Origin: Chrysemys picta bellii
Taxonomy: Eukaryota
Length of the DNA: 64,000 nucleotides
Direction: 5' to 3'
NCBI RefSeq assembly: GCF_011386835.1
Contig: NC_088792.1
Span: 289,478,001 to 289,542,000 of the forward strand
Shown here: positions 1 through 64,000 of the stretch, in pieces
How positions within the stretch are numbered: the first letter of the stretch is position 1
How the letters are laid out: each line of letters opens with the position of its first letter
Notes under the pieces: generated by a model
Told to the model about the DNA's origin: nothing
Databases searched by the model: none
The model's input: only the letters and a program-made list of their open reading frames with translations
Position numbers and translations under genes: made by a program

Positions 1-189
1 AGCGAAGCTGAAGGGCTTGAGCCGGAGATGGGGGCCTGTAACCGGAGCCCCACCAAGGGCTGAAGCCCTGGGCCCCAGTAAGTCCAACACCAGCCCTGGT
101 GACCCCATTAAAACGGAGTTGAGACCCACTGACTCTAGTCTCCTACCTAAGAGGCCATCAAACTCCCCCCAGTAATTCCTCCCTCAAGC

Positions 190-360
190 CCATGATTTCT
201 GGTTGAGCTAGACTAGAGCATCCTTTAGAGCAACAGCCAATCTGTAACTGAAAGTGTCAAGAGCCTGAGAATCTACCACTCCCCTTGGCAAGTTGCTCCA
301 GTAGTGAGCTACCCTTGCTGTCCAAGAACGTGTCCTGCCGAGTCCCTCAAGGTCTAACTA
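190..360 (-). mobile_element. Old CR1 LINE 3'-end fragment
   Basis: Degenerate match to the reverse complement of the CR1 3' region (…gaatctaccactccccttggcaagttgctcc…). Boundaries are approximate. Confidence 0.4.
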
Positions 361-849
361 ACCTCCATAACTAACATCATCTGCCGGTTTACACTACCTC
401 ATGGACCACCCTTGTATCCTGCTCAATACTAAACAGCCTGGGATGGACTGAGACGCCTGCCATTTATCTGTAACACTGCATCTAGCAGTGCAGTGCCGAC
501 ACGGCCCTAGTCACGGATCAGACCCCACCGTGCTCAGCAGTTTACAGGCATGAAGCAGACAGTGCCTGGGCTGGAGACTTCAGCAGCTCATGTGGTGATA
601 AGATGCAACAGGTGAGAGACAAGTGGGGTGGAGGGATAACAAGGTAACCGTGCAGACAGATCTGTTCCCCTAACTAGTCACTAGTGGCCACCAGCCCAGC
701 CAAGGTCAGATGGGGTGATTTACTGGCACCAGAGCAGAGGTGTGTGTGATGGAAGAGGATATGGTGGCGGCTTTATGACCAGTGTCAGGGAATTTCGCTT
801 TCATGCTGTCTTACAGATGGGTAAAGTACAACAATGTTTGTGGGAGAAG

Positions 850-1070
850 TAGCCAAGGAGGCGACCCAGCCTTTCTGTATCTTGGCCAGTTTCTAGTCCG
901 CATCAGCACGTTACGCTCACCTCACAATGACTTTGTTTCTTTGATACTTCTTGTGAGGACCTTTGCCAGAGGCTTTTAAATTGGTTTTAGCACCAGTTCT
1001 CCTTTAACCACTTTTGTGCACAAGTTTACACATTGTCTCTGCAGCTCCCTATTACTGGATTTTATTGTCA
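850..1070 (-). mobile_element. Highly decayed CR1 reverse-transcriptase fragment
   Basis: The minus strand reads …aaagcctctggcaaaggtcctcacaag…aactggcc…, resembling the CR1 'KAFDKVPH…NWL' coding segment with frameshifts. Confidence 0.35.
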
Positions 1071-1863
1071 GCACATGGTATTGCATGATCAGAGCAAGTC
1101 TACAGCCTTCTCCCTGAGCTTCGCTACAGCCCATGGCTCCGCCCCACTGAAGAAGTAGATCAGATGCCCCACTGCATCTATTGCCACAGGGCGGAGGGAA
1201 CATGTCCCCACACCGGGAGAAGTGAGAAAGGCAGGAAGGTGCATGTTGCTTTTCCCACTTCTCAGGTGATTGTAACAGCTCAGTCTTCAGTCACTCAATT
1301 TTAGAAATAGTTTGTCTCCTCTTGAGGTCCCTTCCAGTCCTATGATTCTGTGATAACCAACAAGGCTGTCAAGTTAAACAGAGCCAGACACCTCATTAAC
1401 TCCATATACTGCTGTTTATCGTTATGGGCCTACAGCAATTTTCAGTCCAAGCCAGCTTGAACGTTTCAGGAGCTCTAGATCTCTATCAACAACTTTAATT
1501 CTAGGCCTTTCATTATCCTGCACTCCCGTCAGACACCCATGTTGTAATATAATTACATACAATTAGAGGGCACAGCATGTGTGCCTGTAATGCTAACGAT
1601 GTTTATTTGGGGTGGTGAAGCAGTCAGTCAGTTGCTCTGGCTGGGGTCAGGATCTGTGGCAGGAGCAGCTGTGCGCACAGGTAAATGCCAACGTTGAATC
1701 GTTTAGAGGAGAGTTGCCGTCTACCACAGCTCTTGGCTTCCTCTTTTTGATGCTGAAAGATTCTATTTCCACATGTTTGTCTAGCGTCATTAGCCAGTTG
1801 TCAGGATCGCATTTTCCTCTTCAGAGGGGAATCGGTCCTCTGGCTCCTCCCCTCTTAGACTAG

Positions 1864-3413
1864 TATCAGGGGGTAGCCGTGTTAATCTGTATCAAGTATC
1901 GGGGGGGGTCCTCACCCACAACCACTTCAGATTTGGGGGCAACGTATACCTTCAAGTCAGCGGCACTGCTATGGGTACCTGCATGGCCCCACAGTATGCC
2001 AACATTTTTTTGGCTGACTTAGAACGACGCTTCCTCAGCTCTCGTTCCCTAGCGCCCCTCCTCTACTTGCGCTACATTGATGACATCTTCATCATATGGA
2101 CCCACGGAAAGGAGGCCCTTGAAGAATTCCACCTGGACTTCAACAATTTCCACCCCACCATCAACCTCAGCCTGGACCAGTCCACACAAGAGATCCACTT
2201 CCTGGACACTACAGTGCAAATAAGTGATGGTCACATAAACACCATCCTATACCAGAAAACCTACATGCCTCCAGCTTCCATCCAAGACAGACAGAGGCAA
2301 ACACCTACAAGATCTTTATCAAGCATTCGTAAAACTACAATACCCACCTGGGGAACTGAGGAAACAGATTGACAGAGCAAGACAGGTACCCAGAAATCAC
2401 CTACTACAGGACAGGCCCAACAAGGACAACAACAGAACACCACTGGCCATCACATACAGCCCCCAGCTAAAACCTCTCCAGCGCATTATCCACGATCTAC
2501 AACCTATCCTGGAAAATGATCCCTCACTCTCACAGACCTTGGGAGGCAGGCCAGTCCTCGCTTACAGACAACCCCCCCAACCTGAAGCAAATACTCACCA
2601 GCAACTACACACCACACCACAGAAACACCAATCCAGGAACCAATCCCTGTGGCAAACCTCGTTGCCTACTCTGTCCCCATATCTACTCTGGCAACAGCAT
2701 CAGAGGACCCAACCACATCAGCCACACCATCAAGGGCTCATTCACCTGCACGTCCACTAATGTTATATATGCCATCGTGTGCCAGCAATGCCCCTCTGCC
2801 ATGTACATTGGCCAAACCGGACAGTCCTTCCGCAAATAAATGGACACAAATCGGACATCAGGAATGGTAACATACATAAGCCAGTAGGTGAACACTTCAA
2901 TCTCCCTGGTCATTCTATTACAGATTTAAAAGTCACTATCACTGAACAAAAAAAACTTCAGAAACAGACTTCAAAGAGAAACAGCAGAACTAAAATTCAT
3001 TTGCAAATTCAACACCATTAATCTGGGCTTGAATAGGGACTGGGAGTGGCTGGCTCATTACAGAAGCAGCTTTTCCTCTCCTGGAATTCAGAGTAGCAGC
3101 CAGGTTAGTCTGTATGTGCAAAAAGAACAGGAGTACTTGTGGCAAATTTGTTAGTCTCTAAGGTGCCACAAGTACTCCTGTTTTCTCCTGGAATTGACAC
3201 CTCATCTATTATTGGGAGTGGACTACATCCACCCTGATTGAATTGGTCCTGTCAACACTGGTTCTCCACTTGTGAGGTAACTCCCTGCTCTGCATGGGTC
3301 AGTATATAATGCCTGCATCTGTAACTTTCACTCTATGCATCTGAAGAAGTGGTTTTTACCCACGAAAGTTTATGCCCAAATAAATGTTAGTCTTTAAGGT
3401 GCTACCAGACTCC
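1864..3413 (+). mobile_element. Penelope-like retroelement (RT + GIY-YIG endonuclease), decayed
   Basis: ORF 1971-2372 contains MGTCMAPQYANIF and YLRYIDDIFIIW (PLE RT). ORFs 2516-2839 and 2779-3021 contain VIYAIVCQQCPSAMYIGQTGQ and KPVGEHFNLPGHS (GIY-YIG). Frameshifts and stops are present. The typical PLE 3' end (…gcatctgaagaagtgg…cacgaaagtttatgcccaaataaa…) lies at about 3337-3413. Confidence 0.93.
3089..3183. mobile_element. Short Penelope-derived hairpin insert nested in the PLE
   Basis: 18-bp inverted arms acaggagtacttgtggca / tgccacaagtactcctgt, flanked by the 12-bp direct repeat tctcctggaatt (3077-3088 and 3184-3195). Confidence 0.8.
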
Positions 3414-3632
3414 TTAGACAGTGTTCCTGGAGGTTAGAACAGGATTCTCAGGACAAGAATGTCAGCCAGAGAGCACACCAGGGTCACACCCTATTTACAT
3501 CCAGGGTGAGCCCAGGTAGGGCCATCAGGATTATTCTTCCTTGTGTTAAGGCACTGAAATAAATGGGAGTCCCTAAACGACAAGTCACTAGACTCCCTGA
3601 AAGCCACTGCAGGGATCACGTCCTTAACATGA

Positions 3633-3836
3633 CAGGTTTCAGAGTAGCAGCCGTGTTAGTCTGTATCCGCAAAAAGAACAGGAGTACTTGTGGCACCTTA
3701 GAGACTAACAAATTTATTAGAGCATAAGCTTTCGTGGGCTACAGCCCACTATGTATCCGAAGAAGTGGGCTGTAGCCCACGAAAGCTTATGCTCTAATAA
3801 ATTTGTTAGTCTCTAAGGTGCCACAAGTACTCCTGT
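3633..3836. mobile_element. Penelope-derived palindromic non-autonomous element
   Basis: Perfect 73-bp inverted arms (3678-3750 and 3764-3836) with a 13-nt loop, flanked by the direct repeat ccttaacatga (3622-3632 and 3837-3847). Confidence 0.9.
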
Positions 3837-4599
3837 CCTTAACATGAGTATTCGAGAGGACTGCATACCTCACTATCTGTAAAGAGCCTAAGGATTGTTT
3901 GTATGTGCATCCCAAGAACAGGATTCTTGAAAATATGGGTCATCTTTCAGATCCCAATGCAAGTCAAAGCAGTTCTTCGCCCACGTCCGGCACCTCCTGG
4001 CTCTAGCATGCCAGCAGTAGGCATTTATCTACTGCTGGATCAAAGCAACATACACCCACCAAGACAGACCTGTTGTGAATAACCCACATGAGTGGCTATT
4101 AACATAATGGTACGTTATGCTGTTAAAAACATTCCAGGTGGCGTTCAGGATTTCGAAAGGAGCGTGTAAGGCCTTGGTTATATACAAGTTGCACTTTTTC
4201 CACAAGAGAAGTCTTAAACTGATTTTTGTAAACTACACAAATACCAGAGTTTAAGTAAAACAGCAAATCACTTCTTCACTGACTTCAGTCGATCAAAATG
4301 AGCCATGTTTGCATCCATCTAAAAAAATGTTCACAATTTCAGAGATTTCATAACGGATTTTAGTTAAATTGGTGCAGTTTGCAATATAGAGAAGGCCAAA
4401 GATTCCTTTGCTCTTAACTCTTCTATTAGAAATGAGACTTGCCACCCCCACCCAGCCCTGCCAGGCACACACATCTCCAAAGGCTATCAAAAAAACTGAC
4501 TTGCAGCCATGAGCAATAGATTAATTTGATGCTATATCGCTTGTGAGTCACTCGGGAGATCACAGGTAAGATACAGTGCCAATGGGCTCTCAAGTGAGC

Positions 4600-4790
4600 C
4601 CCAGGCAGTCAAGTTTAGTCCCATTAAGAAATGCTTGGAACAGTCTCCCTAGGGAAGTGGTGGAAGGGCCATCAGGTAGGCCATTTAAAACGAGACCGGA
4701 CAAGGTAGACTCCTACTACAAGGAACAATCCTGCCCTAACCTCCATGGGACAGGCTAGATGAGATCTTAGCTTAGAGGGCTTCCAGTGGG
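4600..4790 (+). mobile_element. Old CR1 3'-end fragment
   Basis: NAWNSLPREVVEGPS…FKTRPDK resembles the CR1 ORF2 C-terminus, followed by a decayed CR1 3' UTR. Confidence 0.6.
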
Positions 4791-5908
4791 AAGCCAGAAG
4801 AGGGAAGGGAGGGAAAGGATTCAAGGTGAAAACACACATAAGAGCACAAAATTAATGCTGATGTCACAACAAAGGTCATTTTGCAGCAAGACAGCTGCCA
4901 CCATGAGCAGGGGGCTCTGGGTACTCATTGTAGTTAGAAACTTGATTTTCAATTATACTGCAGTGGACGGTTGGCCAGTCCACCTATGGGCCAATTATAG
5001 TTGTGAGTCCAGCCATTCTTTTGCTACCCTGCTCAAACTCATCATCCACAAGTCCACAAAGAGCTGGACTGATTCCCTCTGCTGCTGCTCCTTGCTCTGA
5101 GCCTCTCCTCCACCAAAGAGACCCCACACCCCTCTCTTCTTTGTAATCTTTCCCCACTGTTGCAGTCTGGTATTGAGATGCTCAATACCATCCCCAGCTG
5201 GAACATTAGCTCTTATTTAAAAGCTAAAAGGAACTGCCATAAATCTTCTGACTCTGGAAGAGTAAGAGGTTACTGTAGGGGAGTGGACCACAAAGCAATC
5301 CTCAGCAGGCTGGCTGCCATGTATCCTGGTAGCCGTTCTTGGAGCAAGGGGGACAATCTGAGCATGGGGGAAATGAAAGAGGAACAGTATACAGTAAGGA
5401 CAGGAGTTCCACTTCAGAACAGCCTCAGATTCCCAAGCAAGAGAGCCATACCTTGAGCTAAACAAAATCAAGACCCAGGTCTTTGATAGCCTGGAATATA
5501 GCGATTACCTCCTACACAGGGTGCATGCATGAGTTGCCCAGTTATCTGGTTTTAGACGCAGTGAGATATTGGAGCAAAACAGCTAGGTGTTCTTCAGCTC
5601 TGCTCTTCCTTGCTAAGGTGTCCACGCCAGCAGAGCTCAGAACAACCCAACATCATTGGAATTGCCTTTGCTTCTCTCCATTACGCTATGTCCCTGAAAA
5701 GAGGACTTTCCCCTCCCCTCTCAGAAGCTAGTCACAGTCAGTGACAAAAACGAGGAGTCCTGCCAGCTAACAGCGAGCGTGGCACCTGAACTGTACAATA
5801 CCCTTGTTGGAAGTGCCTGTTTTTGTGTAGATCTCTACCAGATTCAAGCTAGGTTTCTTAGCCTGACTTCCCCCCAAAACAGAGCGGACAGAGTCATCTG
5901 GCACTTAC

Positions 5909-5930
5909 TTTTCACCCGCGACTCCATCAT
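5909..5930 (-). CDS. MROH1: MROH1 (maestro heat-like repeat family member 1), first coding exon; the rest of the gene lies left of the window
   Basis: The minus strand reads ATG ATG GAG TCG CGG GTG AAA A|gtaagt: MMESRVK + 1 nt, a phase-1 intron and a consensus donor. This matches the recalled 22-nt first coding exon of MROH1 (human MTESSMK|K). Orientation and position next to TSSK5/HGH1 fit mammalian synteny. A possible acceptor is at 5951. The next coding exon was not found in 1-5900. Confidence 0.65.
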
Positions 5931-6989
5931 GCTCCTCGTTTTGAGCTTTTCTGCCCACAGAGGGTAGTTTGCAGCTTCTTGCTCCTTCTCAAACCGGGAA
6001 GTTCCTGGGGAACCTATTTTGGCAGTCTGCCTTTGCTCCTTTAGAGAGCAGTTTCTGTTTTAAGAGTCTCTTGGACTAGAGGTTTGTAAGTCAGGAGCGT
6101 TGCACACCATGAAGCGGAGGAGAGGATATTAGTCCAGCCACAGGGAAGCAAGACATCAATTTCTTCAGTTTCTTGTGGCCAGCTAACAATCTCCAGCTGC
6201 CTGATCTCTCCAGGTTTCTGAACCTCTGGCAGTTTCCTGATGGTGGGGAATCAATGCACTCTCCAATGCGATCATAGCTCCAAATGAAAAGCCTTTAGAG
6301 AGAGTGAGGCCACATATACTCCCTCCGAAGTACTGTTCCCTAGAGCTTCTTCCTTCTTCTAGGCCTGAAAAGACAGAGACATTTCACAACATGACTTACA
6401 ACATGCATTTGTTTACCTACAACATTCAGTACTGCGTGTTCCCATCTAGCAACTGCTTCTGTGCCATGGTTTCCAGGGTCCCAGCATTTCTTTTTCTGGC
6501 CAGTGATAACGGGCCTGTCCCCTATCAGAAGGAAACTCTTGCCAGCCAGTATGACTGCAGAAAGCATGACCGTTTCAAAGGGGTCTAGGTTGTACTCATT
6601 TAAGCGACCTGCCTCTGAAGGAACCATGAGGATGGAAGTGACAGACATCAGCAGTCCAGAGTGTCCCAAGCCCCTGTCCAGGGGAAGTTTTCCTTTAACT
6701 AGAACAGATTTGCTCTGCTTGTATGCTGTAAGTGGCAACAGCAATGCTTAAAACAAGTTTAAGATACATAAGTGGAGAATCAAAGTCTATACTATATACA
6801 AAGGCAAGCCTAAAGTAGCAGGGTGTATATATACACACACACATAGGTGCCACAGCACATTCATTGTTTCTAAAGATACATATTGTAGCTTTGATCCTCT
6901 CTCTTCAACTAGGTCAGAACAAAATACCAGCCACGTTCACGCTGAAGCCTCCTTAACCATCAAGGAACTGTTAGTGTTTCTAAAACACA

Positions 6990-7381
6990 GAATCATAGAA
7001 GATTAGGGTTGGAAGAGACCTCAGGAGGTATCTAGTCCAATCCCCTGCTCAAAGCAGGGCCAACACCAACTAAATCAACCCAGCCAGGGCTTTGTCAAGC
7101 CGGGCCTTAAAAACCTCTAAGGAAGGAGATTCCACCACCTCCCTAGGTAACGCATTCCAGTGCTTCACCACCCTCCTAGTGAAATAGTGTTTCCTAATAT
7201 CCAACCTAGACCTCCCCCACTGCAACTCGAGACCATTGCTTCTTGTTCGGTCATCTACCACCACTGAGAACAGCCAAGCTCCATCCTCTTTGGAACTCCG
7301 CCTTCACGTAGTTGAAGGCTGCTATCAAATCCCCCCTCACTCTTCTCTTCTGCAGACTAAATAACCAAAGTTCCCTCAGCC
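6990..7381 (-). mobile_element. CR1 LINE 3' end
   Basis: ORF 7070-7264 ([59 protein letters not shown]) is the CR1 ORF2 C-terminus, followed by the CR1 3' UTR and a ttctatgattct tail. Confidence 0.93.
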
Positions 7382-8300
7382 ATTGGCTTGCTATTTCTCT
7401 ACCACCACCACTACCACCACTACACGTGTCCTACTAGGTGTATCTCTAGTGAGCAAAGCACCCACAGCTTCTCTCCTATCCCAGGGCATGCTAAAGAATT
7501 GATTCCTCTCCCCACCTCTGTATAGTGATGCTCATCTCAGTGCAGATAATCTGGTCATGAAGGAAACAGCAGCACAGGAGAGTGTCTGCAATCTCACTTG
7601 TTGTTTAGGAAGTGGAAGTTTAACATTCACTAGTTTACTGCCTAGGGCAACTTATCTATTTTGGCATTTCGAAACATCAAGCAAAACACCTTCCCCCCAC
7701 ACGGGGTGTTTTACATCCGCTAATGTGCCACATCATCAGAATAATCAAATCACACAAGGGCCTTTGCATTTGTTTTACACATGACCTATTAGTCCTCACA
7801 GTCCCCAGTTATTAGGCCTGTTTTAAGATGTGGCCAAGAGGGGCAGTGACCTGGCCAAGGGATCACAGCAAGTCTGTGGCAGAGCTGGAGCACCTTGCCC
7901 TCTGCTCAGTTCACTAACCCACTAATTCACAAGAGCGGCTCCTCCATCTGCCTCTAGTAACAGTGCACACCACTAAGCAGGGGACCGACGCTGGAGCCAG
8001 CACTCATTCACCTGCTTCCTGAGGAGCGTCAGCCTAGACACTGCTCAGGAGGTAGGAATCTGGCCACTGCAACCCATGCTGGTGAAGGCAGAGGAATGAA
8101 TCTAAAAGGAGCACAAAAATGCTGCAGAGTCCCTGCTGCAGGGATGAATCCAGATGCTCCTGATACAGCACAAAGCTGGTACTCATGCGAGAGCCATCAA
8201 GCCTTAAGAAAAATGGAACAAACAGAGAAAGTCCAGCCCAGCGTGAAGCCATGGTGCGAAAGCCTTCGAGACTCAGTGCACCAGACTAGGTCTGGCCACC

Positions 8301-8429
8301 CTGCAAGCCAGAGGGCGCAGCTGCAAGCCAGAGGGCGCAGCTGCAAGCCAGAGGGCGCAGCTGCAAGCCAGAGGGCGCAGCTGCAAGCCAGAGGGCGCAG
8401 CTGCAAGCCAGAGGGCGCAGCTGCAAGCC
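8301..8429. repeat. Perfect 20-bp minisatellite (ctgcaagccagagggcgcag) x6.4
   Basis: Six identical units plus a 9-nt partial unit, read directly from the sequence. Confidence 0.97.
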
Positions 8430-8687
8430 TCAGACAGGTGGACAAAGCTGCATCTCTGGTGCTGGGATTTCAGTTCTCTTGATACAGAACTGCAGATCCA
8501 TAGGGGACACAGATACAGGTGAGAGGAGAAACAGACCAGTGCTCCCAACACCTCCTGAAGCGCATGCAAACAAGAACTAGACTAGCTGCATGGACTCTGA
8601 CAAACTTTGTCATTTCAAAAGTTGCATGCAACACAGCTGGCCATAGGACAATTAACAGATTCAGTACAAATAACTAAGGCTAAACCA

Positions 8688-8846
8688 CTGGTGCGGTAAC
8701 ATCTTTCTCTTCATAGGTCATTATATAATGCCTGCATCTGTAACTTTCACTCCATGCATCTGAAGAAGTGGGTGTTTTACCCATGAAAGCTTATGCCCAG
8801 ATAAATCTGTTAGTGTTTAAGGGGTCACCAGACTCCTTGTTGTTTT
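8688..8846 (+). mobile_element. Penelope 3'-end fragment with a minimal hammerhead motif
   Basis: Matches the PLE 3' terminus at 3303-3413. Flanked by the 13-bp direct repeat taaggctaaacca (8675-8687 and 8847-8859). Confidence 0.85.
8756..8796 (+). ncRNA. Minimal type-I hammerhead ribozyme motif (PLE-associated)
   Basis: Stem I GCAT/ATGC; core CTGAAGA plus an extra A; stem II GTGGGT/ACCCAT; GAAA; palindromic AGCT in place of helix III; predicted cleavage triplet CUU. Related copies lie at 3337-3375 and 3753-3792. Confidence 0.6.
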
Positions 8847-9752
8847 TAAGGCTAAACCAGCCTTCCCACCTAGCTAATCAGCCAGACTGTCCGAGACCAG
8901 GCCTTACAGTCACCTGACTGGAGTGGCAATCATTAATACAGGACTGCACCGATACACACAGCCCCAGCACTGAAGAGCGTACAGTACGAGTAACCCACAT
9001 AGCTGGGAGTAGACAGATGTCAGCTAGGGAAGCTTCTCCTACAGAGAGCTACAATGCAATTAACAGGAGCAGCAGCAAGTATTCACCACCAGCAGCTTGG
9101 TATGGAGAAGTGATTTCCTGAGGATTTACTTCAGGATAAGCTACTTATGAAAACGGTTTCCTATCATGAATCTACATTTTTTAAAGAGGCAACTGGCTAA
9201 CCACCCCATTAATAACTACAGGCTACTGAAGGGCAGAGGAAGATCATTCCCTGTCAGCCATCCCCCAGCTAGAAAGCGGATCCAGTTGCCAGTCTCCTGT
9301 AAGGTGGAGATTCCCTAAAGTACTCAGCAGTCCCACACCGGGGTGACTGGGCTAGGAACAATCAGGCATCCAAATGGCAATAAAGGAGCCCAGCCCAAGG
9401 GGTGTGCTGCTGCACTGCTGAAGCATTGCTTTGAGGACAGCCCAGCAAGACAGAAGCCAAACATCCAGCACAGAACCCCCCTTGGTAAGTTTTGCTCTTG
9501 CTCCCTGTTCGGTGCGTGTGTGTGAACCCATCTGGGTTCTCTCTCGCCCAGTCCTGCAACACATCGCCATGTCTCCAAGGCAAAAGCCCCAGACCCCAAA
9601 CTAGGACCACAGCCCAGGAGCTGAAGTGCTGGGGGCATTCCCCAAAGCCCCATCCCAGAGCCGGGATGCTTAGTGACAAGCAAGCCTGGCACTGCTCCCC
9701 AGGGCCAGGAGGAGACCGCAGGTCACAGGCTGCCGGACCAGGGACGGCAGCA

Positions 9753-10077
9753 GGGAGCCCGGACGCCTGGGTTCTCTCCCCGGCTCTGGGAGGGGGGCGG
9801 GGGCTGGTGGCTAGAGCTGGGGGGAGGGCTGGGAGCCCGGACGCCTGGGTTCTCTCCCCGGCTCTGGGAGGGGAGCGGGGGCTGGTGGCTAGAGTGGGGG
9901 GAGGAGGAGGTTGGGAGCCCGGACGCCTGGGTTCTCTCCCCGGCTCTGGGAGGGGAGCAGGGGCTGGTGGGTAGAGCGAGGGGGGAGGGCTGGGAGCCCG
10001 GACGCCTGGGTTCTCTCCCCAGCTCTGGGAAGGGAGCGGGGGCTGGGAGCCCGGACGCCTGGGTTCTCTCCCGGCTC
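9753..10077. repeat. G-rich tandem array, about 53-82-bp unit, 5 copies of gggagcccggacgcctgggttctctccc
   Basis: Core copies start at 9753, 9831, 9913, 9992 and 10045, at the start of MROH1 intron 1. Confidence 0.9.
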
Positions 10078-10155
10078 TGACGGGTATCGGGTCCCCACAA
10101 CAGCAGCGATCGCACCGGGCTGAGCCCGCCCCCACCCGCGCCCCGGCGGCGGTAC

Positions 10156-10460
10156 CTGCTCCCTCCAGCTCGGCTGCGACTGCGGCTCCTGCTCCGGCCG
10201 CTTCCGGCACAGCCTGGCCCCGCCCCCACCTGTGCGAGGGGCGGGGACTCCTCGCCCCGCCCCCTCCGCGCGGCCCCCTCACGTGATCTCGCCAGTTCGG
10301 CCCGGCCGTTGGGCGGAGGCACCAAAACAATGTAATGCGCATGCGCCAGAGCTAAGCGCCGCCCCGCCCCCCGCGGTTGACCGAGGGCGGGGTCTGGTCA
10401 CACTCGTGGGGGAGGGGAGCCTCCCTCTCGGGGCGTGTCAGTGTCAGGCCCCGCCCCCTT
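10156..10460 (-). promoter_or_regulatory. MROH1: CpG-island promoter and non-coding exon 1 of MROH1
   Basis: CpG-dense. Minus-strand donor CAG|GTACCG at 10156/10155. ETS CCGGAAG (10200-10206), GC boxes, E-box TCACGTGA (10279-10286), NRF1-type TGCGCATGCGC (10336-10346). Confidence 0.7.
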
Positions 10461-10489
10461 CCCCCTCTGGTGTGGAAGCCCAGCCCCAC

Positions 10490-10720
10490 CCACCCCCTAC
10501 AAGCGCCCCCCCTCCCCCTCCCATGCTGGGGGCTCACTCCCCCTCCTCCCCCCCCCCCCCCCCCAACAGGAGACCCCCCCTCCCCCCCTCCAACAGGAGA
10601 CCCCCCTCCCATGCTGGGGGCTCACTCCCCCTCCTCCCCCCCCCAACAGGAGACCCCCCCCCCCCCAACAGGAGACCCCCCTCCCCCTCCCATGCTGGGG
10701 GCTCACTCCCCCCACCCACC
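10490..10720. repeat. C-rich degenerate tandem repeat (…ccatgctgggggctcactcccc…aacaggagacccccc…)
   Basis: Three copies of catgctgggggctcactcccc interleaved with aacaggagaccccc units. Confidence 0.8.
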
Positions 10721-12235
10721 CCACTATGCTCTGGGGGAGACACCCACACACCCAAGAAGGTGCCCCCCACCCAGCCCCAGTGAGGAACAGGGCGCACACC
10801 ACAGGCTCCACCCACAGCGGACGCCTCCCCAGCAGTGCAGCTCTGTGGAGCCACGTCACGCCCTGGTCAGCGCACGTCTGTCACGCCGCCGAACACGCGT
10901 GGAGGATGGGCCTGCTCGACGGGCACCGCGCCTCGGCCCCCCGGGCACCGCGCCTCTCTTCCCCTGGCGTCACCTCCCAGCCACGCTCAGAGGGAGTGTG
11001 GTGCCCGGTCAGAGCAGGCGAGGACCCCATTCACCCAGAGACCCCCTACACATCTCCTTCCCCCACCCACCACACACAAGCACAGGGCTCAGAGCTGCAA
11101 TCCCCGGCCAACATGGCCGGAGTTCTCTTTCCCACAGAGCATTACCAGCGGCAAATCCAGCCTTGCTAGAGCCTGGCTTGAATGACCCCCAACCACCATC
11201 TTACCCACAGCGACTCAGGAGGGGCAGCAAGCCCAGCCCAGGACGTCAAGTCCCTGATCAATCCCTGAAGCCAGGCAGACCCAAGTTGGATGGCACACGG
11301 GCAAGGGTCTCAGCCCTTACACAGCAAGGCCCTGCCTCGCCACAAAGACGCCGCCGGCGTTGCAGGGCCCTGGGCAGACTGCTCGTGTTTGCTGGGAGCT
11401 GTTCCAAAGCGGCACTGGGGAAAGGAGATAGCCGTGCTCTCATGGAGTGCATTGGAGAGCAGGACGGGGAAATTCAGGCATGAGAGATGCCATGTTTTCC
11501 TTTGGGAATTTTCCCCATTTGTTTGGGGGGACGGGCATTATACACATCTGGGGGGGGGGGGGGGGGGGCACATACACGTGTGACAGGGAGGTTCCAGCCA
11601 AGGTAGCCAAGGCCTGTAGGGGTCTCAGGGGACGAGAAAGCGCTAAAGCCATTTGCCATCCGTGAGCATTAGCAGGAGGAGCAAGGCAGGACCCTGGGAG
11701 AAAGACTCCAGAGAGATGATCCCCACCAGGGCTCCAAGCCCCCACATTGGGGATCACCTCCTCTAATCACCCCTTAAGTCTTCCTGCTGGCAGCCCCACA
11801 GGCCCTCAACACCCTGCAGCAAAGGGACTGCATGCTTACCTTCCAGGAGACAGGCTGGTTCCACCCAGCCCTGCTCCTTGCCCAGGCTCCACCTGCAGGA
11901 ACTGGTTTAGCAGGTGGGTTGGCTGCAGAGTCTGCTTTTAAGGGGAGCCAGCTGGGGCGCGTTGGCTGTGGGGGAGGCAGCGCTCCCTGGGGGAAGGGAG
12001 GGCAGTGCTGTGCTGTGCTGTGGATGGAGCCCAATGGAGAAGGTGGATATTGTTTGGTGTGGCTTAATTTGCCATTCCTAATAAATGGGAGTCTGAAGGA
12101 AAAGTATCTCCTCTGTAAAACGTATTCAGTCAGCTCTTCCTGGCTAGTCCTTCACAACCACAGAGCCCTTTGCCAGCCGGTAAACTGACAAGTAACTCTC
12201 CTAGCCTAGCCCCGAAGGGGCAGGTCTGTAAGTGT

Positions 12236-12300
12236 CATCGGCCCCATTACACAGAGCAGCAAACTGAGGCACAGGGAGGGGAAATGACTTGCCCGAGCCT
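12236..12300 (-). mobile_element. MIR/CORE-SINE core fragment
   Basis: ccccattacacagagcagcaaactgaggcacagggaggggaaatgacttgccc resembles the MIR core consensus. Confidence 0.65.
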
Positions 12301-12639
12301 AGAGCCAGAACTAAAGCTCGGGCATTCGTGGGTCCCAGAGCTGGGCTCTGCCCCTGAGGCCAGGCCAGCAACCTCTGACAGCTGCACCATATTCTACAGT
12401 AACAGCCCAGCACACGGCAGTGTCCCAACTGCAGGAGTCTGGCCCATCACCCGGGTGTACTGTAGCAGCTTTAATAAGGGTCAAGTGGGGAATATTAAAG
12501 CGCAAAGCCCGGTGGTGACTGGGAGGTGAGGAAGGCCTGCTCCGAAGGACACTGTGCCATGGGAGCCACGCAGCCCTCAGAGAAGGACCTGGGAGGTTGG
12601 GTCGCTGGTTGAGGAAAAAAACACGTCCTTCTGAGGGAG

Positions 12640-12750
12640 GCTGACCTTGTGGTTAAGCCACAGGACTGGGAGTCAGGAGACCTGAGTTCCCAGCTCTGCC
12701 CCGATTCACCACATGACCTCGAGCCAGCCACTTTCCCCTCTGTCCCCCGC
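12640..12750 (+). mobile_element. Ancient tRNA-derived SINE head
   Basis: tgtggttaagccacaggactgggagtcaggagacctgagttcccagctctgcc has the tRNA-like A/B-box layout of amniote SINEs. Confidence 0.55.
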
Positions 12751-15700
12751 CCTCTGCAGCTGTGGAACCGTGGCCTCCCACACAGGGAACTAGGAGCCTG
12801 CCCTGGTTAACGTTAGTGAGGCAGGTTGAACTCCGGGGATGGCAAGGGCTGTGGCAGGGCAAAGGGTTGTCCTGGTGTTATGAGATCATCACCCCACGCA
12901 TTAATAAATAAACTGGTGTGACTGTCGCCAGCATCTGGCTTTCCACCCGAAAGCCTCTGCCCGTATCACAGGTGCCAGGAGGATGGCTTTCCCAGCAGTC
13001 CACAGCCCGGAGCCCTATGGCTTCAGTGATACCGGTTGGACTGGCTGTTTGAGGCAGTGCTCTGAGTTGCCTGGTGAAGCCATTCTCCCCTCCATCCAGT
13101 ACAGTTGCATGAAGGGGGAATCTTCTCCCAGCTCCAATCCTGTTTCTGGAGAAACTCCCCGAGTCACAGCGCCAGTGCAGCTCTGCAGGCGCCCTCAGAG
13201 CACAGGGCCCCAGGCAGTTGTCTGGGCCTAGGGCTGGCCCCAGCACAACACCACAAAGTCATTCATTGTTGTGTCCATTAGTAGACGAGGCTGATAGCAC
13301 CAGACGTGCAAAGCCTCCACATTAATCCATAGCCTGTCTCGCAAGCCACCTGTGGGCAACGCCGCCCATGTTAGAGGGTTAGGACGGAGAAGGAAGCCAT
13401 TTCCAGTATCCAGGAAAAGCTAAACCCATTTAGGAGAACTATAATTTTTTTATCTAGCAGCAGCAAGTTCTCCCTAGGACTGCTGGCCCCAAATCTCTCC
13501 TCCTTCCCTACCACTGCCCTGCCAATGTAAATCAAACTTCCCACTCTACACCAGCATGTTCCCTTACTGCCGCCCAGACTGCCTCTCCCCCTGCCGGTCT
13601 CACTGAGTCGCACGTCAGGTGTGGTGTGGAGGTCAGTCTAACCCAGGTACCGGCCAAGATCGATTTTCTGTGCCTCGGGGTTTGGGTGCCCAACTCGAGG
13701 CCCGGTTTTATACAGCGCTGAGCATTCGCTCTCTGAAAATCAGGCCCTTTTAAGGAGTCTCAATTTGGGCCCCCCAAGTCACTTTAAAATCTTGGCCATC
13801 ACATGTGGTGTCCACCCGGATTGTACCCACCAGCGCACACGCAGCCCTTCACTGAGATGCTCATGACACTCGCTGTCCCCTTCACAGCAGCCAGCTGCAA
13901 AACGCGCTCCCTGTGAGCATGCTCCCTGACTGTGAAAGAAGGGGGGAGACAGCACCAGAGCCTCCTGTGAGCATCCAGACGGACAAGCGCCCGAACGGAA
14001 CACGTTGTGCATTAAGCAGTGTTCTCCATCCTGACTGGGTTACTACTGGTTAGTAACCTGCAGATTCCACGTAACGTTGTGTTCTGGTTTCCCCATCACT
14101 GACTCTTGGTGAACTTTGTTATCCCAACTAAATCAATTCCCACTGACCGCTTCCTGGCCAACCCTGCAGCGTAGAGAACAGCAGCTTGGCTTCGCTGTGT
14201 ATTGGGACAGAGGACGGAGGTAAGGGACAGCTCTAACTCACCAGCGCAGCTGCAAGAAGATGCTCCTTCACTAGCTCCCATTTCTTGCCGTCAGTTTGTT
14301 TGGGTCTTGAACAGCTCCTGAGCGGGAGGATGGGAGGAAGAAGAGAGAAAACCCAACTGCATTTGTAGTCCTGCGCGGTCCAGCACTGCAGGAGCGACAG
14401 GGCTGGGAAATACTGCAATAAAACCGAGAGTCTGTGGGGATGCACAGAAGCCTGGTTACAAATAGGTGAGAGAAATGCATCTGTGCCACCTGCTGGAGAA
14501 ACCTAGCTAGCCTTCCCCTCACTGCCCAGAGGAGCCGGCCTCTCACTGAGCGGTGGAGCAGCCGTCTCCCCACGGGTAGGCTCCCAGCCCACACTGGAGA
14601 TGTTATCGTCTGTCCCCACTGTTGGGAGGGTAACGGACGCTTTCTTCTGAGAAGGGCAAAGATCCAGGTCCTCTGCAAGGCCCCAAACCCCAAGGTGACC
14701 CCACTGAGAAGATGATCGCTAGTGTTATGAATGACTAGGATGTGTATTCCCATAGCACCTAGGAGACCCAGGGATGGACAAATACAGAACAAAAGGACAG
14801 TCCCTGCCCAAAGAGCTTAAATGGAAGGATAAGACACGAGACAACAGCTGGGTACAGAGCGACCCGGGGGAGCACGAGGGAACACTGGTCAGCCTGGCAC
14901 GCAGTGTCTGAGCACACCAGCAGCCGAGCCACCCTCCAGCTTCCTGTAAGCTCCCTGGCAAAGGGGAGTTTTCGGGGGGGGGGGGGGTGTGAAGTAGGAC
15001 GATGAGGTACTTTTGCGGATGTTTACGGGGCAGCACGGGAGAAAGCACAAAGGGGCTCGTCTGAAAAATGTAACGAGAGCGATGGAGGCTGGATGAGCTG
15101 GGTAAAACCTTGTTAAGGGTTGAGTGAAAACCTCATTCGAACGGATGTGTGAATATGCCCTTCATTTCAAATACCTGGGAGAGGGGTTAAGGGGCCACAC
15201 CTAACACAGGGCCTCTTCCAGTCTGTCCAGAAACTAGCACCATGCAGGCAGGGGAGCCCAGTGGGTAGTGTGACCGGGGTGCTTGAACGGGGGGGCCAGT
15301 GGGCCATGGTCCCATCACTTTTTACAGGCCATAAGGATGAGCGATGGGGGGCAGAGAGACGTAAGGGGGGGCGAGGTCTTGGAGGAAGGGACAATGCGAG
15401 GGCAGGAGCTCAGGGGGAAGGGGTGGCACAGGGGCAGAGGGTTGGGGGGAAGGGGCAACGTGGGGGGTGGGGCCAAGGTTCGGGCGCCGGTGGCCCCCAC
15501 ACTTTTAGGGAGCGTCCGTCACGCCTGATTGTGACCAGGTGTGTGTGTGAAGACACAGAAACGGAGACCAGGCAGGAACAGCGGGAGAGGTAGAAAGCGA
15601 GAACACCGAGCAGCAGCCTCTGAGCACAGCATGACCTTGGCAAACGGATTCCTGTCCATCTCCAGACCCCCCCTCCCCCCGGGGAGTGACGATTGCTCTA

Positions 15701-16103
15701 GAAGGGACACGATGCTCTGGAGCCAGGGCAGCATGGGGGCTGGGGGGCAGCGTTCCAACCCAGCTTGTTACACGTCCGTTCTAGAATGCTGCCTCTAGAA
15801 CACTCATCCTTCTCCCATCTCTGTGGACACTTCTCCATCCCGTGACCTTGCCCTGCGCCACTGAGCCCTCGGGGGCCAAACTGAAAGATGGGAAGGGCAA
15901 CGCGCTAGGAGACCCCAGTGCTTTGCGTTTCTCCTTTGTCCTTCACCCTCCTGGGGAGCGAAGAGTCATATTTGGACTCTGGTCCCTGTGGCGTTCCCTC
16001 CAGCCCCAGTGCAATCACCGTCCCCACGCCCGCCCCAGCAGGATCGCTCTGCTGCCCTTGCTTTCGCGAGCCTGGGTGGAGCCAAGAACGCGCATTGGGC
16101 GCC

Positions 16104-19100
16104 ATGAAAAGCTGCGCTAAGCGAGAGGCGGACAGGAAGACTTTCCTGGAACAGGTGCGTGAGAGCAAGGAGAATGGCTACCTCCTCTCCTCCAGGAAGA
16201 TTGGCTCTGGGGCCTTCTCCAAAGTCTACCTGGGCTACGCCACCCAAGAGAAGCTAAAACAGAACTACAAGCTGGCCTCAGACCTTCGGAGCAAGCGGCA
16301 CGCCATGGTGAGGACTGCAGGGCCTGGGGGCACAAGGCTGGGAAACGCCAGGGAACCAGCGGGAAAAGGAGCTCAGTCACTGAGCATACGATACCCCTGG
16401 GGGCTCTGCAGGATAAGGCACCGCCCCAGTCCTGCTCTCAGCTCAGAGGTGCAGCGAGTTTGGGGGCACGGATCCATGGGATGTGACCAGCCAGTCTGGT
16501 TGCTCGGGAGAAGCCCAGTCCTGGATAGCAAGGGGTGCTGTGCTCCTGGAGGGTGGGATATTGGCAGAGCCGTGCAGGGGGTGAGCCCCTGGGAAATCAG
16601 GGATGTAACTTACACGCCAAGCCGGCCGGGTGATGGCTGGCATGTGTCTAGGTGGTTCCGTCTGTTTCTTAGGCTCAAAGAAGTCGAAGGGAGTCTGGTG
16701 CCTGGAGCAGCAGCTGGGAGACTGAGTCTCCTGGATGCCCTGGGCAAATTCCATCCCCAAATATTAGCTCTCTGAGCTGGGCCGAGTCCCACTTCCTGTT
16801 CCAAGCCCTGTCCCTCGCTGTGCCGGCCGTGCCGAGCCTCATGCTCCCTGGTCAGGATTTTACCCCGGCTGGGTTGTTCTCTTCCTGTGCAGAATGTTGT
16901 CAGTGGGACTGTACTCGTGGTGGGTTCGCTGTTGTCTCCCGGCCACGTCTCCGCCTGTGGTTGTGTTCTGAATTCTCCCATTCATTTGCTCAGAGTCACC
17001 TGAGGATTTTCTAGGCTGCTAACGATTTGTCTTGATCTCGCAAGCCCTTTCTGCTGTTTGCCCCCAGCCAGCGCCTAGCGCACTGGGGTCCCGGCCCGTG
17101 GCTGGGGCTGCTGGGTCAGACCCAGAACAGTAAAGAACAGCCACTTCTGGCTGCTTTCGGGAATCCTCTAGAACCTGGCCCCATTTCTGGTTTCATTCTT
17201 TAGACTTCACCCCCGCCTTTCTGGGCTGGCTGGTTCTCGCCCTGTCTCTTCCCGGATTGGGTAAAGCAGGCGGGTGACTGATGGGCCGTGGCGGTGACTG
17301 AGGGTGTCCGGTGTCTGGGGGGTGCTGAGCCGGTGAAGAGCTCAGCTGGGCAGAGGACGCTCAGACACTCATTCCCGAGTGATGTGCCGAAGAGACACCC
17401 AGACAGCCCCTTGCCCCCCCCTTCACTTGGGTTTCCCAGACTTGCCTGCCACTGCTGGCTCGGAGAAAAGATATTTCACTCCACATGGTGCTGTACATCT
17501 GGTCACCCCCACCAGTCCTTTCCCCACCTGGCCTCCCTCCAGCCTGCCCCTCTGCTGGGCGTGTCAGTGTCTCCTTTAGGCGCCCGCGGGACTGGCCAGC
17601 CGGAGTCGCTCTCTCTCCAAGGGCCAGGAGGGCTCAGGGTCAGGTTCCCATTCTCCTGCGGGAAACTCAGCAGCCGCCCTCTCCTCTCCTCTCGCAGGTG
17701 GCCATAAAGATCATATCCACAGACAAGGCCCCCTTGGAATATTCCAGAAAGTTCCTCCCGAGAGAAATCTACTCCCTTAATGCAACCTACAAGCACATCA
17801 ATGTGGTGAGTCCCAGCTGCTCCCCCCTTCCCCACCCCGCTGCCTCGGCCAGAGCGGTGTCAATAGGGCACCCAAACTGCACCGGGCGAAGGCCACACAT
17901 TAGCCAGGGATGCTAATCGGCCTTCCTTTGGGGGGCAGCCGGCAGCCATTGCAGCGATTGTCAGTCTCAAGCGGGCAAAGGCCAGCCCAGGCTAGGGGGT
18001 TTAGACACACAGCTCCTAGTGGAATGAATTGTGGAGCTGTGTCTCCTAACCCCCTAGTCAGGCTTGGAAATCTCAGCCTAGGGGCTCAGCCACTGCGTCT
18101 CTTCTTCTCCCAGCTCCACTCAGGTTTTGGGGCCTCCCTTAAAGCACAAGCCCAGGCAATGCGTCCTCCATGGGTAGCCTGGGGCCTCACTCCTCGCAGA
18201 TCCTTGCAGGAGACCTGGGTCTGGTTCCCAGGCCTGGGCTGTCGCTACCCAAGCCTGCCTGGCTGTCTAGGAGCCAGGACTCTACGCCCTGCTGGATCCC
18301 CGGGTGCTATTCCCCAACCCAGCCTCCTGGGCTGACAGCAACCCCTCTGGACGGGACTGGGATTGTCTGGCCTCCAGGGAATCTCGTCACGTTGCCCTGG
18401 GGACATTGGTGCGGGAGCTGCCCCACGCCGCTGCAGGGGCTCTCTGTCCAGGAACGGGCGCGTCTCTCATGGCCCTGTCGCCTCGGCAGATCCAGCTCTA
18501 CGAGATGTACAGGAACAGCAGGCGCACCTACCTCGTGCTCGAGCTGGCCTCCCGCGGCGACCTGCTGGAGCACATCAACGCCACCTCCGACCGCAGGGAG
18601 TGCCCCGGGCTGGAGGAGGAGGAGGCGCGAAGGCTCTTCCGGCAGATCGTCAGTGCCGTGGCACACTGCCACAACGTGGGCATCGTGCACAGGTGGGAGG
18701 GCTGCTGGAGCCTGTGCCATCGCTCCGACATGGAGAGCCCAAGCCCCCAGGGGCCCTGCCAAAGGCTGCGGTGGCAGCTTGACTGGGAGATGCCTGGAGT
18801 TCACCACCATCTGCCCGCATCTGGCGAACCCAGGAGTCCCAGCGCTCATCCCCTTGCTCCGGCCTCTGGAGCATGGGACCTCCCCATAGAATTCACACCC
18901 TGTCCCATATGGCTGCTGTGCTGTAGGGTGTGTGTGGCGGGGGGGGGGGGGGGGGGCTGCAGGGCTTCATCCAGCTGGTGCCCCAGGGTCTAGGGCGGGC
19001 TAGCTCCTTAGCCCCCTGCCTTGTCCTGCTCAGCGTTACTGTCCCAAGTGCTGGGGCTCCCATCGCCGCTCCAGCACGAACATCACTAAAAAACCCAGAG

Positions 19101-22100
19101 TCTGTAAATGCTGCTGCGCAGGGCCCCTGGCCAGCTCACGGCCCCACCGGGTCCCTGCCTGCCCCCTCCCAGGGGAACCTCAACAGGTCTGAAGGTGCCC
19201 TAGTCAGTTTCACACCAGATGCCCCCTCCCAGCATGGGGGGCACATTGGGAGTGGGGGGCCAGACCAGGTGCAAGAGGGGGCAGGCCTGGAGCACACAGG
19301 GCTTCAAACGGTGAAGCAGCCGCTCTGGGACCACTCCAGCCAGTGTAACTTAGTTCAGCCCTTAGGCTACTCTAAGTTATCGTGAGGGCCATTTAATCCC
19401 CCAATGGCCCCAGGATCAGGGCTGATAGAGCCACCTTCCTGCCCACCTCAGCTGTGCGCGCTTAGCATGGCTGGGTACCTGACCCCAGCAGGTATTGGCG
19501 GGGATATATCTCACTGGCAGAGCCATGCAGGGGGCCCATCGCATGCTCACTGGGGCGGGGCCAGGGGATCTCACCGCCCAGTGACATCGGTGCTCCTGCT
19601 TTGTGTTCCCCGCAGAGACCTGAAATGTGAGAATATCCTGCTGGATGAGCGAGGCTTCATTAAGCTGACAGGTGAGCGCTGCCCATTTCGAGGGGCAGGA
19701 ATTGTTTCCCTTCAGCCAGCCCTGGCTAGGCGTCCCTGAGCTGCTCCGTGCTCCGTGCTGGGGCGCTCAGCCTGGGCGCTCGGCGCAGAAGGAAGACGAG
19801 CCATTGCATTTAGGTTATTTTTTACTTTGCTTGTGACACCGGGCGGAGCCCAGCTCCAAACGGGACGCCAGCTTCCATTCAGCGCCTACCTGCCGAGGTT
19901 TCACCAGGGACAGCCCCGCGCTCTTGCTTCCTCATTTCAGTGTGTCTCCTTTGTGCATTTGCCAGCGCCCAGGGCAGAGCCAGCGTCACTGTGTGTGTGG
20001 AGTGAGCCGCTCTCCCACCACAACAGGGAGACACAAACACGGAAGAACTTGGACCTTGTTGCAAAGTCACAGAAATCAGCTGGGGACTGCAGGGAACCTC
20101 AGTCTGCTTGGAACTCAGGGTCTTAACTGATTAGATTTCAGGTTTCACAGGCAAAAGGGCCCCTACAGATCATCTAGCCTTGCGACCCTCCCCTGGTGAT
20201 CCCTGCATCCAGCCCATAGCTTCTGTGGGAGCTACAGCAATCTTTCGAGTCTTAATCCAGACCCCAAGTAATGCTCCCCACCATGATCCAATGGTTAATA
20301 CCATCACGGCGCTCCTCATTTCTAGTTTGAATGTCTCGCTTCATCTTCTAGCCATTGAACCGTGTCCTGCCTCTGCCTGCGAGATTAAAGAGAGGTCTGC
20401 TCTAGGAATCTCTTCCTCTCGTAGGAACCCACGGGCTGTGCTCAAGTCACCCCCTAACCTTCTCGGGGATGTATTCAGTAAACTGAGCTCCTTCACTCTC
20501 TCACTCAGGCCGGTTTTCCAGCCCTCGACTCATCCTTGTAGCTCTTCTCCAAACCCTTCCCAGTTTGTCAACGTCTTTGTTCAAGTGAGTGTCCAGGGAC
20601 GGGCTCACTCGTGCTGTACGCAGAGGTAACACCCCTCCTTGCTCCCGTCCTTCTCCTGCTTAGCCATCCGAGGACCACGTTCCCTCTCTGATACAGCGCT
20701 GCCCTGGGAGCTCACGTTCAGTTGGTTCCCAACTGTGATCCCTGAGTCCTATTCACTGTCCCTGCTTCCAGGACACAGCCCCGTCCCACAAGTGTGACCC
20801 ACATTCTTTGTTCCTAGGTGTGCGACCTGGCATTTTGGGGGGGGGTGAAACACAAGTTGTTCAGTGACCATTGACAGCATCCCTTTAATGCTCATGTAAC
20901 GGTCACATGGCCCATCAGCCCCCACCCGACAAACACTCACGCAAGTAACCCCACTGAGCTATGGGGGTACACTGCCCAGCTTGTCTTGGAACTGGGTCTA
21001 CCCGCGTCAGTCCCGGGGCAGCCGGGGCAGCACTTAGTGCAGAGAAGCTGTCACCTCAGTGAATTTTGCATTTTGCTCTAGGGGCGGCCTGGCTCCGGGT
21101 CTTGTGTTTCTTTGGCAGGGAGGTCCAGAGTCTTGGTCCACCTCTGGGGAAGGGTCTGTTTCCTACACTCATGAACCTCCCCCTCTCAGCTGCCAGTTTC
21201 CATTGGCCTGTAAAGTCATGGTCTCCCTCAAGGGGAGTCCAGGCTCCAGGCCCAGTCAGTTCCTGGGCTCCCCTCCGAGACCACCGCTGAGGGTGCAGGC
21301 TGGCACCAGCGGCAGTGATGTGCCACTGGGAACGGGACCGAACTCATTCCACCTGGGCCGTTGAGCAGCCATCAGACAGCAGGGCCTTTTCCTCATGCCA
21401 TCTGGGCTGGGTTCTATCCAGTCACCTAAGAGGTGAAAGGCTCTGGCGCACAGGATCAATCCCTCGAGGCACCTGCTCCTCTGGGTGCAGCTTTACGGGG
21501 TGCCTCTGCAATCCATGCAAGTTAGGTGCCTAAATACCTTTGAGGGTCTGGGCCCAAGAAAGGAGGGGGGGGCGGGCCTGTTGTCCTTCAACTGGATTCA
21601 AATCAGCCATTAGGTCACTGCTGAATCTGAGTTTGGGGGCCTGATCCCTACACCTCCTGTCACAGTCGCCCAGAGCACCAAGCCTGGACAGCTCAGGCTG
21701 GAGGCGTGGTGTGGCGTGGCATGGGCAGAGCTGTGTGAGAGCCCTGCACTGGGGGGCCAGACTGCTGACCTGGTCGGTTGTGGGTGGGTGGGGAGAGAGA
21801 AAGGCCACGTCCCCCTCGGCTCCCATCGCTATGGGGGCCAGGCCATGGAGCAGGCATCTCACCAGGGGTCGTTGCATTACAGATTTTGGGTTTGCCAACC
21901 GCTACTCCTTGAGGAATTCCCTGATGAGCACGTTCTGCGGCTCTGTGGCCTACACCGCCCCCGAAATCCTCATGAGCAAGAAGTACAACGGCGAGCTGGC
22001 TGACCTGTGGAGCCTGTGAGCGCCAGTTTCCTGCGGGGAGGGACAGGGCCTGTGGGAAGCAGGAGCTCCCTGGAGTGGGGAGAGGAGCCTGTCACTTCCT

Positions 22101-24798
22101 GGGCACTGCAAGTACCAGGAGGGAGGGGCTGGGTGGAGCCGGCTGCATCGTGGGGCCCATTAGCACTGTGTAGTGGGGGTCGAGCAGGCTGCCCGCAGGG
22201 GGGTGAGAGCACCAGGGCCCCCCGATGGCCAACACCTTGGGGTTTGACTGGGGCGCTCCAGAATGAACAGCGGGGGCTGCTGTAACCCTCTGTAGCAAGG
22301 GCTGTGCCAGCTGCTGTCCTCTGCGGATGGGCCGAGACGGGGCCCACGCCACGCTCACTCGTACGCTATGGGGCAGGCTGCCCCATGAGTACCAGGTGCT
22401 GGGAGCTGCCGTGGGCCATGCAGCCCATGCCCCGTCCCTGGGGAGGCTGGGCCTGGTGCCAGCCCCTCTAACCCCCAGCCTCCTCCCGCAGCGGGGTGAT
22501 CCTGTACGCCATGGTGACCGGGAAGCTGCCCTTCAAAGAGCGCCAGCCTCACAAGATGATCCACATGATAAAACAGGGCCTCTCCTTCCGGCAGCCCCTC
22601 TCCCCAGGTAACGCCCACGCCCTGCACCTGCCCATGGAGAGCCGCGGCATGAGCCCTGCTGCCCCTGAGCAGGGTCCCCGAGCAGCCAGGCAGGGTCGGG
22701 GCTGCCCTGAGGCAGGAGGGGAAGGGCACGAGCGCAGTGCGGAAGCGAAGTGTCAGGCTTTGTGGAGAATCAGCCAGAGCTGGGGCAGGGAACGAGCCGG
22801 CTCCCACTTTGCCCCACGGCTCCTGCTTTGCGCTGAGGAGTGAGGGCTGCCCCCAAGCCCTGCCCCAGGCCGACTCCAGCCCCTCCTCACACCAAACACC
22901 GGCCTGGAGAGCAGGGAGGGAAAAGCCAGGCAGCGCACGTGGGGGTGGCTGGGGGCCGGGGGAGGGCCCATGGAGCCCAGCGCGCTGCACATGGCACCGG
23001 TGCCCCTGCCCCACTCTGGGAGCCCGGCCGGGAGGGTGGCGGGGAAGCCGCCCTGCCAATGCGTGGGCAGGCCCGGCCGCCAGGCTCCAGCCCCTCTCTT
23101 TGTGCCAGAATGCCAGAGCCTGATCCAAGGCCTGCTGCAGCTGAAGCCTGGGGCCCGGCTGGGCTTGCAGCAAGTGGCCACGCACCGCTGGATGCTGCCC
23201 GCCACCTCGGCCATCTTCCAGCAGGCACTGAACGCCACGGGCAGGCCCCCGGAGCGCAGCCCAGCCCTGGAGAAGCCGTCCGCCCAAGGTGGGTGCCTGC
23301 CCTGCCCCCGGGTCTGCCTTCAGCGGGCAGCCCCACAGCTGGGGGGCACGGGATGGGGAGCGCTGGGCTGAACACAGCCGGGAGCGGCCTTGCCAGTGCC
23401 AGGCCTGGCTCCGTGACAAGCCAAGGAGCCCCAGGCCAGCAGTAGCACCCCTTGGGGGCTCAGCTCCCCCCTCCAGCAGCCCCCCATCTGAACTGAGCAC
23501 TGCTGCCCAGCGGTGTCCCCGCCCCAAAGAAAAAACACACCCCCTGAACAGCTCCTCAGCTAGCAGCACCAGGAGTCCGTCCCCCCCACCCGCCCGGGTA
23601 CCCCACAGGTCATAGCCCCACAGCCGGCCGGGGGAACGTGACACCGACCCCCTGGGCACCCTGCAGGAACTCACCCTGCAGCCAGGGGAACGTGACACCG
23701 ACCCCCACCCCTCCCCTGGGCACCCCGCAGGACCTTGCCCCGCAGCCAGGGGAACGTGACACCGACCCCCACCCCTCCCCTGGGCACCCGGCAGGAGCTC
23801 GCCCCGCAGCCGGGGGAACGCGACACCGACCCCCACCCCTCCCCTGGGCACCCGGCAGGAGCTCGCCCCGCAGCCAGGGGAACGCGACACCGACCCCCAC
23901 CCCTCCCCTGGGCACCCGGCAGGACCTCGCCCCGCAGCCGGGGGAACGCGACACTGACCCCCACCCCTCCCCTGGGTACCCCGCAGGACCTCGCCCCGCA
24001 GCCGGGGGAACGCGACACCGACCCCCACCCCTCCCCTGGGTACCCCGCAGGACCTCGCCCCGCAGCCGGGGGAACGCGACACCGACCCCCACCCCTCCCC
24101 TGGGCACCCCGCAGGAGCTCGCCCTGCGGCCAGGGGAACGTGACACCGACCCCCACCCCTCCCCTGGGCACCCCACAGGACCTCGCCCCGCAGCCAGGGG
24201 AACGTTACACCGGCCCCTCTATCCCTGCCGCTTCCTTTTTGCAGGTGAGAGCGGAGGCGCCGTCTCTTTGCTGCCAGACCTGGAGAGCTCGGCCAAGCCT
24301 CCGGAGGGAGCCGCCAAGGGAACCAAAGCTCCCGCAGGCCCTCGTGCCTCCTCTGCGCAGGACGCCTTCCCCATCCGAGCCGAGATGGACGCCAAGGCCC
24401 CCGAGCTGATCTCTGCCGGCTGCCTCCATCAGCTGCCCTCGCCGTGCCAGGCTGAGCGCCCCCCGCGATTCTCCCTGTACCGGCCCTGCCTGCTCTCCGG
24501 CCTCCGGCCCTTCCACCACCTCCTCAACTTCCGCAAGCCCGGCTCCGCCACCTCGGCCAGCGCCCACGTGGCCAGCTGGCGGCTGGGCGAGAAGAGCCCC
24601 GCTGTGGCAGCAGCGCTGGGCAGCGACTCCTGCAAGCCGTCATCTCCCTCCACTCCATGTCCAGGATCCGGAAGCCCCCGCCGGAGTCCATCACAAACTA
24701 GAGGGGGCCTCACCCAGGGCCAGACCGGCGACCCCCCCGCTTGGCCCTACCCCGACAGAAACAAACCCCATACACATGGATGCAGCCCACACTATTAA
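16104..24798 (+). CDS. TSSK5: Testis-specific serine/threonine kinase 5, intact, 517 aa
   Basis: Exons 16104-16307, 17698-17805, 18490-18692, 19616-19671, 21883-22015, 22492-22607, 23109-23288 and 24245-24798 (1554 nt). All are GT-AG with continuous phase. Motifs: GSGAFSKV, VAIK, HRDLKCEN, DFG, GSVAYTAPE, DLWSLG. The TSSK5-specific insert between the Gly-loop and VAIK (YATQEKLKQNYKLASDLRSKRHAM) is present. The last exon is the least certain. Confidence 0.93.
20125..20900 (-). mobile_element. Old CR1 3' fragment in TSSK5 intron 4
   Basis: Reverse-complement CR1 3' features (…gatcatctagcc…tctagtttgaatg…aagtcaccccctaaccttctc…). Boundaries are approximate. Confidence 0.7.
23631..24212. repeat. 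64-bp minisatellite, about 9 copies, TSSK5 intron 7
   Basis: The motif cg(c/t)gacacc recurs at 23691, 23755, 23819, 23883, 23947, 24011, 24075 and 24139, with a diverged copy at 24203 (period 64). Confidence 0.95.
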
Positions 24799-26349
24799 AT
24801 GTTATTCAGTCGAGGGCTCTCAGCTGTCCCCCACCGGCCTCCCTCTAGGCCCGGTACCCCCCAGCTTGTCTCAGACCCGTTGCCCACAGGCCTGTCTCTT
24901 CATTCCTTTATGCACCCCTGCCTCTCCCACAGGACCATCTACTCCCCCAGGCCTCTCCCAGCCATGGCCATGCACAGCCTCTCTCCTGCCATCCCCTCTG
25001 GGGCCTTTCTTCTCCAGCCACCCTCCCCTGCCAGTCCCACAGCCTGCGCAGGGAGCAGCTCGGGTCATAGCCGTGGAGCAGAGGGGATGAGAACTTGGGA
25101 ATGAGGGGAGAGGAACCCAGCCACAGGGCCTGGATCCCTTGGTGACAGGCCCCCTGGAACAGGACTCCGGGGGACGAGGAAAACACCCTGCTGGGGCAGA
25201 GGGAGAAGGCCCCGGAGGGAGGCACAGGCCCTGCCAGCACTGAGACAGAAGCAGTGACCCACTGGGCCTGGCCAGACTTAGGGGGGGCCGGGGGTAGGAG
25301 AGTCCCGCCGTTTCGCCCATTCACAGACCAGACAGCTGAGCTGGGGCCCACACCTCCAGGCTGCCCAAGCTGCTCTTGAGGCCGGAGCGAGATGGGGTGG
25401 TTCATGTCCCCTTCGCAGCCCCCCAACCTCAGGGGCAGGCTCAAGGCAGCGCCGACTTCCAGCCAGCCACCTGCAGGCCCCCAGGGCCATGCTCAGATGC
25501 TGGGGGACACAGAGCCGCTGTGCCAGGGTCTTCCAGGCAGGAGACAACACACGTGGGGTAGTTGGGGCGTCCGGCCTCTCAAGTGTATTTAGCAGCTAAG
25601 GACAGAACCCAGCCCAAAGCCACTGCCAGCTCCTGCCCCCCAGCCCCGGCTCTGCCTCCCCATCCTCCCCCCGTCTGGAGTTAAATAGCAGGTTACTGCT
25701 GTTCCGGGGGCTCGGCAGTCATCTCCCCCTCGCTAGAGACACATCCCGTGCCCAGGCAGGGCTGGAATCAGCATCCCCCAGGTTCACCTGTGTGGACACC
25801 AGCTCAGCATGTGCCCCTGCCCGTTCAGGACGGGGGGCTGGCACAGCGCTGGGTGCAGGCGAGAATCTCAGGCCACAGCCCAGGCAGCGGCCTGCCGCCA
25901 TGCTGACTGCAGGGGGCAGCCCCACAGCCAGGGCGCACCATCACCTCCCACTGTGCCCCAGCCCCGCCCTGCCGAGCAGCTCCTCTGGGCCAGCACTGCT
26001 GCACCATGCAAGGGGGAACCTGGCCCCCCGGAGCCCAGCTGAGACCCCCCAGATTCATCTCGCCTGGGTCAGGCAGTGGTGACTGATGTGGGCTGGAGCG
26101 ACGCAAGGAACCTCAAGGGGAGGAGCTCCCAGTCCCAGTCCCCTCTCTCTGGTCCAGAGCCGCCAGGCTGCGCTGGGCACTGGCGTCTCTACAGACCTCG
26201 CCTCTGGATTAAGGGCAAGGGTGGCTGCATCCGGTTCCATTGGGCACGGCTGGGCGTGGCTCCCACGACGGCTGGCAGGTCGCAGCCCTCGGCTGGGCAG
26301 AGTCCGAGCACCCCCCACGCTGCCGGGGCAGGGCGAGCAGGTCAGCAAG

Positions 26350-29300
26350 TCACCTCGACAGCCCCGAGGATCCCATCTGCGCCCCAGGCCCCTTGCTCTG
26401 CGTCTCCTGCTGCCCTTGCTGCCGCTCCTCCTCCCGGTCCAGATGCTGCAGTCGCTCCTCCACGTCCTCGGGGATCTTCACCTCCAGCAGATTCTCCATC
26501 CCGGGCTCTGGCTCATCCCCAATCAGCACCTGCCCAGGGCACAGCAGCAGGGCTTCAGAGGGGAAACCAGCCACCGAGTGGCCAGGGACCGGCCAGCAGC
26601 GCCCTGCTCCCTACCCGCACGGACCCCCTTCTCCTCCAGCATCCCCTGCAGAACCCACTGGGCAGTACAATGACTGCACCACCATGTGGCAGCATTGAGC
26701 CCCCGCTTGTCTGCATTTGCCCGGCAGAGACCGGACCCCACCCTGGAGTTTAATAGAGAGGGGGGCCCCAAAGACCCCAACCTGGGTGGGGCCCAATTGC
26801 CCATGCCCCCTGCCCTGCAGATGCTGAGCCACATGGACACGCTGGGCCTCTGCCCCTACCTGGATCAGCTTCTCGCAGGCAGCCTGGACGTCGGGCTCCG
26901 TCTCCCACTGGTGGAGCTCCCGCACGACCAGGTAGGTGCCCTTCTCCTTCACCAGCTGCCGGCCGGCCTTGGTGGCGGTGAGCTGCGTGGGAAGCAAACC
27001 AGGGGGAGGGGCCAGGCCCCGGATCAGACCCAGCCACAGCCAGCGTGAGCAGCACGGGGAGGAGCAGCGTGGGCCCGGCCAGCCCCAGCTGTTTCAGAGG
27101 GAGGCCAGTGTTATGGAGTCGGGGAGTCAGGGCCCTACACCCCTCTTCCTGGGATTCACCCTGACTCTCAGCCAGCCAGTAAAACGGAAGGTTTATTGGA
27201 CAATAGGAACACAGTCTACAGCAGAGCGTGTAGGTACAACCAGGACCCCTTCTGGGGGGTTCAGGGAGCTTGGGGTTCCCTGCGTTCCACCACCCAGCAC
27301 CAAACTGAAACCAAACCCAAACCCCTCCAGCAGCTCTCTCCCCTCCCCTCTGCTCCTCCTCCCCTTTGTCCAGTCTCCCGGGCAGGTGGTGTCACTTCTC
27401 CCAGCCCCCTCCCGGCTCAGGTTATAACTCAGGTAGCTCAATGTAACTCCCAGGCTCCATTCCCAGGTCACAGGCAGTTGTGGGAAAGCCCCTTCCTAGC
27501 CCCACCAGAGAGTGGCTGTCTCCTGCCCTGCAGCAGCAGGGGTCCTAACCCTCCAGCGGAAGTGGGGCTGGGGATCCTGAGAGCAGGGAGGGTCGCACAG
27601 ATAGGGGGCAGCAGCAGGTGGGAAGGGGTGGGGGGGTCCTCCTGCAGGAAAGGGGGCATCTGCAAAGAAACCCTCTCTTCCCCAGCCGCCTTGTCCCCCA
27701 TCCCATCCCGGCCCGTGCCCCCCTCCCCCAGTGTTCTACAGCAACCCACCAGCATGACTGCCTCTAGCAGCATCTTCCGGATGTCAGGGTCCTTCTCCCG
27801 CTGCTTGTCCTGCGGCAGGTACTGCAGGTCCACGGGCAGCCCTGGGGCAGAGCCAGGCGGGGCGTTAGAACAGGGCACATGGATCTACCGGCTCCTGCCA
27901 GCAAACTGCAGAGCCCTCCACCCCCACGCCGCCCCGCCACTCACTTTACCACCCCCCAGCAGAGGGGAAATGAGAGCAGAAAACAATTGAATTCTTTGTT
28001 CCCAGCTGCACAACTCTGCCACCGCTAGACCCCCCTCCCCAAACACTAGTCCCCAAAGCCCCCCTCCTAGCATCCCCCCTCCTCACTTTCCATTTCCGCT
28101 TCAGGGAATTCCTCAGGGCCCGCCAAAGGCAGCAGGAGGAAGGGGAGCAGGTCCACCTCGGCGCCTAGCAGCCACTCATGGTACTCTGGGAACAGACACC
28201 CACACACAGGCTGGGATCAGAAGAGGGCTCAGAAATCACCAGGAGAGGGGGCGTAACAGGGGGAGTGCACCCATCAGGGCCTTGCAGTGAGCCCGCCAGA
28301 CAGGAAACCTCACGGGCCACACGGGGGCGCTGCCAAGCAAAAGCACAAAGCCCGGCCAACTCCTCTGGGAGGGAAGGGACATGCAAGCCCTGATTGGGGC
28401 CTGCGTTGTGCTGGGGAGCGGCCAGGCCTGGGCACAGAAGCCAGAGGTCCCGCACGGGGGGGCGGGGGTTAGAGCCCAGAGCTCTAAGGCACAGGCTGGT
28501 TCAGGAACCAGCTGATACCAAGAAGTCCACTCAGGGCTCGGCCGAGGCAGCGAAGCGAGCAGGATCCCAGGGGTGAGGGACACTAAGTACCCCCCCAAAT
28601 GCAAAACACTTACTGTACTCGAAGCAGCAGTTCCTGAGCGTCCCGATCACCCCCCCTCGGCGGATGGCGGAGGCCTCGTACTGCGTGTAGGGCAGCAGCC
28701 TCTGTACCACGCACCTGGGCAGAGGAGGGGCCCTTGTCAGAGATGGGCATGCACACGCTGGGCCCTGGCATGGGCACGCCCTGGGGCATTGCAGTGATGC
28801 AGCCGTGTCAGTCCCAGGACATTAGAGAGACAAGGTGGGGGAGGGAATATCTTCGACTGGGCCAGCTCCTGTTGGGGAGAGAGACCCACTTTCGAGCTAC
28901 CCAGAGCGTCCTGCCGGCAGAAGAGAGGACCTCCCCCAACCTTGTCTCTCCATTGCACCAATGGATGAACAGTCTGACCTGGGGCAGCCCTGAGCCCACG
29001 CATCCCCCCGCCCGCTGTCACGTTCCCAGCTCGCAGGCCACTTCCGAGAGCGCCAGCACCCACCTGGATCTGTCCAGCAGGAACTCCCGGGTCTCCGGCA
29101 GCTGAGTCAGATTGGAGAGCAGGGGGCCCAGGTAGTGCAGAGCTGCCTTCTTGTTGTAGCCTTCGGTGCAGAACGCCTCCACCACCCAGGCCAGCCCCAG
29201 CCCCGCCTCCTGCACGGCCTGGAAAACCTGGCGGCAGGTGCCCTCCTCCCGGGACAGGTTGGAGAGGAGGGTGCAGACCTGGTCGGCGAAGGCGTAGCCC

Positions 29301-29593
29301 GGGTCCAGCAGGCGGTGCAGCAGCACTGGGAGCTCCTTGGCCAGGACCTCGTGGGTGGCCACGGCCACAGACAGGTTGATGAGCGAGTGGTAACTGTCCT
29401 TCACCACGGCCAAGGAGCGGTCACCCGTCAGCAGCAGCAGAGCCTCCAGGAAATCCGGCCTGCCTGCCAGCAGCGTCCGCCCCTCCACATTGCCCGTGAG
29501 CCCCAGGATGTAGCCTGTGGCCTGGCCCTTTAGATCAGGCCGGGTGTCCAGGTGGAGGAACCCCAGCAGCTCTCTGGCCTGCACCTCGTCCAT
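26350..29593 (-). CDS. HGH1: Protein HGH1 homolog (eEF2 chaperone), 374 aa
   Basis: Exons 29593-29064, 28714-28614, 28185-28087, 27841-27750, 26982-26860 and 26529-26350 (1125 nt). All are GT-AG and phase-consistent. Peptides CVVQRLLPYTQY…RRGGVIGTLRNCCF, HEWLLGAEVDLLPFLLLPLAGPEEF, LPVDLQYLPQDKQREKDPDIRKML and VLIGDEPEPGMENLLEV are HGH1 hallmarks. Confidence 0.96.
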
Positions 29594-30170
29594 GCTGGGG
29601 CAGGAGGCCTGGAGGCGCCGCCCTGCAGACAAAGGGACCTGTCAGGTGGGTGGAAGGGGACTGTTGGCCCCTCACTAAAACTCAGTAGGGAGGTTTTGGT
29701 TGCTAGCTCCCAGTACCAAAAGAAAGGGGAAGGGTGGATGGGAAACCAGGACCCTGAGACTGACCGTCCCCAGGGGCAATGGGGAGAGACCAATGCTCCA
29801 GGTCAGCCTGATAGGGCGGGTGGGCTAATGAGGCAGGGGGTCCCATCTTCCCTGTGAGCTGGCATTGTCTGGGCCACAGCGGAGCAAGCGAGCTAAGGAG
29901 AGAGCAGGAGCCCGAGCAGAGCTGGGCCAGCCAGAGGGACCCAGAAACCAGATCCGTGCTGGGAGCAGAGCAGAGCAACCGGGGCCAGAAGCTAAGCCCA
30001 GGGAGCTGGAGATAGTGCTGGGGCAGAGTGGGGCTGGAGCCGTCCGGAGCCGGGTGCAGTGAGCAGCTCGGAAGAGCGAGGGGGGACCCCGGGCAGCAAG
30101 CCCAGCACAGGGGGATTCTCCCAGCCAAGAGGCCTTGCAGGCCAGACGAGGGGCGCGGCTCCCAGCGCTG

Positions 30171-30266
30171 GGGCACTGTCTACACGGGCGCTTTACAGCG
30201 CTGCAACTTGCTGCGCTCCGGGGGTGTTTTTCACACGCTGTGAAGTGCCAGCGGAGACAAGCCCCA
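30171..30266. mobile_element. Internally deleted palindromic MITE with gtctacac-type termini
   Basis: Starts gggcactgtctacac and ends gcggagacaagccc (degenerate inverted termini), with an internal cagcgctgcaacttgctgcgct. Confidence 0.45.
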
Positions 30267-30779
30267 AGGGTCCGACCCGCAGCATCCCTGCAGCACAGCC
30301 AAGGCCTAGGACACGGGAGGAACAGACTGTGAACTGCCCTGGCACCCCGGAGACGCGGTGACGTCCCGGGGCCACAGAGCGGGGTGACGGGTCTTCCTTT
30401 CCCCTCTCCCATTTTTTCCTTCTTTTTTTAACGGGTTACTGGTTACTAAAGTGTGTTTGCTTCGAGCTGTATGCAGTGCTCAGTGGGGCAGGGAAGCGCC
30501 CCGTGCAGAGAGCACCCGGATGGGGACACCCCGCCCCGAGTGAGCATGCCAAGGCTGGGGGGCGAGCCCCCAGGAATGCTGGGCCCAGCCGTGTCGGGGT
30601 TACGAGGACTCTGCCCCACAGGGGCGTGGAACGGGAGCCCTGGGGGGCAGGCGGAAGGGGAGCGGGGACTCGGATCCTGGCCCCAGCCCGTCTCACCGGG
30701 GTCGTGTCTGAGCCAGGGAAGGGCCACACAGGAGCGGCCCGTCCCCCGCCTGCACCGGGAAGGGCTCGGCCCGGGGCCG

Positions 30780-31000
30780 CTGGACGGGGCCGGGCCGCCA
30801 ATGGGACCCAGGCGTCCTGGCTCCGGGCCCTGCTGCGCGTCACCCAGGGGCGGGCGGGGCCCCCCTTGCCTGTCCCCGGCGCCGTCCGGGCTCAGCGTCT
30901 CGCCGCCACGTGCGTCTCTGCGGCGCGGGGTCCGGTCCCTGCTGCGGGTGCACTGCGCATGCGCACCCGCCCTGAGCATGCCCAGTAACCCTCGCTGTCG
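30780..31000 (-). promoter_or_regulatory. HGH1: CpG-island promoter and likely non-coding exon 1 of HGH1
   Basis: CpG-dense. Perfect NRF1 palindrome TGCGCATGCGCA (30954-30965) and E-box CACGTG (30907-30912). The first coding exon has an acceptor at 29623/29622, just upstream of the ATG. Confidence 0.7.
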
Positions 31001-33879
31001 CCACTGCCCTCTCTCTGCCCTCACTTGCTGCCGCCTCTTCGGGGGGGTGTCAAAGGCTGAAGGGGCCAGTCGCCGCGGGGGGGCGGGTCAGGGCCTGAGC
31101 AGGGGGCAGGAAGTTACTGGCCGGGGGGGGGCTCCAGCTACGGTAGCCGGCGGCAGGAGAGGGGGCTGAAGGGGAAACTCGGGGGGGGGAGACGCTGCCA
31201 GACCCTCGTGCAGGGAGAAAACCCCCGTCTGGGGGGGGGGCAGTGACCCCGTGGGATGAGCCACCCGCTGTGCTCGCTAATCTGGGGGTGTCGGGAGGGG
31301 GGGGGGCAGAGGGGGGGGGGGGTTCGTTCTGCTCACGGGACGCGGCATGTCAGCCCCGAGCAGGGGGCGGGTTCCTGGGACTGGGTCTTAAAGGCACAGG
31401 CCTCCAATTCCTAGCCTGTCACAGCTTCATCACCGCAGCGCCTCGCTATCCTACACAAGTGTGGCAGGGCCAGGGCTGCCTGGGGTGTGTGTCAATTTTC
31501 CACAGGGGCCCCCACGAGTATGTCGGAGGCTGCCCCCGCCTCCGTCTTCCCCCAAGCCCCGGTGTCTCAGCACGCTGTGTCCGGGAGCGGCCCTGGCGCG
31601 CTGCAGCGCCGTGGCTCCAACGCTGTCCGAGGCCGCTCCTGGACGCTGAATCCTCTGGGCAGCCCTGTGCAGGGCTACGTTCCTGCTCCAGCCAGGAGAC
31701 TGAATGCGGTGAAATATTGTACAGACCCTCCCTCCCTCCAACTCTGCCTCTCACATTTTGAATATGTAAAAGTGTCTTCTATCAGTTTCTATGTCTATAT
31801 GAAATCACGGCAGCTCCTTTCTCTTATATAACGTGCTGAGTTGCTAACTCCCTCCCAGAGCCCACATATCCGCACCCCCTCCTGTACCCCAATCCCCTGC
31901 CCCAGGTCAGAGCCTGCACCCCTCACTCAAACTCCCCATAGCCTGCAACCCTCCTGCACCCCAACTCCATCCCCGAGCCTGCACCCCAAAAAGGTCTGGA
32001 TTAACCTTTTGTGAGCCTGGTGCTAACCATATTTGTGAGCCCCCATGGGGGAAATGGGGACATGGGGCAGGGGGCAGAGTCCTCAGAGCGACGGGCTGGC
32101 CAGGGGCAATGGGAGATGAGATGGGTCATGGCACAGCAGGGACAGCCCCGTTCCACCCAGCGCAGTACAAGGGCACTGTTTACAAAGTGGGAGCTGCCAG
32201 ACGCACACTGGCCAGCCCGGCCCTGCGCTCCCATCGTGCTTCTTCCCCTTCGGGGCAGTCCCATGCTGCACCATGCTACCCCCCTGCCCAGCACCCCTCT
32301 GACTCCCTACGCCCAGTGCCACACCACCCAGAGACCCCCACAAACCCCCAGCCCAGTGCCCTCCCACAGACCACTCCCCCACCCACTCAGAACCCCCCCA
32401 CAGATCCTCTCACTGCCCAGTGCCCCCTAGCTGGAGACCCCCCACAGTCCTCCCACAACTGCACAGTGCCCTGCACCTCCCCACCCAGAGCCCTCCCCAG
32501 ATTCCCTCACTGCCCAGTGCCCCCCACTGCCACAACTGCCCAGTGCCCCGCACAGACCCCCCACACTTCCCAGTACCCCGACACACACAGATCTCCCCCA
32601 CTGCACAGCCCCCCCAACACACACAGATCTCCCCAACCCCCACTGCACAGCACCCTCCCCCAGACCCACTAGAGACCTATTCTCCCACACCCTAAACCCC
32701 AGCCACAATACCCGGCCCTGATGGGAGGTGACTGTGTCTGCCAGGCTAAGCCGGCAGCACAGCCAGAGCTGGTCCTGGGGCAGGATAACTCCGGCCCCTT
32801 GGGGGTGCAATCAGCCAGGCTGGAGCAGGAGCAGAGCCTACCTGGGCCAGGCTCCCTCAGGACCCACATGCCTGGCAGGACCTAGCTGAGCCTCCCACAC
32901 TCTCCCCCTCCCCCAGCCATCCCCTGTGACTGGCTGAGACTGGCCCAGCCTCTGCACCAGTCCCGGGTGGCTCTTTCCCTGGGGAGGCAGGTGGGGCCCC
33001 ACAGGTCCCAGGCAGTGGAGACAGCTCAGAGCTGGAGCAGTGCTTGGGAGTGGGGCAGATCCCTGGGACGTGACTCCCCAGATCCCACCCACACCGTTTG
33101 GCCCCATGGCCAGCAGCCCTGCCGAGCCCACATGGTGGCCCCCAGCTGCTGGGTGATGAGCCCTCTACAGCAGCGGCATAGCCAGGTTCTAACATCAGGG
33201 ATTGATTGTATTATGTATAGTAAGTGTTTAATATAAAAATCAGGTGGTAGGGTTTACAATGTTCTAACAAGAGATTATGCTATTACCATTCGCCAGTCAA
33301 CTTGCACACCACTATTTTGAATGAGTGATAATTCAGAGAGAGAGAAAGAAAAAAGCTGAATTTAGAGAATAATTATTAACCAGATTCTTAGTTATTCACC
33401 AGCCACTTTGCTCCAGTCCACAGCACAAAGCACCATAAACCCAGTAGAATCTGGCCAAGAGAATAAAGGCTACACTCCCCCCGCCCCCATTCCCAGTCAC
33501 CACTATTCAGGAGATAGCAATCGTCCAATAGATCAATTTGTCACATTAGCCAGGAGGAAGCAGGTTGTGAGTGTTTTCGACCCCAAACCCCATCTCTCCT
33601 GATTCGCAGCCCCATGGACCAGTGACAGGTGCATGAGCAGCCAAGTCATTGGAAATAAGCAAGGAGGAAGCCAGTGGAAAAATGGAAGGGGCCCCTCTGG
33701 TCTCACCTTGGGCTCGGGGGCACGCGCCGTCCCCCCAAACCCTACCTCCCTTTTCAGGGATTCAGTGAAAGGGGCCCCTCTGGGCAGGAAGCAGAGCGGG
33801 AGTGTTTTTGACCACATTCCCCACCCCTCCTGACTCGCAACCCCACGGACCAGGCGGGAGCAAGGGACCCAGATGTCAC

Positions 33880-34240
33880 CTTGCGGGGCACAAACCGCAC
33901 CCAGCTGCAAAACGGGAGGGTTGCTATTCGTGACGTCACACCTGTCCGCTCCGCCCCTAGCCCGACCGACACGCTCTCCGGCCAATCGGTGGCTGCGGTT
34001 TCCCAAGGGGGCGGGGAAGAGGCGAGGACCCGGAGGCTGGGGCCCAATCGGCGGCGCCTCGGACCCAATCGCGGCGAAGGGGATTCTGGGGGTTGTAGTC
34101 ACACGGGGCTGCTTCTGCCCATGCCAAGCCTGAGTCCCCGCCCCGTGCAATGCCCAGGGCCCCTCAGAGCCCCGCCCACAGCCGGGCTCCTCGCGCTCGG
34201 TTTCGATTTCCCGCAACTGGGCGAGCGGGCCGGCGTCCGC
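33880..34240. promoter_or_regulatory. Orphan CpG-island promoter (CRE, 3 CCAAT boxes, GC boxes, ISRE-like/E2F); candidate promoter of the ZNFX1-like gene
   Basis: TGACGTCA at 33931-33938; CCAAT at 33982, 34044 and 34065; GC boxes; GGTTTCGATTTCC at 34200-34212 overlapping TTTCCCGC. The target gene is inferred. Confidence 0.6.
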
Positions 34241-34465
34241 GGGGTCCTAGCGCCCGGATCCGTCCCCGCCCGCCCGGCGCCCGCGGGGTCCTAGCACCGC
34301 CCTGTCCCCTGCTGTCCGGCACCTGCGGGGTCCTAGCGCCCCCTATCCCCTACTCATCTGGCGCCCGCGGGGTCCTAGCGCCGCCCTGTCCCCTGCTGGC
34401 CGGCACCTGCGGGGTCCTAGCGCCCCCTATCCCCTGCCGGCCGGCACCTGCGGGGTCCTAGCACC
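34238..34465. repeat. About 42-bp minisatellite, 6 copies, alternating A/B units
   Basis: ggggtcctag recurs at 34241, 34285, 34327, 34369, 34411 and 34452. Confidence 0.9.
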
Positions 34466-35960
34466 CTGTTCCCGGCCCCGTGCTCCACACAGCCCCTCTC
34501 CCGGGAGACCCGTGCAGCTGCGCTGGTCCAGGGTGGACGCCGGCTGGGGCACTGCAGAGAGGGACGGGGCTGTGGGGCTGCAGGGGGCTCAGAGGGCCCA
34601 GCAGGCTTGGGGCCTGAGGCTGCCCTGCTCCACAGCACCTGCTGGCAGCGGCTGCTTCAGTGCCACCGGGGAAGGCCTGGCCGTGACCTGCTGTGAGGCA
34701 GCTCCCCGTGCCGGCACCACGCTGCCTCCTCTTCCAGACTCTGCCCCAGGCATGCCAGGCCCATGCCTCAGTTTCCCCTCCTGTCCCATGTCTCTCTTGT
34801 CTCAAGCAGTGAGCTCTGTGGGGCAGGGACTGACTCCCCTGGTGTCTGTGCACAGTGGGGCCCTGGTCGGGGTTGTGGCCTCTAGGTGCTACTGCAACAG
34901 GGAACCCCCCACGCCCTGGGGATGAGCTGGGCAGCTCAGTCCTGTCACAGCTACTGGCGCAGGCTGGCTCCGCCACATTCCCCAGGTCTGCTGGGGTGCT
35001 GTAAAACCAGGGCTTTGAGTCCACAGTCGTTAATGGCTGATGCCAGCAGGAGCAAAAACTGAACTGCAGCCCGACGGGGCAGGGACAGAGCCCAGTTCTG
35101 CTCAGCCACCGAGTTCCCTGCCTTTGTGCCGTACCCAGCGCCATGGCCCTGCACCGCCACAGCTGCTACCTCTACTTTCACTTTCCCTCTCGCTTTCAAA
35201 ACAAGGGACGTAAACGGGAAAAGCCTCATCCCCGAAGCCAGCCCGACCCTAGAGCGAGTTCAGGGAGGATTGTCACCGCGCCAAGTCCAGCAGTGGCCAG
35301 GTTAGGGCTCCTCCCGCAGTGCTAACACGGCAGCACGCGCTGCTGGTAAATGCACATTGTGTCTGTTCACTTCATTTCACTGTTGTGGAGACGGGCCCTG
35401 GACCCTGGGGCCCTCCCTTTAGAGAAATTATAGACACGACTAGAGTTGGACCAAGAGCCACAGACCATCCCACGGGAAGCTCCCGACTCCGTCCTGCTAG
35501 GGGCAGAGAAATCTGGGAAGCAACAAGTCTAGGCTGAGGTAAAGGCATTTGCCTGACTCAAGGACCCCCCTGAGGGGGTGGCCAGATTTCTCCTGCATTA
35601 AAATAGCCCGAAGTCACTTAAACACTAGCCCCAAAGTAACCCAAGCTGTTTATTGAAACAAACTTTTGTTATTAACACTTTGGTCTGTACATGGAAGAAC
35701 AAACAGGAGCTTTCACTAGAAACCTAGCACAGATTTGATATTTTTTTAAAGCTACAGGCCTCCAGCAGGAGTTTGTCTACATTAGCAACAAAGCTATGAG
35801 ATGACAATCGCATTCCAAACCAACCCCCTGACACTGTTATTTGTATCCTGGTTGAGGGTTGGCAGATGGTTCAAACAAAACAGGACGAATTAAGTTGGCA
35901 GGCCCCGAACCCGAAACCGCTTTAAACTCACTTCCTAGGTATTGTATGCAGCGGTGTCTC

Positions 35961-37045
35961 TGTGACGTTATTGACATGAACTGGGACCGTATAGAGCATT
36001 GTTGCAACCAAGGTCATATAGTGGCACCAAATCTTGTACAAAGGAGGTGAAGTGAGGTGTCTAAGACAAGGTTATGATTTGCTGGTCATGATTATACTAT
36101 CTGTATGCAGGTATCATGTTTGTACTTAAAGTTATAAGTATTGGCTCTATCCTGTCTGTAGTTCAAATTGTGCTGTGCTTCTGGGTGACACCCCAGACAA
36201 TGTGACATCAGCTCTGCCTAGCCTGCTTGATGGCCCATTAAGGACCATCAGCTACAACTGACCCACTGAGAGACGGCAAATACGCCTTGTGACTCAGCAA
36301 GGCAGGGACAGGCCTATGGACAGAACTCGGAGGTTTTTCCAGGCCATGTGCTCGGTGGCTTGTGGTTGGAACAAAGGAAGCACAAGCCACATGGCAAAAG
36401 TACTATAAAAGGCAGCTGCATCTTCTCCATCTTGTCTTCAATCCTGCTTCTTACCTCTGGAGGGACTTTGCTACAAACTGAAGCTCTACACAAAGGACTG
36501 AGGACCCATCCCAGCTGGGGATGTTCCAGAGACTTGATTTGAACCTGCAGTTTATTCCATCACTGCTACAAGCCTGAACCAAGAACTTTGCCATTACTGG
36601 ATGTAATTAATTCCATTTAACCAAGTCTAGCTCTCATCTCTATTTCTTTCTTTTTATGAATTAACCTTTAGATTTTAGATTCTAAAGGATTGGCAACCGC
36701 GTGATTTGTGGGTAAGATCTGATTTGTATTGACCTGGGTGTGGGGCTTGGTCCTTTGGGATCAGTAGAACCTCTTCTTTCTTTTACTAGCGTATTGGTTT
36801 TCATAACCAGTCATGCCCATAACGAGAGGCACTGGTGGTGATACTGGGAAACTGGAGCGTCTAAGGGAATTGCTTGTGTGACTTGTGGTTAGCCAGTGGG
36901 GTGAGACCGAAGTCCTCTCTGTCTGGCTGGTTTGGTGCCTTAGAAGTGGAGAAACCCCAGCCTTGGGCTGTGACTGCCCTGCTCTAAGCAATTTGTCCTG
37001 AAATGAGACTCTCAGTTGTGTCCCGCCAGAGGCAGCATCGTTACA
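35961..37045 (+). mobile_element. Solo LTR (1085 bp)
   Basis: TG…CA termini (tgtgacg…cgttaca) and a 5-bp TSD GTCTC (35956-35960 and 37046-37050). TATAAAA at 36404; the poly(A) signal is degenerate (AATTAA at 36659). Confidence 0.9.
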
Positions 37046-37359
37046 GTCTCTACTTCCTTTCCGCCTGGCTCTGAGTGGCTCAGAAGCACAGGAATCAGTG
37101 AGAAATGTGATTTAACCCCACGCTCCAAAAGCTTTCTTGTCAAAAGCATGATCCTTTCCCCTCCCCTTCCTCCAACCTCTCGAGTACTGCATGTCTATGA
37201 AGATCACGTATTTAATATTCAGCTGAAACCTCTCCTCCATCAAAAGAAAGTAGAATGAAGGGCTGCAGCAACCCCATATTCAGTCAAAAATTTGTATATG
37301 ATAGCTAACCCATTGAGCCCTGTCCACGGTATCCCTACAATTCCCTACAATGGACATAT

Positions 37360-39136
37360 TGCTAAGAACAAGTTAAAAATTACTTAAGACAAGTTAGATG
37401 TCTGCAAGTCTCCAGGGCCTGATGAAATGCATTCTAGAATACTCAAGGAGCTGACTGAGGAGATATCTGAGCCATTAGCGATTATCTTCGACAAGTCCTG
37501 GAAGACAGGAGAGATTCCAGAAGACTGGAAAAGGGCAAATCTAGTGCTAATCTATAAAAAGGGGAATAAGGACAACCCGGGGAATTACAGACCAGTCATC
37601 TTAACTTCAATACCTGGAAAGATACTGGAGCAAATAATTAAGCAATCAATGTGCAAACACCTAGAAGATAATAAGATGATAAGTAACAGTCAGCATGGAT
37701 TTGTCAAGAACAACGTGTCAAACCAACCTGATAGTTTTCTGTGACAGGGTAACAAGCCTTGTGGATGGGGGGAAGTGGTAGACGTGGTGTATCTTGACTT
37801 TAGTGAGGCTTTTGATACTGTCTCGCATGAGCTTCTCATACACAAACTAGGGAAATGCAACCTAGATGGAGCTGCTATAAGGTGGATGCAAAACTGGTTG
37901 GAAAACTGTTTCCAGAGAGTAGTTATCAGTGGTTCACAGTCATGCTGGAAGGGCATAACGAGTGGGGTCCTGCAGGGATCGGTTCTGGGTCTGGTTCTGT
38001 TCAATATCTTCATCAGTGATTTAGCTAATGGCACAGAGAGTACACTTCTAAAGTTTGCGGACAATACCAAGCTGGGAGGGGTTGCAAGTGCTTTGGAGGA
38101 TAGGATTAAAATTCAAAATGATCTGGACAAACTGGAGAAATGGTCTGAAGTCAATAGGATGAAATCCAATAAGGACAAATGTAAAGTGCTCCACTTAGAA
38201 ATGAACAATGAGTTGCACACATACAGAATGGGAAATGACTGCCTAGGAAGGAGTACCACGGAAAGAGATCTGGGGGGGTCACAGTGGATCACAAGCTAAA
38301 TATGAGTCAACATATTTGCAAAAAAACCAAACCTCATTCTGGGCTGTATTAGCAGGAGTGTTGTGAGCAAGACATGTGAAGTCATTCTTCTGCTCTACTC
38401 CGCGCTGATTAGACCTCAGCTGGAGTATTGTGTCCTGTTCTGGGCGCCGCATTTCAGGAAGGATGTGGACAAATTGGAGAGAATCTAGCAAAGAGGGAGG
38501 AGGGATAGCTCAGTGGTTTGAGCATTGGCCTGTTAAACCCAGGGTTGTGAGCTCAATCCTTGAGGGGGCCACTTGGGGATCTGGGGCAAAATCAGTACTT
38601 GGTCCTGCCTAGTGAAGGCAGGGGGCTGGACTTGATGAAGTTTCAAGGTCCCTTCCAGTTCTAGGAGATGGGATATCTCCATTAATTATTATTATTAACA
38701 AAAATGATGAAAGGTCTAGAAAACATGACCTATGAGATTAAAAATATTGGGTTTGTTTAGGCTGGAGAAGAGAAGACTGAGGGGAACATAACAGTTTTCA
38801 AGTACATAAAAGGTTGTTACTAGGAGGAGGGAGAAAAATTGCTCTCCTTAACCCCTGAGGACAGGACAAGAAGCAATAGGCTTAAATTGCAGCAAGGGAG
38901 GTTTAGGTTGGACATTAGGAAAACTTCCTAGCTGTCAGGGTGGTTAAGCACTGGAATAAATTGCCTAGGGAGGTTGTGGAATCTCCATCACTGGAGACTT
39001 TTAAGAGCAGGTTGGACAAACACCTGTCAGGGATGGGCTAGACAATACTTAGTCCTGCCATGAGTGCAGGGGACTGGACTAGACGACCTCTCGAGGTCCC
39101 TGCCAGTCCTATAGTTCCCTGATTCTATGATTCTAC
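37360..39136 (+). mobile_element. 5'-truncated CR1 LINE (ORF2 RT to 3' end), interrupted by a SINE
   Basis: ORFs 37427-37744 and 37775-38299 contain EPLAIIFDKSWKTGEIPEDWKRAN, VDVVYLDFSEAFDTVSH and KFADNTKLGG. Ends in a tgattctatgattcta tail. Confidence 0.95.
38495..38697 (+). mobile_element. Tortoise-type Pol III SINE (tRNA-derived head, CR1-like tail)
   Basis: gggatagctcagtggtttgagcattggcc…gttgtgagctcaatccttgagggggcc head, followed by …ggtcccttccagttctag tail and (att)n. Confidence 0.92.
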
Positions 39137-41377
39137 CCACACCATGATCACTAACATAGTGGAGGAGAGCTAGAAAGAGTTGTTGCATTCATACGGGGAA
39201 GAGGACAACTCCCTTCTTTGTGATAAATTTGTTAGAAAATGTGAAGAGTCTCTCCCTCCGGTGACAAGTATGTTTAACAGGCTCGCTTTTGTTTCCCTCA
39301 CCCAAATCACCCAAGTTTTATATGACAAATATTCCAACTGGTCAATTGCTTCTGGTTCCACTCGCCATTGGGAAAGGAAGTGCAGACGCACTGACCCAGG
39401 GATATGGTACACACCTAGGAGATGTTTGGTTGCTGCCCCAAATATACACTACATCCTGGTATAGCTACTGACTCTAACAAAGGACACCAACTCTCTCAGT
39501 TTCGATTCCTGACGTGCTCTCTCCGTTTCGATTCAATGACTCGTCGTGTGGCCCTGCCACATTGACTTAGAGACAACACTGTACAGGTGGTTGTTACACC
39601 TAAGATGTGTACAACTGAAAGACATTAACAAAAAAGTGTCTGTTTTTCTTTTTCAGTTTGTTTAATGCATTGGACTGTACGTTGTGTAGCGGTGGTGTCT
39701 GTGTATACAGCACCTGTACATTCATTTCGACCTTGCTGGAGAGACCATTATGGACATTAAACAAAGCAGAAATACCCTTGTAGAAAACCTGTGGAAAAAT
39801 TCCGAACATTCTGCACTGTCAAAAACTGGAATGATTTTCTGTGAAAAGACAAGAAATGTCCTGTATCACTGTTTCAGTAATCCCATCTGTAAAATGGACG
39901 TCTCCTTTAGCGGAGGGATGGAAAACGTAGCGTCTGTAAAGCACTCTGAGCTCTGGAGCGAAACTGAGCTAATTCCCTGACGTTCCCGGCAAGTGGACAC
40001 CAGCACTACACAGCTCAGCAAGTGGGAACCGAATCTCCACCAAAAGCCCCGACAAAGCGCAAACAATAACAACTCCGCCCCCTGCACAGCCCTGGGTGCC
40101 GTTCTGAACTGGGGAGAGTCTCCTGGGGGTTCGGAAAAGGGCAGGGCCAGCCAATAAGGCTGTAATGTATTATTGAATAGTCCCGTACAGATAGTAGCAA
40201 TGGCCATCTGTGGGAAGAACAGCGTCTCTTGCACTAAGATACTGAACACTTAAGGCCAAGTGTGGCTGTGAGACACGTGTCTCCAACTCCCAAAGTCATG
40301 AGCCAGGGAAGAATTTGGCTCTTAGCGCCAGGAAGGACATCTCAGAGCCAGCCCTGGGGCTCGCGGAGGCACAAGATGGCCATATTGCAGGGGACGGCTG
40401 GGTTAACGGAGATCCCCATGGTCCTTTTCCCACAGACCTGCTCCCGGGTCAGCACAGAGCAGGGGGGCCATGGGCCACAGGATCCCCACAGGGAGGCCAA
40501 GCCAGTGCTCCTCTGTTTGTAGCAAAGGCCATCGAAAGCAGAGAGGGGAGCGGTGAGGTGACCCCGGTTGCCCCCACATGCACCCGCAGAGCCCGGTCCC
40601 CACCCGCTCTCCTCAGCCAGGCCGTTCGGTCCCGGGACACAGACACGGAGCCCCCCAGGGGGAGAGGCTGCGACTCAGGACCTGCACTTCCAGCTTGTGT
40701 CCCACCAGGGAGCAGCGGAGCCGGCGAGTGCCACCTGCGCTCAGCATGGCCAACGGCTCACGGCTCTCCCTGCGGCCGGAAATCTCGCCTCAGCCGGAAC
40801 AGCCCGGCCCCCTCGGGAGAGACCCTGACACAGCATCGCTGTGACAGCAATGACCCCTCGCCCCCGCCAACCGGGCCCTGGCATCCACGTGTGCCGGGCC
40901 ACCGCCCCCAGGGCTTGGGGCCCAGGGGTTTGAATTACAGCTAGTTCTGTTTTTGTCATTGAATTAAATCTAAGCAGCCCAAATGCAGCCAATTATGAGC
41001 AAACTAGTCCCAAATCCCACAACCCGCGACGCCGGCTCAGAAAACACCGCCCTGGGCACTGCAGACTTGGCAACACGTCCACTCAAGCGCCTGGTGCGAC
41101 CAGCTTCCTCAGCCGGACATGGGTCAGCAAATGGTCCCCACCCCGCCCGTCCCTCTCACACCCCCACTCCAGGGCAGTGCTGCTGCTCACTGGAGGGAGC
41201 TGGGCGTGGGCGGCCCCCACCCCCTTGCCATGCCATCGCCTTTGGTTCCTGACCAATCCGTACCAGCTCCTCCACCTGGGCATGGGGAGACCGGCTGGCC
41301 TGGTGCAGACGCCCAACCCAGCCGTGAGGCTAGATCCTGTTCACGACGTGGAGCCCAAGGCCCGGACGGTGACCTGT

Positions 41378-42588
41378 TGTGACGTTAGGAGTGTGATATA
41401 ATATCTCATTGGAAGGTGACAGGGCCAGAAAGAGTTAATTAACTCACAGACTGACCTGACCCATGGCTGAACTTTAGAAACCGGTTAGGAAGATCTGTAA
41501 ATGAATAGAGCTTTGAAATGCAGCCGGCATTGTTAGAGGTAGAAGGGGAGGTGTTTGCTCAGGTCTTGTTAGGTAAGCAAACAAGTCTGGTCTATTGCTA
41601 TAGCTTTGATTCAAAGATCAAAAAAGGAATATTAACATGTAGGAAGACACTTGAGGGAAATAGTATTATTGTCTCTATGTCTCTTTGAAGGTTGTGGTAC
41701 CTGTATCTGAACTGTGTAATGGATAAATTACCCTGTGCTAATTGCCAGGATGTTTGGGAGAAGGAGAATTAAGCCTATTGTTTTCTCAGGCCGAAAGTCT
41801 GCTGGAAATGTATAAAAACCCTGGGACACGATCCTGCTTCATCTCAGATCTGCTTTGGGTTTCAAGAGGGGGAAACCGTAAGCCACAAGGATTGAGATCC
41901 CCAGTCACTGACTGGAGCCACCCTGAATATGGACATTGGACTATAACCTCTGGACTATTTCTAAAAGGACTTTTGGCAACTACAAGCTCATCTCTGCTAT
42001 GCATCTGAACCTCAAGAATTGAATTCAAGTCTGTCTGTATATTGATCTTTTAACCAACACTCTCTCTCTTTTCTTTTTTAATAAATTTTAGTTTAGTTAA
42101 TAAGAATTGGCTCTAAGCGTGTATTTTGGGTCAGATCTAAGTTATAATTGGACCTGGGTCTGATCCTTTGGGGTTGGAAGAACCTTTTCTTTTATATGAT
42201 GAAATAAGATTTTCAGTAATCAGCATCATACCTGATGTGTGTGTCTGGATGGAGGCCTGAGGCTTGGCACTTTAAGGGAACTGTGTTGTTTGAACTTCTA
42301 AAATAAATTAAAGGAGATATCCTATCTCCTAGAACTGGAAGGGACCTAGAAAGGTCATCAAGTCCAGCCCCCTGCCTTCACTAGCAGGACCAAGTACTGA
42401 TTTTGCCCCAGATCCCCAAGTGGCCCCCTCAAAGATTGAACTCACAACCCTGGGTTTAGCAGGCCAATGCTCAAACCACTGAGCTATCTCTCCCCCCCAC
42501 TAAGTAACCTGTTTTATCTGCCCCCATTATTTTGCAATTCACCCTAATTGAGTGACCTCAGCCGGCTCCCACGGGCAGCACCATCACA
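41378..42588 (+). mobile_element. Solo LTR with a nested SINE
   Basis: Termini tgtgacg…catcaca and a 5-bp TSD CCTGT (41373-41377 and 42589-42593). TATAAAAA at 41811 and AATAAA at 42080. Confidence 0.88.
42302..42497 (-). mobile_element. Tortoise-type Pol III SINE inserted in the LTR
   Basis: Near-identical reverse complement of the SINE at 38495-38697. Confidence 0.92.
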
Positions 42589-42725
42589 CCTGTATTAGGA
42601 CCCAGAGGGCACCAGAGCAGGAAAGATAAGTTTCTATTTCTCTGCTCAGCCACTTAGTCTCTCGGCAGAGCAGACAGAGGCAGCATCTGGGTGGGACCTA
42701 GTGCTGCCAACAGTCTCTTATTACA

Positions 42726-42890
42726 AGGGACCCGGCCCGGCTCAGCACCGGCCCTGGCCGCCCACAGCTCAGCGCCCTGGACAGGACCCGGACCGGCTCA
42801 GCACCGGACCTGGCCGCCCACAGCTCAGCGCCCTGGACAGGACCCGGCCCGGCTCAGCACCGGACCTGGCCGCCCACAGCTCAGCACGGG
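42726..42890. repeat. 56-bp minisatellite, 3 copies
   Basis: gacccgg(c/a)ccggctcagcaccgg…cacagctcagc at period 56. Confidence 0.9.
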
Positions 42891-44304
42891 GGAGGTACCA
42901 GAGGCAGGGGCACAGTGACAGACGTGCCAGGTATGCAGAGGGGAGCTAAGCTAGAGGGCTCAGGGACTCTGCTAACGGGACTCTCCATCCAGGAGACACA
43001 CCAGGGCAGGGGGACAGAGTGGAAAATGTGGCTGTAAAACCACAGAAATTGGCAGGAGGCTCAGGCACAGAGGCTGGCAGGTGCACGGGGGGGGGGGCCT
43101 CAGGAACGGAGGCGGGCGGGCGGCACAAGCTGCTGGGGGTGTGGATAAGGGCGGGTGACACTGGGGGCTGGGAGGGGGTGGATGCAGGCAGGTGGCACCG
43201 GGGACTGAGAGGTGGATGCAGACTGGTGGCCCTGGGGAATCAATCAGGGATGGAGGCAGACAGGTGGTGCCATCGGGGGCTGCGGGATCAGGGATTGAGA
43301 TGGGCAGATGGCCCCGGCAGCTGGGGACTCGGGGGTGGAGGTGGGCAGGTGGCCCCGGGGCCTCGGGGGTGGAGGTGGGCAGGTGGCCCCGGGGGCCGGG
43401 GACTCGGGGATGGAGGTGGGCAGGTGGCCCCGGGAGCCGGGGACAGAGGTGGGCAGGAGGCACCGGGGCAATTGAGGGCAGGGGGAGCTGAGAGCCAGGG
43501 GCTCTGGGGCAGATGTGGGGTAATCCTTCTGGCCCCATTGCCGTGTAGCTCCCCAGGGTGTTCGCTAGGGGTGGGCACATGCCCTAGAGCGTGGCCCCTG
43601 GCAGGGAAACGCTACCCGGGCGGGAGCTGACGCCAGCCTGTGGGCGCCTGGGTACCAGCACTGTGTGCCAGGCAGTGTGGGTAGGACACAATCCAGCCTG
43701 CCCTGCACGGGGAGCAGCTGGACCTAATGGGGTTTTCCCAGCCTCGGCGGCCAGGACTCGGGGACCCCTGCTGGGATTGGGGGGTTCAGGGACCATTCAC
43801 CTGTCGGGGGCTCTGGTCCCCCCAGCCCAGAATCAGGGGTTACGTGGACGCCTCCTCTCGCTGGTCTCACACTCCGGCTGCTGCTTCCCTCCTGCACCGC
43901 CAAGATCCAGCCCTTTCGGTGTGGCCGGCCCCAGAGCCAGGTCCCTGGCCAGCCACCAGGCCCCCGCCTCGCAGCCCCCAGCTCCCCACCTCGCAGCCCC
44001 CAGCCCTCACAGGCTGCAGCCCCATACAGAGCTTCCCTGCAGCCGACGTGGTCTGGTCACCCCATCTGTGCTATCCCAGCCCCTCCACTGCCCCCGGCAG
44101 CTCTGCCCCCCCACATTGCTCACTCAGTGGCACCAGCTGGCACCAGGGTTGGTCAGTCAGGTCTCTGCACGGCTGTGCTGTCTCCACTGCAGGCCCCCGG
44201 CGCCCGGCCCCCCCCCTCTGCCCACACGCAAACACGGCATTAGCTGAACCTCCCCGTGCCAGGCTGTGGCCAAACGCCTCCTGCACCTGCACCCGCTTCC
44301 GTGC

Positions 44305-44680
44305 AGCCCCCCCCATCCATCTGTCTGTCTGCCCTGGCAGCCCCCCCCCATCCGTCTGTCTGTCTGTCCTGGCAGCCCCCCCCCACATCCATCTGTCTGT
44401 CTGCCCTGGCAGTCCTCCCCCACATCCGTCTGTCTGTCTGCCCTGGCAGCCCCCCCCCACGGCCGTCTCTCTGTCTGCCCTGGCAGCCCCCCCCCATGGC
44501 CGTGTGTCTGTCTGCCCTGGCAGTTCCCCTCCCCACATCCATCTGTCTGTCTGCCCTGGCAGCCCCCCCCCATCCGTCTGTCTGTCTGTCCTGGCAGCCC
44601 CCCCCCATCCATCTGTCTGTCTGCCCTGGCAGTCCTCCCCCACATCCATCTGTCTGTCTGCCCTGGTAGCCCCCCCCCAC
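44305..44680. repeat. About 35-bp minisatellite (ccccatccatctgtctgtctgccctggcag), about 10 copies
   Basis: Read directly; it explains the stacked repetitive ORFs at 44071-44991. Confidence 0.9.
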
Positions 44681-44759
44681 CCTTCAGCACGACCTCAAAA
44701 CAGGGCTGTAATCCAGCCAGTCCCAACCCCGTGAGCCTAGCTCACCCCCCCTCCACATC

Positions 44760-45470
44760 CACCCGTACACAGGCAGAAACACACCCATGTGCACACACAC
44801 ACACATCCACACATGTACATGCAGACATGGGCAGACATACACATGCACATGGACACATGCAGAAAAACACCCATGTGCACACACAGACACACATATACAC
44901 AGACACACATGTACATGCAGACACAGGCAGACACACACATGTGCACGCAGCTACACCCCCACACAGATGCACATGTATAAGCACACGCTGATGTGTGGCA
45001 TAAGAACATAAGAACGGCCATACTGGGTCAGACCAAAGGTCCATCTAGCCCAGTATCCTGTCTGCCAACAGTGGCCAATGCCAGGTGCCCCAGAGGGAGT
45101 GAACCTAACAGGTAATGATCAAGTGATCTCTCTCCTGCCATCCATCTCCATCCTCTGACAAACAGAGGCTAGGGACACCATTCCTTACCCATCCTGGCTA
45201 ATAGCCATTAATGGACTTAACCACCATGAATTTATCTAGTTCTCTTTTAAACCCTGTTATAGTCTTAGCCTTCACAACCTCCTTAGGCAAGGAGTTCCAC
45301 AGGTTGACTGTGCACTGTGTGAAGAAGAACTTCCTTTTATTTGTTTTAAACCTGCTGCCCATTGATTTCAGACCCACACATGCACACATACACACAGTCG
45401 CGTGCAGCCGCTCACACCCACACACGTACACATACACACAGTCTCACACCCACACACGTACACACTCCTC
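44760..45470. repeat. (CA)-rich low-complexity tract interrupted by CR1
   Basis: cacacacat-type degenerate repeats on both sides of the CR1 insert. Confidence 0.8.
45000..45367 (-). mobile_element. CR1 3' end
   Basis: Begins cataagaacataagaacggccatactgggtcagacc. The minus-strand ORF contains RFKTNKRKFFFTQCTVNLWNSLPKEVVKAKTITGFKRELDKFM. Confidence 0.92.
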
Positions 45471-46067
45471 CCTCCTGGGAGTGTAACTAAGCTCCCCGCA
45501 GTAAAAGCTTTGGGGAGGTTTCGCTCGCCGCTGACGCCTGCGAACCCTCCCAGCCTAGAGCGGGCGCAGGGGTGCTGGGCGCTGAGCCAGGTACCTGGCC
45601 CCAGGAGACCCCAGGGGAACAGCGGCCCAGACACCTCATCTCACCTGCACCCGGCTGCAGAACTTAGCTCCACCTTAGCTCCGCCCCAGCTACAGCCCCC
45701 AAGCCCCGCCCTGGGGCCTGTATGGGGCGGGCAGCTCCCCGGCAGTGCCAGGCGGAGGGCATGGCCTGCACAGCCGCTGCCCAGTTTGGCTGTGATGCTT
45801 GCAGGGCTGTTGGCCCGAGGTCAAGAACCGGAGGGTTCCCAGGAGTCTGGTCAATGCACCAGCAGCCCCCAGGGAGTCCGCAAAGCCGGGAACCAGGTAT
45901 TGCTCCACTGGTCCAGCCTTGAACCGGACCAGCTCTCGGATGCCCTGACAGGCCGCCGGAAAGGGACTCAGCAAAGCGGGGAGGGGAGAGCCAAAAACTG
46001 CAGCCACCAGGAGACGGAGAGCGGTGGTTCCCCGGACACAGGCGCTGTCTGAGCGAGAGGGGCCGGG

Positions 46068-46280
46068 GGCACACACAGGCCGGGGCACACACAGGCTGGA
46101 CCACACACAGGTTGGCACACGCAGGCTGGCACACACACAGGCCAGGGTACACACAGGCTGGCGCACACACAGGCTGGCGCACACGCAGGTTGGGGCACAG
46201 AGGCTGGCACACACACAGGCTGGCACACACGCAGGCCGGGGCACACACACAGGTTGGGGCACAGAGGCTGGCACACACCC
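46068..46280. repeat. Degenerate cacacacaggctgg tandem repeat
   Basis: About 12 imperfect 14-20-bp units. Confidence 0.8.
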
Positions 46281-47448
46281 AGGATGACTCAAACCAGTGC
46301 GGTTGGCCCTGTGCCCAGGGCGTGACAGTCCTGGCCACATAGAGGTGATACCAGGGTGCAGGGCTGGTGCCACCTCCCATCGGGGCTGCGCTGGGCAGGA
46401 GCTGTAAATCTGTCTGAGAGGCAGGCAGGGCCTTGCTTGGCCACACTCAGGGTCCCCTGCAGAGAGCAGCTGGAGGCCAGGCCCCCATCGGTCATTACCC
46501 TTTGTGCCATGGGTGCCCCCCCCACGTCCCATGGGCAGGTCTCTCCCAGGGAGACGCAGGCGGGGCCCAGAGACGCCCCTGAGCTGCTGAGGGCAGGCCC
46601 TGCCTCGCCATGCAGCCGACAAGCTCCTGCCTTTGCTCAGTGTCCCAGCAGTGCCTTGGGCCGGCTCCTGCCTGCTGTGCCAGGCTCCAAAGAGCTCCCA
46701 GGAGCTGTCTGGCCCAAATCTCCCCCCTGCCCCTCCGGGCTGAGCCACCCCCTCGGACAGGTGGAAGGTGCTTGTGGGCCCCTCGGGCAGACGTGCAATA
46801 TTATCACCACGTCTCCCGGCTGGGAGACTCCCCAGGGGACCCGCTCACCAGCCCCCTCCCCTCTCCCCTGCCTCCCCCGAACGCCGTCCCCTCCGTGATG
46901 CCCACACCCTCCGCACGTTTACGCCAGCGACGCCCACTGGGCAGCACTTGGCCATGCTGAACAGAAGAACCCCGAGTCCCTGGCCCGTCCACCCCGTGCT
47001 GTGTCCAACCAGCGCCCACAGAGCACAGTGCAAGGGGCTGCCCGTGGGCAATTCTGGGATACGTGGCCCCCGCCCGGGGCAGCGCCTGTCCAGCCCCCAG
47101 CAGCCAGTGACAGGCAGACACAGGTGGGCTCATCTCTCGTTTCCCACATCCTGCACAGCGTCCGCCTTCCGTGCACGTCCTCGTTCACCGCACCCGGCGG
47201 CTTTCGCTCCAGTGTCCGGGACGCCCCTCCTGCCCCGGTTCTCTGAGCTCAGCAGGGTTTGCAGCTCCCCCACTTTGGAGTCATGGGGCAAGGTCATTAG
47301 CATGGTGTTAACGAGGCGGCTCTATGCGTCCAGTTCCGTTCTCTGGAGCTGGGTGCGGATGCCCCCGTGACCAGGCAGGGTGGGGCTGGGCGCTTGTTCT
47401 GCAGCGTCGATTCCTCTTGTCTCTGAGCAGCTCCTGCCCTGCAGAGAA

Positions 47449-50400
47449 ATGTCTGGCCAGAAGAGGATGTGGCCGGACTGGCCTGACAGCGCCTGGGAGC
47501 CGGTGCCACCGAAAACTGCCCGGCTCTCCCCAGAGCCAGGGCCCAGCTGGAGGACGGATCCTTGCGCCATCCTCACTGACTTGGGAAAGCTCTGTGACCA
47601 CAGCCCCCAGCAACTCCTACCCTTCCTGCTGGACCACGACTACCAGCTGGAGCAGGTCGTGGAGAGCCCCGGCCTGAGCCCCGCCAGGGTGTATACGCTG
47701 CTGCGGGCCCTGAAGGTGGCGGTGGAGTGCGCTGGTGAGCCGGAGCAGGTCCAGCCGGTCCTGGCCCTGGCGCTGAGACCAGCTTTCGTGCTTAGGAGTC
47801 TGCTGGGTTTCATTGCCGAGCTGGAGAGCTTCCAGCACCAGGATGGGCAGATCTCCCAGGAGGTGATGGAGGACACGGTGGCTGCCCTGCACCATCTGCT
47901 GACGGCGTCCCCCGAGCAGACAAAGACCCTCCTCTGCTACCCTGTGGACCTTCTCTTCGCCACCGTCCAGAGACTCCAGAGCCGCGGCTTTCAGTTTACA
48001 TGGATCATCCAGAAACGGCTTCACGACACCAAGAGCCTGGTGGACTCGGCCTTCCCGCGGTGCAGTGCGCCCCTCGCCTCGCCAGCCTGCCGGGAGGATT
48101 TCCACGCCATCCCCATCTTCCCAACCCCGGAGGAGATATTTGTGGACCCTGGGCAGAAGCTGAAGCGCAACCTCCCCGTTGGGAAGTACGCGAGCGACGC
48201 GGCCTACCTGGACACGCACTTCCGCCTGCTGCGGGAGGATTTCGTCCGGCCCCTGAGGGCCGGGATCTCGGCTCACTTCTCCCTGCAGAACGTGTTCGGG
48301 GGCGCTGGGAAGCAGAGGGGGGCGCTGCGGCTCTATAGGAACGTGCAGCTGGTGAAGGTGGGCACCTCCCCAGCTGGTGCCATGTACATGGCCAGGTTCC
48401 AGGCCCCGCAGGGCTCCGCCCACGCCTCCTCCAAACGGCTGCTGAGCGGCTCCCTGACCTGCCTCATCTCCAGCGACTGTGGCCAGGTGTTGTTTGGGAC
48501 CGTGGTGGGGGGCAACAGGCCTCAGCTCCTGAAGGGGGCCGTGTGGTTGGACATTAAGGCAAACCACAGCGATCTCCTGACGAGGCACCTGGGGAAAACC
48601 AACTTCATCATGGTGGAGTCGCCGGCCTTCTTCGAGTCCTACCGGCACGTGCTGGAGGGGCTGCAGGAGCTGGACCCCGCCCGGGTGCCGTTCCAGAGCT
48701 ACGTCGTGCAGTGCCGCACCCCCGTCGCCCCACCCGCGCACTTCGGAGAGGACGTGACCTTTGACCTCTCTGTTCTGCAACCCACTGGGCGAGCGGACAA
48801 AGAGCCCATGGGGGACACATCTGAGGTAGGTCTGGGGTAGCGGGGGAGCCTGCCTTGCTCTCCCCTGGTCCTGCGGTCCCCCCAGAGCCAGGTGTGTGAT
48901 CTGAGTCCCGGAGCTCCGCTCCCACACTGGCACCGCAGCAAAGAGGGACTGAACTGGGCCTAGCGGGTGATCCGTCTCCTGTAGCAGATCCCACCCCCGT
49001 CCCTGTCCCGAATGGGCCAGCAGTGGCCCAAACGCAGCCCCTGCCGCTGCTCCAGTGGGACTGTTCGCGGGGCGGCGAGCCCCTGCCGCTGCTTGTGTTG
49101 CCATGGCTACCCTCCTATTTTGGTGCGTAGCTCGCTCAGAACTGGCACCTGAACCAGAATTACACCCCCCTCCCTTCCCCGCTCCAGTGTAGACGCACAC
49201 TCAGAAACACCTGCACATGTGGGAGTCCTTCCAGGAGAGGGCAGCAGCGCACGCGTCTCCACACCTGCACCATGGAGGGCTCCTAGGAGGCAGTTGAGAA
49301 CATGCCTGGCTCTTGGCTTTCAGGGGCACGTGACCGCGGTGGACCTGACGGCCGTGAGACCTTGCGACACCTATATGTGGTCTCCAGAGACATTTCCTCA
49401 CTTAGATGAGTCTCAGATCTTGGCCATTCGAATGGCCCTGACCAGGGAATTTGTGCTGATTCAGGGCCCACCTGGGACAGGTACGTGCTCTGCTTCCCTG
49501 CCCACCACTGCAATGGCTCTGGGCTGCCCTGCGGCTTGAGCGACCCCTGCTCCTCACCCTGCCTGCCAGGGCTGCACGATCGCCAGCGAACCTGGCCCCC
49601 AGGTGGGTTTTATCCTCCCTGGCCCAGCCGCAGGAGGGGCTGAGCCCACCCCAATGGGGCTTGTGCGCAAAGGAGACGCTCTCGCCCCTGCATTGCTGGA
49701 GATGCTGCCTTTGTGGTGTTAACAGCAGCCCCGAGAGCATCTTCGCTGGGCCTCCCCGCTGTAGCAGCAGGGCCTGTGACCTGGTCAGTGACCGAATTGT
49801 TCCTGGGCCCTGCCCCACCAGTCACCTCGGGCCGTTTCCTTCCAGGCAAAACCTTCATTGGGCTGCAGATCGTGGAGATCCTGTTGAGGAATCAGTCTCA
49901 GTGGTGGAAGGACCAGAGACCCTTCCTGGTCGTCTGCTACACAAACCATGCTCTGGACCAATTTATGGAAGGTACCTGGGACTACCAGGCTCTTGGCATT
50001 TGCCCCCAGTCCCTGGGCTTCCAGGGAGCCTCACGCAGCCCGTTGGGACGCCCCTCGGCTGCCAGCCTCTGGCAAGGCAAGATTGCAGCTGTTCCCCCAG
50101 CAAACCCTGTCACAGCTGCACAGCTCAATACGGCCGTCCCTCTGCCCTGCCCTTGGAGCGGTCTGGCGCCGTCGTGGGCGCTGAGCTCTGGGTAGGGCTG
50201 GGCCCCGTCGCTGGCGCCGAGCTCCGGGTACCGCTGGCTGGAGCTGTATTATCAGCCTCACCAGGGAGGCCTGAGCACTGCCGGACATCTCACGTCAGCA
50301 CGATCGCTGCCTCTCCCTGCACAATGCACCATACAGTCCCCTGCTTCGAGCCCTGAGCAATCCCCCCTGTGCCTGTGGGACACGGGCTGGGCTGCGGCCA

Positions 50401-53400
50401 GGCTCCACCTCCAGCCCCCCACGGGGCTGACGTGACCTCCAGCGCTTGCGAGTGGTGGGAAGAGGTTCGCTGTCCTGCAGGGTTCACGTCCCGCATCGCT
50501 GCCCCATGAGTTCCCAGCTGAGCTGACTAGCAGCATCAGGCCAGGCCAGGGTCCGTGTGGTCAGTGCATCCAGCCCTGCCTCTTGCCCTCCATGCAGGGA
50601 TCCTGCAGTTCCAGCCCTCCGGCGTGGTGCGCATTGGGGGAAGGAGCAGAAGCGACAAGGTGGCAGCGTGCTCCTTGAGGAACCTTCGCCAACAGCAGCT
50701 GCCAGCGCTCCTGGGGGCCGCGGAGAAGCACCAGTATGGCTGGGTATGTAGCTAGAGCGTGGGCACGGGGCAGCGCTCACACTGCGGCCCCAGCAGTGCT
50801 CTGGGGGGAGCACCATTGCATGCCCCGGGGACAGCGGTGTGGGGGAGCGAGAGCCAGGTGATAGGGTGTGCTCTGGGGGCTGGGCGGGAGGGCCATAGCT
50901 GGGTGAGGCCCCACCCCCGGAGCACGGCTCTCCCTCCCCCGCCCTGCCCTGTGCCCCGAACCGGGAGGCTGCCCCATGCTCTGTTTCCCCCCCAGATGCG
51001 GAAGGCCTTGCAGAAGCAGAAGGAGAGCATCGCCTACCGCACCGCGGTGCTGGAGCTCCTCCGCCGAGGGATCCTCACGGACACAGAGCTGGCAGCGGAG
51101 ATCCGCGATGACAACCTGGATTGCTCCTGGGTGAGGAGAGGGTTGGGAGGACACAGAACCCAGCTGCCCCTTCCCCAGGGCCGGGCTCCCCTGGCCAAGC
51201 CCGGCCGGGGTGGGCGGCTGGGGCCCCGTCTCAGCGCATGCTGTGTCGGACCCTCCACAGAGAGCGGGGCGCTTCGACATGTGCGACTGGCTGAAGATCT
51301 ACCCCGTGGCGCAGGAGGAGAAGCCGTCCCAGGCTCAGGGCGGGGGCAGGAAGGCAGGTGAGTGGCTGGGCAAAGGGCCGGGCGCTGCCCCCGGCAGTGC
51401 AGAGCCCAGGCACACAGGGGCATAGCCGGCTAAGCTCATGAGCCCTCACACCTGCCTGAGCAGGGGAACCAGCCAGGGCTGCGGGAGGGGCAGCAACCTG
51501 CCCGCCAGGTTTTCAGGGGGCTGCTGCAGGCGGAGCAGCTGGTGATGGGGGGTGCAGGGGGCAGGACACCCCCGCTCTAATCCAGCATGAGCTGTGGGCC
51601 TTGAAGACCTGGGGTGGGAGGCCAGAGCCAGGCCCCAGGCCCCGAGGCCAGTCACAGGAGGGGAGAGCTGACCTGCTCTGCTGACGCTCCCCAGGGCAGC
51701 TCCTGTCTCTGAAGCGGTGGGGCAGGATTTGGCCATGAGCTCACAGGCCTGTGTCTGCCAGGCACAGTGGGGGCTCCATGGAGCTCCCACCCCGCTAGGG
51801 TGACCGGATGGGAGTGGGGGTGGGGGTCACAGGGACCTGTATAAGAAAAAGCCCCAAATATAGGGACATTGGGTCACCCTGCCCCCCCAGGCGCGGAGGA
51901 AGAGCTCTGGCCGTGCCACAGGGATGAGCGGGCCCTGGATGACGAGGACGATTTGGACCCTTCCGAGTGGCGGCGGAGCACAGTGGAGGAGAAGTTTGCT
52001 TACATCCTCCCCGCCGAGGGCAGGTAGAGTCTGGGGCCCTGGGCAGATGCCACGTGCCCGTTACTGGGCTCAGCACAGCGCCAGGGTGCGGGCACAGGCC
52101 CGGCAGCTCTGCCAGCCTCATGCCGCCCTGTGTCTGTGAGACGGGACAACACGGCCGGGCCTCAGTGGGGAGGGGAGGCTCTTTGGGAGCACAGGCATCA
52201 CTGCCCCTTCCTGCAGCCGTGGCAAAGCTCCGGCCCCCGCAGGGCCGGGACACAGGGCCAAGAAGCTGCAGCATTCACTGCTGTGCAGAGACCTCAGCTC
52301 TCTGCCCTGCGCCAGCACCACGGCCCCCCAGCTCCGGCCCCCGGCCGTCCTGCTCTGAAAGGGAGACGACGCTGCCACGGTCTCTGTATTGCCCCTGGGA
52401 ATGGCAGCTCCGGGGCATCCCACATCCCCCTGCCAGCCCCTGTCTGAGACCCGCCGAGGCAGGGCCCACGGCCATTGGAACGGGTGTGGGAGCTGCGGTC
52501 ACCCTGGCTGCGGCTGGTGCCCCATGGCCAAGGTTGGGGTTCACATGGAGCAGGGCCCACAGGCTGCAGCCCCCCAAGCCCTCCCCACGCTGTTCAGTCA
52601 CTGCCCAGTCTCTCCCGCAGCTCCTCACACCAAGGGATACGCAAATGCTTGGAGGAGGGTGACATCATGACCGACGAGGACGTCGCGAACGTGAGAGACG
52701 TCTGGGAGCTGCGGCTGAGGGATCGCTGGTGTCTCTACAGGTCTCCCCACCCCACCCCCAGGCAGCACCCTCCCTCCCCGAGCCCTCCAAACCACGGCAT
52801 GGTCCTGCCCGGACCCTTCACGAGCTCCCGGGGAGCCGGGACCTCTGGGAGAGGCGGGTGACGCACGCCAGCCTAGCCCAGCCCAGGTCGCCTGGGAGAT
52901 GAGGTTAATACGCAGGGCTGCCCTCGGGTCTGTGGAAGGAGCCCGAGCTCTGGGCACAGGCCGGTGGCTGGAGCCAATAACACAGCTCCAGCCAGTGCCG
53001 GGCCTGCTGCTTGGTGGGAGGGGGCCCCCGGGGAGCAGGGGCCAGGTCCTGACTCACTCTGCGGGGCCAGGCACGGCCTGTGAGTTGCACCCTGCCGCAC
53101 GCGGCTGGACAAGCCTGGCCGGAGCCGGCCCGAGCTGCACCCTCGCTCTGAGTCCTGCGGGAACGTGAGTCTGCCTGGCTGAGCCGGACGGCGCTCCGTG
53201 GAGCGGGCGGGGGGGTGCGTCACACACTGACCACTGGGCTACCAAACCCCCGGCCCCGGGAGTCACTGCGGGAGGGCTGGTCCTGGTTCCACCCCCTGCA
53301 CTCTGCACCCAGGAGATGGATGCTGGCCTACGAGCGTGAGCTGAAGGAGACGCTGGTGGAGAAGCTGAAGGAGTACGAGAAGAAGGCAGCCCAGCTAGCG

Positions 53401-55606
53401 GAGCTGACCTTCCAGGAGGACCTGTGGGTGCTGAAACGAAGCCGGGTCATTGGCATGACGACAACAGGTGAGAACGCTCGCAGCTGCCCCCCACCCTGCC
53501 CAACCGGAGACAGCCTCAGCCACGGACAGAGGTTCGCAGCCACGGAGCGTAAGGTCAGACGGGACCAGCAGATCGTCTGTTCTGCTTCCGTGTATCCCCA
53601 GCCATGCCCGCTCACTAAACCCAGCTCCCGGAAGGAGAGCAGGAGACCCGGCTGGCGTGTGCCACAGGCAGCAAACCCCGAGGGGCACCGGTGTCCGAGG
53701 CCCCCAGTGGCAGGGAAAGGAAGAAGTGAGACCCCCAGTAATCCTGGCAAGGGACCCACACGCTGCTGTTATTTTTCAAGTCGGGCTGGCCATACATTAC
53801 ACAATGCGTTGGGGGAGAGGGTCCCTAATTGTGCCTGGTTGTTGCAGTCTTACGAGAGGCAGGTACGTCATGAAAAATCACCCCAAAATGTGTTCATTTC
53901 TGCTCAGCCCCTCAGACAGGCCCAAACCAGGCAGCACCCGGCACCAGAATAAACCAGCAACATAATCCCTGCTCCAGAGAGCCTCCAGTCTAAACGGGGG
54001 GTCAGCAAGGGAGAGCCACGGCCTGACCCAGGAGGGGAGGGGGCAGGAAGGTCAGGCCTGGGGACAGCACAGGGGCTTGGCTGTTGGACGACAGGATAGG
54101 GTGGCCCAGTGCGGCCGTTATGTTCTTCTTGGGGGACTACTGGAGTGGCTTGGAGGTGGCAGCCATTCTACACCCTGGTGCTGGACGTGCGGAAGTGGCT
54201 GAAGGTTTCAATCCTCCTAGAGAAATTGCCCCTTGCGAAGGGATTTCAAGGCAGGGAGGGGGATGGTGGCTGAAGAACGCGACCCCTGCAAGGGGAACTG
54301 GGGGTTACTACTGCACTGACGGGGGCCGGGTCTGTGTGCACTGGAGGCCCCGGCAGGGCAGGTCTCCGCCTAGACCCAGCTTGTACGGGGTCTGTGGGCC
54401 AGACGCCAGAGCCAGCCGGGGAGCTGGGCCGTGCTGAGAGGGACAGAATTGGAGCGGCGCAGGCCAGTTTGTTCGAGTAAGAGAGTGCTTCGGCCAAGAG
54501 GCTCCGCCCTGCCCCATCTCCCCGGGGTGAGCACAAAGCAGACTGCCCGAGCTCTGCCTCGAAGGCGCGTCCCTCGGGAGGAGGCCCTGCCCTCGGACAG
54601 ACCGCCCCGCCCCTCACAAGCCTGTGCTGGCGGAGGGCCCCTGAGCTCCAGGAATGAGGCTCTCACACCGACATCAACAGGAGCTGGTCCAGGCCTGACC
54701 TCTGTTAACTGATTCCAGTGACTCCCCTGCTGCGGGGCAGACACACGCTTGGGACCACAGAAGGTGTGAAAAGCACAAAGCCCCATGGCCCCCCCTGTAA
54801 CGCCAGCCTTTTTCCAGTCATCCGGGACCTCCCCCGATCGCCAGGAGTTTTCAAAGCTACGGGAACTCCTCACTTAAAGTCGTCCCGGTTAACGTCGTTT
54901 CGTTGCTGACCAATTAGGGAACATGCTCGTTTAAAGTTGTACAATGCTCCTTTGGCAGCCGCCTGCTTTGCCCACTGCTTGCAGGAAGAGCAGCCCGTTG
55001 GCGCTAGCTGGTGGGGGCTTGGAACCAGGGTGGGCTGGCAGCCCCCCATCAGCTCCCCTAAGCTCCCTGTGCCGCAGCTGCCCCCACTGCCATGTGCTGC
55101 TCCTGCCCTCTGCCTTGGAGCTGTTCCCAGAGACTCCTGCTTGCTGTACAGAGGGAGGGCAGAAGTGGGGGGCTGTCCGGGTGTCCCCCTCCCCCCTGCT
55201 CCCTGCTTACCCCATTGCCATAGAGCAGGGGGGACACCCGGCAGGGTTCAGGACCGAGGGAGCTTCCAGGCAGCAGCTGCAGTCTCAGCAAGCTGATCTA
55301 ATTAACAAGGCAGCAAACTTAAAGGGGAAATGCGCCTCTCTCTCTCTCCCACACACCGTGTGTCTCTTCGTCTCTGTCTGTGATGCTCTCACCTCTCCCT
55401 CCATTCCTGCTGCCTTGTAGAGTGTGAGGCTACATTAACAACGTGTTAACCCTTGAGGGCTCAGCCGAGTGCTAGTTCATCATTTAGCAGTAAGGCATTC
55501 CCTGGGAAATATTCCACCCTCTTCTACCCTCTGACTTCACCGCCTCAACCAAGCTTCACAATCATCATTGCTGTGTACAGTATTCACTTGTTTGTTTAAA
55601 ACTTAT

Positions 55607-55654
<48 letters not shown>

Positions 55655-58600
55655 CAAAAGACATTATTTTTATATTATATATATAAAAAGTCTTTTGTCT
55701 GGTGAAAAAAATTTCCCTGGAACCTAACCCCCCCCCCCATTTACATTCATTCTTATGGGGAAATTGGATTCACGTAACCTCATTTTGCATAAAGTCGCAT
55801 TTTTCAGGAACAGAACTACAACGTTAAGTAAGGAGTTACTGTAATGGCCAATGGCTCTGCAATCACATCCACCAACTCCTTTAGCACTCTCGGATGCAGC
55901 GCATCCGGCCCCATGGACTTGTGCACGTCCAGCTTTTCTAAATAGTCCCGAACCACTTCTTTCTCCACAGAGGGCTGGTCATCTCCTCCCCATACTGTGC
56001 TGCCCAGTGCAGCAGTCTGGGGGCTGACCTTGTTCGTGAAGACAGAGGCAAAAAAATCATTGAGTACATTAGCTTTTTCCACATCCTCGGTCACTACGTT
56101 GCCTCCCTCATTCAGGAAGGGGCCCACACTTTCCTTGACCACCTTCTTGTTGCTAACATACCTGAAGAAACCCTTCTTGTTACTCTTAACATCTCTTGCT
56201 AGCTGCAACTCCAAGTGTGATTTGGCCTTCCTGATTTCACTCCTGCACGCCTGAGCAATATTTTTATACTCCTCCCTGGTCATTTGTCCAATCTTCCACT
56301 TCTTGTAAGCTTCTTTTTTGTGTTTAAGATCAGTAAGGATTTCACTGTTTAGCCAAGCTGGTCACCTGCCATATTTACTATTCTTTCTACACATCGGGAT
56401 GGTTTGTTCCTGCAACCGCAATAAGGATTCTTTAAAATACAGCCAGCTCTCCTGGACGCCTTTGCCCTTCATGTTATTCTCCCAGGGGATCCTGCCCATC
56501 TGTTCCCTGAGGGAGTCAAAGTCTGCTTTTCTGAAGTCCAGGGTCCGTATTCTGCTGCTCTCCTTTCTTCCTTGTGTCAGGATCCTGAACTCAACCATCT
56601 CATGGTCACTGCCTCCCAGGTTCTCATCCACGTTTGCTTCCCCTACTAATTCTTCCCTGTTTGTGAGCAGCAAGTCTAGAAGAGCTCTGCCCCTAGTTGG
56701 TTCCTCCAGCACTTGCACCAGGAAATTGTCCCCTACACTTTCCAAAAACTTCCTTCCTGGATTGTCTGTGCACCGCTGTATTGCTCTCCCAGCAGATATT
56801 GGGGTGATTCAAGTCCCCCTGAGAACCCGGCCCTGCGATCTAGTAACTTCTCTGGACATACTCCAGAGACTTGATTTTAACCTGCAGTTTGTTCCATCAT
56901 TGCTACAAGCCTGAACCAAGAACTTTGCCATTACTGTATGTAATTGATTCCATGTAACCAATTCTAGCTCTCATCTAGATCTTTTTCCTTTTATGAATAA
57001 ACCTTTAGATTTTAGATTCTAAAGGATTGGCAACAGAGTGATTTGTGGGTAAGATCTGACTGGTATATTGACCTGGGTCTGGGGTATTGGTTTTCATAAC
57101 CATTTGTCCCCATAAGGAGCAGTGCTGGTGGTGATACTGGGAAACTGGAGTGTCTAAGGGAATTGCTTGTGTGACTTCTGGTTAGCCAGTGGGGTGAGAC
57201 CAAAGTCCCCTCGGTCTGGCTGGTTTGGTTTGCCTTAGTTTGTAAAGGAACCCCAGCCTTGGCCTGTAACTGCCCTATTCTAAGCAATTTGTCCTGAATT
57301 GATACTCTCAGTAGTGTCTCTCCAGAGGCCACATCGTTACACCAGGGCACCCACCGGGCAGCGCATGTCCCTGCCACAGCAGGAATTCCCACCTGTGCCA
57401 CGCTGCCCTCTCCCCACGTGCTCACCCTGCTTGTTCGTTGCTCCTAGGGGCTGCCAAGTACCGAAAGCTCTTGCAGAAAATCCAGCCCCACACTGTGATT
57501 GTGGAAGAGGCAGCAGAGATCCTGGAAGCTCACGTTCTAACCTGCCTCACGCCGGCCTGCAAGCACCTCATCCTGATTGGAGATCACCAGCAGGTAAATG
57601 CAACAAAACCAGCCTCCCAAGCCCATCCTCCCTAGTGCACGTCCTGCTACATCTACCCCAGGCTTCCCTTGCTGCCCACAGGGACCACTCCTTTCCCCGG
57701 CACTCCTCCCAGGCACACTCCCCGTGGCACTGCTGAAATGGCACAGCCCTCTGTGAGGTAGGACATACGTCCCTTGGCAGGTCGGCCCGTTACAGGAGAT
57801 CGGTGGCTGGGAGGGGCCGAGGGCGGAGTTCGTGTGTTTGCTGAGCTATGAAAGGGGAACGGTGTGACGGCTGCTGCTTCCTTCGAGCTGATCCAGGAGC
57901 GCAGGAGATTAAAGCTCCGCAGCTCCCTTGTAGCTTTGCCCTTCTGCAACCTGGTCACCGATATCAAAATCCAGCCCCTTCCCAATGGCCGAGCGCTGCG
58001 TGTCCTGTGTGTGCAGCACCCAGACCTGGCTCCGTGTTTTCCAGCTGCGGCCCAAACCCGCCGATTACACCTTGGAGAAGAAGTATTTCCTCGGCATCTC
58101 CCTGTTCGAGCGCATGATAAATAATCAGATCCCCTATGTGCAGCTGCTCTATCAGGTGAGTGATGCTGTCCATGCCTCTGGGAGGGGCCTGGCTGCACCG
58201 ATGGCTCCCCACGCCCCTCCCTGTGGCAGGGGTACCTGCTCGCAGCCGCTGGTGACCCTCTCCGGTTGCTGGTGGGAAGGTTGTACAGTGACAACGTATC
58301 ATCCCCGTCTGCCTGCAGAGCCTCTGACAGCACTGGCCTGGTTACGAACGCAGACGGTCTCCGCAAGATCCTCACTCTGTGGCACAACTCTGGGGAGGGC
58401 AGACGGTGTCAGGGTGGGGAATAGCAGCGAGTAGCCGAACAGACACCAAGCCAGGACCCCACACGCACTGGGAGGCCTTGGGCTCCTCCCCGGGCAGTAT
58501 TGACAAAATATGTGTTTCACCAACGCAGCTGATGGGCGCAACGTGAACTATGGCCAGAATTTTCCATGTCCGGGGCCTGCTTGTGGGCACTGAAATAAGC

Positions 58601-61600
58601 GTCTGGGTTATTGAAAGTGCTGAGCAAGGGTCACGCTAACTGAAGTCACTGGGAGCTGCTCGGGGCTCAGCCCCTTTGAGCAACTGGGCACTTAGGGGCC
58701 CAAATCATGGGGGGGCAGCATCACTATAGTTGTGACTTGCTTTCTGTTTAACAGCCAGTTTTCCTAAGTGCTCGGAAATCCACAGAAGCGTTGTCAAGGG
58801 AACTAGCATTAATTAAAGAGAAGGAGGACAAAAGTGTCCAGCCAGCAGCAGCATTAGAATAATATAACCAGGCCGCCTGCGCTTCACCCATTTCCTGAAC
58901 AACGGGACTGAGTGTGATCAAAGAAAAGCAAGTAGCTGTGACGCTCATTAATGACGCCTCAGGACAGGCATCTGTAACGGAGAGCCCTTATCGTAAGGAC
59001 GGGTATAAGGAGCCCAGTGGCTGATGTGGCACCAGGATACAGGCCTCAGTCAGACCTGTATCTTAGGGGTATCACGAGAGAAACAGGCAGAAAATACACT
59101 GCAATTTCTGCACTAACTCATCCAGTCTACACAAACCAAGGGTTTGCCCCCCCACTGATTTCAACCCCCATCAAAGTGCTGAACTTCCTTGGAAGAGGGG
59201 TCTGAAGGAATGTGGGACACTGGAAAAAAAAAAACTCATAGCAAATCTCAATCCATGTGTCCCCCCGCCACAAACTGCTACCAAAAAACCAAGCTGTGCC
59301 CAAACGACAACATACATTTGAAAAGGAGACTCTGCCCCAAACGGCAGAATGTGTATAGACATGGTCCCCCTGCTAGACGGGAAATCCAGGTGTAACTCTC
59401 TCGAGAGGTGCCACCACCCTGTCATCAGGGCCACGCGTCGAGTCAGTGGCGCAAGTTGGGGTCATTTGGTCAAGTGGTTCCTCAGGTGAAGGTCTCCCCA
59501 CCCAACAACTGAAATTGTTCTAAAACCCACGTGCATAGTGCGATTGTCAGGGGCCAGCCCAGCTCCGACAGCCGCTGGCCGACTCCCCAGCTTGGCTGCT
59601 AGGCAGTTAACGAGCCCGGCTGCCCTGCCTTGGAACTGAGAGAGGGGCCACAGCCCTTGCTGATTTACAGGGCCACCCAGAGGAGTCAGGGGGCCTGGGG
59701 CAAAGCGGGGGAGCGGACATAAAAAAAGGCGCCATCCGCTGCAGCGCTTGTACTCACCGGGCGGCGCTCCGAGTCTGCGGCGGCGGCGGCGGCGGCGGGT
59801 CCTTCACTCGCTCCGCGTCTTCGGCAGCACTGACGGACCCGCCCCCGAAATGCCGCCGCGACTGAAGGGCCCACGGCCGAAGTGCCGCCGAAGACCCGGA
59901 CCACCGCCGGGTGAGTAGCCAGGGAGGGGATTCTCGGCCAGGGCTTGCGGGGCCCCTGCGGGGCCCGGGGCAAATTGCCCCACTTGCCCCCACCCAAGTG
60001 TCTCTGCTGATTTAGCAGCCCTGCTTATAAGCCTGGCCCGCACAGCACATCAGCAGCTGCTCAAGGCATTGCTGGCCCCCAGCTGGGCTCGCTCTTGTTC
60101 CAGTCCCTGCTCCTGCCCCTGCCCCCCTCCGGGTTCGGATTCTCGCTTCGATCCCCAGCTCTGCCTCTAGCTTCCAGCTCCAGTGGAAACCTCTGGCTCC
60201 GGCATTTGGCTTCTGTCCCCTCGGCTCGTTTCCTGGGCCCTGCCCACCCTGGGCCCAGCTCTAAGTGGTAGGTCGAATGCCCACTTCCACCATTAGGCCT
60301 GTCCTGGTGACAGGAGGGGAGAGAACAGCCACGGGGATGAATGGAGCAGTTCACAGCATGCAGGGCGATTGGGTCAGGCTGCGTACAGCTCCAGGCACAG
60401 GTGCCGACTTTCCATAGTGCCGGGGAGGTTGGACCCCTTCCCCCAAGGCCTCGCCCTGCCCCCACTCCACCCCTTCCCCCACGGCCACACCCACACCCCG
60501 CCTCTTCCCTTCCCCCACTCCACCCCTTCCCCCACGGCCACACCCACGCCCCGCCTCTTCCCGCCCCCACTCCACCCCTTCCCTTCCCCCACGGCCACAC
60601 CCACGCCCCGCCTCTTCCCGCCCCCACTCCACCCCTTCCCTTCCCCCACACCCACGCCCCGCCTCTTCCCTTCCCCCACTCCACCCCTTCCCTTCCCCCA
60701 CGGCCACACCCACACCCCGCCTCTTCCCGCCCCCACTCCACCCCTTCCCTTCCCCCACGGCCACACCCACACCCCGCCTCTTCCCGCCCCCACTCCACCC
60801 CTTCCCTTCCCTTCCCCCACGGCCACACCCACGCCCCGCCTCTTCCCGCCCCCACTCCACCCCTTCCCTTCCCCCACGGCCACACCCACGCCCCGCCTCT
60901 TCCCGCCCCCACTCCACCCCTTCCCTTCCCCCACGGCCACACCCACGCCCCGCCTCTTCCCGCCCCCACTCCACCCCTTCCCTTCCCCCACGGCCACACC
61001 CACGCCCCGCCTCTTCCCGCCCCCACTCCACCCCTTCCCTTCCCCCACGGCCACACCCACGCCCCGCCTCTTCCCGCCCCCACTCCACCCCTTCCCTTCC
61101 CCCACGGCCACACCCACGCCCCGCCTCTTCCCTTCCCCCACACCCCGCCTCTTCCCGCCCCCACTCCACCCCTTCCCTTCCCCCACGGCCACACCCACGC
61201 CCCGCCTCTTCCCTTCCCCCACTCCACCCCTTCCCCCACGGCCACACCCACGCCCCGCCTCTTCCCCCCCACGGCCAACACCCACACCCTGCCTCTTCCC
61301 GCCCCCACTCCACCCCTTCCCCCACGGCCACACCCACGCCCCGCCTCTTCCCCCCACGGCCACACCCACGCCCCCCCTCTTTCCTCCCCACAGCCACACC
61401 CACACCCACACCCTGCCTCTTCCCCCCCACTCCACTCCACCCCACCCCTTCCCCCATGGCCACACCCACGCTCCACCTCTTCCCACCTCCACTCCACCCC
61501 TTCCCTCAAGGCCACACCCACACCCCGCCTCTTCCCGCCCCCACTCCACCCCTTCCCCCACGGCCACACCCACGCCCCGCCTCTTCCCGCCCCCACTCCA

Positions 61601-63038
61601 CCCCTTCCCTTCCCCCACGGCCACACCCACACCCTGCCTCTTCCCGCCCCCACTCCACCCCTTCCCCCACGGCCACACCCACGCCCCGCCTCTTCCCACC
61701 CCCACCCCACCCCTTCCCCCAAGGCCTCGCCCCGCCTCTTCCCACCCAGTTCTGCCCCCTCCCCAAGTGCTCCAGCCCTGGAGCCCCCACGGAGTTGGCG
61801 CTTGTGTCTCCAGGGGCTGTTCTCTTTCGTCTGAGAACATCTCAAGGAGCTGAATGGGCCACGTTACACATGGGCAGAGCCCCTTTGCCCTAGCTTAGAC
61901 CCCGAATGGATGACGGAGTCTGGGGCTCCCCTCCACTCCCCCTAACCCAGGCCCGGAGGGACAGAATCTCCTAGCCCAGCGCAGCTGGTGGAAAGTGTCC
62001 TTCCGAGTGCCCTCCTCTGCCCCCCAGCATCTAGCTCCGGTTCAGCTGCAGCCCCCGAGCCTTGGGCTAGCCAGGGGGCAGTGGCATCTCCGCTGCACAT
62101 CACTGGCGCTGGTGTCTGAGTCAGCTGCCCAGGTCACCTGCCAGCCGTAACGCTTGGTCCTAGAAGGGTGATGAGCCCATACCCAGGCGCCTCCCGAGGG
62201 GATGTGCATGAGTTACCCCTCGGCAGCAGGGCCTGGCCCATCATGGGGGTAACAGGCCCCACTGCTTCACTCAGCTCCTCGTAAACCCAGAGAATCCAAA
62301 CTGCCACCCGCGGTGCTATGGGAAAGTGGATGGGGAATCCGTCAACACCTCTTCTGAGATGGCGCACTAGGGATCCTAGAGCCCCCCCACTCCTGGGGGC
62401 TAGTGAGCTGCTGGGCTGGCTCGGTGAAAACAGCCACACCCCGCTCCCAACCCCCCTGCAACAGGCAGATTTCAAGACTCCACGAGGGTTGGAGCATCCA
62501 GCCACAACAGTCACCAAGCAACCCCCTGGGGCCTGTCTAATAAATACTGTAACTCAGACCAACCACTAGGTCTAGGGAACGGCGGTTACCATACCGACAG
62601 GCTCGGTAACACCGATCGTCCCGACCTGGCAGCCGGCGAACAGAAGTGGTGGACAGACGGAGCAGGGCGGCTGTACCACGTGCCAGCTGCTGGTGGGGGG
62701 TGAGAACAGCTTTAGGATTTTGTTGCTAGATGCAGGCCCATCGGCCCCATCGTCCAGTCTAGTTGCCTTTGAGGAAGGCTCCAATCCCTTCATCAAAGGG
62801 CTGGCAGCTGCCAGCCCGAAGCAGGCGGAACTGTAACAAACGGGGAACAAACGGTTAATCCACGGCCAAGGGAGGTTTTTTAAATAGTTACCAAAGAATA
62901 ACCGTGGCTCTCAGCTGGGTGTCCCGTTCTTGTCTCAAACAGCACCGCATGCGCCCAGAGATTTCCCAGCTGCTGGTGCCCCTCTTTTACAAACAGCTCA
63001 AAGACCACGATGCCGTGGCTGAATACGAACAGATCAAG
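47449..63038 (+). CDS. ZNFX1-like (NFX1-type zinc finger-containing protein 1-like) SF1/UPF1-family RNA helicase, 5' part (933 aa); the gene continues beyond the window
   Basis: Exons 47449-48825, 49324-49480, 49846-49971, 50598-50743, 50996-51130, 51261-51357, 51891-52023, 52621-52740, 53313-53467, 57448-57593, 58045-58155 and 62943-63038 (2799 nt). All are GT-AG and phase-continuous with no stop. ZNFX1 signatures: [118 protein letters not shown]. The start codon is uncertain (acceptor at 47444, ATG at 47449). No symbol is given because it looks like a paralogue rather than the orthologue. Confidence 0.93.
54860..55841. mobile_element. Non-autonomous pogo/Tigger-like (Tc1/mariner) DNA transposon
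   Basis: Inverted termini cgggaactcctcacttaa… / …ttaagtaaggagttactg and a TA target duplication (54858-54859 and 55842-55843). Confidence 0.85.
55611..55650. repeat. (TG)20 microsatellite
   Basis: Read directly; lies inside the Tigger-like element. Confidence 0.98.
56855..57341 (+). mobile_element. 3' half of an LTR, same family as 35961-37045
   Basis: Collinear with about 36520-37045 (ccagagacttgatt…aacctgcag…catcgttaca). Intact AATAAA at 56996-57001. Confidence 0.85.
59668..60006. mobile_element. GC-rich hAT-type MITE
   Basis: Starts CAGGGCC, with an 8-bp TSD CTGATTTA (59660-59667 and 60007-60014) and internal inverted repeats tactcaccgggcggcgctccg / cggaccaccgccgggtgagta. Confidence 0.8.
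60445..61745. repeat. 57-bp C-rich minisatellite, about 22 variant units
   Basis: acggcc recurs at 60819, 60876, 60933 and 60990 (period 57). The unit is a multiple of 3 and has no stops, which explains the 370-590-aa ORFs. Confidence 0.95.
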
Positions 63039-64000
63039 GTAGGTGGAAACACTTCCCGTAGCTGGGAATCTGTCTGCCTGTGCCACGTGACGGAGCCACC
63101 TGCCAGCCCGGGCAAGAGTGTTCGGGGAGGGCGTGGGGAGCGAGGGCATGGTTATTACCAAAGGGATTCTAATGTATTAGATGCATCCCACTGAAGCTGT
63201 TAACAAGCCCACGGTAGAGCAAGAAACCAACTACAGGGCTGGTTGCTCCCATCCTTCTGCCTTGGCTCACCGAAGGAGCCTGCCATGCGCGCCTCAGGGC
63301 AGAGTTCATTTATCAGACTAGGTTCCCTCTGGATCCAGATGAAGCCAACGGGACCGGCTGGTGGAGACTCTGTGACTGGGGCATTTGTGAAGGCAGCTCT
63401 TTCTCCCCCACTTAGCCCTGTTAGGCAGCACTACAGCCCCCCGGTGCGGTGAATGGGGAGTTGCCCACGGCTGGCTTGTTTCCTTCGGTTTGTTCTCATC
63501 CTCACCTGTAGGGCTGGCTGGAGAATGCAGGGGAAAAATATCCCAAACACCGTTCCAGGAGATTTTGAACATTCAGCAAGTTCTGGCTGCTTGGGAAGCT
63601 GGAGGGAAACGTCCTCAGTTAACCATTCAGGGAGGATTTCTGCAAAACTATAGAAATTTCAAAACTTTTCCAGCCAGCCATAGTCATTTTTCTGTGTGTG
63701 CTCCTGGGTGTCTGGTGTGGGGGGCTCTTCCTTCTGGCTGGGGAGGCCAAGGGGAGTTTTAATGGTTAACTAACACACACACACACGCTTTGAAGGAAAA
63801 ATAAACACATGGGGTGCCCTAAGCACTAGATTATCCTTCCTCCCAGAGGTAACAGGCTCTTTCGTGCTCATCCTCTGCACCTTGGTTTTAAACAAGCCTC
63901 GGACCTGTAATTCTATGCTACTGCTGAGGTGTGACCGGCAGCATCAGGAAGTGGGATCTGAAGCCGTCTCCATGGGAGATGAGCTGCACACCAGCAAAGC

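Follow-up and report, generated by a model that had tools for sequence, protein, structure and literature searches.

A ZNFX1-like gene of Chrysemys picta bellii with an altered Z-RING linchpin, and its placement in a second ZNFX1 lineage

A ZNFX1-like gene lies on the forward strand of a 64,000-nucleotide stretch of the Chrysemys picta bellii genome (NC_088792.1, positions 289,478,001 to 289,542,000; hereafter the window), with HGH1-like (DUF383), Maestro-HEAT, Maf1, TSSK-type kinase and WD40 genes nearby. The gene begins with a non-coding 5' exon that covers at least positions 42856..42930 and is spliced to an acceptor at 47431; a 72-letter loose end ahead of 47428 in runs X1 and X2 maps to 42898-42927, followed by CAG/GT. 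Because this exon carries an in-frame TGA, the ATG at 47449 was taken as the start codon. Coding exon 1 (47449..48825, amino acids 1-459) encodes a short N-terminus, the ARM domain and the 1B beta-barrel (Pfam ZNFX1 PF25396), and is followed by a phase-0 intron (48826..49323; joint seen in X1 and X2) that is not found in canonical ZNFX1. Exon 2 (49324..49480) ends inside Walker A at a phase-1 intron common to the canonical gene, exon 3 (49846..49971) carries the Walker A lysine K513 and motif Ia, and exons 4 (50598..50743), 5 (50996..51130) and 6 (51261..51357) encode the 1C insertion, which starts in exon 4 with fewer basic residues than the canonical protein. Exon 7 (51891..52023) encodes an acidic stretch that aligns to the part of the human protein where the autoinhibitory plug lies, and exon 8 (52621..52740) has a weak donor (GTCTCC) that is nevertheless used in the RNA contigs (run type guessed). 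Exon 9 (53313..53467) covers the motif Ib region, and in X1 and X2 the loose sequence after 53468 consists of the first bases of exon 10 (57448..57593), which holds Walker B (E835-E836) and motif III. Exon 11 (58045..58155; Y872, equivalent to human Y1043), exon 12 (62943..63038; HRM motif, H902/R903) and intron 12, which leaves the window (63039..64000) and leads to exon 13, were placed from the sequence only. Terminal exon 13, just beyond the window (L005:457-3795), completes a 2,045-aa protein with the second RecA lobe, an NFX1 zinc-finger stalk, a Z-RING (F1401, C1417, H1419, C1447, C1450, linchpin A1451), an RZ finger (C1683, H1704) and a proline-rich, 42-bp-repeat tail that ends in TAA.

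The initial annotation had proposed a 933-aa spliced frame over 12 exons with intact SF1 motifs, which was borne out, and had placed any zinc-finger region outside the window. The in-window exons have AG/GT ends throughout and a spliced length of 2,799 nt (933 aa) with zero stops, the motifs GPPGT^GKT (phase-1 intron inside), ^LRP, SLFER and Q^HRM are present, exon 13 holds NFX1 fingers, Z-RING and RZ finger, and the complete 6.1 kb frame is intact. The eight junctions of exons 1-9 were joined in contigs of runs X2 (8/8), X1 (7/8) and X9 (5/8), whose RNA nature is a guess and whose read support spans exons 1-9, and in none of eight cases in the DNA-like run X15 (even intron coverage). Database model P0001 (Chrysemys picta bellii) represents the same gene, with 100% identity over exon 1 and 99% over the last exon, but its length of 1,849 aa and its repeat tail differ from the 2,045-aa model. 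A broken local duplicate, 94% identical, allowed amino-acid changes since the duplication to be assigned over 1,062 codons: the intact branch took 8, the broken copy took 38 and 6 were unpolarised (p 9e-6). The intact copy is thus under purifying selection, and the view that the gene is constrained rather than a pseudogene holds on the intact frame, the splicing in guessed-RNA contigs and this pattern of changes; a pseudogene and a disabled downstream exon are both ruled out by the intact exon 13 and the selection pattern.

A canonical ZNFX1 is located on another chromosome of the same genome (G000 C13), with 97% identity to Gopherus ZNFX1 and 74% to that of the cat. The window protein is 39% identical to this canonical turtle ZNFX1, 60% to a lizard member of its own clade and 55% to a salamander member; the ARM and 1C regions reach 16% and 26% identity, respectively, to the canonical type, poor alignments that make residue losses there uncertain. 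The window gene had been described as intron-rich, which does not hold, as each of the two genes has 12 coding introns: 8 share alignment column and phase, 2 share phase in a gappy region, 1 differs in phase and 1 is extra. The extra intron, suspected from the start at 48825/49324, is real and falls within a single 1,833-nt exon of the canonical turtle gene.

In the tree, a ZNFX1-like clade (24 rows) and a ZNFX1 clade (22 rows) were separated with support of 100 each. The canonical C13 gene grouped with mammals, birds and crocodile, while the window gene fell in the clade with sharks, rays, bowfin, salamanders, a caecilian, tuatara, lizards, turtles and some birds. The tree, together with the C13 gene and the 39% identity, rules out a 1:1 orthologue of mammalian ZNFX1 and upholds the initial assignment as a paralogue; none of three contrary outcomes (grouping as a 1:1 orthologue, disabled downstream exons, lack of expression) was found. 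This phylogenetic placement puts the gene in an ancient second ZNFX1 lineage that goes back at least to the jawed vertebrates; this age, and the differing E3 linchpin described below, had been missed by the initial annotation. In free trees the ZNFX1-like clade lay outside a lamprey plus ZNFX1 group (99 support), amid unresolved invertebrate rows, and AU tests rejected neither a vertebrate clade (p 0.51) nor a jawed-vertebrate clade (p 0.27). In the free trees, lamprey and a third lineage of jawed vertebrates (Callorhinchus P0215, Albula, Megalops, Mixophyes and Discoglossus) were closer to ZNFX1 than the ZNFX1-like clade was, so that a simple second-round ohnologue at the 8q/20q paralogon is not established.

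Mammals, crocodilians, snakes and teleosts were not among the clade matches listed from word-indexed, length-limited and in part capped searches, and the exhaustive search covered 50% cluster representatives; absence from these matches does not prove lineage loss. The lineage seems dispensable, because database models are shortened or fragmented in birds, Caretta and Gopherus (frameshift-like in Caretta and Gopherus flavomarginatus). Bird models are helicase-only, without the E3 module, sharks have a degenerate RZ and a ray has a degenerate Walker B. The gene is already auto-annotated as 'NFX1-type zinc finger-containing protein 1-like' in turtles, lizards, salamanders, bowfin and sharks; literature searches found no paper describing the clade as a separate lineage.

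The domain order is that of human ZNFX1 (PDB 9q9z, 9eve; 10.1101/2025.10.14.682297; 10.1101/2025.09.05.674436; PMC13710534, from which human residue numbers were taken and mapped via a macaque sequence): ARM, SF1 helicase with 1B, long 1C and EEAA Walker B, NFX1 stalk, Z-RING/Miz and RZ finger, with catalytic and zinc residues alike. The N-terminal ARM and 1B barrel were recognised by PF25396, and the predicted ARM model matched human 9eve_A (TM 0.78 on target, rmsd 2.9, 15% identity, E 1e-3) and 9q9z (E 1e-12). The helicase is UPF1-like (PF13086/PF13087), with 7 of 8 ATP-site residues identical, plus Y627F. The stalk keeps 55 of the 57 cysteines common to macaque and canonical turtle ZNFX1, the Z-RING zinc site and E2-contact Phe are kept by alignment (5/5), and so is the RZ finger (7/7 residues including the catalytic Cys/His; PF20173, E 2.5e-24). 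The plug region has 11 D/E against 13-14 in human and a conserved RxLDD motif, an alignment gap falling in the plug helix. Differences from human ZNFX1 are the 36 residues before the ARM (about 140 in human), ARM K143/K147/K180 not retained, Y450S, K1186D, a first 1C helix with 3 basic residues rather than 9, a tail after the RZ His of 341 residues (mostly proline-rich repeat) rather than 37, and Ala in place of the Q1623 linchpin. Fold searches with a C-terminal model gave generic helical bundles only, none at E <= 0.001. RNF213 has a similar RZ zinc site and Cys/His pair (PF20173; PDB matches), but is an AAA ATPase and not an RNA helicase; C. elegans ZNFX-1 is described in a review as a family member acting on RNA, but is without an RZ finger.

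Instead of the Gln/Arg-type linchpin that serves the allosteric K63 route, the turtle protein has A1451, and all 22 parsed tetrapod members of the ZNFX1-like clade have Ala, Ser or Thr at this position, residues found in none of the 167 canonical-type proteins that could be parsed out of 169 (Gln 141, Arg 19, Lys 5, His 2). In human ZNFX1, such a change weakens the K63 route, linchpin removal shifts flux to the K48-biased RZ, Q1623A and C1860A together abolish activity, and Q1623A alone only reduces that of the full-length protein; the human protein ubiquitylates in trans, and K48 chains made by the RZ drive turnover. Some sequences outside the clade have a small residue here too (Ser in Callorhinchus P0215; Thr, Ser, Ala or Leu in 21 of the 102 unnamed representatives that were parsed), and the bowfin ZNFX1-like member keeps Arg; another contact may therefore substitute for the linchpin.

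Upstream, a consensus ISRE (RGTTTCNNTTTCY; 42629..42641, + strand), a candidate interferon-responsive element, lies about 290 bp before the 3' end of the non-coding exon. A second, at 34199-34211, lies in a GC-rich promoter-like stretch (33900..34250, + strand) with CRE-, GC- and CCAAT-box-like motifs. These two matches in the window compare with 0.08 expected from shuffles, for a pattern fixed after a first scan and with shuffles that underestimate such tracts. A looser pattern gave 6 matches in the 304 kb surrounding the gene. The upstream IRF-site cluster claimed earlier proved to be spread out rather than tight, with TTTCNNTTTC sites at 34201, 35176, 39645 and 42631 among 7 in the window. 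Canonical turtle ZNFX1 likewise has GAAANNGAAA sites upstream. Because consensus ISREs lie upstream, an antiviral role of the ZNFX1-like gene is plausible.

By analogy with human ZNFX1, the turtle protein may be a helicase and ubiquitin ligase that is induced by interferon, is activated by RNA and transfers ubiquitin mainly through its RZ cysteine, a reading to which we assign a probability of roughly 0.5. Single-stranded RNA would displace the acidic plug and turn on ATP hydrolysis, the Z-RING would bind a UBE2D-type E2 through F1401, and ubiquitin would pass to RZ C1683 with H1704 as base. With Ala at the linchpin, the direct route, whose K63 chains cluster and entrap RNA, is predicted to be weak, and output would be biased to K48-type chains and turnover. 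The scarcity of basic residues in 1C and ARM could give a shorter or different RNA footprint, and the ISRE is the single feature that would point to interferon induction.

A functionally redundant duplicate, with two working ubiquitin routes like those of ZNFX1 and some compensation for the Ala linchpin, is rather doubtful. It would fit the retained domain order, ARM fold, ATPase, Z-RING zinc site, E2-contact Phe and RZ, the partial effect of human Q1623A alone and the small linchpin residues of other lineages, but is at odds with the 22/22 against 0/167 distribution and with the low ARM and 1C identities, which point to functional divergence. Germline small-RNA silencing rather than interferon immunity is unlikely. 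In its favour, C. elegans ZNFX-1 is reported to maintain heritable small RNAs (PMC11959080), and genes for a TSSK-type kinase and a WD40 protein lie close by. Against it stand the two upstream ISREs and the HGH1-like, Maestro-HEAT and Maf1 genes among the neighbours, which weaken the germline hint that had been drawn from gene position. We take the kinase and WD40 neighbours to be TSSK5 and WDR97, and the HGH1-like/Maestro-HEAT/Maf1 neighbourhood to be ordinary conserved gene order. Quite unlikely, too, is a regulator that co-assembles with canonical ZNFX1 on RNA, ubiquitylates its paralogue in trans, hastens its turnover and ends the response; action in trans and RZ-driven turnover in human ZNFX1, an RZ kept without the linchpin and the helicase-only bird forms would suit such a modulator, but ARM dimer residues differ (V219R, V226A, T230S, M268Y). 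A decaying duplicate with little present function, as the fragmented or frameshift-like Caretta and Gopherus flavomarginatus models, the degenerate shark RZ and ray Walker B and two ZNFX1 pseudogenes listed for olive ridley turtle with loci unstated (PMC11804602) might suggest, is highly improbable and already disfavoured by the intact spliced frame, the 8 versus 38 changes and the identities to lizard and salamander members.

The preferred reading, a ligase acting mainly through the RZ, may tentatively be extended to the family: a hitherto unrecognised second vertebrate ZNFX1, from genome duplications or earlier, could have been rewired to an RNA ubiquitin ligase with a single route, in effect a natural Q1623A by which RNA-bound complexes are degraded and not entrapped, with stepwise loss of the RZ histidine in sharks, Walker B in rays, the whole E3 module in birds and the whole gene in mammals. 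If true, this natural loss series would tell apart what ZNFX1 does as a helicase, through K63 chains and through K48 chains. In children, ZNFX1 deficiency leads to severe immune disease. The contribution of each ZNFX1 ubiquitin route and of the helicase to antiviral defence is left open by the 2025-26 papers, and the lineage supplies natural variants under selection in its linchpin-less tetrapods, E3-less bird models and RZ-degenerate sharks. Outside mammals, the genome labels 'ZNFX1' and 'ZNFX1-like' lump together three lineages or more, a point of importance for pseudogene lists and for transcriptomic work on reptile and fish immunity.

Exons 1-12 of the second ZNFX1-type gene (47449-63038, + strand; all with AG/GT ends) were rebuilt from the window, which lies close to the end of contig C2 of the turtle genome, and spliced to 933 codons with 0 stops; the initial annotation had described this 12-exon, 933-aa open frame with SF1 motifs, and the named motifs were found. 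Exon 13 begins 457 bases beyond the window and ends at a TAA, giving a full protein of 2,045 aa, and encodes the second RecA lobe, NFX1 stalk, Z-RING, RZ finger (PF20173, E 2.5e-24) and a proline-rich tail built on a 42-bp unit (16.8 copies). The best match among named database proteins, at 99-100% identity, belongs to Chrysemys picta bellii. Intron 11 holds a C-rich minisatellite at 60454-61747 (1.25 kb, period 57, approximately 22 copies). Short frames directly after the stop codon (4080-4511 of L005, the piece that starts right after the window) resemble a Ty3/gypsy gag remnant, and similar sequence forms the end of P0006, a turtle database model.

Exon 1 was partly present in 19 of 24 listed sequencing runs, 14 of these 19 being guessed to be RNA and 0 being on record as such. 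When four runs were compared with window 46300-53600, all eight GT..AG joints between exons 1-9 were seen (X2 8/8, X1 7/8, X9 5/8; run type guessed); in X15, a run resembling DNA with even coverage across introns, 0 exon 1-9 junctions were seen. The longest X1 contig differs by only 3 letters across approximately 1.4 kb of exon 1 and thus derives from the window gene, not from a duplicate on contig C3. Loose ends of contigs extend into exon 10 on one side and, on the other, reach a noncoding 5' exon ending at 42930 (+; at least 42856-42930), which contains an in-frame TGA, so that the ATG at 47449 is the start codon.

Own-genome searches gave three ZNFX1-type loci. The gene on contig C13 shares 97% identity with Gopherus ZNFX1, 74% with that of cat and 39% with the window protein; this separate gene is the ZNFX1 orthologue, which rules out the window gene in that role and upholds its earlier description as a ZNFX1 paralogue. 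The further description 'intron-rich' had to be abandoned, since both genes have 12 coding introns. Eight of these share column and phase, two more share phase in a gappy region, and one differs in phase. The extra intron proposed at 48825/49324 was confirmed (48826-49323) relative to the canonical C13 gene, which has one after codon 20.

The lineage of the window gene (hereafter, the clade) was delimited among 462 proteins in the matches listed from word-indexed searches, an exhaustive search and cluster look-ups. Fifty-six scored better to the clade, including three without names that apparently fall outside it (two of these placed by a tree). The clade has named members in turtles, tuatara, lizards, salamanders, a caecilian, bowfin, sharks, rays and birds (six genera: owls, eagle, cormorant, gannet). 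Mammals, crocodilians, snakes and teleosts were absent from the named matches listed, which does not prove loss. In a 50-row FastTree phylogeny (1,717 columns), strongly supported branches set apart the 24 rows of the clade and, separately, the 22 rows of canonical ZNFX1, both roughly tracking the species tree. A third jawed-vertebrate lineage, recognised after naming 30 representatives, and lamprey were nearer to ZNFX1 than the clade is (99 support; LG+C20, 955 columns, 22/28 rows); by AU test, topologies with a vertebrate clade (p 0.51) or with a jawed-vertebrate clade (p 0.27) remained acceptable. The clade/ZNFX1 split is older than the shark-bony fish divergence. The third lineage, sister to canonical ZNFX1, comprises P0215, P0302, P0299, P0335 and P0133 (elephant shark, bonefish, tarpon, two frogs), and was not found by search of this turtle genome.

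As annotated in the database, bird models of the clade (1,170-1,380 aa) end inside the zinc-finger stalk, without Z-RING and RZ, and keep 25-27 of 57 stalk cysteines (two checked); the RZ histidine is missing from four shark models, Walker B is degenerate in one ray model, and the models of Caretta and Gopherus flavomarginatus are fragments. P0122-P0129 are the bird members, which have neither E3 domain (K446 is Glu/Asp in four aligned). P0130-P0132 and P0134-P0136 are shark and ray members; those of sharks are without the RZ histidine, and ray models stop after the first helicase lobe, with DE/DD Walker B.

Residues of human ZNFX1, numbered according to the available parts of 10.1101/2025.10.14.682297, 10.1101/2025.09.05.674436 and PMC13710534, were mapped via the macaque protein P0096. 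The window protein keeps 7/8 ATP-site residues (plus Y627F), 6/9 core RNA contacts (plus K1207R) and 5/5 Z-RING residues, and the NFX1 and RZ fingers sought downstream were present with 55/57 stalk cysteines and 7/7 RZ residues. Y450S, K1186D and the ARM basic trio are changed, as are 6/8 contacts of region 1C, whose helix has 3 basic residues versus 9; alignment identity is only 16% (ARM) and 26% (1C), which makes single-residue calls there soft. The predicted ARM fits the human crystal structure 9eve_A (TM 0.78, rmsd 2.9), and a fold search with the C-terminal model (pLDDT 83) gave no informative match. The Z-RING linchpin, human Q1623, is A1451. It is Ala/Ser/Thr in 22/22 parsed tetrapod clade members (1 unparsed), Gln/Arg/Lys/His in 167/167 parsed canonical-type proteins (2 unparsed), Arg in bowfin, variable in sharks and Thr/Ser/Ala/Leu in 21/102 parsed unnamed representatives. 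In the elephant shark third-lineage member it is Ser, and the RZ histidine is replaced by Cys. That the gene is a redundant duplicate of ZNFX1 is unlikely.

Neighbouring genes encode Maestro-HEAT, protein kinase, DUF383, WD40 and Maf1 domains and are presumably MROH1, TSSK5, HGH1, WDR97 and MAF1, in the order at human 8q24.3, with the window gene between HGH1 and WDR97. The HGH1-like gene (26300-29593, -; DUF383) has a GC-rich promoter-like stretch near 30900-31100. The intron-containing, testis-specific-kinase-like gene (15909-24795, +; Pkinase domain) would be TSSK5, which is a pseudogene in human; a germline small-RNA factor is a clearly unlikely reading of the window gene, and a regulator of canonical ZNFX1 a very unlikely one. 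Reverse-transcriptase and GIY-YIG-like frames at 1794-3018 (+) presumably mark a Penelope-type element, and long frames in L011 (continued numbering 126756-130114, -) resemble a DIRS-type retrotransposon.

The C3 duplicate is segmental (6666216-6705391, L014-L018; approximately 94% identity to window 37.7-78.9 kb in continued numbering), and its gene copy has lost 2.6 kb of the last exon and is further broken by frameshifts and by a stop at codon 82. A second block (C3, 6722123-6736785, L026-L027), in opposite orientation, copies the TSSK-type kinase gene region (window 10.6-25.3 kb). Over 1,062 codons, intact and broken copies showed 52 amino-acid and 28 synonymous differences. Polarised with three turtle outgroups, 38 amino-acid changes fell on the broken copy and 8 on the intact gene (6 unpolarised; binomial p 9e-6), corresponding to dN/dS of approximately 0.87 and 0.18, respectively, assuming an even split of synonymous changes. 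The 8 versus 38 changes bear out the earlier view of constraint rather than a pseudogene, and a decaying gene is highly improbable.

The pattern RGTTTCNNTTTCY, modelled on the consensus of the interferon-stimulated response element (ISRE) and chosen after an initial scan, occurred at 34199 and 42629 in the window (shuffle expectation 0.08), a looser version giving 6 matches in 304 kb. The former site lies within a GC-rich promoter-like stretch, the latter approximately 290 bp upstream of the end of the noncoding exon. The core TTTCNNTTTC occurred seven times in the window versus 0.84 expected; all seven cores (793-42640) share one orientation.

By analogy with human ZNFX1, RNA bound by the window protein would free an acidic plug and trigger ATP hydrolysis; a UBE2D-type E2 would dock on the Z-RING, and ubiquitin would be transferred to RZ C1683. 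In human ZNFX1, the linchpin serves a direct K63 route, which clusters and entraps RNA, and without it flux moves to the K48-biased RZ (available parts of 10.1101/2025.10.14.682297 and 10.1101/2025.09.05.674436). Since linchpin loss there favours the RZ, the prediction for the window paralogue is RZ bias, with probable induction by interferon (probability of this reading roughly 0.5).

The gene is already auto-annotated 'ZNFX1-like'. A literature search including the names ZNFX2, ZNFX1L and ZNFX1-like found no paper on the clade, and the available text of PMC11959080, PMC12585102, PMC9334734 and PMC11804602 does not mention such a lineage. The name 'znfx1b' denotes a salmon homeolog in the part available of PMC12234341, and also matches a cod paper. 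The clade is a real, ancient variant lineage of the known ZNFX1 family, apparently undescribed so far, which differs from canonical ZNFX1 in a specific, testable way.
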